Part shown: positions 1 through 33,517 of the stretch, piece by piece | How positions within the stretch are numbered: the first letter of the stretch is position 1 | Layout: the number at the start of each line of letters is the position of its first letter | The notes under the pieces: generated by a model | The model's input: the letters and a program-made list of their open reading frames with translations, nothing else | The model's database searches: none | What the model was told of the DNA's origin: nothing | Made by a program: the position numbers and the translations under genes | From: a virus | Direction: 5' to 3' (one strand) | Virus record (IMG/VR): IMGVR_UViG_3300021255_000047 | Coordinates: 1-33,517 of that record | Length of the DNA: 33,517 bases

Positions 1-26
1 GAGCCATAACCGCCGCGGCCGGGATT
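1..26. repeat. Terminal 26-bp overlap identical to 33492-33517 (circular assembly closure)
   Basis: gagccataaccgccgcggccgggatt occurs at both window ends. A minus-strand ORF reads in frame across the junction. Confidence 0.9.
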
Positions 27-2078
27 TGTATAGTTGCCCGTCAGGCCGTTATACGAGTAGTGCGAGCCTCCTCCGCCGCCACCACCATTGCCTCCTGCAC
101 CGCCTCTGTAAAAGTCCGCTTGCACAGGGTCCACGGCGTCCGCTCCGTCGGTCGCGTAGTTCTGCGAGCTGGTGCTTTGTCCCGCGTCCTCCGCGCTGGA
201 TCCGTACGCCGCGCCTCCGCCTCCGCCTCCTGACGCTGTGACGGTGCCGCGTTTTACACCAAGGCCGCCCGCTCCGCCTCTCCATACAGAGTTGTAATCC
301 TCACCCGCGTCGCCCGGGTCTCCCGCTTTGTTCGCGTTGAGTAGGTCGCCGCCTTTTCCGCCGTCTCTGCCCCAGTTTCCGACGTCGCCCTGTTCTCCGT
401 AGATCGCGCCGTCAATCATGTTGACGTATGGGCCTTCGAGAATATTCCCGTCAGCGGTGGTGTAGTCTCCAAATACTGTGTCTCCGCCGATAAGCCCTTC
501 ATTGAACGCTTCACCGTATTCGGCACGCTGTCCGCCTCTTCCTCCAGCGCCTATACTTCCGGGATAACTGGCCTCGAGGCTGTCTATGTCAACGAGGAGG
601 TATCTTCCCGGGCCGCCTCCGTCTCCAGGCTCACCGCCGAGACCTCCAACTCCGCCGTATCCGCGGGAAACGATGTTTTCGCTGTACGGTCGCCCGCTGT
701 GTCCTCTCTCGCCGTCCATGCCGCCGAAGCCGCCCTGCGCTCCGCCAAAAAGAACGGCCAGAGCCCTTTTCCCTCGATGCGCCGCAGGAATTGTGAATAT
801 CCCGTTCGGCGCCGCTGTCAGCAGGAAGTAGTCGCTGAATGTGTTGCCGACATCCGTAGGGAGCCAGTCGTTTATCATCGTCAAATTGCCTCGCCTGAAG
901 CTCGATATCGTCTCATCAACGCCACTTACAAATGCGGAGTGCGCGTCTCCGTATGCGTCATGATAGAAGGCGAAATCGCCCGGATTTTCGTCATTTATTA
1001 CCACATCGACGTTTTGCGTCGTGGTCTGGTAGTAGTTCGCGACCCTGTTCAGGACGCTGGCCGAATTCAGCGAGGAGACCAGCGTGGCCTCTTTGATCGC
1101 CAGATCTTTTCCGCCTGTGTCTCCGGTGTCTTTGATCAGCTCGCGCCTAATGTGAACATACGGCGTGCCGTACAGGACGCCGCTTCCGGTTATGTTCGCC
1201 CAATTTGCGCCGCTGGCGTTTATGGTTATTCCGGATCCGCGGAATGCTGTATATGGCTTGTCAAAAATCACGTCGTGGCCGGAAATGTAAGCGCCGTTCG
1301 TGTTATCGTACACGACCTCCTCCGCGGCGTTCGTGCTCGCGTAGTAGGTGTGTTCTATCAGGCTAATCTTCGAGACCCTGTTTTTTACAACGCGAACGTT
1401 GCGCCCGTCCAGGAAGGTCCGCGCCTCCGGGATCGTCTTTGTCGTCTTGATCTCTGGGTATGCGATGACCATCTCGCCGGCCGTGTTCTCCGTCAGGCAC
1501 GCGCCGACCGCGAAGAGCACCTGCTGGAGGTTATCTCTTGCGGAAGTCCCGCGGTCTCTCGTAGTTGCCGGCAGCCAGCCATATATTCTGTCATCGTAAA
1601 CGTCCGGTGCTATCTGGCAAGGCAGGCCCTGCACTATGTCCAGAATTATGTCTCCTGCAGCGGCTCCGAAGTATACGCCGCCTTTATGCTCCATGTTTAG
1701 CAAAAGGCCGACAGCGGACGTGCCCTCTACCAGCACGACCTCTCTACCTTCGCGCTGAATTGACGTCACGTAAAACTTGGCGCGGAGTGTTCCGTTTTCG
1801 TAAAAATAAAGCGGCTCCGCGTATGGCGTCTGCATGATGTCGCCCTCGTCTATGACGTATTCTTCATCCGCTGACGTGGAGTAAAACTCCATCAGCACGG
1901 TGTATACGTTTTCGAGGCCGAACGCAGACGTGCGGACCCGCATTCTGAAAGAAGAAGCCTCCAAGCTGTCAGAAATTGGAGATACTGCGCTGACTATGTT
2001 CGGGTACGGCGTCAGCCAGATATCTCCGTTATCTGATGCGAAGCTGTGTTCTCCAAAGCGAATTTCAATCTTGCTCAT
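1..2078 (-). CDS. Tail tip / host-recognition type tail protein with glycine-rich C-terminal domain. This is the 5' part; the ORF runs off the left edge and continues at 33491->33446, about 707 aa in total.
   Basis: Manual translation from ATG at 2078 (ATGA overlap with the upstream stop) gives MSKIEIRFGEHSFASDNGDIW... with no stop down to base 1. It is absent from the ORF track because the stop lies across the junction. It follows the tape measure and Dit-like genes. The last ~250 aa are rich in GG/GGxGG and end ...GQGADGFVLVYV. Confidence 0.75.
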   Translation of the reverse strand, partial: MSKIEIRFGEHSFASDNGDIWLTPYPNIVSAVSPISDSLEASSFRMRVRTSAFGLENVYTVLMEFYSTSADEEYVIDEGDIMQTPYAEPLYFYENGTLRAKFYVTSIQREGREVVLVEGTSAVGLLLNMEHKGGVYFGAAAGDIILDIVQGLPCQIAPDVYDDRIYGWLPATTRDRGTSARDNLQQVLFAVGACLTENTAGEMVIAYPEIKTTKTIPEARTFLDGRNVRVVKNRVSKISLIEHTYYASTNAAEEVVYDNTNGAYISGHDVIFDKPYTAFRGSGITINASGANWANITGSGVLYGTPYVHIRRELIKDTGDTGGKDLAIKEATLVSSLNSASVLNRVANYYQTTTQNVDVVINDENPGDFAFYHDAYGDAHSAFVSGVDETISSFRRGNLTMINDWLPTDVGNTFSDYFLLTAAPNGIFTIPAAHRGKRALAVLFGGAQGGFGGMDGERGHSGRPYSENIVSRGYGGVGGLGGEPGDGGGPGRYLLVDIDSLEASYPGSIGAGGRGGQRAEYGEAFNEGLIGGDTVFGDYTTADGNILEGPYVNMIDGAIYGEQGDVGNWGRDGGKGGDLLNANKAGDPGDAGEDYNSVWRGGAGGLGVKRGTVTASGGGGGGAAYGSSAEDAGQSTSSQNYATDGADAVDPVQADFYRGGAGGNGGGGGGGSHYSYNGLTGNYTNPGRGGYG

Positions 2079-2455
2079 TTTTCCGTAAATGTCACCACGA
2101 TGCCCGTCCAATACTCGAGGCCGTTCGCGCCGAGTCCTCTGTACTTCTGCCGCGTGACGTCCCTCTTCGCCGTCATGGTCCGCTGCGTCTTTGTGCGCGG
2201 ATCGTAATATGTCACCTTATGGTAGACGGAGGAATATATGGCGTTCAAAAGGTTGCTTAACTTGGCCGAATCGAGCGGCATGGCCGGAAGCGTCACCTCC
2301 GCCTTGATTGCCAGCTCGTCATCTATGCTCTCGCCATTCAGCGCTCTCCCGCCCTGTCCTCCGTCTATCGAGACGTATCCGACCTGATAGCCGGCATCTG
2401 GGAAGTACGATGTAAAAATATTGTTGTCGATTATAAGCGGCTTTTCTCCTGCCAT
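2075..2455 (-). CDS. Small distal-tail (Dit-like) structural protein
   Basis: 126-aa ORF immediately after the tape measure, with ATGA-type overlaps on both sides. The call rests on position only. Confidence 0.45.
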   Translation of the reverse strand: MAGEKPLIIDNNIFTSYFPDAGYQVGYVSIDGGQGGRALNGESIDDELAIKAEVTLPAMPLDSAKLSNLLNAIYSSVYHKVTYYDPRTKTQRTMTAKRDVTRQKYRGLGANGLEYWTGIVVTFTEK

Positions 2456-4008
2456 CAGTATCCTCCCTGTACGAGCGGCACTCCGACTCTGTTTGCCTCT
2501 TTGGTGTTGTATCTGTACTGATTGCGAGCGACCACAGCGCCGTCGAGCACCGCGGTAAGGTCAATGTTGATTACCTTTGTCTCGCTTTCAACTGGAAGCG
2601 CCATACTCATTGCTCCTGCTCCGGCAACGGTATAGCTCGGAGATCCGTCCGCGCTCCATGCGTTTGCGATCATGCCGCTTACCGTTCCGAGCTCTCTGCG
2701 GAGCTGGCCTTCGCCTTCCTTGATGCCCTTTGTGAAGAGGTCCATCATATCGGGTGCGAAAGTATGAAAGTTCGACAGCGGGCCTTCCTCCGGCTCGGAA
2801 AAGCCGAGGATCCTTTTTACTATCCCGGCCGCGTTCGATACGGTGTCGCGAAGCCTTTCAAACTTGGCTTTCAATCCGTCGATGAAGTTCTGTATGAGAT
2901 CGCTGCCCCAAGTCTTGGCCTTGTCAAGCATCGTTTTTATGCCGTCGCCGACCATCGTCACGATGTCTTTGCCGGCGTCTCGTATACTCGGCCACGCGGC
3001 CATCAGGCCCTTGACTATTGCCTTTATGATTTCCGGAACGGATGCCAAAAGCGTCGGGATATTCGAGAGAAGTCCCGCTATCAGCTGCCCGAGTAGCTTC
3101 GCGCCCATCTCCAGCAGCTTCGGCAAGTTCTGAATGAACGCATCCATCAGCCCGCCAAGGATCGCGACTCCTGTTTCGAGAAACTTCGGCAAATTCTCGT
3201 TCATCGTGCTCAGAACGTTGTCGATGCCCTCGTTTATCAGCGCCACGCCGCTGTCTGAATCGCCGCTGAATATTTTTGTCAAGCCGTCCATGACGGTCGT
3301 TATTCCCGGCATAAAGTCAGATGTCAGTCCGCGCTTCAAGCTTCCGAATGCAGTCTGCAGATCAGAAAGGCTGTCGTTGAACGTGGCCGCCGCCTTCACG
3401 CTTTCGTCGCTCATTACGCCGCCCAGCTCGTGCACGTGCTGCCGGAGCGCTTCTGTATCTTCCGCCGTTGTATTCAGCAGCGGCATAAGCTCCATCGCGC
3501 CCCTGCCCATCAGCTCTGTGGCCAGCCTTGCTCTTTCGCCTTCATCGCCGATACCCTGGAGCCCTGCAATCGTCGCCTCGAACAGTTCTTCTTTGCTCAT
3601 GCTGGCGACCTGTTCCTGACTCAGTCCGAGCTGCTCGAAGGCCGCGCTTCCTTCCGTCGCGAGATTGGAAAGCGTACGCATCGGCCCGGCTAAGGCATCA
3701 GCGGAGCTCCCGTTATACTGAAGGATCGCGTCCCACTCCTGAAAGGCCTGTGCGGATAAACCGAGCTTCTGACTCGCCTTGTCGATGTGGTCTCCGTAGT
3801 CAGACACCTGCTTTGCGCCGTCAAAAAGTCCCTTGGTAAGAGCGACCGTGGCTCCGGTGACCGCTGCTATCGCTGCGCCTCCGACAGCCATCGCGCCCTT
3901 GATCTTGCTCCCGAGCGACGACGCCTTGCTTTCTGCGTCTTTTGTTCCGCTATCAAATCCGGATGAATCAAGAGTTAAACTCGCAACGAGTGAAAAAAGA
4001 TCCATCAT
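2455..4008 (-). CDS. Tail tape measure protein (517 aa)
   Basis: Ala/Gly/Leu-rich helical protein (GGAAIAAVTGATVALTKGLFDGAKQVSDYGDHIDKASQKLGLS...). It follows the G/GT chaperone pair in the canonical order. Confidence 0.85.
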   Translation of the reverse strand: MMDLFSLVASLTLDSSGFDSGTKDAESKASSLGSKIKGAMAVGGAAIAAVTGATVALTKGLFDGAKQVSDYGDHIDKASQKLGLSAQAFQEWDAILQYNGSSADALAGPMRTLSNLATEGSAAFEQLGLSQEQVASMSKEELFEATIAGLQGIGDEGERARLATELMGRGAMELMPLLNTTAEDTEALRQHVHELGGVMSDESVKAAATFNDSLSDLQTAFGSLKRGLTSDFMPGITTVMDGLTKIFSGDSDSGVALINEGIDNVLSTMNENLPKFLETGVAILGGLMDAFIQNLPKLLEMGAKLLGQLIAGLLSNIPTLLASVPEIIKAIVKGLMAAWPSIRDAGKDIVTMVGDGIKTMLDKAKTWGSDLIQNFIDGLKAKFERLRDTVSNAAGIVKRILGFSEPEEGPLSNFHTFAPDMMDLFTKGIKEGEGQLRRELGTVSGMIANAWSADGSPSYTVAGAGAMSMALPVESETKVINIDLTAVLDGAVVARNQYRYNTKEANRVGVPLVQGGY

Positions 4009-4585
4009 TTCTCTCTTTCTGTAAGTCCCGCCCGCGCCCAGATATCCGCGACGATTTCTGCGGACGGTCTGTCGTCCACCTCTTGTTCTTTGTCCGTCTG
4101 GGTGATCTGGTCATACCAGCGCTGCGGAATATACTTTCCCTCGCCCTGCAGCCTCAATGAATCGGTCACATAAACGCGGTATGAAAGCTCCCACAGCGCT
4201 CGCTCTTCTCTCGCGGTCGCGTATCTTACGAAACCTTCGACTCCTCCTGGCCCTCGCCAGTCATTGATGCAGAGCCAGAGGAGCCCTGGGTCTGACCCCG
4301 CAATCCGAAAAGCGCCATAAGCGCCGGGTCGTTCATCATGTCGAGCGTTTCGACCAGCACGCTGGCCGCGTCGCAATGATAATCGGCCGGATCCTTTTCG
4401 TTCAAGATGGCAAACATCGCCATGACGTCCTTCGCGTTGTTCTGGAGCAGCGCGGACGCAAACGCCAGCTTGCCCTCTTCCTTCGCTTTCACGTTCTTTG
4501 CGTTCCCGGCAATATTGCCGATCGGAACGAGCAGTTTTGCTACGATCTCAATCGCTTTTTCGTCTTTGAAGTCAGACAGTCTCAT
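4005..4585 (-). CDS. Tail assembly chaperone, putative -1 frameshift product (gpGT-like)
   Basis: ORF 4005..4376 is in the -1 frame relative to 4226..4585 and overlaps its 3' end. It extends about 72 aa past the G stop and ends with an ATGA-type overlap on the tape measure start. No canonical slippery heptamer was seen. Confidence 0.45.
4226..4585 (-). CDS. Tail assembly chaperone (gpG-like)
   Basis: 119-aa acidic ORF between the major tail protein and the tape measure. Confidence 0.65.
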   Translation of the reverse strand: MRLSDFKDEKAIEIVAKLLVPIGNIAGNAKNVKAKEEGKLAFASALLQNNAKDVMAMFAILNEKDPADYHCDAASVLVETLDMMNDPALMALFGLRGQTQGSSGSASMTGEGQEESKVS

Positions 4586-4595
4586 TGTTTACCTC

Positions 4596-5162
4596 TTAAT
4601 CGTTGGACGGCTCGATGAAGTAAAACTCCATCGGCATGGTGCTCTGCGCGTTAATGGAAACGTGGCCGGTAATCTCCATGCTCATCGTTCCCTTGCCGTT
4701 CTTCGTGGTCTGGATATTGACGCCGCCGGTGGAGAGTCCGTTCTTGAGCTTTACAGCTGCGGCTCCGCCATTGGCCTTGTCCCCGACCCACCAGATATCC
4801 TTGAAATCGGTCTGTTCCAGATCGCGCCTCGGAACGACTTTCGTGGTGCCGGTCTTGTCCGCTGCGCCCAGCGCAAATGCGACGTTGTCCTGATTAAACT
4901 TGATGCTGCTAAACGCCATGCGGCAATCCCAGCCGTCAAGGTGTTTGAACTCCATCATGTTGTTCGGAACGTTGTCGACGTCCTCGCCGAAGTCGCTATA
5001 TGTCGCCTGGCACACAACGTTGATGCCGCCGGTGGTAGTGCAGATTATATCCGCATCGGCCGGCACCGCCGGGTTTGCCGGGTCAAAATTTGACAAAAGA
5101 ACTCCCGCGTCCAGCTGGAGTTCGTCGAATGCATCAGATGATACAACAGTATACTTTCCCAT
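4596..5162 (-). CDS. Major tail protein
   Basis: I chose the internal start MGKYTVVSSDAFDEL at 5162, preceded by AAGGAGA. The longer track ORF (to 5363) overlaps the upstream gene. The sequence is beta-rich and the gene sits upstream of the chaperones. Confidence 0.7.
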   Translation of the reverse strand: MGKYTVVSSDAFDELQLDAGVLLSNFDPANPAVPADADIICTTTGGINVVCQATYSDFGEDVDNVPNNMMEFKHLDGWDCRMAFSSIKFNQDNVAFALGAADKTGTTKVVPRRDLEQTDFKDIWWVGDKANGGAAAVKLKNGLSTGGVNIQTTKNGKGTMSMEITGHVSINAQSTMPMEFYFIEPSND

Positions 5163-5173
5163 GTTTTTTCTCC

Positions 5174-5548
5174 TTATGCGCGGAGGAATTCCGCCGTAAA
5201 ATTCAAAAGGATTCTCCGGATCCCATCGTCCGGATCTGTCAGGCGCTGGCTGAACGGTGTCCCTCTTGTGACCCAGATATATCCGCCCGTTATCGGAAGG
5301 ACAGCGCCGCCGTATCCGATCGCGTCGTATATCTGGCCGGCCTTTTGCGTGATCTCCCTCCACTTTTTCGACCGATACCAGAGGCTTGCGCTTATTGCGA
5401 CCGGTGCGTCCAGCTCCGATTCTGACCAGTTATAGGTCAGGCGCGGTATTGCCGCATCCTCCGGGACGGTGTTCTCGTCGTAGGCCGGAAGGCCAAAGCC
5501 GGACAAAAAGTCTTGCCAAGTCTGGGCCGCGTCTTTTAATTCCGCCAT
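5174..5548 (-). CDS. Tail completion / tail terminator-like protein
   Basis: 124-aa ORF directly upstream of the major tail gene. The call rests on position and size. Confidence 0.45.
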   Translation of the reverse strand: MAELKDAAQTWQDFLSGFGLPAYDENTVPEDAAIPRLTYNWSESELDAPVAISASLWYRSKKWREITQKAGQIYDAIGYGGAVLPITGGYIWVTRGTPFSQRLTDPDDGIRRILLNFTAEFLRA

Positions 5549-5556
5549 GTTCCCTC

Positions 5557-5907
5557 CTATACCGGCAGCGTGTATTCTTCCGCTTGCACCTGCCTCATGT
5601 CGAGCGTCGCCGAATTTGGCGTGTAGTTATCGTCGCCGTCAGAGGTGACTCGGAAGATTTTCCCGTCGCGGTCTCGCCTTATGACGTCGTGATACTGGAG
5701 ATTGATCGCTCGGCTTGTCGTGATAGTATACAGCGCCGTTGCTCCGGCCGCCTGTGCTGTCAGCGCTTCCACGCTGCTGTCATATCTCGCGTTCGCCTCG
5801 ATCGCGGCTCCTTCGACCCAGACCGTCTCGATTCCGCCGTATCCGTCCGGCTGCGTTCTCCTGTCCAGCATGGTGAAAGCTTCGTATCCTTCGGATAACA
5901 GACTCAT
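5557..5907 (-). CDS. Head closure / head-tail adaptor-like protein
   Basis: Start MSLLSEGYEAF at 5907 forms an ATGA overlap with the stop of the upstream gene. Position is between the capsid and tail genes. Confidence 0.45.
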   Translation of the reverse strand: MSLLSEGYEAFTMLDRRTQPDGYGGIETVWVEGAAIEANARYDSSVEALTAQAAGATALYTITTSRAINLQYHDVIRRDRDGKIFRVTSDGDDNYTPNSATLDMRQVQAEEYTLPV

Positions 5908-6338
5908 CCGTTGTTTATCCTCGCTTTCTTCCACTTCCTAAGCCTCGACGCGAAGTGCCCCTGCCAGGTCAGATTTCCGTCGGCTCCGGTCTCCTTCGAG
6001 TACGAATAGCCGCCGAAGCTCTCCGACTGATATGGTCCCTCCAGCACATCTGCGTGGCTGGCTGTCCAGGTCTTTATCTCGGACGCCAGAGCAATGACCG
6101 CCGGGGGGACGGCCATCGCCCATATTGCGCCCTCGAAGCTCTCATCTGTCAGATTTGATGCCGGGTATTGATACACGCCGTCGTTGAATACGGATCCGAC
6201 TATACGGAAGTATTGCCCTTCCTGAATGAAAGGCAGGTCAATGCTGCCGCCATCTATGGTGTAGACTCCAAGATGTATATCTTCTCCCTTGTCTTTAAGG
6301 AAGTAGTTGTTTAGCTCATGGCAAAGTTCGGTCAGCAT
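5904..6338 (-). CDS. Head-tail connector-like protein
   Basis: 144-aa ORF immediately after the major capsid gene. Positional call. Confidence 0.4.
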   Translation of the reverse strand: MLTELCHELNNYFLKDKGEDIHLGVYTIDGGSIDLPFIQEGQYFRIVGSVFNDGVYQYPASNLTDESFEGAIWAMAVPPAVIALASEIKTWTASHADVLEGPYQSESFGGYSYSKETGADGNLTWQGHFASRLRKWKKARINNG

Positions 6339-6357
6339 TGATCTGCTCCTTTTTTAT

Positions 6358-7266
6358 CTATTCTCCGCCACCGGAAGTAGCGGCGGTGATGGTGCCCTTT
6401 ACGACGCCGGCCGCGTATTCGACCAGGAACTGAATTCCGCTCATTACGAGAGACTCAATCTGCGCCCTCTCCTCGTTCTGATAGCCGGACTTGATGCCGA
6501 CGAAGCCGGTCTCATCGGTGGTCAGCTCGAATGCCTGCGCGATGTCGCCGCTCATGGTCAGGTAGTACATGATGAGGTTGTTCTTCGCGGTTGCGATGAA
6601 GGTGCCCGCGGTGACCTTGCTGCTCATGATCACGGTGCCGAGTCCGAGGAAGTTCTCGATGTAGTTCATTCCGAATGCGGTCTGGAGCGTGATGTTCGCC
6701 TTGCCGAGATAATCGGCCACATCGAGCGGATTCACGAAGTAGACGGCCTCTGCGGTGTCGTCCTCGAACTTGACCTGGAGCTGGCCCCATGCGTCAGCAA
6801 GTGCGGCCTGCAGGCCCACGCCGGTGGCGGTTGAGCTTCCGGTGATGGTGCCATTCAGGAAGGTGAACATGTCAGTTCTGATTCCCTTCTGAACGTCGAG
6901 GAGGAGCGCCGCGTCGGTCTCTCTTACAGCTGCATTATAGCCGGACTTTTTGATGCTCTCCGCAGACGCGGCCTTTCTCCACTTCTTGAGAGTGATCTCT
7001 CCGACTGCGGTCTTGGTCTGCGCGTACTTGGAAAGCGGGATGATCTCGCCCTCGGGAACAGCGCCGTTCTGCAGGGTGCCGCTGGTGCTGTACACATACA
7101 TCGTGGTGCCTTCCTGCATCGGGACCTTTCTGGTCACGCCGAGCGCTTCGACGAGCTTGGCGAGAGAGTTGTGCGCGAACTGCGTCACGAAGTCGATCTC
7201 CCTTACTCTTGCGAGGTCAGTTGCCTTTATAAGATTGGTTTCGGGAGTGGTGACTACATTTGCCAT
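6358..7266 (-). CDS. Major capsid protein (HK97-fold type)
   Basis: 302-aa ORF following the scaffold gene. Size and sequence character (MANVVTTPETNLIKATDLARVREIDFVTQF...) are typical of Bacillota siphophage major capsid proteins. Confidence 0.8.
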   Translation of the reverse strand: MANVVTTPETNLIKATDLARVREIDFVTQFAHNSLAKLVEALGVTRKVPMQEGTTMYVYSTSGTLQNGAVPEGEIIPLSKYAQTKTAVGEITLKKWRKAASAESIKKSGYNAAVRETDAALLLDVQKGIRTDMFTFLNGTITGSSTATGVGLQAALADAWGQLQVKFEDDTAEAVYFVNPLDVADYLGKANITLQTAFGMNYIENFLGLGTVIMSSKVTAGTFIATAKNNLIMYYLTMSGDIAQAFELTTDETGFVGIKSGYQNEERAQIESLVMSGIQFLVEYAAGVVKGTITAATSGGGE

Positions 7267-7284
7267 TTGTTTTGCCTTTCTGGA

Positions 7285-7887
7285 TTAAAATCCGAATTTC
7301 TCGCGGTTTTCGAGGATTGCAGACTGTCTTGCGTCTATATCTTTTATCGCGAGAATGTCCTTGACCGACATATCTCCGGACTTTCCGCCGTTGGCCGGCG
7401 GAGTATTGGTATTTGCTCCCTTTTCGCTTGTGGTCGATACGAGGCCTTTGAAGGTCCCGCCTATCAGCGAATCGAGCGCCTTCGCGTCCTTGATGTTTTC
7501 GCCGTCAAGCTCGACCGCGGAGATTTCGTCGCGGCTGCCCTTGATGGCGATTTCAAGGTTTGCGCCTTTGATGCCCTTGCTCTCAAAGTATGCACGGACC
7601 GCCTTTTCTTTGGCTGCGGCAGTTTCCTTTCCGGTGATATCCGCCTTGTAGTCCTTGTATTCCTTTTCGAGCTTTTCGAAGTCGGTCTTTGTCTTGTAGT
7701 TGTTTTTAACGTCCGCTTTCAGGTCGTCCAGTTCCTTTTGAACGTCCTTCAGCTTGTCCGCATCTTCCTTTGCGGTTTTGAGCTGCTCTTTGAGGCCGTC
7801 TACGGTCTCGCTGTGAGCATTGATGATCTCGTCTACCTTGTCAGCCTCAATTCCCAGGGCTGCGAGGAATTTTCTGGTGAGTGCCAT
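7285..7887 (-). CDS. Capsid scaffolding protein
   Basis: 200-aa, highly charged K/E/D coiled-coil protein directly upstream of the capsid gene. Confidence 0.75.
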   Translation of the reverse strand: MALTRKFLAALGIEADKVDEIINAHSETVDGLKEQLKTAKEDADKLKDVQKELDDLKADVKNNYKTKTDFEKLEKEYKDYKADITGKETAAAKEKAVRAYFESKGIKGANLEIAIKGSRDEISAVELDGENIKDAKALDSLIGGTFKGLVSTTSEKGANTNTPPANGGKSGDMSVKDILAIKDIDARQSAILENREKFGF

Positions 7888-7949
7888 TTTCCCTCCTATG
7901 CTTCGGCCGGATTTCCTTCCGGTTTGGTAATGGTTTTGTTTACAGATTT

Positions 7950-7978
7950 AGTATAATTTGAATTGTAATATCTGTCAA
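7950..7978 (-). promoter_or_regulatory. Sigma70-type promoter upstream of the scaffold/capsid genes
   Basis: Minus strand reads TTGACA-N17-TATACT in the 92-bp gap between 7980..8312 and the scaffold start. Confidence 0.55.
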
Positions 7979-7979
7979 T

Positions 7980-8312
7980 CTATGCGTTTTTCAAAGCCTG
8001 CTCCATCAGCTGCCTGTACTCTTCGACGTAGTTCGTCACGGCCGGTACAAGGTACGGCTTCGGCCTCCGCTTACTGGTGCCCAGCTCGACCTCTTCCGCG
8101 TATTCGACGTTCGTGCCGATATATGCCGTGTCTCCTTCGACCGCGTGGCTGATGCTGTTCCGCAGGCGGCCCGTGTCGACCGGGCATATTTCTTTCGCGT
8201 GGCCCTCCGCCGTCAGCGCGATTGCCTCCAGCCCGGCTGCCTTTGCCTCTGCCATCAGTTCCTGTATTGCCTCCGTATTATCCGTGATCTTCACATTTAC
8301 AAGTTCAGCCAT
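7980..8312 (-). CDS. HK97 gp10-family head-tail joining protein
   Basis: 110 aa with ...CPVDTGRLRNSISHAVEGDTAYIGTNVEYAEEVELGT..., which I recall as the gp10-family signature. Confidence 0.6.
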   Translation of the reverse strand: MAELVNVKITDNTEAIQELMAEAKAAGLEAIALTAEGHAKEICPVDTGRLRNSISHAVEGDTAYIGTNVEYAEEVELGTSKRRPKPYLVPAVTNYVEEYRQLMEQALKNA

Positions 8313-8314
8313 TT

Positions 8315-9238
8315 TTACCTCTTTTCAAATCCGAGCACTCGTGTAATCATCGTGCATCTGCAGTTGTAGACGTTCGCCGGGTCTGCGTTTGGGTCTCCTG
8401 GATACATGATTTTGTCGTGGAAAAATACACCTTTTCTAATCTCAATGTCAACCTCGAACGGCTCGTCAATTTCCCGCTCCTGCCCGTCCAGCTCCAGATG
8501 CGCGTCGCGTGTCCTGCCGTCGTTCGTGGCCAGCCAGACCTTCACTATCTTTACGCCCATTTCTTCCGCGCGGTGATAACTGTCCATGCGGCCTCTGTTC
8601 TCTGCCGCTGTCGTGCTGGTCCTCGCGTTTCTGACCGCGCTCGCAAGATTCATCTGCGTGACGGAAGATAGCCGGCGGGAAATGTCCGGGATGCTTTCGC
8701 CCTGCAGGATCCCTTGCAAGACTTCGTTGTTGACGGCCTTCGTATTCCATCGCACGTCTTTCTTTCCGTCGACGGTCTTATATGGCAGGAGCGTTTCGTC
8801 CTTTGTCGCCAGCGTCCGGACCGTCGAGGCGTCTACCAAATCGAAGGAATAGCCCTTGACCTGGCTCGCTATATCCTCCCCGACCCCGTTATAATTCACG
8901 GTGTATATCGACGGCATTTGCCCGTTTATGTATGCCGTCGCGGTCTTGTTGACGTTGGAGATCTCCCCGGCCATCTGTTTCGAAAGCGCCTTGTAATGAT
9001 TGCTGCGGATGGTCTTTTCCATCAGGAAGTCCTCGTATGCCTTCTGCGCCTTTTCCCTCTGTTTGTCAGTCTTGGCCTTTTCGATCGCTTCTTTGAGCGC
9101 CTTCTCCTGCGGCTCGAGTTCTTTCAGGTATTCCTTCAGCTTTTCGCCGAGCTCTTTATTTGCCCGGCTGTATATCGTTTTCAGCTTCCGCTCCATCCGC
9201 GCCAGCTTCAGGTCTGTCTCTTTGCGGGCTGCGTCCAT
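8315..9238 (-). CDS. Minor head protein (SPP1 gp7 / Mu F-like)
   Basis: Follows the portal gene. The C-terminal ...DPANVYNCRCTMI motif is typical of the Mu F family. Confidence 0.75.
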   Translation of the reverse strand: MDAARKETDLKLARMERKLKTIYSRANKELGEKLKEYLKELEPQEKALKEAIEKAKTDKQREKAQKAYEDFLMEKTIRSNHYKALSKQMAGEISNVNKTATAYINGQMPSIYTVNYNGVGEDIASQVKGYSFDLVDASTVRTLATKDETLLPYKTVDGKKDVRWNTKAVNNEVLQGILQGESIPDISRRLSSVTQMNLASAVRNARTSTTAAENRGRMDSYHRAEEMGVKIVKVWLATNDGRTRDAHLELDGQEREIDEPFEVDIEIRKGVFFHDKIMYPGDPNADPANVYNCRCTMITRVLGFEKR

Positions 9239-9241
9239 TTA

Positions 9242-10618
9242 TCATTCCTCGCCTTCGTCCTCTTCGTTGCCCAGCGCAAATCGCGACATCTCCGCCGCGG
9301 ACTTCTGCTGCTGGACCTCTTCGAGCTTGTCAATGTCTCCGTTTACTTCCAGAATCTTGCTGGTGACGTATTCGTCCGAAAGGTGCTGCGCGGCCATTAC
9401 GACCGAGGAGATCTCCTCCGCCTTGTTAACGATCATCGAGCGCGTATATGTCGGCGAGTCCTCTATTCCTATCAGCTGCAGCAGGCCGAGAATAAATCTC
9501 GTGACGTGCTGTTCAAAAAGATTTGCCTTTCCGTTCAGCGGCTCGTATGCCGCCTTAATCTGCGTCGCGGTTGCCGCTCCTCCGGATATTCCGCGAACGT
9601 CCAGCGCCATGAAATCATCGAACAGCTGAGTGCGCAGCCTCTCCAGCGCTGCTTCGTTTGCGGTGAACGGTGCCTCGACGGTGTGCGCATCAACCTCTCC
9701 GTCTCCGTCTCCCGGGTGCGCGACGTGGGTCCGGCGTATCTGGTCGAGGAACTTCGCGTCGTCGATGTCGTCCATGTCTCCGCAGTTTTTCAGAATCCAG
9801 TATATTATATTCCCGTCGTCGATGTTGTTTATCATCGTGCTGGCCATCAGGTCATACGCATCGATCACTTCCTGTCCGCCGAGCAGCTCGCTCTGTTTGT
9901 TTATGTTGTAAAAGGGAATAATCGGGAAGCCGGGATAATTCCTATCGCTGATCACGACTTCGCCTCCGACTTCCGAGGTTTCGACAATCTCGATATACGC
10001 TCTCTTTTCCTGCAGGATTTCGAGGTCGCTCTCGTCCTCCCTGCGTATATATTCTGTGTATCCATCCTCTTCGTACAGCGTGCAGCGGAGAGGCTTTGTG
10101 CTGTCTATCTGCCAGAAGCGAATTCCTGCACGGTGCATCCCGGTGTTTTCGTCGTACAGCGGAACGTAAGACGGCTCATCCACTCCGGCAACGCCGAAAG
10201 CTTCCAGGTGGTCTTTGTTCCAAAAGCCGAAGGAGACGCCGGCGTTCTGTGCCTTCGTCGCCAGATCCTGAATCGCTATGTCAAACTTCGCCCCGCCCAG
10301 CTTGGCCTTTGTTTCTTTGTCTTTGAAGGAGACGCCGTTGCCGAGCAGATACTGGACCAGCTGCGTCACGAAATAAAAGTAATAGCGGCTGGGAATCTTG
10401 TTGTTTGCCGAGTATACATCCGGCACAGCTCTTCCGACGTAGTCATAAAGGAATTTCTGCGCCTTCATGATCGTCGGGTTTTCGTGGCGGTAATAGAGCT
10501 CCGCTTTGTACGCCATGCGATACAGGCTGCTCGATTTGTGCTCGGCAATTGCCGCCAGGATGAAGTCCTGTCTATCCTTTTCCGCTGTCAGCTCTGCCAG
10601 ATCGTTATAAGTTTTCAA
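9242..10618 (-). CDS. Portal protein (SPP1 gp6-like)
   Basis: 458 aa, TTG start overlapping the terL stop, acidic C-terminus, canonical position after the large terminase. Confidence 0.85.
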   Translation of the reverse strand: MKTYNDLAELTAEKDRQDFILAAIAEHKSSSLYRMAYKAELYYRHENPTIMKAQKFLYDYVGRAVPDVYSANNKIPSRYYFYFVTQLVQYLLGNGVSFKDKETKAKLGGAKFDIAIQDLATKAQNAGVSFGFWNKDHLEAFGVAGVDEPSYVPLYDENTGMHRAGIRFWQIDSTKPLRCTLYEEDGYTEYIRREDESDLEILQEKRAYIEIVETSEVGGEVVISDRNYPGFPIIPFYNINKQSELLGGQEVIDAYDLMASTMINNIDDGNIIYWILKNCGDMDDIDDAKFLDQIRRTHVAHPGDGDGEVDAHTVEAPFTANEAALERLRTQLFDDFMALDVRGISGGAATATQIKAAYEPLNGKANLFEQHVTRFILGLLQLIGIEDSPTYTRSMIVNKAEEISSVVMAAQHLSDEYVTSKILEVNGDIDKLEEVQQQKSAAEMSRFALGNEEDEGEE

Positions 10619-11889
10619 AATTCATCCCTCCCGCGCTCTCTGTTCCTGCGCTTGTCATCTCTTGGAACTAACCGTTTTGTTTTTACAAAATACCTCATGC
10701 TGTCCATGTCGTGGTCGTTGACCTTTATCGGCGTATCGTCCACGGCGTTGTCCAGCCAGACGTATCCTTGCACTTCCTTTTTCCAATCCTTCAGCTCTGG
10801 GCTAACCTTTATCAACCCGCGCTTCATCGCCGTTGCCGTCTCCCGGATCCCGTCAGATACCGCGTTATCCGCCTTTATTACTCCGTACATTCTGCGGCCT
10901 ATGTCCTCCGCCCGCCTCCTGCGGAGCGTTTCGATGAACGATGCCGCCGACGGGTCTATTATAATATCTATCGGCCACGGAACTCTTGCCGGCTCATCCT
11001 CCCGGTCAAACTTCCGGAAATATCTGCGCAGCCATCGCTCTATGTCGTCCGCGTATTCTTCGTCCGTCTTTTGGGTGCCTTCGTCTCGGCCGGAATAGTA
11101 ATAGTTATCCACGGAATACCAGACGTTCCCGTGTCTCTCCCAGAGTAGCGCTGCGAATGCGTTTTGTGTTCCGTAGTCCATGCTTACGCAGTATTCTTCG
11201 CCCCATCCCTCCGGTGCGGCTTCGATCGCGTCCTCATACATGGGATAGATCAGGCCCTCAGCCAGCGTCCACTCGCCTTTTATGTATCGGCCGTAATAGA
11301 CCGTTCCTTCGTACTCCTTGCACAGCTGCTCTACAAATCGCGCCGGTAAAAAAGGATTATCAAAGATCGTATATTTCTGGTGGTATATGTCGAGGCCTTC
11401 GTTCTCGATAAATGCCTTTAGCCAGTGCCCTGGGCTTTCCGGGTTGCACGCTCCGTCAAAGCAGGAATATGGCTTGTCGAGTCGCGACTTTAGCATTTCG
11501 AAAACTTCCGCGTTCCATTTCGCGATTTCGTCTCCGTAGCAGTATTTTATAGACGCGCCCTGTATCTTCGACACTTGGCTTACCTTCTCCGCGCCCAGGC
11601 AGTATACCGGGACGCCGCATACCATCGCAATGTTGCGGCTGTTTATCGTGCCGACCAGCTGGTTTCCGAACTGCTCCCGCATCGGCTGCAGGACGTTCCT
11701 CTCTACTGTTTCACGTGAAACACCGAGAATTACATTCAGGCCTGCCTCTTCTCGCACCGCTCGCAATCTATACGGGACGATGAAGTTTACATCGACGTAT
11801 GTTTTGCCGGAGCGGACCGCGCCAACCTTAAAATTCCATCTGCTGTTCGCGTTCTTTATGTACTCATACTGTTTATCGCTGAACTGCAT
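10615..11889 (-). CDS. terL: Terminase large subunit (PBSX-type)
   Basis: 424 aa with Walker A GAVRSGKT near the N-terminus. Overlaps the terS end. Confidence 0.9.
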   Translation of the reverse strand: MQFSDKQYEYIKNANSRWNFKVGAVRSGKTYVDVNFIVPYRLRAVREEAGLNVILGVSRETVERNVLQPMREQFGNQLVGTINSRNIAMVCGVPVYCLGAEKVSQVSKIQGASIKYCYGDEIAKWNAEVFEMLKSRLDKPYSCFDGACNPESPGHWLKAFIENEGLDIYHQKYTIFDNPFLPARFVEQLCKEYEGTVYYGRYIKGEWTLAEGLIYPMYEDAIEAAPEGWGEEYCVSMDYGTQNAFAALLWERHGNVWYSVDNYYYSGRDEGTQKTDEEYADDIERWLRRYFRKFDREDEPARVPWPIDIIIDPSAASFIETLRRRRAEDIGRRMYGVIKADNAVSDGIRETATAMKRGLIKVSPELKDWKKEVQGYVWLDNAVDDTPIKVNDHDMDSMRYFVKTKRLVPRDDKRRNRERGRDEF

Positions 11890-12247
11890 CTGACTTTACC
11901 TTCTCCAGCAGCTCATCCAGCTTGCTCAATTCCTCGGCGGCTGGATCCTCCACGGCCTTGGCCTCTCCGCTCAGCTCCAGAATGGCACGAAAAGCATTGA
12001 CCGCGTTCCTGTCTTTGCTATTGCTCGCGATCTTAAACATTGAAGCGATCAGAATATCTGCGCCCGAGGCTTCCTTGCCGTTCTTGTCCGTGAACGTCCC
12101 ATCCAGCACGGCTTGCAACGCCTTTTTCAGCGTGGCCTTTTCGCGCCTGGCCTTTCCGCTTGCAATTCCGCCCCTCTTGGCTTCTTCACGGCTTAGCTCA
12201 TATCCTCCAGGCTGGCCGCCCGGTTTTAAATTATGCTCATTCGCCAT
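11873..12247 (-). CDS. terS: Terminase small subunit (putative)
   Basis: Start MANEHNLKPGG at ATG 12247 is preferred over the TTG at 12298, which lies inside the promoter. Basic N-terminus; immediately upstream of and overlapping terL. Confidence 0.55.
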   Translation of the reverse strand: MANEHNLKPGGQPGGYELSREEAKRGGIASGKARREKATLKKALQAVLDGTFTDKNGKEASGADILIASMFKIASNSKDRNAVNAFRAILELSGEAKAVEDPAAEELSKLDELLEKVKSDAVQR

Positions 12248-12269
12248 ATAAAAAGTCCCTTCTATGCTG

Positions 12270-12298
12270 ATTATATAGCATAAAAGGGATTTTATCAA
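12270..12298 (-). promoter_or_regulatory. Sigma70-type promoter upstream of terS
   Basis: Minus strand reads TTGATA-N17-TATAAT, about 20 nt upstream of the terS ATG. Confidence 0.55.
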
Positions 12299-12304
12299 AA
12301 TATG

Positions 12305-12370
12305 TTAATTTATAAGCTCCGCCTTCCGGCCGGTGTAGTTCTCCCAGCGCTGCAGGATCACGTCAATCAT
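12305..12370 (-). pseudogene. Relic 3' end of an ancestral ParB-MTase gene (21 codons)
   Basis: MIDVILQRWENYTGRKAELIN* matches 10 of 18 positions of the current MTase C-terminus (SVIVNRWLNFTGRKDEIF). Its GC content looks like the backbone, unlike the AT-rich DNA just upstream. Confidence 0.6.
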
Positions 12371-12396
12371 TATTCCACCTTGCCTTCCAACCGTAA

Positions 12397-13026
12397 TTAT
12401 CGTTTATATCTTTCACAACAATATATTTTTTCTTTCCATTGTGACACATCACCGCCACGTTCCATGATGATTGACAATATATAATATTCTCGCATATGAA
12501 AGAAATAAGCAAACACATCATCCTCGCTTGTTGTACTATATTTCCTATGTTTCATGGTTACGGCTCTTGTAGCTTCATTGAAAAATTCGGCTGTTTCCTT
12601 GTCTGTTTTGCCCTCTGCTATAATCTCTGGCATACCCATCTTTTCGCCACCATTAAACAAAACAGGACATATGTAATTAGGCTCATAATTCTTTTGGGCA
12701 TAATTGAGCATAGCAAGCGTATAATCATTGAGATAATAAGCAACTATGCAATCACCGCCCGTGGAAGTATTGTAGCCTTGGTCAATCGTTTTTAATTCCG
12801 CAATCAAATATCTTTCAAGCGTTTCTGCCTGCTCTTTCGATATGCCGTCAATGATGATATTATGCGTTACGTTCTCCCATCCATACTTGTTTATGGCTCT
12901 TGCAATTTTAGGCTGAGTTTCGTACCCTTTACCGTTTCTCCATCGTTTTTCAGCATCGCATGAAATACCAATATATTTTTTGCCATTCGGGAAAATATGC
13001 TCATAAACGCAATAGTTTTTATTCAT
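12397..13026 (-). CDS. GIY-YIG family (homing-type) endonuclease
   Basis: Start MNKNYCVYEHIFPNGKKYIGISCDAEKRWRNGKGY (GIY...YIG...R motif spacing as in I-TevI-like enzymes). The ATG at 13026 overlaps the MTase stop by 8 nt. The gene is AT-rich. Confidence 0.7.
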   Translation of the reverse strand: MNKNYCVYEHIFPNGKKYIGISCDAEKRWRNGKGYETQPKIARAINKYGWENVTHNIIIDGISKEQAETLERYLIAELKTIDQGYNTSTGGDCIVAYYLNDYTLAMLNYAQKNYEPNYICPVLFNGGEKMGMPEIIAEGKTDKETAEFFNEATRAVTMKHRKYSTTSEDDVFAYFFHMREYYILSIIMERGGDVSQWKEKIYCCERYKR

Positions 13027-14587
13027 CAAACACCTCGTCATAAGTGAGTTTCTGCCCGTCACGGATGCAGAATATTTCATCTTTTCTGCCTGTAAAATTT
13101 AACCACCTGTTTACGATGACGGAAACGTATCTTTCATCAAGCTCCGCCATATAGCATTTTCTGTTTAACTGTTCACAGGCTATTAGTGTGCTACCACTAC
13201 CGCCAAATACATCAAGGACAATCTCGCCCTCTCTACTACTGCTCTTTATCGCTCTACTGCATAAGGCTATCGGCTTTGGTGTTGCGTGACCGCCTGTGTG
13301 TTCTCTTTCGTCTTTTCCTGCTCTGTCAAAGTGCCACACGTTGTTTTGGTTGTCGTGAGTATTGTCAAAATATGCCCGTGTTTCATACCATTCTTTCTTG
13401 ATTTCGTCATATTCTTTCTTGATTTCGTCATATTCTTTCTTGATTTCGTCATATTCTTTCTTGATTTCGTCATATTCTTTCTTGAATGCGTCATTACCAT
13501 TTCCACGACAGAATTTCTGTATTTTTTGATAATCATCTTTCTGAATTAATCGAGGTTGTTTCTGCGTTCCGTCTCGATTTAATGTCCAATGCTGTGCGAT
13601 GCTTTTGTAACCGCATATTTCATTTAAATCTTTTTCCGTTAATCCGCTTTTTTGTAATTCCTCTGTCATATATTTAAGATATACCCCAAGAGTTTCAGAA
13701 GCGTCTAATATGCCATCTGCACCTTGTACTCCCATCATCACAAACAAGCACTTTTCGTCTGCAATCGGGTACATTCTAAAATCTTCTGACAACTGCCCTT
13801 GTCCGTTCCCTTTGTCCCAAGTGATAAGGTTCCGAAATGTTATCTTGTTCTCTCTCGCCATCGGTTTCAAGATATTGCTGTAAATATCCATCAGCGGTTC
13901 ATCAATCCCCCAACAATACCAAGAGCCATTGTCTTTTAACGCTCCGAATGTCAGCGGAATCCATTGGCGGTTGAAGTCGAGCAAATCATCAAAGTTGAGG
14001 TTGTCATTCAGAACACCCTCGTTCTCTTTCTTCATGCCATAGGGAGGATCCGTGAAAACAAGGTCGGCCTTTACCCCATCCATAAGCCTATCAATGACCT
14101 CCGGATCCGTGCTATCTCCGCAAATCAGCCGGTGCTCTCCAAGCTGCCATATCTCTCCGGCCTTGCAGCGAGTCTCTACTTCCTCCGGGATCTCTACCTC
14201 CTCGACCTCTTTTGGCTCTTCATCTTCCATGTCAAATCCGAAGTCCGACATATCAAATTCGAAGATCTCCGAGATCTCCGCGTCCAAAAGGTCAAAGTCC
14301 CATTCGCTTTCGTTCGTCTTATTATCCGCCAGGCGCAAAGCCTTTATCTGTTCGTCGGTCAGATCGTCTGCTCGAACGACCGGGACGCTGCTCATTCCGA
14401 GCTTCTTCGCTGCCAAAAGTCGCCCGTGTCCTATAACGAGGACGTTGTTCCGGTCTACCACAAGCGGCTGCCTAAAGCCGAATTCTTTTATGCTGTTTGC
14501 TATGTGTTCGACCTGCTCCTCTGGGTGTTTCTTCGCATTCTTGTCGTATGGTACAATCTCCCCTATTGGCATATTTATTATTTCCAA
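13019..14587 (-). CDS. ParB-like nuclease domain fused to an N6-adenine/N4-cytosine DNA methyltransferase (beta class)
   Basis: N-terminal ParB/Srx-like block (IVPYDKNAKKHPEEQVEHIANSIKEFGFRQPLVV...GHGRLLAAKKLG). Motif IV TDPPYG comes before motif I VLDVFGGSGST. Confidence 0.9.
   Translation of the reverse strand: MEIINMPIGEIVPYDKNAKKHPEEQVEHIANSIKEFGFRQPLVVDRNNVLVIGHGRLLAAKKLGMSSVPVVRADDLTDEQIKALRLADNKTNESEWDFDLLDAEISEIFEFDMSDFGFDMEDEEPKEVEEVEIPEEVETRCKAGEIWQLGEHRLICGDSTDPEVIDRLMDGVKADLVFTDPPYGMKKENEGVLNDNLNFDDLLDFNRQWIPLTFGALKDNGSWYCWGIDEPLMDIYSNILKPMARENKITFRNLITWDKGNGQGQLSEDFRMYPIADEKCLFVMMGVQGADGILDASETLGVYLKYMTEELQKSGLTEKDLNEICGYKSIAQHWTLNRDGTQKQPRLIQKDDYQKIQKFCRGNGNDAFKKEYDEIKKEYDEIKKEYDEIKKEYDEIKKEWYETRAYFDNTHDNQNNVWHFDRAGKDEREHTGGHATPKPIALCSRAIKSSSREGEIVLDVFGGSGSTLIACEQLNRKCYMAELDERYVSVIVNRWLNFTGRKDEIFCIRDGQKLTYDEVFDE
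13391..13495. repeat. Tandem 21-bp repeat: 4 perfect copies plus 1 degenerate copy
   Basis: ttctttcttgatttcgtcata x4, in frame, encoding (EYDEIKK)n within the MTase. Confidence 0.95.
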
Positions 14588-14602
14588 TGCTGCGCCTCCT
14601 TT

Positions 14603-14872
14603 TTAATATATCTCCTTAAATATGTCATATCCGACCTCATCTGTGATCATTCGCTCTATATCAGAAAGGCTAATCAGCCCATCCTCAACCGCGCCCATGT
14701 ACCTTCCGAGGCGGTCCCAGAGGCGCTGTATCTCCTCCCGGCTCCATCCGAATTCCTCCACGCAGGCGGAAAGATAAACGGAAAGATTCTTCCTGCTGAC
14801 GTCCCGGGTGTATTTGTTCAATTCGTAGTGCGTGAACGTGTAAACGTTCTTTTTCTTCACTGGCTTTTTCAT
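14603..14872 (-). CDS. Hypothetical protein (89 aa)
   Basis: Compact ORF in the co-directional gene string; no recognisable motif. Confidence 0.45.
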   Translation of the reverse strand: MKKPVKKKNVYTFTHYELNKYTRDVSRKNLSVYLSACVEEFGWSREEIQRLWDRLGRYMGAVEDGLISLSDIERMITDEVGYDIFKEIY

Positions 14873-14874
14873 AG

Positions 14875-15063
14875 CTACAATATAAAGTCTGTTATATCCC
14901 GGCTGTCAGACTTCACCATTTCTTTCAGCTCAGCGATCTCTTTCCGGAGCTCCTTGTTCTCCGTCATTAGATTCTGGACGCCTTCGATGTATCCTCTTAT
15001 CAGCGAATGCAGCCTGTCGTTGTCTCTTCGTAGATCCTGAATAATCTTGTCTTTTTCTGTCAT
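14875..15063 (-). CDS. Hypothetical coiled-coil protein (62 aa)
   Basis: Tightly spaced ORF with heptad-like charged sequence. Confidence 0.4.
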   Translation of the reverse strand: MTEKDKIIQDLRRDNDRLHSLIRGYIEGVQNLMTENKELRKEIAELKEMVKSDSRDITDFIL

Positions 15064-15066
15064 TGC

Positions 15067-15339
15067 CTATCCCTCCGGATGTATTGCCGACCATAGCCGG
15101 TTGAGCTTCACGCCTTCCCACTCCGTCACGGCCTCGAAGTTATTGAATATAAACCCGAGCTGTGAAAGCATGATCCGAACGTCCGCCATTTCTTCCGCCA
15201 GATGTTCCTCGTTCCCTTTTCCGCGCAGAATCTTCGTCAGCTCTTTCTGGAGCTCCGACAGCTCCTCGATCGCGACTATTATTTGATGCTCTGTCCCGTA
15301 TGTGTCGATCGCTGCCGTTATTATGTCGTAATTTGTCAT
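15067..15339 (-). CDS. MazG-like nucleotide pyrophosphohydrolase (90 aa)
   Basis: Start MTNYDII at 15339 (ATGA overlap with the MTase stop, AGGAGG upstream). Carries the EExxE...AEEMADV pattern typical of MazG-type all-alpha NTP-PPases. Confidence 0.6.
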   Translation of the reverse strand: MTNYDIITAAIDTYGTEHQIIVAIEELSELQKELTKILRGKGNEEHLAEEMADVRIMLSQLGFIFNNFEAVTEWEGVKLNRLWSAIHPEG

Positions 15340-16574
15340 TCTGAAAACCTCCTCTTTGTGACGGCGATTGGGAATTCTTCGATTTCGGACGCCCACAAAG
15401 CCGAGCCTTTGCCGTTGCACTTCTCCCAGCAAAGAGAGAAACCGCCTATCCCGTCAAACAACGAAGCCATCGTCGCCGGGCGCTCGTACTGTGCCGATAT
15501 ACGGCGGAGCAGCCAAAACCAAAAGGGTAAGGCGATACTATTTCCGAGAGCCTTATAACGCGGGCTGTCCGATGGTTTGTGAAGCTTGCCTTTTGTATCC
15601 GTCCATTCCCCGAGGTCTGTCCAGTTGTCAGGGAAGCCCTGCAGGCGTTCGCATTCAAGTGGCGTCAATCTGCGGACATTGCTATTCATCACGGCGTTTG
15701 GCCCTCTTGATATAAGCGTACTTGATTGATCTTCTGATATGGCGAAGTCGTACAATGCGTTTTTTCCCTGATTGAACGCCGCTCGGTCAATGCCGAATAC
15801 AAGGTCCGTGCCATCCTTATAGTCTCGTGCCTTTATGGCCGAAGTAGAGCCATCCGGGCGGTTGTTGTGATCCCCAGTTATCGTCGGAGCCTGCACGCCG
15901 TCGCCGTTGCCTCTGGCATCATAGACCTGAACGACAGCGTGCCTGTCAGTAACATTCAGCGTGTGCGAAGATCCCTCTCGAACGCCTATTCCGTTCTGCG
16001 AGGTGTTCCTGTCGACCACATGCCCTTCGATGCAAAACACGGACTGGTTATTAAAAGTGGAAAGCGCTCCGGTGTGCTCATTCTGAATCAGTATTCCTTT
16101 GCCCCCCCCCTGGCTTTCCGGCTCTCTCTTGAAATGAGATTGCGCTTCCAGGGCTATCCGTAGCGCCTCGGGCAGCTCTTTCCCTCTCCGCTCCGCTCTC
16201 CTTAAAATCCCCTCGCACGCCTTCGCGCTCAAAGAGTATTTCGGAAGCGGAGAATCCTCCAAAATCTGCGACAAGCGCGATGCGTTTTCTTCGCTGGGGA
16301 ACTCCCCAAAACTGCGCGTCGTGTACTCTCCAGCAGACGGAAAACGGGATCCCGTCGGGGCTATATCCGAATATCCCTCCGGCTTTGTCCCATCTGCCCC
16401 CCCTATCAGGTAAAGGAACGTCGGGCGCTTCGGGGCTTGCGATTTTGACGATTTCCGAGAGAACGGCTTGGAAGTCTTGCCCTTTGTTGCTGGAGAAGGC
16501 TCCGGGGACGTTTTCCCAGACCATGTATCTTGGTCGAATATTGAAAGCTGCCCGGTGATTTGTTCGTCTGTCAT
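15336..16574 (-). CDS. C5 DNA cytosine methyltransferase, part 2: TRD, motifs IX and X, then motifs I-II at the C-terminus
   Basis: RRLTPLECERLQGFPDNW (IX) and RYKALGNSIALPF (X), followed by MASLFDGIGGF...WASEIEEFPIAVTKRRFSE* (I and II). AAGGAG lies 10 nt before the ATG at 16574. Confidence 0.8.
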   Translation of the reverse strand: MTDEQITGQLSIFDQDTWSGKTSPEPSPATKGKTSKPFSRKSSKSQAPKRPTFLYLIGGADGTKPEGYSDIAPTGSRFPSAGEYTTRSFGEFPSEENASRLSQILEDSPLPKYSLSAKACEGILRRAERRGKELPEALRIALEAQSHFKREPESQGGGKGILIQNEHTGALSTFNNQSVFCIEGHVVDRNTSQNGIGVREGSSHTLNVTDRHAVVQVYDARGNGDGVQAPTITGDHNNRPDGSTSAIKARDYKDGTDLVFGIDRAAFNQGKNALYDFAISEDQSSTLISRGPNAVMNSNVRRLTPLECERLQGFPDNWTDLGEWTDTKGKLHKPSDSPRYKALGNSIALPFWFWLLRRISAQYERPATMASLFDGIGGFSLCWEKCNGKGSALWASEIEEFPIAVTKRRFSE

Positions 16575-16752
16575 GCTCTCTCATCTCCTTTACGATCCGT
16601 ATTTGCTCCATGAATAGGCCGGAGCGTTCGCCTTCAAGTCCGGCACGTTTGCCGGCTATTGAAAGGTCTTGGCACGGAGACCCGCCCGTTATGCAATCAA
16701 CGACCGGGACTTCGGCTCCGTTTATTTTAGTTATATCGCCTAAATGCTGCAT
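16078..16752 (-). CDS. C5 DNA cytosine methyltransferase, part 1: motifs IV-VIII with the catalytic Cys
   Basis: MQHLGDITKINGAEVPVVDCITGGSPCQDLS (IV), WENVPGAF (VI), VPQRRKRIALVADF (VIII). GGAGG lies 8 nt before the ATG at 16752. Confidence 0.85.
   Translation of the reverse strand: MQHLGDITKINGAEVPVVDCITGGSPCQDLSIAGKRAGLEGERSGLFMEQIRIVKEMREHDRRTNHRAAFNIRPRYMVWENVPGAFSSNKGQDFQAVLSEIVKIASPEAPDVPLPDRGGRWDKAGGIFGYSPDGIPFSVCWRVHDAQFWGVPQRRKRIALVADFGGFSASEILFEREGVRGDFKESGAERERAARGATDSPGSAISFQERAGKPGGGQRNTDSE
16102..16110. repeat. Homopolymer C9 (G9 on the coding strand)
   Basis: gcccccccccT on the plus strand. It lies 7 sense codons before the ORF1 stop codon, inside both MTase reading frames. 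Confidence 0.95.
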
Positions 16753-16767
16753 TGGCTCCGCCTCCGT

Positions 16768-17082
16768 TCATGCGTATCCCATGACCTGCCCCAGCTCTAC
16801 CCAGTGCGGGCCGTAGTTTCCGAACTGATAAAAGGTCGTGTGCATGGGGTCTGTCACAATGACGTTTATTATCCGGGCATCTTCAAGTTGCGCTTCGATC
16901 TCTTCAAGCGTTAAAACCGCCAAGTCTCCAAGCTGGCTCTCTTCCTCCCACCACAGCAGCCTGTCGTTCACGCATTGAAGGTTGTCGAAGCTCCCGGTAT
17001 AAACTCCGCTGGCCTGTACTCCGTCAAATCTATAAATCAGGACTTCTTCCGGGTGCTGGACTGCCCATTTTGGACTACTCAT
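16768..17082 (-). CDS. Hypothetical protein (104 aa)
   Basis: ORF in the co-directional string; no recognisable motif. Confidence 0.45.
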   Translation of the reverse strand: MSSPKWAVQHPEEVLIYRFDGVQASGVYTGSFDNLQCVNDRLLWWEEESQLGDLAVLTLEEIEAQLEDARIINVIVTDPMHTTFYQFGNYGPHWVELGQVMGYA

Positions 17083-17293
17083 CCTCCGCGTCCTCCGCGT
17101 CCTCTTCTTCCGTGTCCTTGCCGTAATATATCCGGGTGCTGCTCGGGTAGATGTTGAAGGTGCAATCCCTCGCGCCTCTGATTACCACCTGCGGAGTGAT
17201 CTCGTCCATGAGCGACACAAGCTCGTTTGTCTTTTCGATTGCCTCGTCTGCGTTTACTTCGAGGTCAATTCCTATGGCATCAATCTTTTTCAT
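17075..17293 (-). CDS. Hypothetical acidic protein (72 aa)
   Basis: Internal start MKKIDAIGIDLE at 17293 preceded by GAAGGAGAAAAA. The longer track ORF would run through the tRNA-like element. Confidence 0.5.
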   Translation of the reverse strand: MKKIDAIGIDLEVNADEAIEKTNELVSLMDEITPQVVIRGARDCTFNIYPSSTRIYYGKDTEEEDAEDAEDE

Positions 17294-17314
17294 TTTTTCT
17301 CCTTCTTTTCTGTT

Positions 17315-17412
17315 TATGCGGGCAAGGATTTGCACCTTACACAATGCTCTCCGATAACTCCCAATCCAACAAGCATCATTCCCGTCGCGTCTACCTATTC
17401 CGCCACCGCATA
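17315..17412 (-). ncRNA. tRNA-like element (degenerate class II tRNA-Leu-like)
   Basis: Minus-strand RNA has a 7-bp closing helix TATGCGG/CCGCATA. It has a D-arm T-G-GCG-GAATAGGTAGA-CGC nearly identical to bacterial tRNA-Leu, and a T-arm-like hairpin GTAAGG-TGCAAAT-CCTTGC. The anticodon region is non-canonical and there is no encoded CCA. Confidence 0.35.
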
Positions 17413-17415
17413 CTC

Positions 17416-17598
17416 TTATTCTTCTTTCATGTCTGCTCCGCAGTTCGGACAAGTTTTGAAATATAATATTGCATTTCTTGTCGGCTCTGTCCTCACGATA
17501 TGTCCGCACTCTGAACAGCGATAGCACCACCTCTCAATCATGTGCCTTCTGCTATCATCGTGGACTTTTGTATATCCGTCATCTATCCACTTACCCAT
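17416..17598 (-). CDS. Zinc-ribbon protein (60 aa)
   Basis: CxxC...CxxC pattern (CYRCSECGH ... CPNCGADM). Confidence 0.5.
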   Translation of the reverse strand: MGKWIDDGYTKVHDDSRRHMIERWCYRCSECGHIVRTEPTRNAILYFKTCPNCGADMKEE

Positions 17599-18133
17599 CT
17601 TCTTCTCCTTCCTCTGCTCCTTTCAATGCCGCCTCGGCCTCCTCGCGGGTGAGAAAATACACGAACGAGCCGTTGTGTAATTGCCGAAGTATCCAGTCCA
17701 CGGATGGCGCTTTTATCTCGTGGACGCTCTTTTTTATATCGCAATCATCCTCACACCCAATACAACCATCAGAACCGGGGTACCTTTCTCCGTTGTGGCA
17801 CGGGTCGTACCAGACCTTATACACCGTATCCCCCACCTTGCACGGCAGCACCAGCAGGCGGCCTTCGGCTTCGGCCTTCGCCAGGACCTTCATTCGCTCA
17901 ACTGGGATTCCTTCGATTTCCTTTATCTCCGCAAGACTCTTTCCCATGAGCGCAATCTTGCAGGCTTCCACTTCCTCCGGCTCCAGCTCCGTGTCCTCGT
18001 AGGCTGCGAGTCGATTGTAGATTTCAGCATCCAAACACGGTATTGGTACCTCATGCTTAAAGAATCCACAATCGGCACTGCTGGCACAGTGTTCCGCACA
18101 GTAATCAAATCCGCTTCTTGTCAGTCTCTCCAT
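17591..18133 (-). CDS. Conserved phage hypothetical protein (180 aa, Cys-rich ends)
   Basis: ORF with overlaps on both sides. Motif LAAYEDTELEPEEV...LPCKVGDTVY recalled from other Bacillota phages; function unknown. Confidence 0.55.
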   Translation of the reverse strand: MERLTRSGFDYCAEHCASSADCGFFKHEVPIPCLDAEIYNRLAAYEDTELEPEEVEACKIALMGKSLAEIKEIEGIPVERMKVLAKAEAEGRLLVLPCKVGDTVYKVWYDPCHNGERYPGSDGCIGCEDDCDIKKSVHEIKAPSVDWILRQLHNGSFVYFLTREEAEAALKGAEEGEEDG

Positions 18134-18477
18134 CGCTTCTCTCCATCCTCAGCCTCAATGATCGTAGGCATCTCATCTATCAGCCCAATTATGCAAGACT
18201 TGTCATAGGCGTCACTAAATCCGTTATAGCAACTCGGCAGGCCATCTACAACCTTGCGGAACTCATCTGCGTCTATAATCCTTCCATGCGGCGTGGGTAC
18301 TTCGATAAGCGGGCACCAGTCGGGCCGTTTGTCGCTCTGCCAGTAATCTATTTCGCTATCTGGGACGTACCGCCAGACAAGTTCGCATCCTGTCAATTTG
18401 TCGATTTTATTCCAATGCGCACATGGACACATCGGGCAATCCTTCGGCATCTTCATGCCCTTAATTAGTATGCTCAT
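18121..18477 (-). CDS. Hypothetical Cys-rich protein (118 aa)
   Basis: Start MSILIKGMKMPKDCPMCP at 18477, directly after the upstream stop. Confidence 0.55.
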   Translation of the reverse strand: MSILIKGMKMPKDCPMCPCAHWNKIDKLTGCELVWRYVPDSEIDYWQSDKRPDWCPLIEVPTPHGRIIDADEFRKVVDGLPSCYNGFSDAYDKSCIIGLIDEMPTIIEAEDGEKRWRD

Positions 18478-18478
18478 C

Positions 18479-18880
18479 TTACAGACTCCCATCCTCCGGA
18501 TCGCCCGGATCCTGCCCATACATGAATTCTTCCATGCTGTGTTCTCCTTCCTCCTTGTACGGCTCGGGGAGCGGCATCCAGGCGACTACCTCATAATTCG
18601 AATTGAAATATGCAAAAGGCTGTCCCCATTCCTTTATCCCCTCGAGTTTATGTCCACCGAAAGACACCGTCCCATACGATGCAATATCAATATACATATG
18701 ACTTGTGTCGCCCTCGCCCTCTTTGTAGCGATAGGAAATCAACACGTCGACACCTTCTTCTGGCAAGCGCTCTTTGCATGGGATCCATTCACTTCGCCCT
18801 GGCTCCATCGGGCTGTTCATCATCACGAACTCGTCTCCGAGCTCTCTTTGCGGTCCTCCGCATCCCGCGTTTATTTTCAT
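18479..18880 (-). CDS. DUF551-like protein
   Basis: WIPCKERLPEEG...VVAWMPLPEPY is the DUF551 pattern as I recall it. Good SD (AAAGGAGAAAAGAG-ATG). Confidence 0.6.
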   Translation of the reverse strand: MKINAGCGGPQRELGDEFVMMNSPMEPGRSEWIPCKERLPEEGVDVLISYRYKEGEGDTSHMYIDIASYGTVSFGGHKLEGIKEWGQPFAYFNSNYEVVAWMPLPEPYKEEGEHSMEEFMYGQDPGDPEDGSL

Positions 18881-18893
18881 CTCTTTTCTCCTT

Positions 18894-19082
18894 TCATCGA
18901 TATATCTTTTTCAGATCCTTCGTCCTGTATTCGCCCTCGATCTTTAGGCGCGGCCTGCAATCGATCGCTGTCCAGACCGTGCTGACGCTTACCCTGTGCG
19001 CCGTCGCGATCTCCTTGAGCGTGAAGCCCTGGCACCACTCTTTATACATTCTGTCCTTTTCAAGTTGTGTAAGTCCCAGCAT
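18894..19082 (-). CDS. Small HTH DNA-binding protein (sigma-70 region 4 / LuxR-like)
   Basis: GFTLKEIATAHRVSVSTVWTAI helix-turn-helix. Strong SD AAAAAGGAGG. First gene after the iteron region. Confidence 0.55.
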   Translation of the reverse strand: MLGLTQLEKDRMYKEWCQGFTLKEIATAHRVSVSTVWTAIDCRPRLKIEGEYRTKDLKKIYR

Positions 19083-19097
19083 GTATACCTCCTTTTT

Positions 19098-19300
19098 CCC
19101 GGTCAGTCTTTGGCGGGAACTCTTGCGGGAATGTCAAACCTATTGATTTTTTAACCTTGTTCCCGGTTTCCCGTTTGTTCTCGGTGTTTTTTGTCTCTCA
19201 CACGCGGTAAAAATATATACAAGGTGTTGTGCGTTTTATATATATACTCTCTATATATAGGTTGTTGTTTTTACCGGGTACGACCGGGAACATGGGAACA
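19098..19300. promoter_or_regulatory. Iteron cluster flanking an AT-rich core: putative replication origin and/or regulator-binding region
   Basis: Eight copies of CGGGAAC-like heptamers. Plus-sense copies at 19114, 19126, 19275, 19285 and 19293. Inverted copies at 19159, 19167 and 19177. They flank the TATATATA-rich core at 19205-19262, immediately downstream of the helicase gene. Confidence 0.45.
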
Positions 19301-19323
19301 AAGTTATATATAGATATATCTTT

Positions 19324-21180
19324 TTAGAAGGGAATATCATCCGCGGCGAAGAATTCCTGCTGTATTGGTACATCTTCCGGGGGTTGCCTCCTGATACATA
19401 CTGTATTAAGCACCGAGTTCCCGATCCTGGCCTTTTTTGTCCGGCGGTCCTTATCGCTGACCAGAATGTCGCGTCTCTTTGCCCAAGCCAGAAACGCCGT
19501 CCCATTAAACCCTGCCTGCTGCAGCTCGCGGTCGAATACCGACTTTATAATATATGCGTACTCTTCGTCTATCTTGCCCCAGACTTCGGCTTTGTACTCG
19601 CCGTATAGATCCGGGACGAAGTGCACGGTGTTCCTTACGAGCAATTCGTATATGTACTCCAGCGCCCGGACGTTCTGGTTGACGTCCTCTTTCTTCGTCA
19701 TGATCGCGGCCATGTCTTTTATAGTGAGCGCGTTCCCGTCTTTGAATAAAAGCTCCGTGGCGAGCGCGTCTGCTGCCAGTATCGCCGATGCGCTTGCGGC
19801 CTGTTTCTCGGTGCTGTCCTCTTTGAGCAGTTCCCTGTAAAAGGCTTTCTGTAAATCGTTTACCTTTTCAAACATTCCCGGCTGCTGGAGGTAAGCTATA
19901 AACTCCCGCCCTGCGTGGCCGTAGTTTTCTTTTACTTCCGCGGAAAGCCAGACCAGATCGCTGTATACTTTCTCCGCGCATTCAAATTCGATGATCCTGT
20001 TTACGGCTCCGCCTCCGCTGTTCGCATTGCTGATCGGGTGCTCGCCGTTTGTTATGATGCAATTCTTCCAGGTGGTCTGCCTCTGTAAACCTCCGAGCTT
20101 TGCTCCTCGGGTCCTTCCGACTCCTTCTGTGAGCTGGTAGATCATTCGGTCAAAGTCTTTGACGCCCTGGCTCGACTGTATCTGCAGTTCGTCGATGCAC
20201 ATCGGGAGGCTGTTCAAAAATGATGCCGTCATTTCCTGCCCGACTGTCGTGCTGTTAAAGGTGCTGATATAGTCTCCCAGCTTCGGGCTTGCCCATACGC
20301 TGGCCGCAACCATCAGGCCGACGGTCTTTCCTGTCTCCGTTCCGCCCCATGCGTGAAGGAAAAAGGGCAAAAGGCCGCAAGGCTCAAGTATTACGCTTGC
20401 GAAGGAAGCGGCCAGAAAGAGCCGCCCGGGTGATTTCTCCGCCCGGAGCTTTTTCATCGCCTGGATCCACTTGTCGCGGCTGCCGGCCGGCTTAACCGAG
20501 TTGAAGATGTGCCGAAAGTTCGTTTCTCCGTCAAAGATCAGGTCCTCGACGTATGGCGAGAAACCGTGCGCTACAACCCAGCCGAGCCTTCCGACCGACT
20601 TTTGCTCCGGTATCAGCTCGTAATTCAGCTGTTCTATATCCATCAGGTATGTCGAGAGCTGTTTGGCGTTCTCGCTGTTTACCATTATCCCGAACGCGGC
20701 CAGCTGCAGGATCTGCGAGCTCGAAGCGAGCGTGCTCTTTTCCGCGATGATGCTCCGCCAGGTCTTTCCCTTCCTGTATGCAATCTCCAGCCGTTCTTCT
20801 CCGCTGTCTATATTTATCAATCTGCGGACCGGCATGATCGCGTGTCGGCAGATCATGTTTTCGTATCCGAAGCGATCCACTGTCAGGACGCCGTATTCGT
20901 CGCAGATGTACTCCCCAGAGAAAAGCTCCATCGGCTGATCGGTAAAGTTCGTCGCGTTGTCCATTATCACGCCGCGGGCCTTCTGCTGCATCTCCAGGTA
21001 GCTGTTCCAGAGCGTCATGAAGGTGCGAACTCCGACCGATCCGGCCTGCGCCTTCATCCTCTGGCAGAGCTGCTGGAGCTTGAATTTGTCGTCCTTGTAT
21101 TGATACAAGTAGTCGTAAGGCTTGCTTGTATTCAGATATTCTTCCGCCGTGTATTCCGGCAGGTTTATAATCTCATTCAT
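19324..21180 (-). CDS. DUF927 / SF3-type replicative helicase (primase-associated)
   Basis: Start MNEIINLPEY at 21180 (GGAG upstream). Walker A AWGGTETGKT and a Walker B-like MCIDEL. The C-terminus ends AADDIPF. Confidence 0.75.
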   Translation of the reverse strand: MNEIINLPEYTAEEYLNTSKPYDYLYQYKDDKFKLQQLCQRMKAQAGSVGVRTFMTLWNSYLEMQQKARGVIMDNATNFTDQPMELFSGEYICDEYGVLTVDRFGYENMICRHAIMPVRRLINIDSGEERLEIAYRKGKTWRSIIAEKSTLASSSQILQLAAFGIMVNSENAKQLSTYLMDIEQLNYELIPEQKSVGRLGWVVAHGFSPYVEDLIFDGETNFRHIFNSVKPAGSRDKWIQAMKKLRAEKSPGRLFLAASFASVILEPCGLLPFFLHAWGGTETGKTVGLMVAASVWASPKLGDYISTFNSTTVGQEMTASFLNSLPMCIDELQIQSSQGVKDFDRMIYQLTEGVGRTRGAKLGGLQRQTTWKNCIITNGEHPISNANSGGGAVNRIIEFECAEKVYSDLVWLSAEVKENYGHAGREFIAYLQQPGMFEKVNDLQKAFYRELLKEDSTEKQAASASAILAADALATELLFKDGNALTIKDMAAIMTKKEDVNQNVRALEYIYELLVRNTVHFVPDLYGEYKAEVWGKIDEEYAYIIKSVFDRELQQAGFNGTAFLAWAKRRDILVSDKDRRTKKARIGNSVLNTVCIRRQPPEDVPIQQEFFAADDIPF

Positions 21181-21196
21181 ATTTGCTCCGTTTCGC

Positions 21197-21241
21197 AAAA
21201 GGCCCCGGCTTGCCGTGGTGGTGGCTTCGCCGGGGGCCTTT
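21197..21241 (-). other. GC-rich hairpin in the helicase 5' leader (possible attenuator/terminator)
   Basis: GGCCCCGGC ... GCCGGGGGCC forms a 9-bp stem with one bulge. On the minus strand it is followed by TTTTG, about 16 nt before the helicase ATG. Confidence 0.3.
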
Positions 21242-21323
21242 GCAGGGCTTCCGATATTTTCCGGCCTGATCGCCACCACATCGGTCAAGCCCTAATATAA
21301 TTATATCTATTTTCATATAATTT

Positions 21324-21884
21324 TCAATGGTTTTTCGAAAGAATATAATATTTTTCTTCGGCTTTTTCGAGCTCGTATTCCAGCAGCGGCTCCTTCGCCA
21401 CGGCCTCCGCATACTCCGCGCTGAAAGGCTCTAATTCCGATTTTGGCGCGTTTTTTTCTATGGCCGACTGATTTATCAGCCATGCATCGTATGCGCTCCA
21501 AAACGCGGCCTCAGCGCCTTCCAGGGCACTCTGCGCGGCCTCTCTCTGTTTGCGGAGCATAAATGCCCGCTGTGCTGCTCCCAGCTCCTTTCTCCGCGGC
21601 TGTCTTTCGCCTATCGGAAGGCCGAGCGAAAACGCCCGGTTGAGCTTTTCGCAGGCTTCCGGAAATGTGCAGCCGTCCATCTCCCGCACAAAGCTGATCA
21701 CGTCCCCGGATCTCCCGCAACCGAAGCAGTGATAGCCTCGGTCACCTTCGTAGATTTTGAAGCTTGCTGTCTTTTCTTTGTGAAAAGGGCAGCGGGCGAA
21801 GCCTGCCCTGTCTGCCCTGATTCCGTACAGCTCAGCGACCGCCTTCATGTCCACGGTCTGTTTGATCTCTTCCGCGTAGTTCAT
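21324..21884 (-). CDS. CHC2 (DnaG-type) zinc-finger protein with no recognisable TOPRIM/primase core
   Basis: CPFHKEKTASFKIY...YHCFGCGRSGDVISFV is the DnaG zinc-binding-domain signature. The remaining ~100 aa are helical. Confidence 0.75.
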   Translation of the reverse strand: MNYAEEIKQTVDMKAVAELYGIRADRAGFARCPFHKEKTASFKIYEGDRGYHCFGCGRSGDVISFVREMDGCTFPEACEKLNRAFSLGLPIGERQPRRKELGAAQRAFMLRKQREAAQSALEGAEAAFWSAYDAWLINQSAIEKNAPKSELEPFSAEYAEAVAKEPLLEYELEKAEEKYYILSKNH

Positions 21885-21994
21885 CGACGCGCACTCCTCT
21901 TTTTTCGAGCGCTCTTATATAGTCCTTGCGGGGGTAGCACCAGCGATCTGTGCAGCTCCCTCTTTTCCCGCACTTTTCGCAGGGATCCTGAACG

Positions 21995-22102
21995 CTAATC
22001 CTCGTCATGTCTTTTCAATACCCAGAGCCCGCAGGCTGCAAAAGCGGCGGCAAGGCCGAGCAGGATCAATACTCCTTGCCATGTTATATAATTAACGTCC
22101 AT
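21995..22102 (-). CDS. Possible 35-aa single-TM peptide
   Basis: Manual ORF MDVNYITWQGVLILLGLAAAFAACGLWVLKRHDED, preceded by GAGGAAGAGG. Below the track size cutoff. Confidence 0.3.
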   Translation of the reverse strand: MDVNYITWQGVLILLGLAAAFAACGLWVLKRHDED

Positions 22103-22250
22103 CCTCTTCCTCCTCTTTGTGCTCGGTGATGATCGTTCCCGGCAGGTCCTCGTCGGCTGCCATCCTGAAACATGTTGTGTTCTCGATTTCTATCAGCTCC
22201 GCTTCCGGGAAGATATAACGGTCTGTCGCTGTCTGAACTATAACCTTCAT
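22092..22250 (-). CDS. Possible 52-aa acidic protein
   Basis: Manual ORF MKVIVQTATDRYIFPEAELIEIENTTCFRMAADEDLPGTIITEHKEEEEDGR. Its stop overlaps the next small ORF. Confidence 0.3.
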   Translation of the reverse strand: MKVIVQTATDRYIFPEAELIEIENTTCFRMAADEDLPGTIITEHKEEEEDGR

Positions 22251-22331
22251 CTTATGCAATCCTCATCTTTCTAACTCTTAGATGATCTCTTTATTCTGCC
22301 GGGATTGACCGCCCGGCTCGGTATGGTTTCT

Positions 22332-22601
22332 TTATCTTTCGACGATTTCAAGTAAGTCCAGTTCCCTTATGCGGGAAGGGTTGATGCTCTTCTGCCGAAA
22401 AAGCCAAGCAGGGATTAACACCTCTGCGTTCCCTACTTCGTTGGCTTCCCCAACTATGATTTGGGATTTCGGGAACCAAGCAATCGTATCGTTAGCCTTG
22501 GTGTATCCGCCGTCAACGGTGAGTGCGATGGCCTTTTCTGTCGTTGCTGGAAGATAGTGCTCCATCGGTAATGTAATCCAGCCTCTATAATACTTTTTCA
22601 T
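22332..22601 (-). CDS. Hypothetical protein (89 aa)
   Basis: First ORF downstream of the consensus promoter at 22647-22675, with AGGAGG upstream. Confidence 0.55.
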   Translation of the reverse strand: MKKYYRGWITLPMEHYLPATTEKAIALTVDGGYTKANDTIAWFPKSQIIVGEANEVGNAEVLIPAWLFRQKSINPSRIRELDLLEIVER

Positions 22602-22646
22602 TTTCTTACCTCCTGTGTTCGGTTGGTTTCTGTTCTTTATGGTTTT

Positions 22647-22675
22647 ATTATAGGCTATCTAATCCTATATGTCAA
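22647..22675 (-). promoter_or_regulatory. Consensus sigma70 promoter
   Basis: Minus strand reads TTGACA-N17-TATAAT, preceded by an AT-rich upstream tract (to about 22705) that resembles the one at 26068-26095. Confidence 0.65.
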
Positions 22676-22701
22676 TATATTTTCATATATTTTTATATAT
22701 T

Positions 22702-23169
22702 TTATTCCGCCCCGAGTAGCTCGAGGATCCTTCGCGGCGTGCTCCTCTTGTCGCAGAATAGGAACTCGACGCCGTAGCTGATATGCGTCTGATATATCCG
22801 CTCCATCAAATACCGGCCGGAAACCGGCGAGTGTTTTGACTGCCAGGAGGCGACGTCTGGTATGGTCTTTACCTTTCCGCCGCATTCGCAAAGCACGATC
22901 AGCTTCAAGCGCTGCTCCCTTGCCCTGCGGACCTCTTTCATGAAGCGTGCGTGGTCCTTTGGGTTTGTGAGATTTTGCCGCAGCTCGTCCAGATCCTGCT
23001 TGCGGTCAATGGTAATATTCCCGCCTTCCATCATATAATCTCCCACATCAAGCTTCCGGACCGTCCAATCGCAATGAGCGGAGAAGTAAGCCGCCATGCG
23101 TCCTCCGTCTCCGCTCTGTGTCCACTTTTCCCTGCTGTCAACGATCAGTTTAGAATGGGATGTCGTCAT
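22702..23169 (-). CDS. ERCC4-type (XPF/Mus81-like) nuclease
   Basis: IVDSRE ... VGDYMM ... IDRKQDLDEL matches the ERCC4 GDxn-ERKxxxD signature. Confidence 0.65.
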   Translation of the reverse strand: MTTSHSKLIVDSREKWTQSGDGGRMAAYFSAHCDWTVRKLDVGDYMMEGGNITIDRKQDLDELRQNLTNPKDHARFMKEVRRAREQRLKLIVLCECGGKVKTIPDVASWQSKHSPVSGRYLMERIYQTHISYGVEFLFCDKRSTPRRILELLGAE

Positions 23170-23566
23170 CGGTCATCCTCGCGAATCCGTCAACCGGTGC
23201 CGGGTCTGCCGCGGGCTTCGGTGCCTGCTGGCCGGTGCTGTCTTTCTGCGCTGCTCCGACAAAGCTGATCTGCCTTACCTGGCAATATACCGCCTTGCGC
23301 TTCGATCCGTCCTGTGCTTCATAATTGCTGGTCTGGAGCTCGCCTTCGACGCCGATCCAGCTGCCTTTTTTAAACCACTTTGTGACGAATTCCGCGGCCC
23401 CTCTCCAGGCGCGGCAGTCGATGAAGTCCGTCTCTCTTTCCTTGCCTTCGCCTGAATAGCTGCGCTCAACGGCGACGGTGAAATTCGCGTATGAGACGCC
23501 GCTCTGGGTCTGTCTCCCTTCCGGGTCCTTTGCCAGTCTGCCGACGAGCACGAGATTGTTTATCAT
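23150..23566 (-). CDS. ssb: Single-stranded DNA-binding protein
   Basis: MINNLVLVGRLAKDPE...OB-fold N-terminus, Pro/Ala/Gln-rich linker and canonical acidic tip DDDIPF. Confidence 0.9.
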   Translation of the reverse strand: MINNLVLVGRLAKDPEGRQTQSGVSYANFTVAVERSYSGEGKERETDFIDCRAWRGAAEFVTKWFKKGSWIGVEGELQTSNYEAQDGSKRKAVYCQVRQISFVGAAQKDSTGQQAPKPAADPAPVDGFARMTDDDIPF

Positions 23567-23578
23567 TTGAAACTCCTT

Positions 23579-23851
23579 TTAGTGCGTTTTTCCATAGCTG
23601 TAATATCCCTCGTGCAAATCCGGGAAGTCCTCGTCTGCTGGGATAGCGTGATAATATGCCTCTCCGTAATCGGTCACGAGATAATTGAACGTTTCCCCGC
23701 GCCGAAAGCGGACGTTGTTGGCGGCCTGGGCAGCGGATACCGCCCAGGAAGCGCCGACGAAATCTTCGTAATTTATGGCCAGATTCGGGTCTCCGGTGTA
23801 GTCTCTGACCTGCTGCCGGATGTAGACATTATACTTTCTTTTCGCCTTCAT
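23579..23851 (-). CDS. Hypothetical protein (90 aa)
   Basis: ORF between the annealing-protein gene and ssb; no motif recognised. Confidence 0.45.
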   Translation of the reverse strand: MKAKRKYNVYIRQQVRDYTGDPNLAINYEDFVGASWAVSAAQAANNVRFRRGETFNYLVTDYGEAYYHAIPADEDFPDLHEGYYSYGKTH

Positions 23852-24704
23852 CCGCCTCTCCTTTCAGAGCGCTCGTCAGTCCTGTCGCCTCGGTCTCTGC
23901 GTCAAACCACTCCGCGACCTTGCTCTCTCCGCCTTTGATCGCGTTATATATTCCGATGTATTCGACGAAGTCGTCCGCGTTCATTGTCTCGATCTTGCGT
24001 CTGAGCCTTTTCTCGATCATCTCCTGCGTCACTCCAAACTTGGAGAATTCGACCGCCATCTTCTTTACCCTGTCGACCAGCGGAATATCATTCTGGCCGG
24101 CGAGCGTTTTCTTGCACTCGGTTATGCAGTCGTCGACAAACCAGGAAGGAAGGATCGCAAGTATCCTTGCTCGAAGTCTGCGCGTGGCCATGTTCGCATT
24201 GTTCTCGTATATGTCGCGCTGGCTGGTCAGCGTCTGCATCTTACCCTTGACCTCTCTCTGGTGCGGATTCGTGAAGTTCTGAACGCTCTGCGCGTTGGTC
24301 TCGAGGTCCCACGCATACGCCTGCATCTCCGACTTTCCGTTATCCTGTGAGAGCTCTTTTATGCCGTAATCTATATTCCCCCAGCAGCGGGCGAGCTCTT
24401 CCGCAAACCTGATCGTCGGGCCTTCGATTGTCTGCCCGGACCTCGGGTAGCTATAAAAAGCCTTTGCCGCCATCGCCGGCCTGCGGCAGGCCTCGATTGC
24501 CTTTGTGTATGCCTCGATCTCGTTTCGCGGGAAGCGCTTTGCAATGACCAGCTTGCCCTGCGCCTCCGCAATCGCCCGGCTGCTCTCAATCAGGACAGTT
24601 CCCTGGTTGATCTGGTCCGCAGGGATGTTCACCGCCTGCGGCATATTTGGGAGCGGTGCCTGCTGTACTTCCGCAGGAAGGTTGTTCTCATTCTTGGGTG
24701 CCAT
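23829..24704 (-). CDS. Single-strand annealing protein (RecT/Redbeta/Erf-superfamily recombinase; family not resolved)
   Basis: 291 aa located between the PD-(D/E)XK exonuclease and SSB. Its start overlaps the exonuclease stop (TAATG). The call rests mainly on synteny. Confidence 0.55.
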   Translation of the reverse strand: MAPKNENNLPAEVQQAPLPNMPQAVNIPADQINQGTVLIESSRAIAEAQGKLVIAKRFPRNEIEAYTKAIEACRRPAMAAKAFYSYPRSGQTIEGPTIRFAEELARCWGNIDYGIKELSQDNGKSEMQAYAWDLETNAQSVQNFTNPHQREVKGKMQTLTSQRDIYENNANMATRRLRARILAILPSWFVDDCITECKKTLAGQNDIPLVDRVKKMAVEFSKFGVTQEMIEKRLRRKIETMNADDFVEYIGIYNAIKGGESKVAEWFDAETEATGLTSALKGEADEGEKKV

Positions 24705-25513
24705 TATTCTACCTCCTTAGCCAGCCACGCAGGCAGGCTCAAATTATTTATCACTCCGAATTTTCCGAGGTATCCATACCAGTTGCCGGTCTCCTTGCAG
24801 TCGTGGTATATCCCCAGCAGCTCCCGGAAGCGGTCAGCGCCTCTCTGTATGAACACCGGATCCGCCTGCAGAACGTTGATCGCGTAAGGCGCGGCTTTTT
24901 CCTGTGCTATGAATACGAAGATCGGCTTTCTTCCGGTGATCTTCTCCACGCCTTCGCTGTACATCGCCGCCTGGAAGTCATACCCCAGGTTGACGGCCTG
25001 TCTCATAAACGCCTCGGAGCTGGCGTCTGTGGTGCTCTTATAGTCCACGATCACCAGCTGTTTTTCGCCCTCCTGCTCGATCTCGGTTAGGCAGTCAACG
25101 CGGACCTTGCACAGCTCTCCGGTCAGTTCGTCTGTCCAGAAGAAGGCTTTTTCGTGCTCGCCTTTCAAAAGCCGCTCTACAAACGGCGCGGTCTTTTGCG
25201 CTGCGACCATCTCCGTGGCCTTCATCCAGTCGTCTGTCGTGACCACCGTTCGCCCTTCCGCGCCTTCCAGGAACGCTGCATACTCTTCCTTGCCGGCCTT
25301 TGTGCGCCTGTCAACGTTCGGCGCGACCGTGAACTCTTCGCACACGCTCTCCGGCTCCAGCGTGGCCTTGTGCACCAGCTGCCCGAATATCAGCGCCGGC
25401 GTCGGCTCCTCTGGGTGCTCTTCGTAATACTTGAACTTTTCCGGGCTTTCTGAAATCTTCCAAAGCTGGGAGCGGCTTATTCCTTCCGCTGCTCTATATT
25501 CGCGCTCAGTCAT
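24704..25513 (-). CDS. PD-(D/E)XK-family exonuclease (recombination partner of the annealing protein)
   Basis: VIVDYKSTTD...(D...DxK-type core), resembling phage DUF3799/Cas4-like nucleases. GGAGG lies 7 nt before the ATG at 25513. Confidence 0.65.
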   Translation of the reverse strand: MTEREYRAAEGISRSQLWKISESPEKFKYYEEHPEEPTPALIFGQLVHKATLEPESVCEEFTVAPNVDRRTKAGKEEYAAFLEGAEGRTVVTTDDWMKATEMVAAQKTAPFVERLLKGEHEKAFFWTDELTGELCKVRVDCLTEIEQEGEKQLVIVDYKSTTDASSEAFMRQAVNLGYDFQAAMYSEGVEKITGRKPIFVFIAQEKAAPYAINVLQADPVFIQRGADRFRELLGIYHDCKETGNWYGYLGKFGVINNLSLPAWLAKEVE

Positions 25514-25833
25514 CACATCACCTCCGCGATGAAGCGAACGATCGCGTCTCTTGCGTCTGCTACATCACCGGCCGAGAGTTCCTCCGCCAGCTTGTCTATG
25601 GTGTCGACCACCGCTGCCTGGCAATCCGGGCAGATGTCGTCTCCGTCCTTGCCGTTGTAGTATTTGCCGCAAACCGCGCACTTGGCCGCTTCCTCCCACC
25701 AGTCACTTCCGCACTCTGGGCAGACCCGCTCTTCGTATTCAGGCGGCTCGGTCTCGCTCCCTGCAAAAACCTTTTTTCCGCCGACGAGCTGTTCTTCTTC
25801 GAAGATTGCTCCGCACTCTAAGCAAATTAACAT
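25513..25833 (-). CDS. Double zinc-ribbon protein (106 aa)
   Basis: CLECG...CPECG and CAVCG...CPDC motifs. Confidence 0.5.
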   Translation of the reverse strand: MLICLECGAIFEEEQLVGGKKVFAGSETEPPEYEERVCPECGSDWWEEAAKCAVCGKYYNGKDGDDICPDCQAAVVDTIDKLAEELSAGDVADARDAIVRFIAEVM

Positions 25834-25834
25834 A

Positions 25835-26014
25835 TTATTCCTCCTTTTCGATGATTAATAGAATTTTGGCTGCGCTAATTTTCCTGATCGGCAGATCTTT
25901 TTCGCATCTGTTTATAGTCAGCCAGTTAAGCTTGCAAAGCTTTCCCATTGCCTCCTGGCTGAGGCTGTGCGCGACTCGGTAGTCGAAGCATCTTTCGCCT
26001 ATCGTCTTTTCCAT
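25835..26014 (-). CDS. Cro/XRE-like HTH regulator (59 aa)
   Basis: Manual ORF, below the track cutoff: MEKTIGERCFDYRVAHSLSQEAMGKLCKLNWLTINRCEKDLPIRKISAAKILLIIEKEE. It is the first gene after the early promoter, with AAAGGAGG upstream. Confidence 0.6.
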   Translation of the reverse strand: MEKTIGERCFDYRVAHSLSQEAMGKLCKLNWLTINRCEKDLPIRKISAAKILLIIEKEE

Positions 26015-26037
26015 GCCATACCTCCTTTGTTATGTTT

Positions 26038-26067
26038 ATTATAACGCTATAATAACATATATGTCAA
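26038..26067 (-). promoter_or_regulatory. Consensus sigma70 early promoter
   Basis: Minus strand reads TTGACA-N18-TATAAT. The inverted repeat TTATTATA-N4-TATAATAA overlaps the -10. There is an AT-rich upstream tract. Confidence 0.65.
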
Positions 26068-26099
26068 TATAATTTTATATAATTCTATATATTTTCGCA

Positions 26100-26130
26100 C
26101 TAAAAAACCGGGATTGCTCCCGGTTAAAAA
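26100..26130 (-). terminator. Rho-independent terminator closing the accessory cassette
   Basis: Minus strand reads AACCGGGA-GCAA-TCCCGGTT followed by TTTTTT. The stop codon of gene 26124..26468 lies in the stem. Confidence 0.75.
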
Positions 26131-26468
26131 TTGAGCTTGCGTATCGTGGCTGCGTACAGCCTCGGGTTGAATACCTGCACGGCGGTCATTAGCTCGTCTA
26201 TGACTGGCCATACCCGTGCCGGGTCCCTGCCGTTGATCGTCTCCGAGAATTCTGTTCCGCTGTCGTAATATATCTCTGTTTCGGTCTCGCTCGGAGGATC
26301 TCGGAAGGAATATTCGGGCATCGGTGCCGCCTCCGGCATCTGGCCTTTGCCTTGCAGGTGGTCGAGTATTATGTAGAACGCCGCCAGTTTCACGCAAGTA
26401 TTCGCGTTTGGGTTTCTTACTCCCTGGCACTCAGCGATCGCCTCCATCAAATCCTTTTCAGTTATCAA
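26124..26468 (-). CDS. Conserved phage hypothetical protein (114 aa)
   Basis: TTG start 5 nt after AGGAGGTG. The N-terminal block EAIAECQGVRNPNANTCVKLAAFYIILDHL is recalled from other Bacillota phages; function unknown. Confidence 0.6.
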   Translation of the reverse strand: MITEKDLMEAIAECQGVRNPNANTCVKLAAFYIILDHLQGKGQMPEAAPMPEYSFRDPPSETETEIYYDSGTEFSETINGRDPARVWPVIDELMTAVQVFNPRLYAATIRKLNF

Positions 26469-26482
26469 GAGGCCACCTCCTG

Positions 26483-26956
26483 TCAGCCGCGTTCAAGCTG
26501 GGAGATCAGCTCGTCAATTCTCTGCATGACCATCTGGTCCGGCGCGTCGTTCTTTAGCTGTTCCAGCTGCATGATCATGTCCTCGCGGCCTTCGTCTCTG
26601 GAATAACCGCCATCGCTGGCGTATCTGCCCATACTGTCTCTTCTGGCGTTGCTGCCTCTTCCGCGTCCGGGACTTGCGTAGCTTCCGCCGCGGTTAGTGC
26701 TTCCGCCCTGGCCGCCACGGTTTCCGCCGCGTCCGCCGCCCTGACCAGCTCTCGCATAGCTTCCGCCGCGGTACGATCCGCCGCGCATGCTATATCCTTC
26801 TTCTTCCTCGTAAGACTCGATGATCTTGTCGAGATTCTTGATCGCGTGCGCGAGCTTGTCCACGATGTCGAGGCTTCCGGCTGTCAGCTCTCCCTTCTGC
26901 CCGTACTCTTCGAGTTCTTTGCAGAGCATCTCTTTGAGTTCATAGATACCGTCCAT
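26483..26956 (-). CDS. Hypothetical protein with a central RGG/GGS low-complexity region (157 aa)
   Basis: Start MDGIYELKEML at 26956 after AAAGGAGG. Helical ends flank RGGSYRGGSYARAGQGGGRGGNRGGQGGSTNRGGSY. Confidence 0.6.
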   Translation of the reverse strand: MDGIYELKEMLCKELEEYGQKGELTAGSLDIVDKLAHAIKNLDKIIESYEEEEGYSMRGGSYRGGSYARAGQGGGRGGNRGGQGGSTNRGGSYASPGRGRGSNARRDSMGRYASDGGYSRDEGREDMIMQLEQLKNDAPDQMVMQRIDELISQLERG

Positions 26957-26969
26957 TTCGTCCTCCTTT

Positions 26970-27425
26970 CTATGCGATTCTTGCAACGGTCAGGTTTGCG
27001 TTCTGAACGTTGATAGCGGTTGCCGGATCTGCGGCCGTCGCGCCTTCGGAGACGTTCTCCACGGCTACGGTGAAGCAGCAGCCCTTCGGCACGGTGATGA
27101 TCGCGGTGCTGGTCACGTTGAAGTACTCATCCACCGCGGCCGGCGTCACGATTGCGCGGCTGGTCAGTATCGGCTCTCCGTCTATGGCCAGCGCAACGGC
27201 AATCGGGCCGACCGTCCCGTCCTCCGGAACGGCAATATTCGCATTAAAGGTCACCTGGTATCTGGCGGCGCAGGCGCAGGAGTTGTTTACGATGCCACGC
27301 AGAATTACAAGCCCGCTTTCGTTGCGGTGCAGGACGTATCCCTTATTACAGCGGATGCTGTCGTTCAGAATGACGTTCTGCCCCGGCTGTACCAGCTGGA
27401 TGGGGTTATAGGTAAATTCCGCCAT
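26970..27425 (-). CDS. Beta-rich protein, possibly a BclA-C-terminal / C1q-TNF-like jelly roll (151 aa)
   Basis: Start MAEFTYNPIQ at 27425 after AAGGAGGTG. The pattern YQVTFNANIAVPEDGTVGPIAVALAIDGEP...NANLTVARIA resembles TNF-like exosporium domains. This is recollection, not a search result. Confidence 0.55.
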   Translation of the reverse strand: MAEFTYNPIQLVQPGQNVILNDSIRCNKGYVLHRNESGLVILRGIVNNSCACAARYQVTFNANIAVPEDGTVGPIAVALAIDGEPILTSRAIVTPAAVDEYFNVTSTAIITVPKGCCFTVAVENVSEGATAADPATAINVQNANLTVARIA

Positions 27426-27436
27426 GACGCACCTCC

Positions 27437-28336
27437 TTAAAGGCTCCCGCCGCAGCCACAGCCACATCCGCTGTTATTGCTCGGGCAGGTGAAGATCGGC
27501 TGCATGCCGTATACCGGCATAGTGGGCACCGGGCAATCTCTCAGGCGCTGATACATCGCGTCGATCTCCGCGACCTGTCCTGCGCGAATCTGTGCGGTCT
27601 GTGCGACCTGAGACGCGGAAAGATTGGCCATTGTGAGCTGTCTTTCGAGATCCGCAATCTTTTCGTTCTTGGCGTCGATCTTGTCAGCGCAGAGCTGGTC
27701 AAGGATCCTCTGGGTGTTTGCGGTCTGATTTGTTATGATGTCGCGAAGGCCATCGGAAAGGGCCGCCCTGTCAGCGCAGTTCTCGGTTGCGATGGTGTAC
27801 TTAAGGTCAGCGCTGGCCAGCCTGTTCTCGCAGCAGCAATCGGCGAGCTGGCTTGCGAGGCCGTTAAAGCCCTGAGTCATTGCGGTCTGCGCCGCGAATG
27901 CGGTCTGCATGTTCGCCATCTGCCTTGCGTTCGCTCCCTGCTCTACTCCGGCGAAGCCGTTTGCAAGCGCCATCTGAACGTCGCTGCAGCAGTTGCAGAG
28001 CTGCGTGGAAAGGCTGCCGATGCCGTCTCTGATCGAGGTAATGTTGCCGTTGATCATCTGATCGCGGAAGCCGCCAGAAGTGATCTCCGCCTGATTCATC
28101 CAGGGATAGAGGCCACCCGCTCCGCCGTTTCCTCCGGCGTATCCGCCATTGCCCCAGCCGCCATTACCGACGAGGAGCAGGAAAAGCAGGATAATCCAAA
28201 AACCGCTGTCTCCGAATCCGTTTCCGAAACCGCCGCCGTTCGAATAAACGGGATAGGGCATGGAAGCGTTGCCGAAGCTCGCGGGTCCGACGAGCATAGT
28301 TGCGGGAATTCCGCCGTTGTCATCTGTAAGAGCCAT
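27437..28336 (-). CDS. Gly-rich membrane-anchored protein with clustered cysteines (299 aa)
   Basis: N-terminal GGGFGNGFGDSGFWIILLFLLLVGNGGWGNGGYAGGNGGAGG (TM flanked by Gly runs). Cys clusters CNCC and CCC, and a C-terminal CPSNNSGCGCGCGGSL. GAAAGGAGAG upstream. Confidence 0.65.
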   Translation of the reverse strand: MALTDDNGGIPATMLVGPASFGNASMPYPVYSNGGGFGNGFGDSGFWIILLFLLLVGNGGWGNGGYAGGNGGAGGLYPWMNQAEITSGGFRDQMINGNITSIRDGIGSLSTQLCNCCSDVQMALANGFAGVEQGANARQMANMQTAFAAQTAMTQGFNGLASQLADCCCENRLASADLKYTIATENCADRAALSDGLRDIITNQTANTQRILDQLCADKIDAKNEKIADLERQLTMANLSASQVAQTAQIRAGQVAEIDAMYQRLRDCPVPTMPVYGMQPIFTCPSNNSGCGCGCGGSL

Positions 28337-28392
28337 ATTGTCTCTCCTTTCAAGTTTTTAGAAATAAGATATATAAACCTCCGGCCGAGAAG

Positions 28393-28425
28393 TTTTGCAC
28401 AATTTATACACAATTTTTGCACAGG
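28393..28425. repeat. Three tandem 11-bp repeats (one helical turn each) in the intergenic gap
   Basis: Plus strand reads ttttgcacaat / ttatacacaat / ttttgcacagg, directly after the stop at 28426 and 57 bp before the next ATG. Confidence 0.8.
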
Positions 28426-28635
28426 CTATTTCAACATCTTTTGAAGCTGATTAGCCATCTTGACCGCCTGGTCGTATTGTGCCTGCGATACCTTGCCAGA
28501 GTTCAGCAGCTGCTGTACCTGCGCCCGCGGATCTCCGGAGAAGGTCTGTTTAAACTGGTTGAACTGGTTTATGATCTGCGCCATATTTCCGGGCAGCGCA
28601 TTTCCGCCCAGCGCGTTAAAAAGCGGATTACTCAT
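28426..28635 (-). CDS. Small Q/N-rich hypothetical protein (69 aa)
   Basis: Start MSNPLFNALGG at 28635, an 8-nt overlap (ATGAGTAA) with the upstream stop. Confidence 0.55.
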   Translation of the reverse strand: MSNPLFNALGGNALPGNMAQIINQFNQFKQTFSGDPRAQVQQLLNSGKVSQAQYDQAVKMANQLQKMLK

Positions 28636-29059
28636 CCTTTGCACCCCTTTCCATCAGCTCATCGACTCTGTTTCTCAATGCCTCCAGCTCGGACTTGAGC
28701 GCGTATTCTCCGCCCTGCGCGGCTCCGACTTTCGGCGTCTCATTCGGTGCCTTTGTCATTTCCGAATATTTGAAAACGCGAAGCGGAAGCGGCATTCCGG
28801 AAGCGTCCGCGGACTTCAAAAAGAACTGCTCGCTTTCGCTATCCATCAGCATGACCGTGGTGTTCGGCGCTACAAGGTACGATTTTGCCCCAGCTTCGCC
28901 CTGTACCCAGATCAGGCCGCTATTCTGGCCGGCGGACTGTACGGTCTGGACGGGCTGCGCCTGCGGGACCTGCTGTACCGGCTGCGGCTGTGGCGGCTGG
29001 TATTGTGGCTGGTAATACATCGGCTGATAGGACGCGGGAAAATAACTATTATAAGCCAT
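28628..29059 (-). CDS. Hypothetical protein with Q/P/Y-rich N-terminus, beta domain and C-terminal coiled coil (143 aa)
   Basis: MAYNSYFPASYQPMYYQPQYQPPQPQPVQQVPQAQPVQ..., then GLIWVQGEAGAKSYLVAPNTTVMLMDSE. AAGGAGG upstream. Confidence 0.6.
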   Translation of the reverse strand: MAYNSYFPASYQPMYYQPQYQPPQPQPVQQVPQAQPVQTVQSAGQNSGLIWVQGEAGAKSYLVAPNTTVMLMDSESEQFFLKSADASGMPLPLRVFKYSEMTKAPNETPKVGAAQGGEYALKSELEALRNRVDELMERGAKDE

Positions 29060-29062
29060 CGC

Positions 29063-29443
29063 TTATTCCTCCTTTTTTGAATAGAAATACAAAGGGATTT
29101 CTTTCGAGCTGTCCCAGCTGTCGAACAGATCTCCGTCGACGACTGTGGCAACGTGCCCGGAAAAAACGAGAACGAAGGTGCCCTCTGGGTGCTCCTTGCA
29201 GAATTGCTCCGCCGTCTTTATCTCTGGATATGTGTCCGGCATGGCCTCGCGCTTGAATCCTTTACTCCGCAGGAACGCTCCCCAGACAGCGTTGCTGGAC
29301 GGCATGTCGCCCATTACAAATCCCGCCAGTGCGATCGAGGCAAACGCGCTATCCCAATCAACGCCGACGGCCTTGCAGACCGCTCTTACCGAGCAATCTC
29401 CGACTTTTGCTCCTGTCGGATTCGGGTTATAGTATCTCCACAT
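29063..29443 (-). CDS. Putative papain/transglutaminase-fold cysteine enzyme (126 aa)
   Basis: Start MWRYYNPNPTGAKVGDCSVRAV at 29443 after AGGAGG. Candidate Cys (GDCSVRA) ... His (SGHVATVVDGD) ... Asp arrangement. Confidence 0.5.
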   Translation of the reverse strand: MWRYYNPNPTGAKVGDCSVRAVCKAVGVDWDSAFASIALAGFVMGDMPSSNAVWGAFLRSKGFKREAMPDTYPEIKTAEQFCKEHPEGTFVLVFSGHVATVVDGDLFDSWDSSKEIPLYFYSKKEE

Positions 29444-29473
29444 GCGGCCCCTCCTTTGCTTTAATTTTGGCAA

Positions 29474-29508
29474 TAAAAAACCGCCCGGACAATGAATCAT
29501 CCGTGCGC
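29474..29508 (-). terminator. Possible second terminator (imperfect hairpin plus T6)
   Basis: Minus strand reads GCGCACGGA-TGATTCATTG-TCCGGGCGG followed by TTTTTTATTG. Confidence 0.4.
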
Positions 29509-29520
29509 TTTTCGTGCAAC

Positions 29521-29553
29521 AAAAAACCGGGCCGCCCCAAGCCTCGACCCGGT
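29521..29553 (-). terminator. Rho-independent terminator after the HTH regulator gene
   Basis: Minus strand reads ACCGGG-N16-CCCGGT followed by TTTTTTG. Confidence 0.55.
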
Positions 29554-29599
29554 CTCTTGCCCTCTTCAAGGGCTTTCGAAAGGAGGTGCCAAAGAATGA

Positions 29600-29842
29600 C
29601 TATTCTAAGCGCCTGAACAGCGCCTCTTGGCCTTTATATACAATGGTCTTTGTGTGCCTGACGGATAAGTCGAATTCCTCCGCCAAAGCTTCAAAAAGAA
29701 CGCCATCTATCAGCCTGCGTTTCAAGATTGCTCTGTCGCGCTCGCTGTGTATATACTCATCTATCAGCTCCGATATTTCGCTATTAGTATAGTTTCTCAC
29801 TTTTTCGTCTTGATCCTGCCGGTGCCGTGGCACATGTTGCAC
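29600..29842 (-). CDS. Sigma-70 region-4-type HTH protein (YlxM/ArpU-like small regulator); start uncertain
   Basis: SERDRAILKRRLIDGVLFEALAEEFDLSVRHTKTIVYKGQEALFRRL is a region-4-like HTH. The only starts available are TTG at 29842 or GTG at 29833/29800, and the SD is weak. Confidence 0.55.
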   Translation of the reverse strand: MQHVPRHRQDQDEKVRNYTNSEISELIDEYIHSERDRAILKRRLIDGVLFEALAEEFDLSVRHTKTIVYKGQEALFRRLE

Positions 29843-29875
29843 TGGCGATATCCGGAGCTCCCGCCGGTCTTGCGT

Positions 29876-30154
29876 CTACGGCTGGTTGTTTTCTTCGTGT
29901 ACTTTACCCTCGCCATTAATGCTCACCTGCCCGCTCCCGTTTATTACGGCATTTCCGCCGTCCTTCGCGTCGGCCTCGTAGCTCTCCTGCGTGCTTATGA
30001 CTTCCCACTGGCTCTGGTAGTAGATCCACGCGGCGTTTGTTGCGAATAGAAGCGCGATCAAGATAATTATCACGATCCAAAGCCTTTTTATTATCCGCTC
30101 CAGCCTTGCCATTGCGGACTCGTGCGCTATGTAAGGCACGGTGTTATTTTCCAT
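29876..30154 (-). CDS. Single-pass membrane protein downstream of the lysin (92 aa)
   Basis: TM segment RLWIVIIILIALLFATNAAWIYY. Overlaps the lysin stop. Confidence 0.5.
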   Translation of the reverse strand: MENNTVPYIAHESAMARLERIIKRLWIVIIILIALLFATNAAWIYYQSQWEVISTQESYEADAKDGGNAVINGSGQVSINGEGKVHEENNQP

Positions 30155-30902
30155 CTTTTTTCTCCGCCCTATACAGCATCAGGACCGCGTCCTCGCGCTT
30201 CACGAAACTTTGCGGCATGAGATTTCCAGCGGCGTCTCCCACGCTAATTCCGTTCTTTTTCGCCCAGTCCAGCGCCTCTTTCGCGTATGCGTCCGCCGGC
30301 TCTTTTCTTTTCTCTTCCTCGTAGCGCTTCATGTATTCTTTGAACTGCTCGTATGTCATCTCATCTTCCTCCAGATCATACTCGATCCAGGGCAGCTGTC
30401 CCCAGCAGGTCCACTTCCGGTAGCTGTACCCTTTGCGCGGAGCGTTCAGCGCGGTTATCTGGCAGCCGTCCTTCCAGACCGGCGTGCTTTCAACCACGAG
30501 GCCGTCTCCGATGTAAACGCCGATGTGTCCTTTCTTCCAGACCGCGGCTCCCGGCTTTATGTTCTTCCAGTCAGTCCTCTTGGCCGGGCAGCGCTCGATC
30601 ATCTGGTCCGCATTTATATCCGGGACGCCGTTGCTGGCGTATACTGCGCCTCCGTTGCGGTCTTTCAGATTGCCGGTCCATCCCCAGAGCATGGCCTTTA
30701 TCATACAAACGCAATCGACGCCGATTGTGTCGGATGTTGCCGCCAGCACCTTGCGTTTCCGCTCCGGCTGCGAATTATATCCGTTCGTCAGCGCCCTCTT
30801 TTTGTTTGATTCCGTCATGGGCCATCCCCAGCCGCCGTTCACATACAGCGTCTTTTGTTTGGAAAGCGCGACCAGCTTGTCGATGAGCTCACTCGCCTTC
30901 AT
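30144..30902 (-). CDS. Endolysin: NlpC/P60- or CHAP-like cysteine peptidase fold with a C-terminal SLH-like wall-binding motif
   Basis: Start MKASELIDKL at 30902. Candidate catalytic GVDCVCMIK and KGHIGVYIGDG. C-terminal AKEALDWAKKNGISVGDAAGNLMPQSFVKREDAVLMLYR resembles an SLH repeat. Follows the holins. Confidence 0.6.
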   Translation of the reverse strand: MKASELIDKLVALSKQKTLYVNGGWGWPMTESNKKRALTNGYNSQPERKRKVLAATSDTIGVDCVCMIKAMLWGWTGNLKDRNGGAVYASNGVPDINADQMIERCPAKRTDWKNIKPGAAVWKKGHIGVYIGDGLVVESTPVWKDGCQITALNAPRKGYSYRKWTCWGQLPWIEYDLEEDEMTYEQFKEYMKRYEEEKRKEPADAYAKEALDWAKKNGISVGDAAGNLMPQSFVKREDAVLMLYRAEKKDGK

Positions 30903-31107
30903 TCTTCGTGTCCTTATAATAGGCATGACTTGATATCCCGATCAGGATCCCGCAGAACGTTCCTATTGCTGCAATGGTCTTTGTGACGTTCTCCGCGTAT
31001 GGCAAATTCCAAATATCCGCCAGCGTGGAATAGAGCGTTATGATCGCCGGGAAAACGATCATACATATCCACTTCAAAACGTCATAAACCTTGTTCGGTA
31101 TCTTCAT
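30889..31107 (-). CDS. Holin (Dp-1-type holin family as recalled)
   Basis: Start MKIPNKVYDVLKWICMIVFPAIITLYSTLADIWNLPY at 31107. Two hydrophobic segments; immediately upstream of the lysin. Confidence 0.6.
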   Translation of the reverse strand: MKIPNKVYDVLKWICMIVFPAIITLYSTLADIWNLPYAENVTKTIAAIGTFCGILIGISSHAYYKDTKNEGE

Positions 31108-31342
31108 CTTTCTCGCCCTTCCTTTTCTGTTTCTGCCGCTCAATCCATCCCGCCACTATCAGCTCGATGATTGCTGATCCGAGGAAGTATTGTATAAGCG
31201 TTTCCGGCTCTGACTGAAACTTCCAGTAAATTATCAAAATCGCTATGGTAAAAAGAACGACCAGCGCGGCCAGTACGATCAACGCTATATCCAGCCCGCA
31301 CAGCTTCTTCCTCCGCCTCTTTTTCTTTCTCTTGGCCGCCAT
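31082..31342 (-). CDS. Second holin-like two-TM protein with a polybasic N-terminus (XhlB-position)
   Basis: Start MAAKRKKKRRRKK at 31342 (TGATG overlap with the upstream stop). Two TM segments and a charged C-terminus. Confidence 0.45.
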   Translation of the reverse strand: MAAKRKKKRRRKKLCGLDIALIVLAALVVLFTIAILIIYWKFQSEPETLIQYFLGSAIIELIVAGWIERQKQKRKGEKDEDTEQGL

Positions 31343-31629
31343 CAGCCCCGGGTCAGGATCCATCCAATCACGATCCCGACTATGCTGGAAATAATGGCCG
31401 TAATGAGGTTGTCCCAGCGCTTGACCGGTTTCTGCTCCAAAACGTCCACCTTCGCGTTCATCGCGTCGACCTTGTTTATAAGGCTGTTCTGCTTTTCGGC
31501 CATGACTGCGATGCTCGTGGCCATCTTGTTCAGCGCGGCGCGGTCCTGCTCCAGCTCGTGTATCCGCTGTTCGTGCGATTCGAGCTTCATCGTGTGTTCA
31601 TGTAGGGTTATTTCGAAGTTATCGGCCAC
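31342..31629 (-). CDS. xhlA: XhlA-like protein (coiled coil plus C-terminal TM)
   Basis: GTG start after GAGGT-A7. Long N-terminal coiled coil and C-terminal TM LITAIISSIVGIVIGWIL. First gene of the lysis block. Confidence 0.5.
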   Translation of the reverse strand: MADNFEITLHEHTMKLESHEQRIHELEQDRAALNKMATSIAVMAEKQNSLINKVDAMNAKVDVLEQKPVKRWDNLITAIISSIVGIVIGWILTRG

Positions 31630-31667
31630 TTTTTTTACCTCGCGAATGGCTTTGTCTTTTCGACCTC

Positions 31668-31696
31668 ATTATAACAGCCAGCCCTCCTAAACACAA
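31668..31696 (-). promoter_or_regulatory. Possible sigma70-type promoter for the lysis cassette
   Basis: Minus strand reads TTGTGT-N17-TATAAT in the 125-bp gap upstream of the xhlA-like gene. Confidence 0.4.
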
Positions 31697-31754
31697 CAAT
31701 TTGTGCGGAAAAGCTGGCTGCGTTTTGTGTTTGTTTTTGTGTCGTCGCGATCTG

Positions 31755-32525
31755 CTATGCAAATGCGAGTTTCTTCGGATCGGTCCATGCGCCGTTGTAA
31801 TAGCTCATAGAGTAGACCTCCGCTCCTGCCGCGTTTTGGTACTTGGTTATAAGGGCCGTGCCGTAGTTGGAGGCATTGGATTTATTGATTTGCACGGATA
31901 TAGTGCCGCCCGTGGTAAAAGGCGTGAACGCCGAAATCGCCATGCAAACATAGCGCGATGAGGTGACGGGCATTTCGCTTATCCATGTTTTCATTTTGGA
32001 CTTCATCAACGCGAGCGTTGTTATGCTTGAAGCATAAATGCCCTCATCATAGGGGAATGACGGGACTTCCGTCCAGCCGTCGGGCGCGGTTGTGCTTCCG
32101 TAGTAAGCCCCAAATGAAGTACCGCGAGCGCCGGTGCGCACAGGATTGCCCAGGGGGATAACGGATAGAACATCGCGATAGCCTGCGGAATATACGCCGA
32201 TATAGTAGTAGCCATCACCGCCGTCATAGTAGCCGAAGCGCGCCTCCGCATCCTGACAAGGGGCAATCTGCGTGGCGGTCATTGTGAACGCTCCCGTCGA
32301 GTTTGCAAATATTTGCAAAAGCGCAACACCTCTGTTCGCTTGCAAAAGCGAGCCATAGTTAGATACAAGAAGCGTTGTTGTATCGTTCCCCGTTCCCTTT
32401 CTTACCCTCGCAAAGGCGAGATAAGTTCTCGCGCTGTTGCCCAAGCCGAACCATTCGAGTGTTGCTCTTGGTATCTCCCAGTCATCATACGGACTGGTGT
32501 ATATCATCTGCTGCCTTGCTGCCAT
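31755..32525 (-). CDS. Putative tail fibre / receptor-binding protein (256 aa)
   Basis: Start MAARQQMIY at 32525. Beta-rich and Gly/Tyr/Ser-rich sequence; last gene of the tail block. Confidence 0.45.
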   Translation of the reverse strand: MAARQQMIYTSPYDDWEIPRATLEWFGLGNSARTYLAFARVRKGTGNDTTTLLVSNYGSLLQANRGVALLQIFANSTGAFTMTATQIAPCQDAEARFGYYDGGDGYYYIGVYSAGYRDVLSVIPLGNPVRTGARGTSFGAYYGSTTAPDGWTEVPSFPYDEGIYASSITTLALMKSKMKTWISEMPVTSSRYVCMAISAFTPFTTGGTISVQINKSNASNYGTALITKYQNAAGAEVYSMSYYNGAWTDPKKLAFA

Positions 32526-32527
32526 CT

Positions 32528-32629
32528 CTACTCTCCGAGCGCTTCTCTCACCGCTTCGCGCCATTTCAGCGGCACCTGGTCTATGGTCTTTTTCCCCTCT
32601 CTGATCATTCTAACGTAAAGTTCTACCAT
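32528..32629 (-). CDS. XkdX-like small protein (33 aa)
   Basis: Start MVELYVRMIREGKKTIDQVPLKWREAVREALGE at 32629, 6 nt after GGAGG. Size, sequence and location between fibre genes resemble XkdX-family proteins. Confidence 0.45.
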   Translation of the reverse strand: MVELYVRMIREGKKTIDQVPLKWREAVREALGE

Positions 32630-32630
32630 G

Positions 32631-33056
32631 TCATGCCTCCTCTCCTCCGACCAGCTCGGCAAGCTCCGCCACGGCCTCTTCAAGGATCCCGACGGTTTCG
32701 TTTGCATAAGTGAGCTTTTCATCGAGTTCTTCGTTCTTAGCTGTCAGCTCTTCGTTCTTTGCCTCCAGCTCACGCGCTCTTCTTTCCAGCGCCTTCGACT
32801 TGTTTTCTGGCAGCTCAGCTCCGGAGAAAATAACGGTCATCATGCCGGTGAGGTAATTCCTGTGAATGTCTCTCAAAACGGCCGAGTACAGGCGCACGAC
32901 CTCATGCCCCTGGTTGAACTCTACATATTCCGCGGTCTTGAATGCGTTTTCGATGTCCGATTCAAGCTCAAATCCTGCGACTGCAAAGTTCGCTGTGGTT
33001 GCCGGGCTGGAAACGTACACGGGAACGTCCAGCTCTAATACTCCAATCTTTATCAT
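32631..33056 (-). CDS. Tail-associated hypothetical protein with C-terminal coiled coil (141 aa)
   Basis: ORF in the fibre block with ELEAKNEELTAKNEELDEKL heptads. Confidence 0.45.
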   Translation of the reverse strand: MIKIGVLELDVPVYVSSPATTANFAVAGFELESDIENAFKTAEYVEFNQGHEVVRLYSAVLRDIHRNYLTGMMTVIFSGAELPENKSKALERRARELEAKNEELTAKNEELDEKLTYANETVGILEEAVAELAELVGGEEA

Positions 33057-33070
33057 TTCGAATTCCTCCC

Positions 33071-33436
33071 TTAACTAATTTTAGTATAACCGAAAGTGGC
33101 AAGAGCGCCAAGACCGAGGTTAGCGAATACCTGCCCTTTTTGGCCGGTGACGGTCGTTCCGGTGGACGCCTCGATGATCTCTCCTGTCAGGCTCTGCGCT
33201 ATCGTGAAAAAGACCGCGCCTTCTGTTCCCGCAGGAACGGCGCTTTCGGCCGCAGCCGCAGCCGCCGCCGCTCTTTCTGCGTAATATTTCGAATTATTCT
33301 GGTATGCGATGTCCGTCGAGCCGACGTCCGTTCCGTCTCTCTGTCCGACAGCCCAGGCCTCCGAATTGTGCCGCGCCATATCGAGGAGCGCTGCGTCCAT
33401 TGCCGGTCCGTTTAGTGCCGATACATATTTTGCCAT
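33071..33436 (-). CDS. Tail fibre N-terminal-like protein (121 aa)
   Basis: GGAGGAAAAC-ATG directly after the tail-tip gene stop. The NSKYYAERAAAAA motif resembles the xAKYYAEQA motif recalled from phage fibre N-termini. Confidence 0.5.
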   Translation of the reverse strand: MAKYVSALNGPAMDAALLDMARHNSEAWAVGQRDGTDVGSTDIAYQNNSKYYAERAAAAAAAAESAVPAGTEGAVFFTIAQSLTGEIIEASTGTTVTGQKGQVFANLGLGALATFGYTKIS

Positions 33437-33445
33437 GTTTTCCTC

Positions 33446-33517
33446 CTATACATACACGAGGACGAAGCCGTCCGCGCCTTGTCCGCCATACGAGCCATAA
33501 CCGCCGCGGCCGGGATT
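33446..33517 (-). CDS. 3' end of the glycine-rich tail-tip gene that starts at 2078
   Basis: The frame from base 1 continues through the overlap (33492-33517 equals 1-26) to TAG at 33446-33448. The non-redundant part is 33446-33491. Confidence 0.7.
   Translation of the reverse strand, partial: NPGRGGYGSYGGQGADGFVLVYV

Follow-up and report, generated by a model that had tools for sequence, protein, structure and literature searches.

A probable homing-endonuclease cassette in the 3′-terminal part of a bacteriophage ParB-methylase gene

Within the 33,517-nt stretch of viral DNA analysed here (the window), a phage ParB-N6/N4 methylase gene probably houses a homing-endonuclease cassette in its 3′ end, a reading that includes the predicted activity and the history of the element and in which we place good confidence. 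The cassette (Table 1) combines a substitute end for the methylase gene, a free-standing GIY-YIG gene and a short junction block, and beyond it lies a relic of the resident methylase C-terminus. The foreign tail keeps the methylase reading frame open, with four resident codons replaced. T4-like phages and fungal mitochondria are known to carry mobile elements of this kind.

A megablast search of positions 11600-15100 against 50,697 GenBank phage records gave no match, so all comparative evidence below comes from metagenomic contigs, and an assembly chimera is possible for any single locus. Scanned as an exact pattern against 185,579 species genomes, the junction block gave no match, and a protein scan of the genomes brought up relatives of no more than 62-63% identity, most of them from MAGs of Clostridia and Bacilli, without any cassette. 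The phages concerned are uncultured and of gut and rumen type.

Table 1. Features of the methylase-terS region of the window
Feature	Position	Strand	Basis or remark
ParB-methylase ORF	14587..13019	-	ParB_N PF02195 and N6_N4_Mtase PF01555 (E=2e-37)
Methylase 5′ part, ParB_N domain and acidic linker, resident backbone layer	14175..14587	-	PF02195
Methylase catalytic region, horizontally exchanged module	13138..14174	-	PF01555 (E=2e-37)
DPPY motif	14056-14045	-	inside catalytic region
Conserved block I	about 14050-13767	-	
Variable insert, placed like a target-recognition domain	about 13722-13480	-	label by position only
21-nt tandem repeat, 5 copies, (KKEYDEI)x4 and a partial copy	13390..13494	-	within methylase; TRF, 97% matches
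Conserved block II	13389-13138	-	
FGGSGS motif	13207-13190	-	inside catalytic region
Probable homing-endonuclease cassette, 771 nt, GC 0.38	13137-12367	-	substitute tail, GIY-YIG gene and 25-nt junction block
Substitute 'B-prime' methylase tail, ...RYVSVIVNRWLNFTGRKDEIFCIRDGQKLTYDEVFDE and stop, cassette left end	13019..13137	-	L124 alignment ends 13137-13138
Free-standing GIY-YIG homing-endonuclease gene, 209 aa	12397..13026	-	PF01541, phrog_314/7168/5123, 1MK0
3′ remnant of zinc-ribbon HNH gene, 39 nt, GATAATTACGG...TGA, encoding DNYGWKARWNND and stop	12363..12401	-	L004 HNH match
Junction block, 24-25 nt, common to GIY-YIG and HNH cassettes	12391/12390-12367	-	inside HNH remnant
Relic of resident A-type methylase C-terminus, (M)IDVILQRWENYTGRKAELIN and stop	12305..12370	-	profile E=2.5e-13
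Promoter/stem-loop region, between relic and terS	12256..12298	-	
Promoter-like site TTGATA-17-TATAAT, putative	12298-12270	-	consensus scan, 11/12 matches
13-bp stem-loop with T run, overlapping promoter-like site	12289-12256	-	
Small-terminase-like gene (MANEHNLKPG...), resident, right flank of site	11873..12247	-	terS by position

When a profile built from 79 short ('A-type') methylase C-termini was run against all six-frame peptides of the window, the peptide at 12403-12308 came out as the top match (45.5 bits), which bears out an earlier suggestion that the 21-codon ORF at this place is left over from a methylase C-terminus. Since the tail now in use scores far lower on the same profile (17 bits, E=2e-4), the relic represents a methylase C-terminus of a different type from the tail that the gene employs at present. 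Its GC of 0.53 is backbone-like, that of the tail in use is 0.39, and it matches the L124 tail at 42 of 60 nt, though the adjoining core of the two genes is 97-99% identical. In front of the terS promoter, the relic is likely to be untranslated. The terS assignment itself should be read as positional: the protein is 84% identical to a copy in L086 that precedes a TerL 89% identical to that of the window, and its only PHROG match is an unannotated family.

Three nuclease-free relatives (L124, L011 and L006) display the site without cassette. In these, as had been expected, a methylase gene ends at this spot in front of terS, with four codons leading into a relic-type tail. The alignment to L124 breaks off at the left end of the cassette and picks up again at the relic, and virtual excision of 13137-12367 restores an L124-like gene end minus the four codons, together with promoter and terS; a similar TTGCCA-17-TATAAT can be read at the equivalent place in L124. 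The A-type allele of L124 includes GAACTTGACCCGAAATATTGCGACGTAATT, and A-type alleles of the L124 type include ...GAACTTGACCCGAAATATTGCGACGTAATTTTGC... We suspect that the GIY-YIG protein targets A-type alleles that lack the cassette, cutting them near ...ELD-PKYC-DVI..., and that the substitute tail might confer immunity to the nuclease. This tail is 94-98% identical at the nucleotide level to those of L093, L094, L095 and L125. A strict tie between B-prime tails and nuclease genes was considered and dropped, as the tail of L125 and L167-L170 comes with neither nuclease gene nor junction nor relic, in keeping with a lineage to which it is native.

The GIY-YIG ORF matches PF01541 at 25.4 bits (cutoff 22.6), PHROG homing-endonuclease families including phrog_314 (E=1.9e-16) and the I-TevI catalytic domain 1MK0 (E=0.002). 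Over residues 14-88 of the 1MK0 alignment, the YIG/YVG motif and an arginine (RW) are aligned identically and the motif asparagine (GYN) is conserved; the first motif is the VY of ...YCVYEH..., and the conserved glutamate was read from the sequence (ETLERY), the aligned E/R pair being one column off. Residues 95-209 had no Pfam or PHROG match and no DNA-binding domain recognisable in those searches. The start codon at 13026 overlaps the methylase TAA (13021-13019) by 8 nt (...GTGTTTGATGAATAAAAAC), in agreement with the initial view of a free-standing gene. At the nucleotide level the gene is 96.3% identical to its counterpart in L093, 91.5% in L094 and 86.8% in L095, and the TerL of L093 is only 66% identical in amino acids to that of the window; L124, L011 and L006 lack the gene at this site, and in L127 it has been deleted. 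Judged by this distribution, the nuclease gene is mobile relative to the phage backbone. Its spread may not be strictly site-specific, because close homologues exist in other contexts: in L096 the homologue lies upstream of a ParB-methylase gene, and L093 has neither junction nor relic. Nor is the methylase gene required for the cassette to persist, since L095 has the cassette but no methylase gene, just a tail fragment of 30 codons.

The preliminary description had overlooked the HNH 3′ remnant and the common junction block. The remnant, the last 12 codons and the stop, is identical at 38 of 39 nt to the end of a 243-aa HNH ORF in L004 (PF13391/PF01844, phrog_1271), and intact copies reside in the sister loci L004, L083, L084 and L135, the HNH proteins of the sister cassettes combining zinc-ribbon-like CxxC motifs with the HNH domain. 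The DNYGWKARW ending is absent from the distant HNH homologues examined (L142, L143/L144, L145). The junction block is present in L081-L085, L094, L095, L127, L129-L132, L135 and L141, and the right-hand junction just before the last ~20 codons, already proposed from the window, recurs in at least eight other contigs. The site occurs with GIY-YIG gene, junction and relic (L094, L095, L132), with HNH gene, junction and relic (L004, L081, L083, L084, L135, L141), as an empty cassette (L127, L174), with a GIY-YIG 5′ remnant only (L003) and with no cassette at all (L124, L011, L006). In the empty cassette of L127, ATGAATAAAAAC is what is left of the GIY-YIG ORF and runs into the junction. Thus two unrelated nuclease families occupy the site, and the junction-and-relic arrangement recurs across different phage backbones. 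The HNH remnant and the common junction block imply a two-step history in which one nuclease gene probably displaced the other in the lineage of the window; that the direction was from HNH to GIY-YIG is suggested by the 39-nt remnant, though the lack of its ending in distant HNH homologues counts against this order.

How much of the methylase gene arrived with the nuclease gene is a separate matter. The ORF carries both domains of a ParB-fused beta-class N6/N4 methylase, with DPPY (codons 178-181) ahead of FGGSGS (codons 461-466), and a low-GC tract from ~12390 to ~14050, reported at the outset, covers much of it: GC is 0.394 there against 0.537 in the remaining window, and none of the other 1661-nt windows (mean 0.528, sd 0.035) has a GC as low. 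By segment, GC is 0.49 in the ParB part, 0.56 in 14174-14051, 0.376 in the cassette and 0.55 in terS. Methylase GC3 stays at ~0.6 up to about codon 280 (near 13750) and is 0.2-0.4 thereafter; since total GC is lower at 14050-13750 with no matching drop in GC3, amino-acid content is probably responsible for the reduction in that interval. The compositional break was first placed at DPPY, a placement dropped in favour of the position near 13750 that GC3 indicates.

Nucleotide identity along the gene is likewise layered. The ParB part is 70% identical to L124 and 68-77% to L086, L003 and L011, with saturated third positions (32-51%), and its nearest relatives are P0011, P0012 and P0019 (76-77% in amino acids). 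For the variable insert and block II the nearest relatives are P0001-P0004 and P0010, all five with an insert 100% identical and a block II 85-100% identical, but with ParB parts that match that of the window at only 44-74%, and the tail is nearest to P0017 (98%), whose insert is unrelated; the parts of the gene do, as had been surmised, differ in their nearest relatives. The copy number of the 21-nt repeat is 1 to 4 in the near-identical alleles P0001-P0004 and P0010. Compared with L124/L125, identity goes from 70% (L124) upstream of 14052 to 90.5% in 14050-13767, 99.3% in 13764-13495 and 95-97% in 13389-13138, and the mismatches on the two sides of a breakpoint at ~13765 number 27/284 and 2/270 (Fisher p=1e-6). 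The latest exchange appears, from these identities, to cover 13764-13138, and its nearest relatives differ from those of the cassette. A crossover at DPPY had been suggested; third-position identity to relatives, about 25-70% over codons 141-180, indeed climbs to 67-84% over codons 181-280, so that the boundary is real but of a more general kind. The methylase blocks are 80-99% identical to those of many contigs with GC of 0.30-0.54 and a TerL that is distant or undetectable.

DNA methylases of the beta-class N6/N4 type exchange target-recognition domains between conserved motifs, and the two conserved blocks around a reassorting variable insert seen here resemble such exchange, with the insert labelled by position only. 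We take the catalytic region from about DPPY onward to be a young, horizontally exchanged module of this architecture. Perhaps the mosaic reflects nothing more than ordinary homologous recombination of co-infecting phages or prophages at conserved blocks, swapping specificity modules, with the nuclease as a bystander responsible for the last ~770 nt only. Blocks I and II recur at 80-99% identity in dozens of contigs whose site is free of nuclease genes, alleles that have the same insert differ in tail type (A-type or B-prime) and widely in their ParB domains, and L086, the closest backbone relative (TerL 89%), has a stand-alone ParB and a Mom-like gene in place of the methylase domain, which makes the slot look generally variable. 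L086 shares only the ParB part of the methylase gene with the window, and was ruled out as the ancestral cassette-free state because the methylase domain is missing and the native tail cannot be seen. Ordinary recombination leaves relic and junction unexplained and is compatible with the cassette as the main explanation; on the other hand, nuclease breaks could still stimulate exchange, and repair with no gain of the nuclease would give L124-like alleles, so that the data fit both. We put the chances of this bystander account at roughly even.

The original proposal, a single homing-type conversion in which the resident sequence gave way to one donor segment that began at DPPY, took in the methylase 3′ part and ended with the GIY-YIG gene, we now judge unlikely. 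Its attractions are that total GC shows the AT-rich tract as unbroken, that third-position identity rises at about codon 180, and that L125, in which the same insert, block II and B-prime tail are found together (96% nt), makes an all-in-one donor conceivable. Against it stand the sharp breakpoints at ~13765 and ~13137 with different nearest relatives on either side, and the GC3 shift at 13750 rather than 14050. L093, closest for the GIY-YIG gene, shares nothing from ~14100 to ~13200. L124 is nuclease-free and A-type, yet shares 13764-13138 at 97-99%, so the core need not have come with the nuclease gene. The AT-rich core fits module exchange as well as co-conversion, and the part linked to the cassette demonstrably begins at about 13137.

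Zinc-ribbon HNH nicking endonucleases are widespread beside the terminase genes of phages, where a packaging role has been proposed, and ParB-methylase fusions are known from prophages (PMC3592412). The neighbourhood here, with a likely C5 methylase (judged by motifs only), the ParB-methylase fusion, a nuclease gene, terS and terL, is of that kind, and the site is directly upstream of terS. The nuclease genes might accordingly serve the phage, the HNH in packaging or either against competitors or defences, instead of homing selfishly. This seems to us quite improbable: in place of an intact HNH gene beside terS the window has just the 12 codons and stop, among close relatives L124, L011 and L006 do without a nuclease here and L127 and L174 no longer have one, and near-identical copies sit in divergent backbones. 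Relic and empty sites argue for insertion and loss, unlike a fixed packaging HNH gene. We know of no packaging role for GIY-YIG enzymes.

Had the gene's own 3′ end been duplicated locally in tandem and the copies then diverged, relic and present tail would need no foreign donor, and the two tails are homologous (10/18 aa); this origin is effectively refuted, given that the tail in use is 94-98% identical to tails in unrelated backbones and only 21/39 nt to the relic in register, that the two differ in GC as noted above, and that the relic beats it by 28 bits on the A-type profile. A self-splicing group I intron or intein holding the nuclease, with the relic as second exon (...AELD to IDVILQRW...), has a negligible probability in our view: in L127, the empty allele, the 5′ start of the GIY-YIG ORF and the relic share a reading frame, but the methylase ORF already closes ahead of the nuclease gene with a homologous tail of its own, the nuclease ORF starts independently and is not fused in frame, so that it is no intein, and an Rfam scan of 11800-14700 at E<=1 matched no intron family.

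Returning to the cassette, we envisage the following order of events. A nuclease gene would at first have stood between a B-prime-tailed methylase gene and terS. One illegitimate event might then have joined it to an A-type-tailed methylase gene, producing both junction and relic. The cassette could subsequently have spread across phage backbones by double-strand-break repair, with the conserved methylase core as left arm and the relic as right arm. Finally, in the lineage of the window, the GIY-YIG gene would have replaced the original HNH gene, of which the last 12 codons were left.

The closest parallel we find is with the mORF gene hybrids of fungal mitochondria, described for atp6 of Allomyces macrogynus and for atp6, atp9, cox2 and nad3 of Glomus sp. 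(PMC3630166, citing the 1994 Allomyces work as its ref. 48). There the native copy of the C-terminus resembles close relatives and the inserted copy is divergent (PMC3630166). As in those hybrids, an in-frame foreign C-terminus is followed by an endonuclease ORF (GIY-YIG in Glomus atp9) and then by the native C-terminus, and tail, GIY-YIG gene and relic keep this order in the window (Table 1). The relic likewise has the composition of the backbone and the tail is shared with unrelated backbones; no backbone relative was close enough to reveal an identical native tail. The context is that of a phage (TerL and terS-like genes, with portal and head genes in relatives) and not mitochondrial, so we regard the window as an analogue of the mORF hybrids and not as a member of the group. 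It differs from them also in that the host gene encodes a DNA methylase, in that the relic is only about 20 codons long, and in that the same cassette ends carry two unrelated nuclease families, with empty cassettes seen.

The free-standing homing endonucleases of T4-like phages (Seg GIY-YIG, Mob HNH) undergo 'intronless homing' with co-conversion of flanking markers (PMC2988022, PMC2330249, PMC2790892). Like these elements, the window has a free-standing GIY-YIG gene by a conserved phage gene, presence/absence polymorphism and flanks that travel with the nuclease. To our knowledge the T4 elements are mostly intergenic, supply no substitute gene end and leave no relic of the target gene; by contrast, the predicted nuclease of the window comes with a substitute tail and a relic. 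In T4 relatives, segH/hef replace mobC/mobE at one locus, and GIY-YIG and HNH genes similarly alternate at one site in different genomes here, with the difference that a common 25-nt junction block and a substitute tail are involved and a 39-nt remnant of the displaced HNH gene is kept.

Most stages of the homing-endonuclease life cycle can be seen at one site: the element invades, brings a substitute gene end along, gives way to a second nuclease family, decays and is lost. The architecture of a gene hybrid plus a stranded native C-terminus, known from fungal mitochondria, is present also in bacteriophages. Substitute tail and junction block might even act as a conserved 'landing pad' for swapping unrelated nucleases (GIY-YIG, zinc-ribbon HNH), whose breaks could be the principal cause that one methylase catalytic/specificity module is homogenised and spread over phages of hosts with GC from 30 to 54%. 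We find this rather doubtful; were it true, a selfish element would be driving the dissemination of an anti-restriction methylase. For annotation, short ORFs beside nuclease genes, such as the one at 12370-12305, may be read as insertion scars, and phage methylase genes are best regarded as mosaics, each part with a history of its own. Should nuclease-induced breaks be what drives the methylase mosaic, selfish elements would be linked to the spread of anti-restriction functions.

The 3' end of the resident methylase gene harbours a nuclease cassette that brings its own substitute gene end; all genes of this region lie on the minus strand. The GIY-YIG ORF and the methylase gene share 8 nt, from the ATG of the former to the stop of the latter, as the preliminary description had noted, and that description had also taken a 21-codon ORF further downstream for a homologue of the methylase C-terminus. 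A profile made from 79 short methylase C-termini of the A type was run against all six frames, and the peptide of this ORF was indeed the top match (E=2.5e-13); the longer methylase tail in present use, here called B-prime, reached only E=2e-4. The stranded A-type end, or relic, has a GC content of 0.53, equal to that of the host backbone, against 0.376 between relic and methylase core.

Features of the methylase-terminase region and identity layers of the methylase gene relative to metagenomic contigs L124 and L125
Feature	Position	Strand	Remarks
ParB_N + N6_N4 methylase fusion	14587..13019	minus	522 aa
GIY-YIG ORF	13026..12397	minus	209 aa; above Pfam cutoff; matches PHROG homing-endonuclease families and I-TevI catalytic domain
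21-codon ORF (relic)	12370..12305	minus	matches A-type tail profile
Promoter-like site	12256-12298 region	minus	between 21-codon ORF and small-terminase-like gene
Small-terminase-like gene (terS)	12247..11873	minus	
TerL	11889..10615	minus	
Methylase layer	14551-14052		70% nt identity to L124; L125 aligned only in patches, 76-77%
Methylase layer	14050-13767		90.5% nt identity to L124/L125
Methylase layer	13764-13495		99.3% nt identity to L124/L125
Methylase layer	13389-13138		nt identity 97% (L124), 95% (L125)

Megablast gave no match among GenBank phages; many relatives were found among IMG/VR, ENA and JGI metagenomic contigs (L-numbers; P-numbers are ParB-methylase proteins). Relatives that lack the nuclease gene do have a methylase ending at this spot: in L124 (P0002), L011 and L006 it ends in an A-type tail (e.g. 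YCDVILQRWENFTGQKAVLLI*) directly before terS and TerL, and L124 also has a promoter-like site in front of terS. The window/L124 alignment extends to 13138 and restarts at the relic, and removal of 13137-12367 restores an L124-like gene end minus only four codons (PKYC). The inserted unit thus measures 771 nt and consists of the B-prime tail (...YVSVIVNRWLNFTGRKDEIFCIRDGQKLTYDEVFDE*), the GIY-YIG gene and a junction block, and the right junction had been placed correctly, just upstream of the last ~20 codons of the old gene, kept as the relic. In the window's promoter-like site (TTGATA-17-TATAAT), a terminator-like 13-bp stem-loop with a T run overlaps the -10 element. An upstream 412-aa ORF (15336-16574) shows C5-cytosine-methylase-like motifs (...RRLTPLECERLQGFPDNWT...GNSIALPF...); if it does encode such an enzyme, the gene order would match that described for a Bacillus cereus prophage, C5 methylase / ParB-methylase / nuclease / terS (PMC3592412).

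The cassette is polymorphic among phages, being present, empty or absent, and its similarity between phages is far above that of their backbones. The GIY-YIG gene is 96.3% identical in nucleotides to that of L093, whose TerL is only 66% identical in amino acids, and 91.5% and 86.8% identical to those of L094 and L095; for the substitute tail, identity to L093, L094, L095 and L125 is 94-98%. The view that the tail is foreign and the nuclease gene mobile is borne out by such identities across divergent backbones. B-prime tails also occur without nuclease gene or relic in L125 and L167-L170, plausibly a lineage to which this tail is native and in which the nuclease gene was once merely intergenic.

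Other contigs also have a 24-25-nt block, (G)TTGGAAGGCAAGGTGGAATAATGA, with a relic behind it, in differing states: with this GIY-YIG gene (L094, L095, L132), with a 243-aa zinc-ribbon HNH gene (L004, L081, L083, L084, L135, L141; cut copies in L129-L131), as an empty cassette (L127, L174), or with no more of the GIY-YIG ORF than its opening 13 codons (L003). The relic differs from contig to contig; the junction block is nearly invariant. In both empty cassettes (L127 14170-14300, L174 2915-3000) the substitute tail is followed by an A-type relic; L127 retains 12 nt from the start of the GIY-YIG ORF, and there the stop of the tail and ATGAATAAAAAC of that ORF run straight into junction and relic, and in L174 a ParB N-terminus fragment follows the relic. 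In the window, the 11 nt preceding the junction block (GATAATTACGG) are those of the HNH version, and 12401-12363 agrees at 38 of 39 nt with the end of the L004 HNH ORF, 12 codons and the stop. The simplest reading is that an HNH cassette came first and later had its HNH gene exchanged for the GIY-YIG gene, a direction we infer from these sequences. The preliminary description had overlooked this HNH remnant.

Several contigs show further variants. In L095 (3649-5360) a 30-codon tail fragment, GIY-YIG gene, junction and relic stand without a methylase gene; the gene directly before them looks SSB-like by eye, as does a second ORF (188 aa), placed between terS and TerL, look endonuclease-like. 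L124 (2413-2715), L094 (6426-6710), L171 (4730-5155) and L172 (4774-5028) carry further GIY-YIG genes or fragments close behind terS or the first nuclease gene, with ~44-45% identity in the cases measured; the surroundings of terS are a hot spot for homing endonucleases. The HNH ORF of L139 (3100-3300) passes without a frame change into a methylase tail of the long type at conserved RW codons (...YKARWQTLTGKEAVRQDGIKFNDL*), and an HNH protein of L142 (1050-1150), 49% identical, ends in ...KKRWEEME*. The cassette HNH gene ends in ARWNND*, possibly the remains of an older methylase tail, in which case the insertions would be nested.

The methylase gene is itself a mosaic. The stretch 12390-14050 is, as described, AT-rich, its GC of 0.394 (0.537 in the remaining window) being the lowest among window stretches of equal length, ~4 sd below the mean; shorter islands of GC 0.38-0.43 in 300-nt windows lie at ~19050-19450, 22400-22850 and 25800-26200, the window otherwise being at 0.53. 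Third-position GC of the methylase stays near 0.6 up to about codon 280 and then falls to 0.2-0.4, which places the synonymous-site break at ~13750 and not at the DPPY motif (14056-14045), and identity to L124/L125 rises abruptly near 13765 (mismatches 27/284 vs 2/270, p=1e-6). Many contigs (GC 0.30-0.54) share blocks 14050-13767 and 13389-13138 at 80-99% identity; third-position identity at conserved codons, 32-51% within the ParB part and 25-70% over codons 141-180, reaches 67-92% once DPPY is passed. Nearest relatives differ from part to part: P0011, P0012 and P0019 for the ParB part (76-77%); P0001-P0004 and P0010 for the insert (100% in all five) and block II (85-100%), their ParB parts being merely 44-74% identical to the window's; and P0017 for the tail (98%), with an unrelated insert. 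These layers and differing relatives argue that the catalytic region is a young, exchangeable module starting roughly at DPPY; the crossover proposed at that motif is too simple. Between variable insert and block II, a 21-nt tandem repeat (5 copies, 13390-13494) encodes KKEYDEI heptads, numbering 4 in the window, 3 in P0001, 2 in P0003 and P0010 and 1 in P0002 and P0004, in otherwise nearly identical alleles. In L162 (3459-4220) the border of the ParB and methylase domains is precisely where a ~760-nt interruption lies, and L009 (680-3330) has two ParB-methylase genes in tandem. In L086, the closest backbone relative (TerL 89%), only the ParB part is present, as a stand-alone protein followed by a Mom-like DNA-modification gene (5254-6592; phrog_1384, E=1e-46), in place of the window's methylase domain and cassette; the interval from ParB to terS seems to accommodate varying DNA-modification genes.

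By analogy with intronless homing of the T4 Seg/Mob type and with fungal mitochondrial mobile-ORF hybrids, the nuclease would cut cassette-free A-type alleles close to the insertion point, and repair would copy the cassette, homology being supplied on the left by the conserved core, with nearly 100% identity around CEQLNRKCYM, and on the right by the ~60-nt tail that thereby turns into the relic; carriers would be shielded from cutting by their divergent substitute tail. Exchange of the methylase core might be driven by nuclease-induced breaks or might be ordinary recombination at conserved blocks. For the HNH gene of sister loci a role in packaging is conceivable, but such a role fits neither the window, which retains only 12 HNH codons, nor the relatives without any nuclease gene. 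A single conversion by one donor tract from DPPY to the nuclease gene is too simple, since neither the layered identities nor L124 agree with it: this nuclease-free contig has the 97-99% layer too, and the relic is identical to the L124 tail at only 42/60 nt, so core and relic have different histories and the core is not attributable to the GIY-YIG event. Local duplication of the gene end is excluded by the composition and foreign identity of the tail, and an intron or intein by the ORF structure and an Rfam scan of 11800-14700 that gave no intron match at E<=1.

The original observation is thus confirmed and its interpretation in part supported. The element is a well-documented phage example of an already known kind, without a new principle.

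Follow-up and report, generated by a model that had tools for sequence, protein, structure and literature searches.

Natural circular permutations of the C5-cytosine DNA methyltransferase (C5-MTase) fold represented by PF00145 are known as Type H enzymes (M.BssHII, M.Alw26I, M2.Eco31IC, M.Esp3I, M2.BsaI). Their break is located in the variable region, giving (TRD) IX-X followed by I-VIII, with motif X ahead of motif I and both domains intact. The eukaryotic plant enzyme DRM2 (PDB 7l4c and related) is likewise permuted, with motif X followed by motif I; its break lies between motifs V and VI (order VI-X, I-V). A further topology, Type B, with a new N-terminus between motifs II and III, was engineered by Slaska-Kiss et al. 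2018 (PMC5944983) and represented the most active topology of that study. The engineered cp62M.MpeI showed an activity near wild type, and the fragments Mpe[62-279] and Mpe[280-61] together displayed partial activity. In the same work, Type B was reported to be absent among natural C5-MTases, with poorer AdoMet binding being suggested as a possible reason. A two-subunit architecture of canonical motif order with a short overlap is known from M.AquI alpha/beta, and phase-variable Type III mod genes carry intragenic poly-G tracts that set the reading frame by a length varying between close relatives. An analogous order IV-VIII, TRD, X, I-III is found in beta-class amino-methyltransferases (see PMC7544214).

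The locus investigated here is part of a viral DNA stretch of 33,517 nucleotides, which was analyzed at its full length and is referred to as the window. It comprises the following features:

16768-16770: stop codon of the gene upstream of ORF1
16761..16765, minus strand: Shine-Dalgarno sequence GGAGG, 8 nt 5' of the ORF1 ATG at 16752 (read from sequence)
16078..16752, minus strand: ORF1, 224 aa, catalytic half of the permuted C5-MTase with motifs III (HLGDIT), IV (GSPCQ), VI (ENVPG), and VIII (QRRKR)
16585..16590, minus strand: AAGGAG, 10 nt 5' of the N2/ORF2 ATG (16574)
15336..16574, minus strand: ORF2, 412 aa, in which N2 continues in frame into the TRD modules, motifs IX-X, and the displaced motifs I-II
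16111..16574, minus strand: coding part of the nested gene N2 (154 aa), which overlaps motifs VI-VIII and is shifted by +1 against the reading frame of ORF1
16397..16403, minus strand: G7 homopolymer, poly-G site 1, in frame here (..PDRGGRW..)
16102..16110, minus strand: G9 homopolymer (C9 on the plus strand), poly-G site 2
15732..16101, minus strand: variable (target-recognition, TRD) region of several short modules (GGGKGILIQNEHTGALSTFNNQSV, ..SHTLNVTDRHAV, ..YDARGNGDG..PTITGDH, ..GIDRAAFNQGKNA..SSTLISRGPNAV)
15498..15731, minus strand: motifs IX (RRLTPLECERLQGFP) and X (RYKALGNSIALP), matching PF00145 positions 256-322 and M.HhaI residues 265-310
15339..15470, minus strand: relocated motifs I-II (MASLFDGIGGFSLCWEKCNGKGSALWASEIEEFPIAVTKRRFSE), the AdoMet-binding beta1-alphaA-beta2 unit
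15336..15339, minus strand: ATGA, in which the ORF2 stop overlaps the start codon of the downstream gene (read from sequence)

With motifs I-II directly after motif X, the window gene has the same topology as the engineered Type B enzymes, and the pair Mpe[62-279] and Mpe[280-61] represents the same split of the same permutant as ORF1 and ORF2. However, the engineered enzymes were made in the laboratory from CG-specific enzymes, whereas the window gene is natural; its TRD is long and made of several modules, its native linker comprises 8 residues (ISAQYERP..), and it contains poly-G tracts as well as a nested gene. In contrast to Type H, its break is located within the large domain, between motifs II and III. 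The X to I junction of ORF2 is colinear with residues about 172-252 of DRM2, an enzyme not closely related to the window gene. Unlike M.AquI, the window gene is permuted, its two ORFs overlap by 497 nt (16078-16574) in different reading frames, and the second subunit starts with an unrelated overprinted protein. In comparison to Type III mod genes, it is a phage C5-MTase and not a cellular enzyme, it contains two or more tracts, and one shifted frame leads to a defined alternative fusion protein and not just to truncation; switching has not been directly observed. Beta-class enzymes represent another chemistry and family (N6A/N4C, DPPY motif), without any sequence relationship beyond the Rossmann fold. 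Our incomplete search of the literature revealed no natural Type B permutant reported after 2018, no overlapping gene in a cytosine methyltransferase, and no poly-G phase variation in phage methyltransferases, each of which is only a weak negative. The impression of the initial annotation, made from sequence alone, that this breakpoint had not been described agrees with the literature searched, PMC5944983 knowing it only as an engineered one.

Motif order and exactness of the circular permutation

The initial annotation had proposed ORF1 (16752 to 16078) and ORF2 (16574 to 15336), a motif order of IV-VIII, TRD, IX-X, I-II, and a seamless restoration of the canonical order upon joining the end of the locus to its start. 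All three claims held. In the PF00145 alignment, aa 3-100 of ORF1 correspond to profile positions 46-129 (E 1.6e-25, 90.7 bits at a cut-off of 22) and aa 282-359 of ORF2 to positions 256-322 (E 1.5e-12, 48 bits, same cut-off). The isolated last 44 aa of ORF2 match positions 4-40 (E 2.4e-4), slightly below the Pfam cut-off (21.1 vs 22 bits). The region 15339-15470 maps to motifs I-II; any other assignment would have refuted the proposed order. TIGR00675 also matches both ORFs, scoring under its full-length cut-off because each ORF holds half of the domain, and ORF1 is further matched by phrog_116 (E 7e-43).

Alignment with M.HhaI was congruent. ORF1 aa 5-58 align with residues 59-112 (GDIT..PCQ) and aa 136-162 with residues 144-170 (motif VIII), while in the C-terminal 127 aa of ORF2, aa 9-66 align with residues 265-310 (IX, X) and aa 85-124 with residues 15-52 (I, II). 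LFDGIGG and WASEIE at the ORF2 C-terminus match M.HhaI 15-52, and RYKALGNS matches its motif X. The C5-MTase catalytic motifs, i.e., the PCQ Cys (IV), ENV (VI), and QxRxR (VIII), are all found in ORF1. A canonical linear I-X order on one polypeptide is not given; the order is III-VIII, TRD, IX-X, I-II, distributed over two frames.

Deletion of one G results in a single ORF of 471 aa running from motif IV to motif I. By BLASTP against five relatives of canonical order, residues 1-265 of this protein correspond to canonical residues 48-299, residues 206-418 to 384-679, and residues 427-471 to 5-47, the latter at 49-53% identity. Because the 471-aa protein aligns as canonical 48-end followed by 5-47, the permutation is exact. 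Its first residue is canonical residue 48 and its last is canonical residue 47, the break falling between neighboring residues (..TTKRIPQ and MKHYGD..) without loss or duplication. Every motif is kept exactly once, and a short linker joins motif X to motif I. The new N-terminus between motifs II and III and the joined native termini satisfy the definition of Type B, while that of Type H (break in the variable region, IX-X before I-VIII) fails, the break being located between M.HhaI residues ~52 and 59.

The locus is a real circular permutation of a C5-MTase with the break between motifs II and III/IV. Its catalytic activity is inferred, as is the formation of m5C by the ORF1/ORF2 enzyme, with no expression or methylation data for any family member. 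An AF2 model of P0336, an intact single-chain permutant of 383 aa, was confident for the catalytic half only (pLDDT 55-72 for IX-X-I-II and <40 for the TRD), so that proper packing of the relocated I-II unit is an inference. The low confidence in its C-terminal half probably results from the input alignment, which mixed ORF1-like and N2-fused rows. The signals that had made the new ends look functional in the initial annotation were confirmed in the sequence: GGAGG-N8-ATG at the new start, the ATGA overlap at the new stop, and AGGAGG within the KRR codons, 8 nt 5' of the downstream ATG. The downstream ORF is a MazG-like NTP pyrophosphohydrolase gene (phrog_2245, E 2.6e-25), and the genes flanking the locus are unrelated to methyltransferases.

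Distribution of the permuted family and its canonical relatives

The permuted order was seen in at least 56 non-redundant IMG/VR loci and, with the same junctions, in the two isolated Faecalibacterium phages FP_Toutatis and Lelie. Tabulation of homologues among non-redundant IMG/VR loci yielded 37 permuted single-chain loci, 20 permuted loci with frame breaks, and 20 canonical single-chain loci, the single-chain form representing 37 of the 57 classified permuted loci. Ten phage records, including both isolates, span the X to I junction in one tblastn piece, and this junction is present in about 37 species-representative genomes, mostly Oscillospirales. Both new ends are conserved across this large family. 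Among the best 120 homologues of ORF1, 114 begin with M.H.GD and none contains an N-terminal motif I; among the best 120 homologues of ORF2, motif I lies within the last 70 aa in 115, and 101 combine an N-terminal N2 and a C-terminal motif I with the absence of PCQ. A tree calculated on the III-VIII region cleanly separates permuted from canonical genes as two clades.

An assembly artefact or a decayed tandem pair of methyltransferases could in principle mimic a permuted order. Apart from this a priori possibility, which had been raised in the initial annotation, nothing speaks in its favor. Against it, genomes of isolated phages and dozens of contigs conserve the junctions, intact single-chain members exist, the flanking genes are not methyltransferase-related, and each motif is retained once. 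As the junctions recur in FP_Toutatis, Lelie, independent contigs, and a second assembly of the window phage, mis-assembly is ruled out.

The canonical-order sister clade (e.g., L023, L042, and the Heyndrickxia oleronia prophage L147) shows 45-55% identity over III-VIII and shares its TRD modules and the nested N2 ORF (about 130-155 aa in both clades) with the permuted clade; a ParB-N6-MTase neighbor is often common to both. In contrast, its motifs I-II are N-terminal and poly-G tracts are essentially absent. The TRD modules of the window gene are found again in relatives in varying number, and multispecificity of this modular TRD is inferred. An origin by tandem duplication and subsequent truncation, as suggested in the initial annotation, remains plausible only: the break is exact, and none of the fetched loci represents a duplication intermediate carrying motifs I-II at either end. 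Existing annotation mislabels the permuted genes as well as a canonical relative. In FP_Toutatis and Lelie, the permuted genes appear either as a pair of 'DNA methyltransferase' CDSs or under the name of hypothetical proteins, and in the NCBI assembly of Heyndrickxia oleronia the called methyltransferase is cut short, with N2 being called separately and named 'hypothetical protein'.

Several aspects had been missed by the initial annotation: the existence of single-chain permuted relatives, the N-terminal third of ORF2 being the separate overlapping gene N2, the two ORFs arising from a +1 shift at the G9 tract, and the enrichment of poly-G in permuted genes together with its length variation between close relatives.

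N2, a conserved gene overprinted on the methyltransferase

The first ~154 aa of ORF2 are N2 and not methyltransferase. Its N-terminal ~90 aa are predicted to be disordered, and the conserved C-terminal part comprises three predicted helices (LSQILE..KYSLSAKACEGILRRAERRGKELPEALRIALEA), with AF2 giving a pLDDT of 86-96 for aa 95-148. Evaluation of 40 non-redundant relatives (<85% identity, about 133 codons) showed the N2 (+1) frame to be without stops in 37 of them; the +2 frame of the same relatives contains 5-15 stops, and synonymous shuffles predict 2.4 stops. Downstream of motif VIII, the relatives share a mean pairwise amino-acid identity of 0.62 in the N2 frame, the MTase and +2 frames reaching 0.35 and 0.32, respectively. 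Past this point the codon-position entropy also flips, position 1 of the MTase codons being the most variable and position 3 the least. Start signals are present in most relatives (ATG in 30/40, an upstream SD-like element in 34/40), and the AAGGAG preceding the N2/ORF2 start is built from conserved K-E-M codons of the MTase frame. N2 is a conserved overprinted gene, its frame being under purifying selection; its translation is inferred from the sequence. Long same-strand overlaps with dual selection are rare in bacteria and tailed phages.

The possibility of the N2 motif being an ordinary part of such methyltransferases was ruled out by the frame analysis. An independent origin of N2 outside methyltransferases is unsupported: the stand-alone called N2 genes on the long contigs examined (L147, L148) each sit inside an MTase ORF. 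Most other called N2 genes are found on very short contigs and were outside this check. No Pfam, NCBIfam, or PHROG family was assigned to N2 besides a marginal match to phrog_16143, and a Foldseek search against the PDB returned nothing at E < 1.

Poly-G tracts and the frame state of the locus

Only two G/C runs of >=7 occur in the 33.5-kb window, both inside the methyltransferase gene. In nine further long ORFs of the window, GGG makes up only 14% of the codons used for glycine. The 56 permuted genes contain 1.01 poly-G runs per kb, compared with 0.061 in their flanks and 0.02 in canonical genes, an enrichment of about 16-fold over the flanks. With G9 at site 2, ORF1 is out of frame with the TRD-IX-X-I-II part and stops 9 codons past the tract, and N2 is in frame with that part. 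In relatives, site 2 is G8 in L071 (single-chain), G9 in L003 and L153 (split), and G7 in L070 and L072 (third frame). Near-identical relatives differ in tract length as well (L100 G7, L101 G8, L129 G6), and the homologue of site 1, which breaks the frame there, has a length of G9 in FP_Toutatis and of G14 in Lelie. The sequence criterion for a phase-variable simple-sequence repeat, an intragenic homopolymer with a length varying among close relatives and changing the frame, is satisfied; reversible ON/OFF expression and length heterogeneity within populations are putative. The third-frame variants (G7 in L070 and L072, G6 in L129) show that slippage also gives rise to forms that are probably not functional. 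When the locus was compared with 50,697 phage records by Megablast, the only match spanned 218 nt at 76% identity, so that this collection offered no near-identical phage from which the tract state could be read directly.

One-step tract edits restore a full ORF in the window and nine other loci, and a two-tract edit in one more. G-run edits alone gave no full ORF in ten multi-tract loci (L006, L009, L070, L075, L081, L083, L120, L137, L149, L151), and in L004 the frame was seen to change between TRD modules and at a distance from homopolymers. These loci were set aside as pseudogenes or error-rich/chimeric assemblies. Since the ten loci may be of this kind, part of the frame-break class may be noise. 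As a caveat, the homopolymer length in metagenome assemblies may be miscalled or represent a population consensus.

The G9 of the window could itself be a homopolymer miscall, the real phage carrying G8 and a plain single-chain permuted gene. Removal of one G gives a perfect 471-aa ORF, homopolymers are prone to error, and several metagenomic relatives are broken at many places, suggesting some low-quality assemblies. However, the exact ORF2 protein, which needs the G9 frame, is present on two contigs, each about 33.5 kb long, of which one comes from a named sample and begins at a different position in the phage genome. The remaining window contains long intact ORFs and no other runs, the G9 state is also found in L003 and L153, and interrupted tracts of equal total length exist. 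We consider a miscall unlikely.

The explanation we favor, and regard as likely as a whole, is a permuted phage C5-MTase family with a nested N2 gene and a frame state set by poly-G tracts. The data show the order of the motifs, conservation across the family, the polymorphism of the tracts, and selection acting on the N2 frame; enzymatic activity and an anti-restriction role are inferred. According to this model, the gene encodes a C5-cytosine DNA methyltransferase from a large monophyletic family of phages and prophages of gut Oscillospirales, sister to the canonical-order clade. Its AdoMet-binding I-II unit has been shifted to the C-terminus, leading to the order III-IV-VI-VIII, multi-module TRD, IX-X, I-II of the 'Type B' topology, and the permuted clade, not the canonical one, has gained poly-G tracts within the gene. 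An in-frame tract length would result in a single-chain enzyme and free N2, a tract one G longer in a split pair in which N2 is joined to the TRD half, and a tract one G shorter in a third-frame state that is probably off. In the window, site 2 is G9, whereas relatives indicate G8 as the in-frame length; as a consequence, the catalytic half stops as ORF1, and N2 reads through G9 into the TRD-IX-X-I-II half, forming ORF2. The enzyme may methylate the phage DNA to escape host restriction.

At the sequence level, the locus meets the expectations for a two-subunit gene, ORF2 having its own AAGGAG-N10-ATG and locked split lineages being in existence. Whether ORF1 and ORF2 as encoded indeed assemble as a split pair is an inference without activity data, and we see the arguments as balanced. 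Taken further, the split state would be the working form, a two-subunit methyltransferase like M.AquI alpha/beta, with G9 merely being the route of this lineage to that architecture. In support, L236 (GGGGAGGGG), L238 (G6T), L239, and L069 (GGGGTGGGG) have fixed the N2-fused split without a slippery tract and with both ORFs intact, the ORF1 stop lying directly at the junction in L236 and L238. Intact N2-fused proteins make up the above-mentioned 101 of the best 120 ORF2 homologues, 5 contigs carry P0283 (ORF1 of L153, a split locus with G9) and 3 carry P0005 (N2-fused ORF2 of L236), and the engineered Mpe fragments gave partial complementation. However, single-chain genes prevail in the sampled permuted loci (37/57), the engineered split was only partly active with equivalent M.SssI pairs being weak or inactive, a 154-aa N2 extension on the TRD subunit is without precedent, and a pure G9 tract is expected to go on slipping. 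In sum, we lean slightly against the split state as the working form.

A little less credit is given to the window copy being an OFF phase variant, active again only at G8 or G11, with the long ORF2 as an accidental read-through of N2. Poly-G tracts are known to act as ON/OFF switches in phase-variable mod genes. The tract polymorphism in near-identical relatives, including third-frame states, and the 16-fold enrichment over the flanks are in line with this possibility. However, lineages locked in the N2-fused state retain both ORFs intact, and intact N2-fused proteins are abundant.

Finally, a full-length enzyme could be produced from G9 by programmed +1 ribosomal frameshifting or transcriptional slippage. 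The tract is located exactly at the required frame joint, and transcriptional slippage on long homopolymers occurs in bacteria. Against this, a conserved stimulatory structure is lacking, the out-of-frame length varies at site 2 (G7, G8, and G9 all being found), most relatives are plainly in frame, and known slippage sites are chiefly A/T runs. Such recoding is regarded as very improbable.

Going beyond the favored model of a tract-set frame state, the permuted MTase, N2, and the poly-G tracts may together constitute a three-state frame switch. In this bolder reading, which we consider no more than possible, N2 would be a functional partner of the enzyme, e.g., a regulator, an assembly or a DNA-binding module, and its fusion a selected product altering activity or specificity. 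If true, one homopolymer would toggle protein architecture and not expression alone.

These data reveal a natural, large, and diversified Type B family where the best-tolerated engineered permutation was reported absent from nature. Because this family has exactly that topology, the Type B arrangement is viable in vivo. The family provides ready sequences, single-chain and split, for testing the AdoMet-binding idea and for building split-MTase tools, and it exposes a conserved overlapping gene of about 400 nt within a methyltransferase. The gene-specific poly-G tracts suggest, by inference, a phase-variable self-methylation in gut phages, which, if true, would matter for the dynamics of restriction between phage and host in the microbiome.

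Motif order and break point of the methyltransferase

The C5-cytosine DNA methyltransferase (MTase, PF00145 family) of the window is divided over two ORFs that share 497 nt and are read in different frames, ORF2 lying at +1 relative to ORF1.

16752 to 16078, minus strand: ORF1, 224 aa, motifs III-VIII
16574 to 15336, minus strand: ORF2, 412 aa, nested ORF N2 fused to TRD-IX-X-I-II

In the Pfam search, PF00145 profile positions 46-129 aligned with ORF1 aa 3-100 (E 1.6e-25) and positions 256-322 with ORF2 aa 282-359. The last 44 aa of ORF2, searched in isolation, matched positions 4-40 (E 2.4e-4), with 21.1 bits being slightly below the Pfam cut-off of 22 bits. Comparison with PDB chains by phmmer placed ORF1 aa 5-58 on M.HhaI residues 59-112 (GDIT...PCQ) and aa 136-162 on residues 144-170 (motif VIII). 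In the C-terminal end of ORF2 (127 aa), aa 9-66 corresponded to M.HhaI 265-310 (IX, X) and, following this block, aa 85-124 to M.HhaI 15-52 (I, II). By both searches, the placement of motifs in ORF1, ORF2, and the relocated I-II segment proposed in the initial annotation held, as did its underlying observation and its central interpretation of a circular permutation. The translation signals it had quoted were all found in the sequence, namely GGAGG-N8-ATG at the start of ORF1 (ATG at 16752), overlapping stop and start codons (ATGA) at 15336-15339, and AGGAGG inside the KRR codons.

When the G9 run at 16102-16110 was shortened by one G, a single ORF of 471 aa resulted. BLASTP of this protein against five canonical-order relatives (motifs I-X) assigned residues 1-265 to canonical 48-299, residues 206-418 to canonical 384-679, and residues 427-471 to canonical 5-47, the latter with 49-53% identity. 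Since these three blocks are collinear, the break lies between adjacent canonical residues (...VTTKRIPQ / MKHYGD...), the new start of the permuted gene being a former internal Met of the canonical enzyme. An AF2 model of a single-chain member was confident in the catalytic half only, which matches M.HhaI, M.MpeI, and DNMT1. Consequently, packing of the relocated I-II unit lacks structural support and is inferred from sequence alone.

A natural family of permuted enzymes

Using the IX-X-I-II segment as tblastn query, 10 phage records were found to span the X to I junction in one piece, among them those of two isolated phages of Faecalibacterium, FP_Toutatis and Lelie. The MTase genes of these phages also start with MIHLGDITK and end with ...LFDGIGGF...WASEIEEFPIAVTKRWF. 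An M.H.GD start was present in 114 and an N-terminal motif I in none of the 120 best ORF1 homologues, while motif I was located inside the last 70 aa in 115 of the 120 best ORF2 homologues. A complete single-chain permutant (P0336) comprises 383 aa. The tabulation of canonical against permuted homologues proposed in the initial annotation yielded 57 permuted and 20 canonical IMG/VR loci, and its reservation that the arrangement could be a mis-assembly is ruled out, the junction recurring in isolated phages and independent loci.

Non-redundant IMG/VR loci by motif order and chain state
Permuted, single-chain: 37 loci
Permuted, with frame breaks: 20 loci
Canonical, single-chain: 20 loci

Extension to species-representative genomes detected the junction in ~37 genomes, mostly Oscillospirales, among these Oscillibacter, Dysosmobacter, Gemmiger sp. 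An87, Acutalibacter sp. 1XD8-33, and Intestinibacillus massiliensis. Neighbour joining on the III-VIII region placed permuted and canonical genes in two clean clades, which fits a single origin of the permuted order. The PHROGs family phrog_16427 already contains the junction, labelled only as 'DNA methyltransferase'. One permuted relative (L154, 1347-3028) is divided into ORFs of 318 and 242 aa with a 4-nt overlap inside the TRD region and carries no run longer than G7; its 318-aa protein (P0254) recurs on 3 contigs. It possibly represents a different, clean two-subunit split.

Natural permuted C5-MTases, as listed by Slaska-Kiss et al. 2018, comprise M.BssHII, M.Alw26I, M2.Eco31IC, M.Esp3I, and M2.BsaI as well as 22 more from REBASE (PMC5944983). 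The topology of the family described here is the same as that of the engineered Type B permutants, in which the new N-terminus lies between motifs II and III. These were the most active among the engineered permutants (Slaska-Kiss et al. 2018, PMC5944983), with cp62M.MpeI about equal in activity to the wild type (PMC5944983). No later report of a natural Type B permutant was found in the literature searched, which is an incomplete library. The gene of the window is a natural Type B variant of the known C5-MTase family; its activity is inferred only.

A conserved ORF nested in the MTase gene

The N-terminal part of ORF2 is a +1-frame translation of the DNA encoding motifs VI-VIII. In canonical single-chain relatives, N2 is a free-standing ORF, comprising 131-139 aa between a start and a stop codon of its own.

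16574-16111, minus strand: N2 of the window, ORF2 aa 1-154
2989-3384: N2 in canonical-order relative L023
3305-3718: N2 in canonical-order relative L042
3001-3396: N2 in canonical-order relative L147 (Heyndrickxia oleronia prophage)
3001-3420: N2 in canonical-order relative L148

Of 40 sequences with less than 85% identity, 37 had a +1 frame free of stops over ~133 codons, compared with 2.4 stops expected from synonymous-codon shuffles and 5-15 stops observed in the +2 frame. Just past motif VIII the pattern of variability among codon positions is reversed, the highest values then being found at position 1 of the MTase frame (1.5-1.6 bits) and the lowest at position 3 (0.5-0.9). Mean pairwise amino acid identity in this region was 0.62 for the N2 frame, 0.35 for the MTase frame, and 0.32 for the +2 frame. 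ATG is the start codon of N2 in 30 of the 40 sequences, and in 34 of the 40 an SD-like AAGGAG, originating from conserved K-E-M codons of the MTase frame, precedes the start. In the gene calls recorded for an NCBI assembly of Heyndrickxia oleronia, N2 stands as a gene of its own, its product named 'hypothetical protein' by NCBI, and the MTase is given only from a later start, the intact MTase of the prophage having 721 aa. AF2 predicted a disordered N-terminal stretch of ~90 aa and a C-terminal three-helix domain (pLDDT 86-96), the latter coinciding with the segment in which N2-frame selection dominates. Neither a family nor a fold match was found for N2, and among the loci examined it occurred only within this MTase family. 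N2 is a conserved nested ORF distinct from the MTase; its translation is inferred from sequence alone.

Poly-G tracts, the split state, and the phage genome

ORF1 meets the rest of the enzyme at CCA GGG GGG GGG CAA AGG, and the frame varies with tract length in relatives that share these flanks.

Tract length and reading frame at the ORF1 junction
G8, L071: single chain (...AISFQERAGKPGGGKGILIQ...)
G9, window, L003, and L153: ORF1 stops, +1 frame continues through
G7, L070 and L072: downstream part in the third frame

At a type of site close to this one, near-identical contigs carry G7 (L100, single-chain) or G6 (L129), and G8 in four split loci (L101, L098, L123, L144). In the window, an upstream tract (16397-16403) has the in-frame length G7; G9 in FP_Toutatis and G14 in Lelie account for the fragmented annotation of both. 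In FP_Toutatis (NC_047915, 6463-7874) the locus is annotated as two 'DNA methyltransferase' CDSs, one being IV-VI fused to the C-terminal half of N2; in Lelie (PP479942, 35169-36401) a 410-aa 'hypothetical protein' joins the N-terminal half of N2 to VIII-TRD-IX-X-I-II.

One-step tract edits regained the full ORF in the window and 9 other loci; L010 requires edits at two tracts. The only two G/C runs of at least 7 in the whole 33.5-kb window lie in this MTase gene, and in nine further long ORFs of the window GGG makes up only 14% of the glycine codons. Run density was 1.01/kb inside permuted genes versus 0.061/kb in their flanks (56 non-redundant permuted loci) and 0.02/kb in canonical genes. 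This pattern is characteristic of hypermutable simple-sequence tracts, with no switching having been observed. The nested overlapping gene and the gene-specific poly-G tracts are two further features unreported in the literature searched. That G9 is a simple miscall appears unlikely, in the absence of read-level data, and programmed frameshifting or transcriptional slippage as the source of a full-length product appears less likely still.

In ten multi-tract loci, tract edits alone did not repair the reading frame, frame changes being present away from homopolymers. In some permuted loci, namely L004 (3480-4240), L006, L009, L137, L149 (2850-3790), and L151, the TRD regions hold 4-6 runs of G8-G10, with TRD modules in different frames. 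Such multi-tract loci may be pseudogenes or chimeric or error-rich assemblies; a frame-dependent choice of TRD modules is likewise conceivable.

Regarding the hypermutable tract, the G9 state would yield ORF1 (III-VIII) and N2 fused to TRD-IX-X-I-II. With no methylation or expression data available, an active two-part enzyme formed by this pair is rated at somewhat less than even odds. In its favor, several lineages (L236, L238, L239, L069) lack a slippery tract yet carry the N2 fusion with two intact ORFs (GGGGAGGGG in L236, G6T in L238, and GGGGTGGGG in L069), the ORF2 protein of L236 is on record on 3 contigs, intact N2-fused proteins constitute 101 of the 120 best ORF2 homologues, and the engineered equivalents Mpe[62-279] + Mpe[280-61] showed partial complementation (PMC5944983). 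Against it, single-chain genes outnumber the others among permuted loci in the IMG/VR sample, third-frame variants occur, and the M.SssI equivalents of the engineered split were weak or inactive (PMC5944983). The alternative that the window copy is an OFF variant is rated only slightly lower.

The window encodes a tape measure protein, portal, large terminase, and primase/helicase, besides a ParB-N6-MTase and a MazG-like pyrophosphohydrolase, and represents a siphovirus-type genome. Its exact ORF2 protein is on record on two contigs of ~33.5 kb. Since the ORF2-identical contig L240 (ENA ERZ28612978 scaffold_2358, 33525 nt) has a different start point, the window is likely a complete genome, either circular or circularly permuted or terminally redundant. 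Further observations concern its other ORFs. A 21-bp tandem repeat (13390-13494, 5.0 copies, 97% match) lies in frame in the ORF of the ParB-N6/N4 methyltransferase (13019-14587, minus strand), where it encodes (KKEYDEI)n in the stretch separating the ParB-like from the methylase domain. It may be another methyltransferase site of variable length in this phage. Between the terminase and ParB-methylase genes, a 227-aa ORF (12397-13080, minus strand) gave homing-endonuclease matches, including phrog_314 (E 3.6e-17) and the GIY-YIG-annotated phrog_5123 (E 1.7e-9). A 9-bp repeat TCCTCCGCG (17082-17104, 2.6 copies) at the 3' end of ORF 17075-17530 encodes the acidic tail ...EDAEDAEDE.

The variable region of the MTase is composed of several short modules recurring in relatives in different numbers. 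Multispecific phage C5-MTases exist. By analogy, with specificity and activity both being inferred, these modules may point to a broad self-methylation of the phage against host restriction.

Follow-up and report, generated by a model that had tools for sequence, protein, structure and literature searches.

Evidence for a nested +1 gene, a probable small beta polypeptide and a circular permutation in a G9-split orphan C5-cytosine methyltransferase of a phage

In the case of Rz1, which lies inside Rz of phage lambda, and in the dcm/vsr overlap of E. coli, the second gene is in the +1 frame and the two products act in one pathway. In M.EcoHK31I the beta chain is encoded wholly inside the alpha gene, in another of its frames; activity requires both chains (PMC2836561, PMC3404938), and the N-terminal 42 or so residues of beta are dispensable (PMC2836561). 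The halves of bisected C5-methyltransferases (M.AquI and artificial constructs) reassemble (PMC3404938, PMC5944983). The natural permuted enzymes in REBASE are of type H only, whereas among engineered permutants those opened between motifs II and III (II|III) were the most active (PMC5944983). The GenBank record DQ113772.1 annotates orf13 and orf14 of the Streptococcus pneumoniae phage MM1 as 'C5 methyltransferase alpha/beta subunit'.

The window analyzed here is a stretch of virus DNA of 33,517 nt (positions 1 to 33,517 of the IMG/VR record IMGVR_UViG_3300021255_000047); all features described below lie on its minus strand. ORF1 (16078..16752, 224 aa) is the 5' part of an orphan C5-cytosine methyltransferase, truncated at a G9 tract, with matches to Pfam PF00145 (1.6e-25), phrog_116 (7e-43) and the PADLOC orphan methyltransferase PDLC03715 (5e-62); ORF2 (15336..16574, 412 aa) likewise matches PF00145 (1.5e-12). 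The overlap of the two ORFs, 497 nt open in both frames (16078..16574) with ORF2 in the +1 frame relative to ORF1, had been described in a first-pass annotation; its coordinates were recomputed and found correct, and all peptides quoted there, including those of motifs VI and VIII, were recovered in the two translations. The catalytic motifs IV (PCQ), VI (ENV) and VIII (QxRxR) are all in ORF1, which contains motif III (GDI, read from the translation), motif IV (GGSPCQ, 16660-16686), motif VI (WENVPG, 16501-16518), motif VIII (QRRKR, 16282-16296) and then a linker of low conservation. Motifs I, IX and X are all in ORF2. The first 155 or so codons of ORF2 constitute a nested +1 ORF, beyond which the frame continues into the methyltransferase 3' part (15336..16101) with the target recognition domain (TRD), motif IX (RxLTxxExxRLQGFP, 15627-15674), motif X (GNS/A, 15531-15545), motif I (FxGxGG, 15441-15458) and motif II (15369-15392); its peptides follow one another in the order QLSIF, FGEFP, LSQILE and KYSLSAKACEGILRRAERRGKELPEALRIALEAQ, and then motifs IX, X, I and II. 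The methyltransferase changes frame at the G9 homopolymer (16102..16110; C9 on the plus strand), 22 nt before the ORF1 stop. Because this tract is G9 and not G8, the 412-aa ORF2 is a nested ORF of about 160 codons running into the methyltransferase 3' part, and removal of one G (G8) yields a single methyltransferase of 471 aa plus a nested ORF of 161 aa. As a 412-aa unit, ORF2 is not an ancestral gene.

Alignment with the methyltransferase of phage NatCom_9287, which has the ordinary motif order, indicates that the enzyme of the window is circularly permuted. ORF1 aligns with residues 48-246 of that enzyme (E=2e-61), the ORF2 residues past the tract with residues 358-379 and 465-665, and the last 48 aa of ORF2 with its N-terminus (residues 5-45, motifs I-II). 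The order in the window is III-IV-VI-VIII-TRD-IX-X-I-II, as opposed to the canonical single chain from I to X, and the enzyme is in addition split by the G9 tract. Its new N-terminus lies between motifs II and III, with MQHLGDI aligned at residue 48 of the ordinary enzyme. The type H enzymes (M.BssHII, M.Alw26I, M.Esp3I) share with it the position of motif X before motif I, and its layout is, as in their case, consistent with duplication followed by truncation, the former initiator methionine being still visible in ...ERPATMASLFDGIGG. In type H (M.BssHII), however, the break separates motif VIII from the TRD, whereas it is at II|III here, which places the enzyme outside the type H definition. 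The locus is a natural circular permutant of the II|III topology, hitherto reported from engineering only.

Regarding the nested ORF, M.EcoHK31I offers the parallel of a small polypeptide encoded wholly within a methyltransferase gene in another frame and carrying a conserved segment that is missing from the large chain, and its dispensable beta N-terminus parallels the poorly conserved N-terminal part found here. The beta chain of M.EcoHK31I is reported to hold motif IX, a motif found here in the main chain, the nested ORF carrying a block that follows motif VIII; the nested ORF also overlaps motifs VI-VIII, unlike that of M.EcoHK31I. Since motif IX is main-frame here, this precedent is an analogy and not a demonstrated homology. 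In phage MM1, the 141-aa orf14 lies inside orf13 in the +1 frame and belongs to the same family (QMTLFEE ... CSLSDILEEEVDERYFLSAEMVQRLL), scoring 49.8 bits against a profile of the C-terminal module described below, but the MM1 methyltransferase is of ordinary order, uninterrupted and free of a G tract, and its alpha/beta label is an annotation. M.AquI consists of two dedicated ORFs, whereas the split in the window is set by the length of a homopolymer and its second chain opens with the nested-ORF sequence. Rz1 is unrelated to any piece of Rz, whereas the nested product resembles a segment of its host enzyme family, and the dcm/vsr overlap extends over a few codons, whereas here a whole gene of about 150 codons overlaps.

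The first-pass annotation had held that a double frame free of stops over about 165 codons is unlikely to arise by chance. When the synonymous codons of the ORF1 protein were resampled with the gene's own codon usage, the +1 frame had 3.0 stops on average and was open in 2% of trials, which bears this out; the +2 frame of ORF1 had 7 stops versus 8.6 expected under the same procedure. Relatives were chosen by main-frame similarity alone. Among 80 IMG/VR loci picked by the main-frame ORF1 protein, nearly every +1 frame stayed open over 135 codons or more, beginning at the same position. In a second set of 80 loci (GC 0.39-0.68), picked by a main-frame alignment led by Dmt of phage P1, it was open for 132-244 codons, compared with 19-100 codons for the +2 frame in most loci. 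Resampling of the P1 Dmt-led set gave 2.8 expected stops (P open about 0.08), whereas 60 of 76 loci were open and the stops in the remaining 16 were found only at the edges of the fixed test segment; the +2 frame had 5.5 stops against 6.4 expected. Relatives with an open +1 frame include P1 dmt and phages of Vibrio, Mycobacterium, Streptococcus, C. difficile and Lactobacillus. Homologs have no stop codons in their ORF2 frame on the upstream side of the G tract; such stops had been named as an observation that would count against dual coding. The open +1 frame is unusual in the single sequence of the window and far beyond chance across the relatives.

The comparisons show selection on both frames. 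Synonymous-codon identity of the main frame was 0.79-0.95 inside the overlap versus 0.52-0.73 outside, that is, the suppression of synonymous variation in the methyltransferase frame that had been proposed as a check was found. In a comparison of 24 sequences with less than 60% pairwise main-frame identity, the stretch from EILFE onwards had an identity of 0.287 in the main frame, 0.566 in the +1 frame (null 0.18, z=60) and 0.28 in the +2 frame; over the last 50 or so nested codons, conservation in the +1 frame is double that in the main frame. Nucleotide variability outside the overlap was highest at main codon position 3 (0.31-0.38), whereas over the end of the nested ORF it was highest at main position 1, which is position 3 of the +1 frame (0.25 and 0.56); the codon periodicity thus switches to the +1 frame there. 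The N-terminal 100 or so codons of the nested ORF behave differently, with a +1 conservation of 0.32 versus 0.31 for the +2 control, and only their openness is unusual; this part, which lies over the catalytic motifs of the enzyme, appears simply to be kept open and is predicted to be disordered.

We consider it extremely improbable that openness and conservation of the +1 frame are a by-product of the amino-acid constraint on the methyltransferase together with codon bias, with no second protein made. Such an origin would agree with the control-level conservation of the N-terminal two thirds, which overlap motifs VI-VIII, and direct reading of the sequence shows GKTSPE and FGEFP to be largely dictated by WENVPG and FWGVPQ. 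Resampling with fixed amino acids, however, predicts about 2.8 stops and an identity of 0.18, whereas 0 stops and 0.57 were observed; the +1 frame is best conserved where the main frame is least conserved (0.287), the codon periodicity turns to it, and in SPbeta-type enzymes, whose catalytic motifs are the same, the +1 frame is interrupted by 4-15 stops. The comparative tests (openness, synonymous suppression, frame identity and periodicity) together back the earlier view that the region codes in two frames. Of the suggestion of true overprinting, the part concerning purifying selection in both frames stands; a de novo origin of the nested frame does not, given that the end of the nested ORF has relatives outside the overlap, in the main-frame block of SPbeta-type enzymes.

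Conserved homologs of the ORF2 N-terminus, whose absence would have spoken against a real protein, are numerous: its 154 N-terminal aa retrieved 2299 homologous database proteins and 4548 cluster representatives. Of the 829 phage records retrieved with the main frame, at least 136 + 75 belong to the nested-ORF class, and all of the 70 bacterial-genome loci found by nested-ORF sequence have an overlapping methyltransferase frame, no copy being free-standing. Five distant methyltransferases (CDKM9, Javan95, SAC12B, CcrSC and Chantilly) all have the nested ORF, and enzymes truly without it were found among the SPbeta type only. No family was found for the nested-ORF protein in Pfam, PHROGs, NCBIfam or PADLOC; its profile had no match to PDB sequences at E<=10, and Foldseek against PDB gave no match below E=2.5 and no fold match. 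In BFVD, Foldseek matched only members of the nested family itself, namely Thibault gp104 and a fused version that bears a cytosine methyltransferase annotation. A search with a 50-aa fragment of SAC12B type yielded no homolog candidates. Two candidate functions were dropped, a Vsr-like repair endonuclease (by analogy with dcm/vsr) for want of a Pfam match and a controller or HTH protein for want of a family or fold match. Rfam had no match on the whole window and thus provides no support for an RNA element, and literature searches returned nothing specific on genes nested in or overlapping C5-methyltransferases, on methyltransferase partners that bind the clamp or on translation data for P1 dmt.

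The nested ORF comprises about 145-165 codons, with its start a little upstream of motif VI and its end about 55 codons past motif VIII; in the uninterrupted methyltransferase genes of relatives it has 135-196 codons and lies wholly inside the methyltransferase gene. Its ATG (16572..16574) is preceded by a Shine-Dalgarno sequence, AAGGAG (16585..16590), 10 nt upstream and inside the main-frame K-E-M codons, just as the first-pass annotation had it. The same element at the same distance is present in most loci of the Firmicutes-type set, in which the nested start has a constant position relative to the main frame. Among 133 non-redundant nested ORFs from the two main-frame-selected locus sets and the phage records, 117 start with ATG. 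It appears very unlikely that the nested frame is instead expressed by frameshifting or slippage from the methyltransferase frame at the G tracts, which would produce an enzyme truncated after motif VI or VIII and fused to the conserved +1 end. Two tracts do lie inside the overlap in the window, the G9 and a G7 (16397..16403), and the Faecalibacterium phage FP_Toutatis has a G9 at the site of the window's G7, which fuses the N-terminal part of the methyltransferase to the end of the nested ORF in one annotated CDS. On the other hand, among 76 P1-type loci only 4 have a homopolymer of at least 7 nt within the nested span, as do 18 of the 65 bacterial-genome loci, the nested ORF being kept in the others (72 and 47, respectively); moreover, the frame is open for about 100 codons upstream of the conserved end, and it has a conserved ATG, a Shine-Dalgarno sequence and an N-terminal motif right behind the methionine. 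A frameshift-regulated fusion, one of the readings first offered, cannot be upheld as a general mechanism: there is no conserved shift site, and most of the wider family is without a homopolymer.

The motif near the start is QLSIF in the window (nested residues 9-13, 16536..16550) and resembles the bacterial beta-clamp-binding pentapeptide QL[SD]LF; AlphaFold assigns its region a pLDDT of about 50. The pattern Qxx[LIM]F occurs in the N-terminus of 42 of 75 and 15 of 62 non-redundant nested ORFs versus 1.3 and 0.5 expected from shuffling, an enrichment of about 30-fold across several phyla, with presence in 24-56% of members; its Q stands right after the methionine in 36 cases. The likeness suggests that this N-terminus may bind the clamp. 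The nested product could then be a real protein but no subunit, for example a beta-clamp adaptor acting through QLxLF, which would tether methylation to replication or interfere with the clamp, or a regulator. We regard this as unlikely, although it is compatible with a subunit role and not exclusive of it. In its favor, besides the enrichment at the extreme N-terminus, adaptors typically show this layout of a small basic helical domain behind a long disordered linker. Against it, many members, among them P1 (MQLTTNG) and a large sub-clade of Firmicutes (GQVTWSD), lack the motif or have a degenerate form of it, and what is conserved universally is the C-terminal module, a relative of an intrinsic methyltransferase segment.

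This module (nested residues 88-148, 16131..16313; FGEFP...LSQILE...KYSLSAKACEGILRRAERRGKELPEALRIALE) overlaps main-frame motif VIII and the variable linker. Its consensus, L-S-Q-I-L-E ... K-Y-x-L-S-x-K-A-C-x-G-I-L-R-R-A-x-x-R-G-K-x-L-P, covers the last 50 or so residues, which are basic and helical. AlphaFold predicted residues 110-148 with a pLDDT of 83-93 and helices at 117-130 and 136-148. A model of the whole ORF2 (37 sequences) had a mean pLDDT of 53, with confidence confined to the nested helical module, for which reason the model is uninformative on docking to the enzyme. The module profile matched the main frame of seven SPbeta-type methyltransferases (SPbeta MtbP, rho11s and five more phage enzymes) with per-sequence E values of 1.6e-8 to 4e-3, the matches being short (about 30 residues, 7-20 bits) and the targets having been picked because of that motif. 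These seven enzymes have 4-15 stops in the +1 frame and no nested ORF, whereas in 10 methyltransferases with a nested ORF the profile matched the +1 ORF and never the main frame; main-chain module and nested ORF were therefore mutually exclusive in 17 of 17 enzymes compared. The multispecific enzymes of SPbeta, phi3T and rho11s are of the same superfamily and likewise orphan phage enzymes; their block LREILEDFVDEKYYLNEEK, recognized by the nested-ORF profile, lies within the main chain some 55 residues past motif VIII, ahead of the TRD, and their +1 frame is closed (11-15 stops). The matches show a relationship between the end of the nested ORF and the SPbeta-type main-chain block. Of the FxFP...LxxILE...KYxLS resemblance remarked on in the first-pass annotation, the LxxILE...KYxLS part is thereby sustained by the profile match to the seven main-chain blocks.

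On these grounds the locus is probably an orphan phage C5-cytosine methyltransferase gene carrying a nested +1 gene for a small beta polypeptide, the enzyme being permuted and split by the G9 tract. The nested gene, most likely encoding a small "beta" subunit, would be translated from its own ATG and Shine-Dalgarno sequence. Because the SPbeta, phi3T and rho11s enzymes hold the block in the main chain, with motif VIII before it and the TRD after it, we propose that the beta polypeptide gives the LxxILE...KYYL piece to the enzyme in trans; both translation and subunit role are inferred from sequence comparison. In the window, the G9 tract puts the methyltransferase 3' half into the nested frame, so that the nested ORF runs on into TRD-IX-X-I-II and gives the 412-aa ORF2. 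The two-subunit enzyme envisaged earlier, with ORF1 and ORF2 as its chains, would hold in another form, namely as a full-length methyltransferase plus a small nested subunit in most relatives, and not with the 412-aa ORF2 as an ancestral unit.

Tract length in the relatives tracks the reading frame. In the sub-clade of the window, G7 is present in seven loci (five contigs after removal of near-identical copies), G9 in three and the in-frame G8 in one; in a second sub-clade 6 of 32 loci are out of frame, each nearest to a different in-frame relative. Two pairs differ by little more than the single G, L039 and L033 (959 nt, 0 mismatches, 1 gap, which is that G) and L064 and L041 (1676 nt, 1 mismatch, 1 gap, likewise that G). 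The sequences thus indicate a recurrent tract-length polymorphism among near-identical relatives, to which assembly error may contribute. It is possible, though we lean against it, that the ORF1/ORF2 split is an artifact of sequencing or assembly in which G8 was miscounted as G9, the phage having an intact 471-aa methyltransferase and a nested ORF of 161 aa. Altering one base is enough to bring back the frame, and errors would also produce relatives that differ by tract length alone; however, the frequencies of out-of-frame tracts seen in the two sub-clades are high for random error and typical of slippage-prone tracts. An artifact would affect the split alone and not the dual coding. The G9 may be a real off or alternative state or else an assembly error. 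A G7-G9 coding tract whose length varies and sets the frame is also known from phase-variable methyltransferases (phasevarions; the poly-G tracts of Campylobacter, Helicobacter and Neisseria). The window differs in containing a phage orphan enzyme of Clostridia, known here from sequences alone, and in that one out-of-frame state fuses with the nested ORF instead of being a simple truncation.

That fused state may itself be a working two-chain enzyme, in which chain A would supply motifs III-VIII and chain B the nested module, TRD, IX, X, I and II, with the module in its canonical place before the TRD. This reading is tentative and to us somewhat doubtful. The +1 layout recurs in at least eight independent relatives, and many database proteins of 300-620 aa start with nested-ORF sequence, but most relatives are single-chain, and the -1 state (G7), which gives no fusion, is about as frequent as the +1 state in the sub-clade of the window. 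A more far-reaching proposal, to which we attach a low probability, is that the nested ORF encodes a second, hitherto unrecognized subunit that is universal in a large class of C5-methyltransferases from phages and mobile elements, among them P1 Dmt and the methylases of C. difficile, Lactobacillus and Streptococcus phages. Held at the host beta sliding clamp by the N-terminal QLxLF peptide of this subunit, the enzyme would methylate new phage DNA at the replication fork as a bacterial-virus counterpart of DNMT1-PCNA, and poly-G slippage in the clade of the window would switch the subunit between a free form and one fused to the TRD half.

Conservation of the nested gene extends over phages whose bacterial hosts are very different, and it holds a piece that is found in the main chain of other such enzymes; if it is translated, the same stretch specifies two proteins, and the cytosine methyltransferases of phages and prophages include a large class that consists of two proteins. 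Pfam, PHROGs and NCBIfam lack the second protein, and it is annotated as a separate gene in no more than a few records (e.g., MM1). If true, this would affect cloning, expression and interpretation of these anti-restriction enzymes, as a codon-optimized or recoded gene would destroy the second protein, and it offers a testable explanation for the C5 activity of P1 Dmt being annotated as 'perhaps' only. As a case of long dual coding on a single strand in DNA phages, the family would be deep and well sampled; its second frame would contain a displaced piece of the enzyme itself, not a de novo protein, and at this locus a homopolymer may rewire which chain bears the nested module.

The C5-methyltransferase locus of the window comprises two overlapping minus-strand ORFs: ORF1 (16078..16752, minus; 224 aa), with motifs III, IV, VI and VIII (PF00145, 1.6e-25), and ORF2 (15336..16574, minus; 412 aa), with the TRD, motifs IX and X, and motifs I and II at its end. 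ORF2 lies in the +1 frame and overlaps ORF1 by 497 nt; its first 165 residues matched no Pfam family, and an AAGGAG is present 10 nt upstream of its ATG, as the first-pass annotation claimed. When synonymous codons were resampled with the ORF1 protein held constant, the +1 frame was open in just 2% of trials (3.0 stops expected), which agrees with the earlier statement that two stop-free frames are unlikely by chance, while the +2 control frame had 7 stops (8.6 expected), as predicted. The locus is embedded in a phage replication and modification module (ParB_N plus N6/N4 methylase, DUF551, DUF927 helicase), in which Rfam gave zero matches. The adjoining ParB_N plus N6_N4 DNA methylase gene (ORF 13019-14587, minus) includes a 21-nt unit present five times at 97% identity (13390-13494, minus) and encoding KKEYDEI x5. 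The ORF directly downstream (15067-15432, minus), which overlaps the methyltransferase stop region, looks by eye like a MazG-type pyrophosphohydrolase and was without Pfam or PADLOC match at the thresholds applied.

The N-terminus of ORF2 was compared with phage genomes using tblastn, which matched 136 records (Vibrio, Mycobacterium, Escherichia, Streptococcus and Ruminococcus phages). Five of these phages (Javan105, NatCom_9287, P1 (dmt), CP-T1 and mycobacteriophage Dallas) have an ordinary C5-methyltransferase gene, annotated as such, and the match lay in its +1 frame as a nested ORF of 135-163 codons. The nested ORF of P1 (L088 2225-2713, within dmt 1927-4191) has 162 codons in the +1 frame of dmt and ends in LLSQVLEQTSIPQRYFLSSKACAGILRRGEKRRKSLPPLLQMAL; it is without annotation in NC_005856.1, where the C5 activity of Dmt is given as 'perhaps' only. 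To avoid selection on the second frame, loci were gathered with main-frame (ORF1-frame) queries only, namely 80 IMG/VR loci with ORF1 and 80 further loci with a main-frame alignment headed by P1 Dmt (identity 50-99%, GC 0.39-0.68). The frame of ORF2 was open in nearly all loci of both sets, over about 132-250 codons across motifs VI-VIII, vs just 19-100 codons for the +2 frame in most loci. Codon resampling per locus gave 2.8 expected stops and, on average, a probability of 0.08 that the frame is open; within a fixed test window the +1 frame was fully open in 60/76 loci, the stops of the others being at the edge of that test window only.

Homologues of the ORF2 N-terminus were abundant: the nested sequence is contained in 2299 database proteins and 4548 cluster representatives, nearly always N-terminal, and gene callers choose the nested ORF where the methyltransferase is interrupted. 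When the nested sequence served as query, 70 loci were retrieved from bacterial genomes, all of which (hosts mainly Oscillospiraceae, Ruminococcaceae and other Clostridia) have the overlapping methyltransferase frame, and no free-standing copy was seen among them. Regarding the metagenome contigs L004-L007, automatic calling took the nested +1 ORF (160-265 aa) over the longer methyltransferase 5' ORF; the methyltransferase of L004 can be read through only with further downstream frame changes and may therefore be decaying. The C5-methylase gene of cluster J mycobacteriophages (Thibault, L251 323-2453; Dallas, L090 1727-3175) is fragmented, HNH endonuclease genes lying between the fragments or directly after them, and Thibault gp104 (81 aa, 'hypothetical protein') corresponds to the conserved nested-ORF end, the annotators having preferred the nested over the enzyme frame.

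Suppressed synonymous variation, as anticipated for a doubly coding region, was found among 25 non-redundant full-length genes: in pairs sharing the same amino acid, the synonymous-codon identity was 0.79-0.95 within the overlap vs 0.52-0.73 outside, and was highest where the main-frame amino-acid identity was lowest. Among 24 sequences with <60% mutual main-frame identity, the stretch from the main-frame EILFE showed a +1 identity of 0.566 (null 0.18, z = 60), with 0.287 in the main and 0.28 in the +2 frame. Outside the overlap, nucleotide variability peaked at main position 3 (0.31-0.38, vs 0.06-0.10 at positions 1 and 2); at the nested-ORF end the peak shifts to main position 1, i.e., +1-frame position 3, with values of 0.25 (close set) and 0.56 (deep set). 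Further upstream, from motif VI to motif VIII, +1 conservation (0.32) was no better than the +2 control (0.31); here the nested frame stays open and no more. ATG is the start codon of 117/133 non-redundant nested ORFs, and in the Firmicutes-type set an AAGGAG lies 10 nt 5' of the start. The second frame is very probably under protein-level selection, and the dual coding proposed for the overlap is supported by +1 openness in relatives and by these selection tests.

The SPbeta, phi3T and rho11s methyltransferases carry the block LREILEDFVDEKYYLNEEK in the main chain after motif VIII (confirmed in the phage collection at 99% identity). The ends of 127 nested ORFs were combined into a profile, which matched the main frame of 7 SPbeta-type enzymes (per-sequence E 1.6e-8 to 4e-3), the +1 frames of which have 4-15 stops, and had no main-frame match in 10 enzymes with a nested ORF; the block thus stands in either the main chain or the nested ORF, one or the other, in 17/17 enzymes. 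The likeness of ORF2 to the block following motif VIII, noted in the first-pass annotation, was borne out for its LxxILE...KYxLS part by these main-chain matches, and the nested-ORF end is, judged by sequence, a displaced piece of the enzyme. Five low-ranking main-frame matches, the distant methyltransferases of CDKM9 (C. difficile phage, GC 0.31), Javan95, SAC12B (Lactobacillus), CcrSC (Caulobacter) and Chantilly (Akkermansia), were chosen as intended negative controls, and the nested ORF was present in 5/5 (149-194 codons open; 0-1 stops vs 3-25 in the +2 frame). Its end reads S.LSDILE.EV.EKY[FY]LS in CDKM9, Javan95 and SAC12B, with more divergent forms in CcrSC and Chantilly; a SAC12B-type query yielded 75 additional phage records.

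AlphaFold (94 homologues) predicted residues 1-99 of the nested protein to be disordered (pLDDT about 50) and, with confidence (pLDDT 83-93), a small helical unit at residues 100-148 (helices 117-130 and 136-148); the consensus of the end is S.LSQ.L......KY.LSaKAC.GILRRAE.RGK.LP..L..aL. No matches to the nested protein were obtained in Pfam, PHROGs, NCBIfam, PADLOC or PDB. A Qxx[LIM]F peptide occurs at the N-terminus of 42/75 and 15/62 nested ORFs (1.3 and 0.5 expected from shuffling), often directly after the Met (MQLTMF, MQLTLF, QLDLF; GQLSIF in the window). The beta-clamp-binding pentapeptide has the published form QL[SD]LF, which these peptides resemble, and with low confidence this likeness suggests that the N-terminus could bind the clamp.

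That a beta subunit may be encoded in nested form has been proposed before, since Streptococcus pneumoniae phage MM1 (GenBank DQ113772.1) has orf13 ('C5 methyltransferase alpha subunit') and orf14 ('beta subunit'), the latter nested in the +1 frame and of the same family as the nested ORF of the window, and M.EcoHK31I has an alpha chain and a beta chain, the latter encoded within the alpha gene in another frame and both being needed (PMC2836561, PMC3404938). In the literature covered, with the primary papers on MM1, M.AquI and M.EcoHK31I outside its scope, no report was found of the breadth of the nested family, the evidence for selection or the identity of the displaced block.

Using the ordinary-order NatCom_9287 enzyme as reference, ORF1 aligned with residues 48-246, the middle of ORF2 with residues 358-379 and 465-665, and the last 48 residues of ORF2 with residues 5-45. 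By this alignment the methyltransferase of the window (15336-16752, minus) is a natural circular permutant of the order III-IV-VI-VIII-TRD-IX-X-I-II, in which the chain begins between motifs II and III; the former initiator Met can still be recognised at the X-to-I junction (ERPATMASLFDGIGG). According to PMC5944983, the natural permuted C5-methyltransferases in REBASE are all of a different type (VIII/TRD), and engineered II/III permutants were the most active. Relatives of the 5' part of the enzyme are encoded on at least 437 IMG/VR stretches, those inspected being mainly of the permuted type; in most relatives a single chain of 500-780 aa is encoded, and the nested ORF lies inside its gene.

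The enzyme chain of the window switches frame at a G9 tract (16102-16110, minus; 22 nt upstream of the ORF1 stop), and deletion of one G gives a 471-aa enzyme plus a 161-aa nested ORF. In relatives the reading frame follows tract length: G7 (-1, n=7), G8 (in frame, n=1) and G9 (+1, n=3) among the loci listed for the sub-clade of the window, and G7 or G6 in frame (n=26), G8 (+1, n=5) and G6 (-1, n=1) in a second sub-clade. Out-of-frame loci differ from their closest in-frame relatives by a single G and 0-1 substitutions (e.g., L039/L033, L064/L041), each having a different closest in-frame relative. This pattern fits a slippage-prone tract; homopolymer assembly errors are a possible source of the same length differences, and confidence in deliberate phase variation is low. 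With a tract in the +1 state, the nested ORF has to continue into TRD-IX-X-I-II, which sets the displaced block before the TRD again. A frameshift, one of the readings first offered, did not hold as a general route of expression of the nested frame: the G tracts are limited to the clade of the window and so are not the general means. A second G tract (G7, 16397-16403, minus) lies inside the overlap; Faecalibacterium phage FP_Toutatis has G9 at the matching site (L003 2421-2429), and in its 'DNA-cytosine methyltransferase' CDS motifs IV-VI run directly into the nested-ORF end, the remaining enzyme being in another frame.

The overlap finding is real. On the best account, the orphan phage C5-methyltransferase gene contains a nested gene whose small product resembles a subunit, confidence in the subunit role being moderate, and in the window the enzyme is permuted, with its two halves uncoupled by a variable G tract.

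What the first reader, a model, noticed from the sequence alone, without database searches (positions are those of the whole stretch)
16102..16110. G9 homopolymer where a 1-nt change would fuse the two MTase ORFs (phase-variation or frameshift switch candidate)
On the coding strand the sequence reads ...AAG CCA GGG GGG GGG CAA AGG AAT ACT GAT TCA GAA TGA in the ORF1 frame. In the ORF2 frame it reads ...CAG GGG GGG GGC AAA GGA ATA CTG ATT CAG. With G8 instead of G9, ORF1 would read ...KPGGGKGILIQNEHTGALSTF... straight into ORF2, giving a single polypeptide of about 470 aa covering IV-VIII, TRD, IX, X, I and II. It is the longest G/C homopolymer I noticed in the genome. It is of the kind used for slipped-strand phase variation of MTases (phasevarions), for transcriptional slippage and for +1 ribosomal frameshifting. 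It is also a classic site of sequencing error.
Basis: partly seen in the sequence, partly recalled or inferred. Interest (0 to 1): 0.65.

Follow-up and report, generated by a model that had tools for sequence, protein, structure and literature searches.

The report
Poly-G switch splitting a phage methyltransferase
A run of nine G's splits a phage DNA cytosine methyltransferase gene at a spot where related phages carry runs of six to ten G's in all three reading frames, so it looks like a hypermutable genetic switch, and at this length it joins the enzyme's second half to a previously unannotated overlapping gene.

Summary
The G9 run is real: C9 at 16102-16110 on the + strand, reproduced by a second assembly of a 13x run. 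It splits a circularly permuted phage C5-methyltransferase gene. G8 or G11 restores a 471-aa protein whose junction motif KPGGGKGILIQ is conserved in single-chain homologues.

Among 85 related genes, all 32 with interrupted glycine codons are in frame. The 53 with a pure G6-G10 run fall evenly across the three frames (15/18/20). Relatives 97% identical differ in tract length. G runs of 7 or more are about 48 times denser in this gene than elsewhere in the same contigs. This fits a hypermutable contingency tract. It does not fit obligatory recoding, and a sequencing error is unlikely.

New here: ORF2 has its own start. The +1 frame upstream of the tract is a conserved overlapping gene (f1, about 150 codons). 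It has its own SD and ATG, and synonymous variation in the methyltransferase frame is suppressed across it. It also sits inside C5-MTase genes of Mycobacterium, Streptococcus and Caulobacter phages, and it carries a clamp-binding-like QxxLF motif.

Tract length modulo 3 selects one of three products:
- G8: single-chain MTase plus free f1.
- G9 (this window): catalytic half plus an f1-TRD/AdoMet-half fusion.
- G7: neither.

Whether G9 is OFF or an active two-chain enzyme is untested.

The parts
16102..16110 (-). G9 homopolymer (site B), at the junction between the catalytic half and the TRD/AdoMet half. This is the frame switch.
   Evidence: Census of the same site in 85 relatives.
16078..16752 (-). 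ORF1 (f0), 224 aa. It is the catalytic half of a circularly permuted C5-MTase, carrying motifs III (GDITKI), IV (GGSPCQD), VI (WENVPG) and VIII (QRRKR). In the G9 state it ends 7 codons after the tract.
15336..16574 (-). ORF2, 412 aa (P0017). It consists of f1 (aa 1-154) fused through the G9 tract to the TRD modules, motifs IX (RRLTPLECERLQGFPD) and X (GNSIALP), then motifs I (LFDGIGGF) and II (SEIEEFP).
   Evidence: f1 frame is in phase with KGILIQ in the window..
16111..16574 (-). f1, a conserved overlapping ORF in the +1 frame of the methyltransferase gene. It starts at ATG 16574-16572. In G8 alleles it stops just after the tract.
16585..16591 (-). Shine-Dalgarno-like AAAGGAG, 10 nt upstream of the f1 ATG. 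It lies within the f0 codons for V-K-E.
   Evidence: sequence. SD-like sequence in 119 of 130 distinct loci.
16536..16550 (-). f1 residues 9-13, QLSIF, a beta-clamp-binding-like motif (QxxLF). It lies over a variable stretch of f0 between motifs V and VI.
   Evidence: Consensus from PMC12309361. Binding was not tested.
16131..16277 (-). f1 residues ~100-148, a conserved helical hairpin (LSQILEDSPLPKYSLSAKACEGILRRAERRGKELPEALRIALEAQ). It lies partly over the variable f0 linker after motif VIII.
   Evidence: alignment. (pLDDT 81-94). (synonymous identity peaks at 0.91 at f0 aa 181-195).
16397..16403 (-). Second poly-G tract (site A, G7), in frame here (D-R-G-G-R-W). Relatives carry G8/G9 frameshifts at this site.
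   Evidence: (L032, L033, L040, L049). (the X2 relative has one G fewer).
15336..16101 (-). Downstream half: TRD modules, motifs IX, X, I and II, and the stop codon. It is intact in the window.

Best explanation
The G9 run is a hypermutable contingency tract inside the gene for a circularly permuted, multi-TRD phage DNA (cytosine-5) methyltransferase. The permuted order starts between motifs II and III.

SHOWN:
- The tract sits in the linker between the catalytic half (III-VIII) and the TRD/IX/X/I/II half.
- The G8 reading KPGGGKGILIQ is the conserved family reading.
- Relatives carry G6 to G10 at this exact site in all three frames, whereas alleles with interrupted glycine codons are always in frame.
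- Poly-G runs are concentrated about 48-fold in this gene.
- The +1 frame upstream of the tract is a separate, conserved overlapping ORF (f1) with its own start.

What follows directly from the frames: tract length modulo 3 chooses what is joined to the downstream half.
- G8/G11: the catalytic half is joined, giving a single-chain enzyme plus free f1 of about 158 aa.
- G6/G9/G12: f1 is joined, giving ORF1 of 224 aa plus the 412-aa f1-TRD fusion. This is the state of the window.
- G7/G10: nothing is joined, and the downstream half has no start.

INFERRED:
- Length changes arise by slipped-strand mispairing during phage DNA replication and are reversible.
- The phage population hedges between having its DNA C5-methylated (protection from classical restriction) and unmethylated (avoidance of methylation-dependent restriction).
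- f1 is translated and acts with the enzyme, possibly tethering it to the host sliding clamp through its N-terminal QxxLF motif.
- The G9 state may still give a two-chain active enzyme, as engineered fragments of the same topology do.
For: - Tract and frames.
- Independent assembly: a Logan contig of run X1 (depth 13.1) matches 15300-16284 with no difference. The source contig has coverage 9.3.
- Homologues: hundreds are single chains with the same permuted order and a conserved junction motif.
- Census of 85 distinct genes: interrupted tracts are 32/32 in frame. Pure runs give 15 in frame, 18 at +1/-2 and 20 at -1/+2. Fisher p is about 1e-8. The pattern holds in each source class.
- Close relatives: two pairs have identical 300-nt flanks and 97% identity over 2-6 kb, yet carry G10 vs G8 and G8 vs G7.
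- Enrichment: G/C runs of 7 or more occur at 1.36 per kb in the MTase region and 0.028 per kb in the rest of the same loci. Of 197 runs, 196 are G on the coding strand. Both such runs in this window lie in this gene.
- Codon usage: GGG is only 13-19% of glycine codons.
- f1 openness: median 157 codons open, against 35 in the third frame, also in intact genes.
- f1 breadth: 2299 and 4504 database relatives.
- f1 start: a start codon in 130 of 130 loci and an SD-like sequence in 119 of 130.
- f1 constraint: same-amino-acid codon identity is 0.675 inside the overlap and 0.431 outside, p=5e-20. f1 stays open in only 34, 2 and 123 of 2000 synonymous shuffles.
- f1 in cultured phages: it is in the +1 frame of annotated C5-MTase genes in Mycobacterium phage Dove, Streptococcus phage Javan105 (37.6% GC) and Caulobacter phage DMCA.
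Against: - No raw reads were available, only contigs. Length heterogeneity within this phage population, and reversibility, are therefore not shown.
- The sequencing platforms of the public contigs are unknown, so some length scatter could be error.
- An even spread over the three frames, plus further breaks downstream in many relatives, is also what relaxed selection or gene decay would give.
- No expression data exist for f1, ORF1 or ORF2.
- The clamp motif is a five-residue match only.
- No structure or family match explains the f1 hairpin.
Confidence: 0.62

Rival explanations
1. Assembly or sequencing error: the phage really has G8 and one ordinary 471-aa gene.
For: Homopolymers are classic error sites. 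Coverage is modest (9-13x). The G8 reading is the conserved one. Only contigs could be inspected, not reads.
Against: Two assemblers give G9 with no variant contig of the same phage. Nine or more other relatives carry the same +1 state, with f1 in phase. Errors cannot explain why tracts are 48-fold enriched in this gene, or why 38 of 53 pure tracts are off-length while 0 of 32 interrupted ones are.
Confidence: 0.08
2. Non-adaptive mutational hotspot. The methyltransferase is dispensable in these lineages, and the tract merely records neutral slippage and ongoing pseudogenisation, with no switching function.
For: Frames of pure tracts are evenly spread (15/18/20). Many relatives are broken again downstream. 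L081-L084 carry a multiply broken copy that is identical in 12 contigs.
Against: Poly-G runs are maintained and concentrated in this gene, although GGG is a minor codon and flanking synonymous sites are saturated. In the window both halves are otherwise intact. Conserved motifs persist in off-frame alleles. Decay would not create G runs at many different Gly-Gly positions.
Confidence: 0.17
3. Programmed recoding. In the G9 state the full-length enzyme is made by +1 ribosomal frameshifting on GGG GGG GGG, or by RNA polymerase slippage that drops one G, as the intended route of expression.
For: The required shift is +1/-1 nt on a run where tRNA-Gly can re-pair. Homopolymers of 9 are known slippage sites in other systems (own knowledge). 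Low-level rescue of this kind cannot be excluded.
Against: There is no conserved need for a shift. Most homologues are in frame, and every interrupted tract is in frame. All three frames occur at the DNA level. No slow codon or stop follows the run (next codon CAA). No RNA data hold this phage.
Confidence: 0.06
4. G9 is not OFF. ORF1 (III-VIII) and ORF2 (f1-TRD-IX-X-I-II, translated from the f1 start) assemble into an active two-chain methyltransferase, so the tract toggles between one-chain and two-chain forms, and only G7/G10 is OFF. This refines the best explanation rather than excluding it.
For: ORF2 has a conserved SD and ATG through f1. f1-TRD-C-terminal fusions of 300-620 aa are common in databases. 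Fragments [62-279] and [280-61] of the engineered class B permutant cp62M.MpeI complement (PMC5944983). Natural two-chain C5-MTases exist, including M.EcoHK31I, whose beta chain is encoded in another frame of the alpha gene (PMC2836561).
Against: The -1 state, which cannot make the downstream half, is not depleted relative to the +1 state (20 vs 18). There is therefore no sign that +1 is favoured. No assay was done. The 154-aa f1 extension might interfere.
Confidence: 0.3

Closest known systems
Hypermutable poly-G tracts and contingency loci in phage genes (Fletchervirus receptor-binding proteins, Sorensen 2021; T2/T4 contingency loci, bioRxiv 10.1101/2025.10.21.683753, which also cites a poly-G tract in a methylase gene of Bordetella phage BPP-1)
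   Same: Both are G7-G11 runs inside phage ORFs that shift the frame. Length polymorphism is seen between related genomes. Both have a bet-hedging rationale.
   Different: The gene here is an anti-restriction methyltransferase of gut and rumen Firmicutes phages. Up to 8 tracts occur per gene. The tract sits at the end of an overlapping gene, so there are three outcomes rather than ON/OFF. Mutation rates were not measured here.
Phase-variable methyltransferases (phasevarions) of Haemophilus, Neisseria and Helicobacter (own knowledge)
   Same: Both have a simple-sequence repeat inside a DNA methyltransferase ORF, so that tract length sets expression.
   Different: Phasevarions are cellular Type III/Type I mod genes whose switching changes a regulon. 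This is a phage orphan C5-MTase, and no regulatory role was tested or is expected.
M.EcoHK31I (alpha and beta chains, with beta encoded in another reading frame inside the alpha gene) and M.AquI (two-chain C5-MTase)
   Same: Both involve a C5-MTase gene with a second protein encoded in an alternative frame of the same DNA, and a natural split near the motif VIII/TRD boundary (PMC2836561; PMC5944983).
   Different: The EcoHK31I beta chain supplies a conserved methyltransferase motif and is required for activity. f1 has no methyltransferase motif and no known role. Here the split is conditional on a homopolymer length.
[quoted passage not shown] 2018, PMC5944983)
   Same: Same topology: the new N-terminus lies between motifs II and III. 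[quoted passage not shown]
   Different: Those were laboratory constructs. That paper's REBASE search found no natural class B enzyme. Here it is a large natural family.
Bacterial clamp-binding motif proteins (QL[S/D]LF or QxxLF; PolC, DnaE, Hda, transposases) and, by analogy, DNMT1-PCNA (own knowledge)
   Same: f1 has a short Q-x-x-[LIMFW]-F motif near a terminus in a disordered region. It is present in 190 of 261 family members. The consensus is from PMC12309361.
   Different: This is only a sequence match. No binding data exist, and no methyltransferase accessory protein with a clamp motif turned up in the literature search.

Membership tests
DNA (cytosine-5) methyltransferase (PF00145) | Conserved motifs I (FxGxG), II, IV (PCQ), VI (ENV), VIII (QxRxR), IX and X (GN) | tested here: met
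   Pfam E=1.6e-25 for ORF1 and 4.6e-13 for the ORF2 tail. All motifs are seen in the read-through protein and in 16 homologues.
Class B circularly permuted C5-MTase (N-terminus between motifs II and III) | Order III-VIII, TRD, IX, X, I, II in one polypeptide | tested here: met
   Homologues of 410-560 aa start at M-x-H-L-G-D-I-T (motif III) and end with LFDGIGGF..SEIEEFP..RF. Pfam coordinates are 46-129, then 256-322. In the window itself the chain is interrupted by G9.
Contingency locus / slipped-strand phase variation | Simple-sequence repeat within the ORF whose length sets the frame | tested here: met
Contingency locus / slipped-strand phase variation | Tract-length polymorphism among closely related genomes while the flanks stay the same | tested here: met
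   G6-G10 at the same site in 53 relatives. Pairs with identical 300-nt flanks carry G10/G8 and G8/G7. The closest pairs are only 97% identical overall.
Contingency locus / slipped-strand phase variation | Repeats over-represented in the gene relative to the genome | tested here: met
   1.36 versus 0.028 runs of 7 or more per kb.
Contingency locus / slipped-strand phase variation | Length heterogeneity within one population, and reversible switching at a high rate | not testable with these tools
   Only assembled contigs of the runs are held.
Phasevarion | Switching of the methyltransferase changes expression of a set of genes | not tested
   No methylome or transcriptome data. The concept applies to cellular genomes.
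Programmed +1 ribosomal frameshift / transcriptional slippage gene | The shift is required and conserved across homologues, with a defined slippery site and stimulator | tested here: not met
   Most homologues are in frame, and interrupted tracts are 32/32 in frame. No pause codon follows the run.
Overlapping (overprinted) protein-coding gene | Alternative frame open far longer than expected, across diverged relatives | tested here: met
   Median 157 versus 35 codons. Synonymous shuffles keep it open in only 34, 2 and 123 of 2000 trials. Also seen in phages of three phyla.
Overlapping (overprinted) protein-coding gene | Reduced synonymous variation of the known gene across the overlap | tested here: met
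   0.675 versus 0.431, Mann-Whitney p=5e-20.
Overlapping (overprinted) protein-coding gene | Evidence of translation | not testable with these tools
   Only a start codon and SD-like sequence are seen. No ribosome profiling or proteomics.
Beta-clamp-binding protein | QL[S/D]LF or QxxLF motif in a flexible terminal region | tested here: met
   QLSIF at f1 residues 9-13. 190 of 261 relatives have Q-x-x-[LIMFW]-F at a median position of 8. The strict motif occurs in 0 of 1114 background windows. The region is disordered.
Beta-clamp-binding protein | Physical binding to DnaN | not tested
   Needs a binding assay.
Natural two-chain C5-MTase (M.AquI / M.EcoHK31I type) | Two separately translated chains that are both required and together active | not tested
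   Both chains have starts in the G9 state. Activity is unknown.

The most novel reading that the evidence does not exclude
Phage C5-methyltransferase genes from Firmicutes, Actinobacteria and Proteobacteria phages hide an ancient overprinted gene (f1) in their +1 frame. Its product has an N-terminal sliding-clamp-binding motif, a long disordered linker and a small helical hairpin. It couples the methyltransferase to the replisome, so that phage DNA is methylated as it is made. In a large gut and rumen phage lineage the enzyme is in addition circularly permuted (natural class B) and studded with poly-G tracts. The tract at the end of f1 works as a three-state switch: one-chain enzyme plus free f1, a two-chain enzyme with f1 fused to the DNA-recognition/AdoMet half, or off.
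Probability: 0.25. Interest if true: 0.85.

Novelty: new variant of a known kind. Interest (0 to 1): 0.66.

Why it matters
- Phage methyltransferases decide whether phage DNA survives host restriction. A heritable, reversible switch in such a gene would let a phage population hedge between hosts that cut unmethylated DNA and hosts that cut methylated DNA. That bears on host range in gut and rumen viromes.
- Practically, annotation pipelines call these genes broken, or call only one frame. The census shows that a third or more of such genes in public viral contigs are off-frame at a poly-G run, and that a conserved 150-codon gene inside them goes unannotated.
- The family also provides natural class B permuted C5-MTases, which a 2018 REBASE search did not find.
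- It also gives a natural counterpart of the engineered split enzymes used for targeted methylation.

Tried and rejected
- **Read-level heterogeneity.** Every run that holds the sequence is kept only as contigs, so nothing can be said about minor alleles.
- **RNA evidence.** No RNA run holds this phage; at most 8% of words match, all from relatives.
- **Exact-flank scan of metagenomes for sister genomes.** No match.
- **Near-identical phages in GenBank.** None. One 218-nt hit at 76% identity.
- **What f1 is.** No hit in Pfam or NCBIfam. Only a weak hit to PHROG 16143 'DNA methyltransferase' (E=0.03). No PDB sequence hit and no Foldseek hit. AlphaFold gives only a confident C-terminal helical hairpin.
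- **Idea rejected.** I considered that the f1 hairpin (LSQILE..KY.LS) is the usual post-motif-VIII element of C5-MTases read in another frame. It rests on resemblance recalled from memory, and neither PF00145 nor any solved C5-MTase matches it, so I do not claim it.
- **AlphaFold model of the read-through 471-aa enzyme.** Too poor (mean pLDDT 47), so no fold search was run on it.
- **Tract pairs.** I considered that pairs of tracts flanking one TRD module might switch single specificities. I only saw that tracts are many and did not test this.
- **The X2 relative (G6 at site A, G7 at site B).** I could not reconcile it with a continuous frame. It is probably off-frame as well.
- **Frame-walking script.** It is crude, so I use it only to say that many further breaks coincide with G runs.
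Full report
**1. The observation**

The + strand reads CCCCCCCCC at 16102-16110, so the coding (-) strand has G9. ORF1 (16078-16752, 224 aa) ends seven codons after the run. The frame that continues to the stop at 15336 is +1 relative to ORF1.

G8 or G11 gives one open frame of 471/472 aa; G10 does not. Pfam PF00145 matches ORF1 at profile positions 46-129 and the downstream part at 256-322. Motifs I and II lie at the extreme C-terminus.

The run is the longest homopolymer in the window. The only other G/C run of 7 or more (C7, 16397-16403) is in the same gene. By composition alone a 9-run is not remarkable: 19 of 100 shuffles contain one.

**2. Is G9 an artefact?**

Run X1 is a 2013 gut metagenome that holds 97% of the sampled words. 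Its independently built contig of 2215 nt, at depth 13.1, covers 15300-16284 without a single difference or gap. The other short contigs over the tract in X1 and X21 belong to different relatives. The source contig is NODE_1995_length_33547_cov_9.27.

Only contigs are held, not reads. The majority allele is thus G9 according to two assemblers, but minor alleles cannot be seen.

**3. What the gene is**

A search with the read-through protein finds thousands of relatives. The best cover 100% of it as single chains of 410-560 aa. In the alignment all start at M-x-H-L-G-D-I-T (motif III) and end with LFDGIGGF...SEIEEFP...RF (motifs I and II). This is a circularly permuted C5-MTase whose new N-terminus lies between motifs II and III.

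The middle is a variable string of TRD-like modules, so the enzyme is probably multispecific. The junction AISFQERAGKPGGGKGILIQ.E.TGALST is conserved, so the fused G8 reading is the family's normal one.

Slaska-Kiss et al. (PMC5944983) built exactly this 'class B' topology in M.MpeI and M.SssI and found it the most active of their permutants. [quoted passage not shown] Here it is a large natural family.

**4. The tract in relatives**

Among 58 analysable IMG/VR loci, 36 genes are intact. Fourteen need a +1 shift, at G7-G9 runs at two sites. One corresponds to the window's G9 (site B) and the other to its G7 (site A).

I then collected the K-P-(Gly)3-K-G-I-L-I-Q context without requiring a run, from viral, genome and metagenome collections. 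This gave 85 distinct sequences:

| Tract type | In frame | +1 or -2 (the window's state) | -1 or +2 |
|---|---|---|---|
| Interrupted glycine codons (32) | 32 | 0 | 0 |
| Pure G6-G10 run (53) | 15 | 18 | 20 |

- Fisher p is about 1e-8, and the pattern holds in every source class.
- Two pairs have identical 300-nt flanks and 97% identity over 2-6 kb, yet carry G10 vs G8 and G8 vs G7.
- GGG is a minor glycine codon, 13-19%, yet 62% of these genes have the pure run while flanking synonymous sites vary freely.
- G/C runs of 7 or more occur at 1.36 per kb in the methyltransferase region, against 0.028 per kb in the rest of the same 84 loci (197 vs 12 runs).
- Of those 197 runs, 196 are G on the coding strand. 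There are up to 8 per gene, at many different Gly-Gly positions.

Sequencing error cannot create such an enrichment. Together these are the marks of a contingency locus. They also show that no frameshift is obligatory, which argues against programmed recoding as the designed route.

**5. The unexpected part: ORF2 has its own beginning**

The ORF2 frame is open from an ATG at 16574, 464 nt upstream of the tract. This is not chance.

*Openness.* In 70 loci the +1 frame is open for a median of 157 codons, from just before the WENVPG codons to about site B. This holds in intact genes too. The third frame manages a median of 35.

*Conservation.* The translated +1 frame (f1) aligns well across loci whose methyltransferases are only 35-50% identical to the window's. 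It has a strongly conserved C-terminal block E..S.LSQILE...P.KY.LSAKACQGIL.RA.RRGK.LP..L..AL.
- That block lies partly over the variable f0 linker after motif VIII.
- The variable Ser/Lys-rich middle of f1 lies over the conserved f0 motifs VI-VIII.

*Breadth.* The f1 peptide has 2299 relatives in one database and 4504 clusters (at 50% identity) in another. It is always N-terminal, and no Pfam domain matches.

*Start signals.* In 130 distinct loci f1 begins with ATG (98), GTG (26) or TTG (6) within 1-7 codons of the frame opening. An SD-like sequence precedes it in 119. In the window this is AAAGGAG-N10-ATG.

*Synonymous constraint.* Synonymous variation of the methyltransferase frame is suppressed exactly over the overlap.
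- Same-amino-acid codon identity is 0.675 inside and 0.431 outside (p=5e-20).
- It peaks at 0.91 at f0 residues 181-195.
- Shuffling synonymous codons leaves f1 open in only 34 of 2000 trials for the window, 2 of 2000 for Streptococcus phage Javan105 and 123 of 2000 for Mycobacterium phage Dove.

*Other phages.* tblastn against GenBank phages finds f1 in 125 records (Vibrio, Mycobacterium, Escherichia, Ruminococcus, Streptococcus, Caulobacter and others). In the four records I opened, all under an annotated CDS, it lies in the +1 frame of that CDS and is not annotated itself:
- Dove, Javan105 (37.6% GC) and DMCA, where the CDS is annotated as a C5-MTase;
- NatCom_38182, where the CDS is a 'hypothetical protein'.

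Dove, Javan105 and DMCA have the canonical motif order, so f1 is older than the permutation.

I found no description of this gene in the searchable literature. That is not proof that none exists.

**6. What f1 looks like**

AlphaFold predicts disorder except for a confident helical hairpin at residues ~100-148 (pLDDT 81-94). No family, sequence or fold match explains it.

Near the N-terminus, 190 of 261 family members have Q-x-x-[LIMFW]-F at a median position of 8. Examples are QLSLF, QLGLF, QVSLF and QMSIF; the window has QLSIF. The strict form occurs in none of 1114 background windows. This is the shape of the bacterial clamp-binding motif QL[S/D]LF or QxxLF (PMC12309361). It lies over a variable stretch of f0, so it is not forced by the other frame.

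The idea that f1 tethers the methyltransferase, or something else, to the sliding clamp is an inference from five residues and the overall architecture.

**7. How the tract most likely works**

From the frames alone, tract length modulo 3 decides what is joined to the downstream TRD-IX-X-I-II half:
- **G8/G11:** the catalytic half. This gives a single-chain enzyme, and f1 ends just after the tract as a free protein of ~158 aa.
- **G6/G9/G12:** f1. This gives ORF1 of 224 aa plus a 412-aa f1-TRD fusion, which is the window's state. Fusions of 300-620 aa are common in databases.
- **G7/G10:** nothing.

That length changes come from replication slippage and are reversible is inferred from the polymorphism. 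So is the idea that the population gains by hedging between methylated and unmethylated DNA.

Whether G9 is OFF is open. Fragments [62-279] and [280-61] of the engineered class B permutant, split at the same place, complement. Natural two-chain C5-MTases also exist, including M.EcoHK31I, whose beta chain is encoded in another frame of the alpha gene. On the other hand, the state that cannot make the downstream half is not rarer than the fusion state (20 vs 18).

**8. Caveats**

- Many pure-tract relatives are broken again downstream, often at further G runs. This fits many independent switches, but it fits decay too.
- The sequencing platforms of the public contigs are unknown.
- The closest pairs that differ in tract length are 97% identical, not the same strain.
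- No expression or methylation data exist.

**9. Comparison and novelty**

Poly-G contingency tracts in phage genes are known. Examples are Fletchervirus receptor-binding proteins, T2/T4, and a reported poly-G in a Bordetella phage methylase gene. Phase-variable methyltransferases are known in bacteria.

What is new here:
- the gene class and lineage;
- the density of tracts;
- the position of the main tract at the end of a conserved overlapping gene, which gives three outcomes.

The overlapping gene itself and the natural class B permutation appear unreported in the library I could search.

I rate the finding a new variant of a known kind.

Noticed in passing
window 15336-16752 (-); homologues P0001-P0120: The methyltransferase family is a natural 'class B' circular permutant, with its N-terminus between motifs II and III. 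Slaska-Kiss et al. 2018 built this topology, found it the most active, and reported it absent from natural C5-MTases in REBASE.
   Followed up: partly
L241 (Mycobacterium phage Dove 62903-64021), L242 (Streptococcus phage Javan105), L243 (Caulobacter phage DMCA), L309 (Ruminococcus phage NatCom_38182): The f1 overlapping ORF is present but unannotated in the +1 frame of the annotated CDS under the match in cultured phages of three bacterial phyla. That CDS is called a C5-MTase in Dove, Javan105 and DMCA and a 'hypothetical protein' in NatCom_38182. In Dove the methyltransferase is also split into gp107 (I-VIII) and gp108 (TRD, IX, X).
   Followed up: partly
window 16397-16403 (-): A second poly-G tract (G7, in frame here) lies in the same gene. 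Relatives L032, L033, L040 (G8) and L049 (G9) are frameshifted at this site, and the X2 relative has one G fewer.
   Followed up: partly
L085-L308, methyltransferase regions: Relatives carry up to 8 poly-G tracts (G7-G10) per gene, spread over the TRD modules at Gly-Gly motifs. Whether pairs of tracts switch single TRD modules was not examined.
   Followed up: partly
window 13390-13494 (inside the ORF at 13019-14587, -): A 21-nt unit is repeated 5 times (97% match). It encodes in-frame KKEYDEI heptads inside a ParB_N + N6_N4 DNA methylase gene just downstream of the C5-MTase. This is another repeat in a modification gene whose copy number might vary.
   Followed up: no
P0023 (666 aa, homologue): One homologue has an HNH_3 (PF13392) domain inserted in frame inside motif IX, between QGFP and GWTDIG. 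It looks like a homing-endonuclease-type insertion in the methyltransferase.
   Followed up: no
P0001 vs window read-through protein: The closest homologue (81% identity overall) is nearly identical in both conserved halves. It has a different segment in place of AISFQERAGKPGGGKGILIQ and other TRD modules, which points to modular exchange of TRDs.
   Followed up: no
L081-L084 (P0121 locus): A multiply broken copy of the gene (f0 216 aa, f1 160 aa, then two further ORFs) has its 160-aa f1 product (P0121) recorded with identical sequence on 12 contigs; the four loci read come from different samples of one study and share the same gene layout across it.
   Followed up: no

Follow-up and report, generated by a model that had tools for sequence, protein, structure and literature searches.

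What does a tailed phage gain from a block of seven genes of unusual composition set between its lysis and early genes? The question arises from a cassette in the window (the whole 33,517-nt stretch of DNA analysed here), which represents a complete 33.5-kb siphophage in which no integrase was found. Searches of the seven proteins against Pfam, NCBIfam, PADLOC and PDB sequences returned no match and no known family that would account for the set; homology gave no function for any of them, and no toxin, exclusion or defence domain was recognisable with Pfam, NCBIfam or PADLOC.

Gene layout and control elements

Sequence reading and the ORF listing agree that the seven minus-strand genes annotated between 29443 and 26124 are real: A (29443-29063, 126 aa), B (29059-28628, 143 aa), C (28635-28426, 69 aa, with an 8-nt overlap with B), D (28336-27437, 299 aa), E (27425-26970, 151 aa), F (26956-26483, 157 aa) and G (26468-26124, 114 aa, with a TTG start). 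The same proteins appear, identical, in the output of public gene callers. The first-pass annotation had described the cassette as tightly packed, with a strong Shine-Dalgarno site on every gene. Packing is indeed tight inside each of the groups A-B-C and D-E-F-G, but C and D lie 89 nt apart; likewise, AGGAGG-type sites precede A, B, D, E, F and G, whereas that of C is weaker. C is translationally coupled to B, and the layout as a whole suggests two translationally coupled sub-operons, ABC and DEFG. The proposed succession of lysis genes, cassette and early genes is seen in the window and, statistically, across related loci.

The terminators reported on both sides of the cassette are borne out by folding. 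Upstream, on the minus strand, T1 (29554-29521) consists of a GACCGGG...CCCGG stem followed by six T, and T2 (29503-29475) carries TTCATT in its loop; the intergenic region containing both folds at -57.9 kcal/mol (z = -3.2). Downstream, T3 (26125-26102, minus strand; z = -2.9) closes the module, and a perfect sigma-70 early promoter lies beyond it at 26067-26038. T2 is itself part of a conserved, promoter-like cis-regulatory unit (29519-29463, minus strand), in which TTGCAC and GCGCAC boxes in 11-bp phase (29519-29503) are followed, after 17 nt, by the TTCATT of the T2 loop and then by a ATTGCCAAAATT box (29474-29463). The combination TGCAC-N16-19-TTCAT occurs once in the window and stands 5' of A in 14 of 101 loci, compared with 0.0016 expected per 230 nt; tandem boxes are found in 15 of the 101 (0.005 expected). 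A further intergenic element lies between C and D (28423-28368, minus strand) and comprises three direct copies of an 11-bp repeat, TGTGYAWAAAY (28423-28392), together with a hairpin (28395-28375) and an A/T-rich -10-like box. At this position, related loci carry a hairpin with covarying stems (mean stem length 4.56, versus 3.40 +/- 0.17 in shuffles) and a GTGCGCA-type loop, followed by ATAAATAAA; 44 of 107 loci have this motif, compared with 0.011 expected. Both the boxes and the C-D motif are conserved cis elements; as read from their sequence, they might be promoters or, alternatively, might act at the RNA level.

Two minus-strand genes precede the cassette. TM92 (29876-30154), whose start overlaps the endolysin stop, encodes a predicted single-pass membrane protein of 92 aa with a hydrophobic segment at residues 21-39. 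HTH (29600-29842) encodes a small sigma-70 region-4-like protein that is a candidate regulator of the module. It measures 80 aa from the GTG at 29842 or 66 aa from the GTG at 29800, the latter being the more likely start because of the lengths of its homologues (median 70 aa). The regulator gene annotated upstream of the cassette thus exists, but its similarity to region 4 is weak and below family cut-offs (Pfam Sigma70_r4, E = 0.007; NCBIfam sigma70-ECF, E = 0.0012; SigW C-terminus, E = 0.0018). Like free-standing sigma region-4 and LuxR/GerE-type regulators, the protein, at 66-80 aa, is essentially one region-4-like helix-turn-helix, although it scores below the cut-offs of all these families; lacking a region 2, it is therefore no sigma factor. 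The nearby TTGCAC boxes resemble TTGACA, the -35 hexamer recognised by region 4. HTH is present in 70 of 121 related loci, including 23 of the 24 that carry the conserved promoter-like element, and TM92 homologues lie 5' of it in 63 of the 121. The TM92-HTH pair is kept even where 3 kb of other genes separate it from A.

Conservation across phages

The gene order (TM92-HTH)-A-B-C-D-E-F-(G) is kept in 121 related loci, with E present in 121, D in 117, F in 116, B and C in 102 each and A in 101; most absences of module genes coincide with truncated contigs. In about 100 of the 121, A, B and C accompany D, E and F, and the five genes B to F turned up in no phage lacking the set. Spacing is conserved as well, the D-E gap measuring 6-19 nt in 75 of 75 loci and A, B and C overlapping or abutting one another. 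The carriers, gut and rumen phages that otherwise differ from one another, number well over a hundred and lie on contigs of 30-110 kb with unrelated endolysins: upstream neighbours include endolysins of at least 15 families and holins, and downstream neighbours include integrases, helicases and repressors. Constant order between differing flanks indicates that the cassette is a co-travelling unit and not a chance neighbourhood. Gene-neighbourhood conservation, which the first-pass annotation had proposed as a check, thus extends to other phages, where the seven genes co-occur, and the flank census agrees with the suggestion of a moron slot after the lysis genes.

Some loci depart from the common arrangement. 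In two loci (L015 and L017), D, E and F lie between tail-fibre genes and the holin, with A, B and C beyond the holin, showing that the sub-operons ABC and DEFG are separable. In two others (L093 and L098) the module adjoins tail-fibre-like and collagen-like genes, and in Dulem virus 39 D and E are found in the replication region. Homing endonucleases and other cargo have been inserted at the HTH|A, C|D and E|F junctions.

In Firmicutes prophages, morons and lysogenic-conversion cassettes sit between the lysin gene and the integrase. The module shares with them its slot, a terminator of its own, its status as optional cargo, a mosaic distribution and, probably, a promoter of its own. It differs in consisting of seven to nine co-evolving genes instead of one or two, and in occurring also in phages without an integrase. 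Clostridia make up many of the candidate hosts. The only cultured carrier, Ceridwen, infects Butyrivibrio fibrisolvens, and only its lytic cycle has been seen (PMC7372960). Since the module is found in an integrase-less phage and in the lytic Ceridwen, it must pay off in lytic growth.

Proteins of the module

Protein E (phrog_20016) gave no Pfam or PDB sequence match, but its confident AlphaFold2 model (pLDDT 87.8) is a TNF/C1q-type jelly roll, as its earlier likening to the BclA C-terminus and C1q-TNF folds had anticipated. The best structural matches found by Foldseek are the Bacillus exosporium proteins F-BclA (C-terminal domain, 9h38; E = 1e-6, TM 0.71) and ExsF/BxpB, and others include EDA, BclA, C1q, the central spike knob of phi812 (9eul) and the cyanophage A4 tail. 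With the BclA C-terminal domain, F-BclA and ExsFA/BxpB/ExsF, E shares its fold (TM 0.70-0.71, Foldseek E ~1e-6); it matches ExsFA/BxpB in being a standalone protein about 150 aa long, and like the exosporium TNF/C1q-like proteins, which are made without a signal peptide, it has none. It differs from them in its low identity (8-16%), in having no collagen-like stalk, in being phage-encoded (including in one phage of a non-sporulating host) and in having partner genes unrelated to ExsY, CotY or BclA. In viruses, the TNF/C1q fold typically forms the knob at the tip of tail fibres and of collagen-like fibrils (BFVD). E shares its fold and viral origin with the knobs of phage tail fibres and giant-virus collagen-like fibrils, and in a few loci the module adjoins fibre genes; however, those knobs are fused to shafts, whereas E is always a separate polypeptide (59-196 aa, never fused to another domain, in the 150 top cluster representatives), with a gene that follows the lysis genes and an unusually high level of conservation. 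It is the most conserved gene of the module, with a median identity of 77% compared with 38-58% for its neighbours, and is 70-97% identical across 80 loci chosen as the best E matches. Conservation extends to its Cys residues.

D (phrog_16490; 14% Gly, 13 Cys) is the only one of the seven proteins with a hydrophobic stretch. Its Gly-rich N-terminus contains a Trp-flanked hydrophobic segment at residues ~45-57; a helical middle with conserved cysteines (C114, CCC167-169, C187 and C216) and a C-terminal tail, CPVPT..PIFTC..GCGCGCG, follow, the cysteine clusters reading CNCC, CCC and CGCGCG. A PDB profile search with D gave only coiled-coil noise (best weak match the ZorA tail, E = 0.011), and its relatives, which fill at least 8000 metagenome clusters, include none with a name. 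Reading A to G by eye, we found no signal-peptide-like N-terminus.

A (phrog_3754) had been called papain- or transglutaminase-like. Among its homologues, Cys17, His97 and Asp108 form an invariant triad, and in the AlphaFold2 model (pLDDT 93.6) the Cys sits at the N-terminal end of a helix and the other two residues lie on neighbouring strands. Foldseek returned no significant structural neighbour (best E = 0.2); the only matches making structural sense belong to the papain-like thiol enzyme class (Josephin-2, TM 0.52, probability 0.54), and the best of these weak matches are deubiquitinase-type papain folds, not transglutaminases. The papain-like arrangement is thus supported and the transglutaminase assignment is not. 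A shares its Cys-His-Asp layout with Josephin-type deubiquitinases, NlpC/P60-type amidases such as Tae4 and bacterial transglutaminase-like proteases, but has no Pfam match and, at 126 aa, is smaller than known members. We consider it a putative thiol enzyme of papain-like arrangement.

Residue counts uphold the compositional claims made for B, C, D and F. B (phrog_21718) combines a Q/P/Y-rich N-terminus (13 Q, 9 P and 6 Y in residues 1-45) with a conserved core of about 55 aa (WVQGEAGAKSY...KSADASGMP) and a C-terminal helix; C (phrog_22984) is helical and Q/N-rich (17% Q, 12% N); and F places a variable Y/S/G/R-rich tract (RGG/SY) between N- and C-terminal helices and carries a conserved motif, RGRG-NARRDSMGRYS. 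B and F have no PDB match, and their low-complexity tracts keep composition, not sequence, across homologues. G is the variable last gene, replaced in many loci by a distant variant, G2.

Possible roles of the module

The best reading, which we put forward tentatively and at well under even probability, is that of a separately regulated late module producing a D-stalk/E-knob complex exposed at lysis. The cassette would be a self-contained accessory module of tailed phages infecting gut and rumen Clostridia, placed at the end of the late region after the lysis genes. Its tandem terminators would shield it from late read-through transcription, and activator-dependent promoters of its own, with 11-bp-phased TTGCAC-type boxes, would drive it, one box set being built into T2 and a related element lying ahead of D; the HTH protein probably binds these boxes. 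D would be a hydrophobically anchored, Gly/Cys-rich helical protein and E a standalone jelly roll, presumably a trimer, and it is their gene coupling that suggests a stalk-and-knob complex of the two. The low-complexity proteins F and G may supply assembly partners or scaffolds, A may process or cross-link its partners, and B and C would be the low-complexity proteins of ABC. Because A to G carry no secretion signal, the complex, made in the cytoplasm or at the inner membrane face, would reach the outside only upon lysis, where the assembly may serve for adhesion or protection on virions, on debris of the envelope or on nearby cells. Several points argue against this reading: a receptor-binding knob is expected to be variable, yet E is the most conserved gene; a virion fibre would not be expected to have a hydrophobic segment of membrane type; D and E of Dulem virus 39 lie in the replication region; and, as to late timing, genes in the same slot of temperate phages are often expressed from the prophage.

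A rival reading is a true virion appendage, in which D and E would form an auxiliary knobbed fibre on the head, on the neck or on the tail, with F and G as fibre-assembly chaperones and ABC as maturation factors. The TNF/C1q knob is the classic fibre tip, absent secretion signals fit cytoplasmic assembly as for virions, small genes directly 3' of a fibre gene usually encode its chaperones, and in four loci (L015, L017, L093 and L098) the module adjoins tail-fibre genes. We nevertheless hold this unlikely, if deserving of some weight: the module usually follows the lysis genes, behind terminators and outside the structural operon; its carriers differ so widely in genome size and flanking genes that no common attachment site is evident; D has its membrane-like segment; and E is highly conserved, unlike host-range determinants. 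Rather doubtful, in our estimate, is a membrane exclusion or defence complex of the living lysogen or infected cell, with D anchoring a cytoplasmic assembly of E, F and G to block or sense competitors and A as effector protease. Prophages do carry exclusion and defence cargo after the lysin, and the module has its own regulator, insulation from late transcription and a membrane anchor combined with a protease-like enzyme; PADLOC, however, gave no match, the ZorA similarity of D is noise at the level of coiled coils, rapid evolution is usual for defence genes whereas E keeps 70-97% identity across its 80 best-matching loci, the module also occurs in phages that appear obligately lytic, and seven to nine genes are a large set for exclusion. 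A alone occurs in unrelated phages (Bacillus Tsamsa-like, Geobacillus GBK2 and Lak phages), where it adjoins early or host-takeover genes, and ABC and DEFG may therefore not share one function. Two or three independent units (A; B-C; D-E-F-G with TM92-HTH) gathered at a permissive junction would also explain the holin-split loci, the element upstream of D and the cargo at internal junctions. The co-occurrence of both halves in most loci, the restriction of B to F to phages with the set and the conserved order and spacing make such a gathering improbable.

Two readings start from composition or fold. In the first, B, C, D and F would drive the formation of a condensate, a matrix or an occlusion-type body inside the cell, with E at its centre. 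It is suggested by the low-complexity character of all four (an RGG tract in F, a Q/P/Y tract in B, Q and N in C, Gly in D), by tracts conserved in composition alone and by the extreme conservation of E, cysteines included. The analogy is purely compositional, ordinary proteins with structural or nucleic-acid-binding roles have RGG and Y-rich tracts as well, and a structure of this kind is not known from tailed phages; we regard this as quite improbable. The first-pass annotation had led with a likeness to spore coat and exosporium sets; in that reading the proteins of the cassette would join or modify the spore surface of the host. The exosporium neighbours of E, the Cys-rich, Tyr/Gly-rich and Q-rich compositions reminiscent of coat proteins (which are also made without signal peptides) and the many clostridial candidate hosts speak for it. 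Pfam and NCBIfam, however, revealed no sequence kinship with the Tgl, GerQ, CotY/Z, ExsY or BclA families, and phage fibres show the TNF-like fold just as commonly. Butyrivibrio fibrisolvens, moreover, is a non-spore-former, and this, with Ceridwen seen only in the lytic cycle and the integrase-less window phage, makes a spore role as general function very unlikely. A self-assembling, possibly cross-linked surface assembly, the broader form of that proposal, is possible. The module constitutes an abundant, uncharacterised system of gut and rumen phages.

Gene content and genomic setting of the module

The seven genes A–G, together with two co-travelling genes upstream of A (HTH and TM92), constitute a real, abundant and self-contained phage unit. 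As read from the sequence between positions 29900 and 25980, the module runs along the minus strand and consists of A (29443-29063), B (29059-28628), C (28635-28426, overlapping B by 8 nt), D (28336-27437), E (27425-26970), F (26956-26483) and G (26468-26124); public gene callers predict identical A–G proteins. The strong Shine-Dalgarno sites that the first-pass annotation had assigned to all seven genes are present at A, B, D, E, F and G, but that of C is weaker. A composition check confirmed the unusual make-up described for the proteins, and the predicted terminators were likewise recovered: the spacer between HTH and A folds as a tandem pair, T1 (29554-29521) and T2 (29503-29475), with z = -3.2, and a third, T3 (26125-26102, z = -2.9), closes the module after G.

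The surrounding genes, all of which lie on the minus strand in the ORF listing, belong to a complete siphophage genome. PHROG scans identify the tape measure (4008-2455), major tail (5363-4596), major head (7266-6358), head morphogenesis (9238-8315) and portal (10618-9242) proteins, the large terminase (11889-10615), methyltransferases, a primase/helicase (21288-19324), a RecT-like protein (24704-23829), an exonuclease (25516-24704) and a holin (31143-30889), with no detectable integrase in the window phage. Because the two ends share a 26-nt direct repeat (1-26 = 33492-33517), the assembly is circular and the genome apparently complete; a large tail gene of ~730 aa spans the end junction and is hence absent from the ORF listing. 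The contig is the ENA metagenome scaffold ERZ28612978, labelled 'SHIW14-1', a name that may point to a sheep-rumen study. Among the lysis genes is placed an endolysin ORF (30926-30144) that matches no PHROG family at E <= 0.001. Its Cys/His pattern looks NlpC/P60-like by eye, and its C-terminus gives a borderline match to the SLH domain (E = 0.0006; 20.1 bits, cut-off 20.8), a hint that the host has SLH-anchored wall polymers. Elsewhere, a low-GC island at 12001-14000 (GC 0.40-0.42 versus ~0.54 elsewhere) is probably a recent selfish insertion. It contains a homing-endonuclease-like gene (13080-12397; phrog_314, phrog_7168), flanked on one side by the gene for the large terminase and on the other by a fusion of a ParB-like nuclease with a DNA methyltransferase (14587-13019).

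Inspection of related loci established that the module genes travel together, a point on which the first-pass annotation had proposed a check. A scan of IMG/VR with E yielded 306 relatives, from which 80 loci were retained by E identity, and a scan of GTDB genomes added 37 loci, all from gut or rumen MAGs and mostly from Clostridia. By tblastn and family HMMs, the order TM92-HTH-A-B-C-D-E-F-G recurs in nearly all loci. Across 121 loci, E is present in 121, D in 117, F in 116, B and C in 102 each, A in 101, HTH in 70, TM92 in 63 and G in 49; absences fall mostly at contig ends, and G-less loci carry in its place a distant variant that shares the N-terminal motif. The flanks are not conserved. 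The window's own lysin can be recognised in 7 loci and the exonuclease/RecT in 2, and a census of 143 upstream and 150 downstream ORFs turned up holins and no fewer than 15 different endolysin PHROGs on the upstream side, and integrases, helicases and repressors on the downstream side. Since gene order is kept while the flanks differ, the module is a portable unit at the late/early junction behind the lysis genes, the slot, between lysis genes and integrase or early genes with variable neighbours, that is typical of morons. It occupies this position in temperate phages such as Dulem virus 33, where it lies between a PGRP lysin and the integrase, and it is also found in integrase-less phages, namely the window phage and the Butyrivibrio phage Ceridwen.

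Intergenic spacing points to two coupled sub-operons, A-B-C and D-E-F-G. The first three genes overlap or abut across loci, D and E lie 6-19 nt apart in 75 of 75 loci, and ~15 nt separate E from F and F from G; between C and D the median distance across loci is 69 nt, and in the window it is 89 nt. Three junctions, HTH|A, C|D and E|F, have taken up homing endonucleases and other cargo. Homing-endonuclease-like insertions of HNH/NUMOD4-like and GIY-YIG-like types recur, especially adjoining the highly conserved E; those at E-F or C-D occur in Ceridwen (6488-7351), L026, L036, L071, L075, L085 and L115, and those at HTH-A in L054, L060, L083 and L103, with a further such gene in L119 (6862-7413).

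Every related locus examined derives from a gut or rumen sample, and public metagenomes contain at least 8000 clusters (90% identity) for each of E, D and A. Small fecal contigs of 4-7 kb that carry D and E are treated here as fragments and not as small genomes, because every longer locus places these genes inside a tailed-phage genome. The only cultured carrier is Ceridwen, which infects Butyrivibrio fibrisolvens DSM 3071; other hosts are assigned from MAG bins alone.

Candidate regulatory elements

The protein encoded by HTH (29600-29842) had been annotated as a region-4-type regulator. A weak similarity to sigma region 4 was recovered, but the scores fall under the family cut-offs (16.3 bits against 24.1 for Sigma70_r4; 18.5 against 42.9 for sigma70-ECF). 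The protein is 66-80 aa long and matches the ECF models within their last ~70 positions only; because region 2 is absent, HTH is not a sigma factor. TM92 (29876-30154) and HTH stay paired where 1.5-3.6 kb of unrelated genes precede A, as in L026, L033, L034, L042 and L072. By analogy, the pairing suggests a membrane-protein/regulator unit, loosely resembling anti-sigma/sigma pairs.

Examination of the sequence upstream of A indicates that T2 belongs to a conserved element (29463-29519, minus strand). In many loci this element comprises (A/T)TGCAC boxes, two or three of them, phased at 11 bp. The proximal one lies 17 nt before a TTCAT(T/C)G sequence that forms the loop of a hairpin, with a T-run and then a TTGCCAAAATT box downstream. 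Of 101 loci, 14 have the spaced box-TTCAT motif upstream of A (expectation 0.0016 per 230 nt) and 15 have tandem boxes (expectation 0.005); related loci with the element include L003, L018, L031, L037, L045, L071 and L087. The window contains it only once, and an HTH gene accompanies it in 23 of the 24 loci where it occurs. Its layout resembles that of a promoter embedded in a terminator: an RNA initiated just 3' of TTCATT would be missing the hairpin's 5' arm and could therefore not be terminated by it, and RNA reading through from the lysis operon would end there. We hypothesize that HTH binds the TTGCAC boxes.

A second element lies in the C-D gaps of ~45 related loci, where a hairpin with covarying stems precedes D. 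The 36 sequences contain 32 distinct stems, with a mean stem of 4.56 compared to 3.40 +/- 0.17 in shuffles, and the loop is of a GTGCGCA type (GTGCGCA, GTGCACA or TTGCAAG). The motif ATAAATAAA follows 6-9 nt later, ~45-50 nt before the start codon of D, and 44 of 107 loci have the D-upstream motif (0.011 expected). The counterpart in the window (28368-28423, minus strand) consists of three 11-bp repeats, TGTGYAWAAAY, and a hairpin. This element could act either as a DNA operator or as an RNA element; Rfam returned no RNA family for window positions 25500-30500.

Directly after T3, a perfect 12/12 sigma-70 promoter (TTGACA-18-TATAAT; 26067-26038, minus strand) starts the early genes. It heads a 59-aa XRE-like gene and the recombination genes, a sharp late/early boundary. 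Of the own promoter and terminator that a moron would have, T3 is a clear terminator and the conserved boxes upstream of A are promoter-like.

Predicted folds and relationships of the module proteins

The likeness of E to the BclA C-terminal and C1q-TNF jelly rolls, proposed from sequence in the first-pass annotation, is supported by structure prediction. An AF2 model built on 62 homologues (the AF2 alignments consist of database proteins) reached pLDDT 87.8 and pTM 0.81, and predicts a ten-strand jelly-roll beta-sandwich of the TNF/C1q-like type. Foldseek against the PDB returned 9h38, 9h3d, 8d02, 7r1m, 1rj8 and 1wck at probability 1.00 and TM up to 0.71, the best being the C-terminal domain of F-BclA (9h38; E = 1e-6, TM 0.71), with further matches to ExsF (9h3d), BxpB (8d02), ExsFA (7r1m), EDA, 4-1BBL, BclA and C1q. 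Sequence comparison gave no comparable signal: Pfam yielded 0 families for E at E <= 0.1, NCBIfam nothing relevant, and a PDB sequence-profile search 0 matches at E <= 10. In BFVD the best matches come from uncultured gut phages; they are uncharacterised, 130-142 aa long, and include one entry called 'BclA protein'. When 1.84 billion cluster representatives were searched exhaustively, 576 relatives emerged, of which the best 150 are 59-196 aa long and essentially all cover the E domain alone; given these lengths, E appears to be a standalone domain with no fused stalk. In BclA-type fibre proteins a collagen-like GXY stalk lies N-terminal to the knob, whereas E (151 aa) has no such repeat. Within the same loci, the median identity of E to the window protein is 77%, against 38-58% for the other module genes; the 70% floor of E identity is partly a selection effect, since loci were chosen by E identity, but the within-locus contrast is not. 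This high conservation argues for a self-assembly constraint or an invariant ligand.

Protein A carries C17, H97 and D108, all invariant in alignments of 42 and 66 sequences. In its model (pLDDT 93.6), the cysteine starts a helix (17-27), the histidine sits at a strand (98-102) and the aspartate ends an adjacent one (105-108), so that the predicted triad has the canonical order and secondary-structure context of papain-like or transglutaminase-like thiol enzymes. Foldseek returned no match to the PDB at E <= 0.001; the only weak matches that make sense were Josephin-2 (6pgv; TM 0.52, Foldseek probability 0.54), a tegument-like DUB (8adb) and Tae4 (4j30). Solo homologues of A occur in Bacillus Tsamsa-like phages, where they are annotated 'putative peptidase', in Geobacillus phage GBK2 and in Lak phages; that of Bacillus phage Izhevsk lies at 3974-4369 and that of GBK2 at 3986-4375, at the late/early junction, and in Tsamsa-like phages the gene adjoins a Ser/Thr kinase gene and an Ocr-like anti-restriction gene. 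These neighbours suggest that A alone is a host-takeover-type effector.

D consists of a Gly-rich N-terminus, a Trp-flanked hydrophobic stretch and helical repeats with conserved Cys, followed by a conserved C-terminal tail, CPVPT..PIFTC..GCGCGCG. Several readings of this layout were dropped. As an Rz-type i-spanin, D offers a TM-like segment, helices and Cys, but no lipoprotein partner gene was seen and the host is a monoderm, as Butyrivibrio is; a RiPP reading of the GCGCGCG tail and a double-glycine leader/C39 relation between D and A both failed for want of a leader motif and a maturase gene. A match of D to the ZorA tail (E = 0.011) was set aside as an effect of composition. In B, C and F, short conserved cores stand beside low-complexity tracts that are constant in composition and variable in sequence. 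When the sequences were read by eye, no signal-peptide-like N-terminus was seen in A-G.

Family searches were otherwise unproductive. Scans of the nine proteins against Pfam, NCBIfam and PADLOC gave nothing above threshold; PHROGs placed A-E solely in families of 'unknown function' and offered no family for F, G, HTH or TM92. PDB profile searches with family alignments of A through G found no significant match, those of C and D giving coiled-coil or designed-helix noise.

Possible functions of the module

The reading we favour, possible but well short of probable, is that D and E form a stalk-and-knob complex, assembled with F and G, and that A-B-C serve as a maturation or partner unit. Such a complex would be made late, under its own control and without secretion, and would become exposed at cell lysis. 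That the module is instead a true virion appendage seems to us unlikely. The phi812 central spike knob is among the PDB fold matches of E, its next BFVD matches are tail fibres and collagen-like proteins ending in C1q-like knobs, and in L093 and L098 the module sits amid genes of tail-fibre-like and collagen-like kinds and not at the late/early junction (these are two contigs of one Lachnospiraceae MAG, CAMVKW01, with two different module copies). The conservation of E, however, argues against a host-range determinant. A role for E as a capsid decoration protein was rejected: the module resides in contigs of 30-110 kb with differing flanks, and a common capsid binding site seems unlikely because carrier genome sizes and flanking genes differ so greatly. 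An exclusion or defence complex at work in the living cell is a still less likely account; PADLOC, even at E <= 0.1, returned 0 families for the nine proteins, and no known anti-phage defence system was matched.

We likewise doubt, more strongly, that the cassette comprises two or three independent accessory units. The sub-operons are separable, since in L015/L017 D-E-F lie between tail-fibre genes and the holin and A-B-C after the holin, and Dulem virus 39 carries D and E within its replication region; set beside these loci is the common gene order of nearly all others. Formation of a condensate or matrix is improbable, and we give equally little credence to a reading in which tailed gut phages would build a proteinaceous, possibly cross-linked, exosporium-like or occlusion-like coat or matrix. 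There, a jelly-roll trimer of E on Cys-rich D and low-complexity B, C and F, matured by the thiol enzyme A, would be made at the very end of infection, would cloak virions or the remnants of lysed cells, and would help survival or adhesion in gut transit; if true, phages would have their own counterpart of the outer layers of spores or of the very-late occlusion proteins of baculoviruses. Action on the spore surface itself is the least probable reading. The spore coat or exosporium idea of the first-pass annotation, which had asked whether hosts are spore-formers, is weakened by the one cultured carrier, whose host B. fibrisolvens does not form spores, by the presence of the module in lytic phages, and by the lack of homology to Tgl, GerQ or CotY/ExsY (no Pfam or NCBIfam match of A, B or D to the Tgl, GerQ or CotY/Z families).

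The literature searched contains no description of this gene set, and we rate the module as new as a system, with no known system sharing its gene set and components that have at most fold-level relatives; it could yet prove a variant within a known class, for example fibres, exclusion systems or moron cargo. A conserved, separately regulated unit of seven to nine genes in both temperate and lytic phages must confer a real advantage in the gut. Its putative regulatory design is a tidy one, combining a terminator-embedded promoter-like element, phased TTGCAC boxes and a free-standing region-4-like protein, and Ceridwen provides one cultured system for direct tests. Knowing what the module does, be it adhesion, the coating of virions or debris, exclusion or a novel function, would supply annotations for thousands of 'hypothetical' genes and could reveal a new mode of phage interaction with its surroundings.
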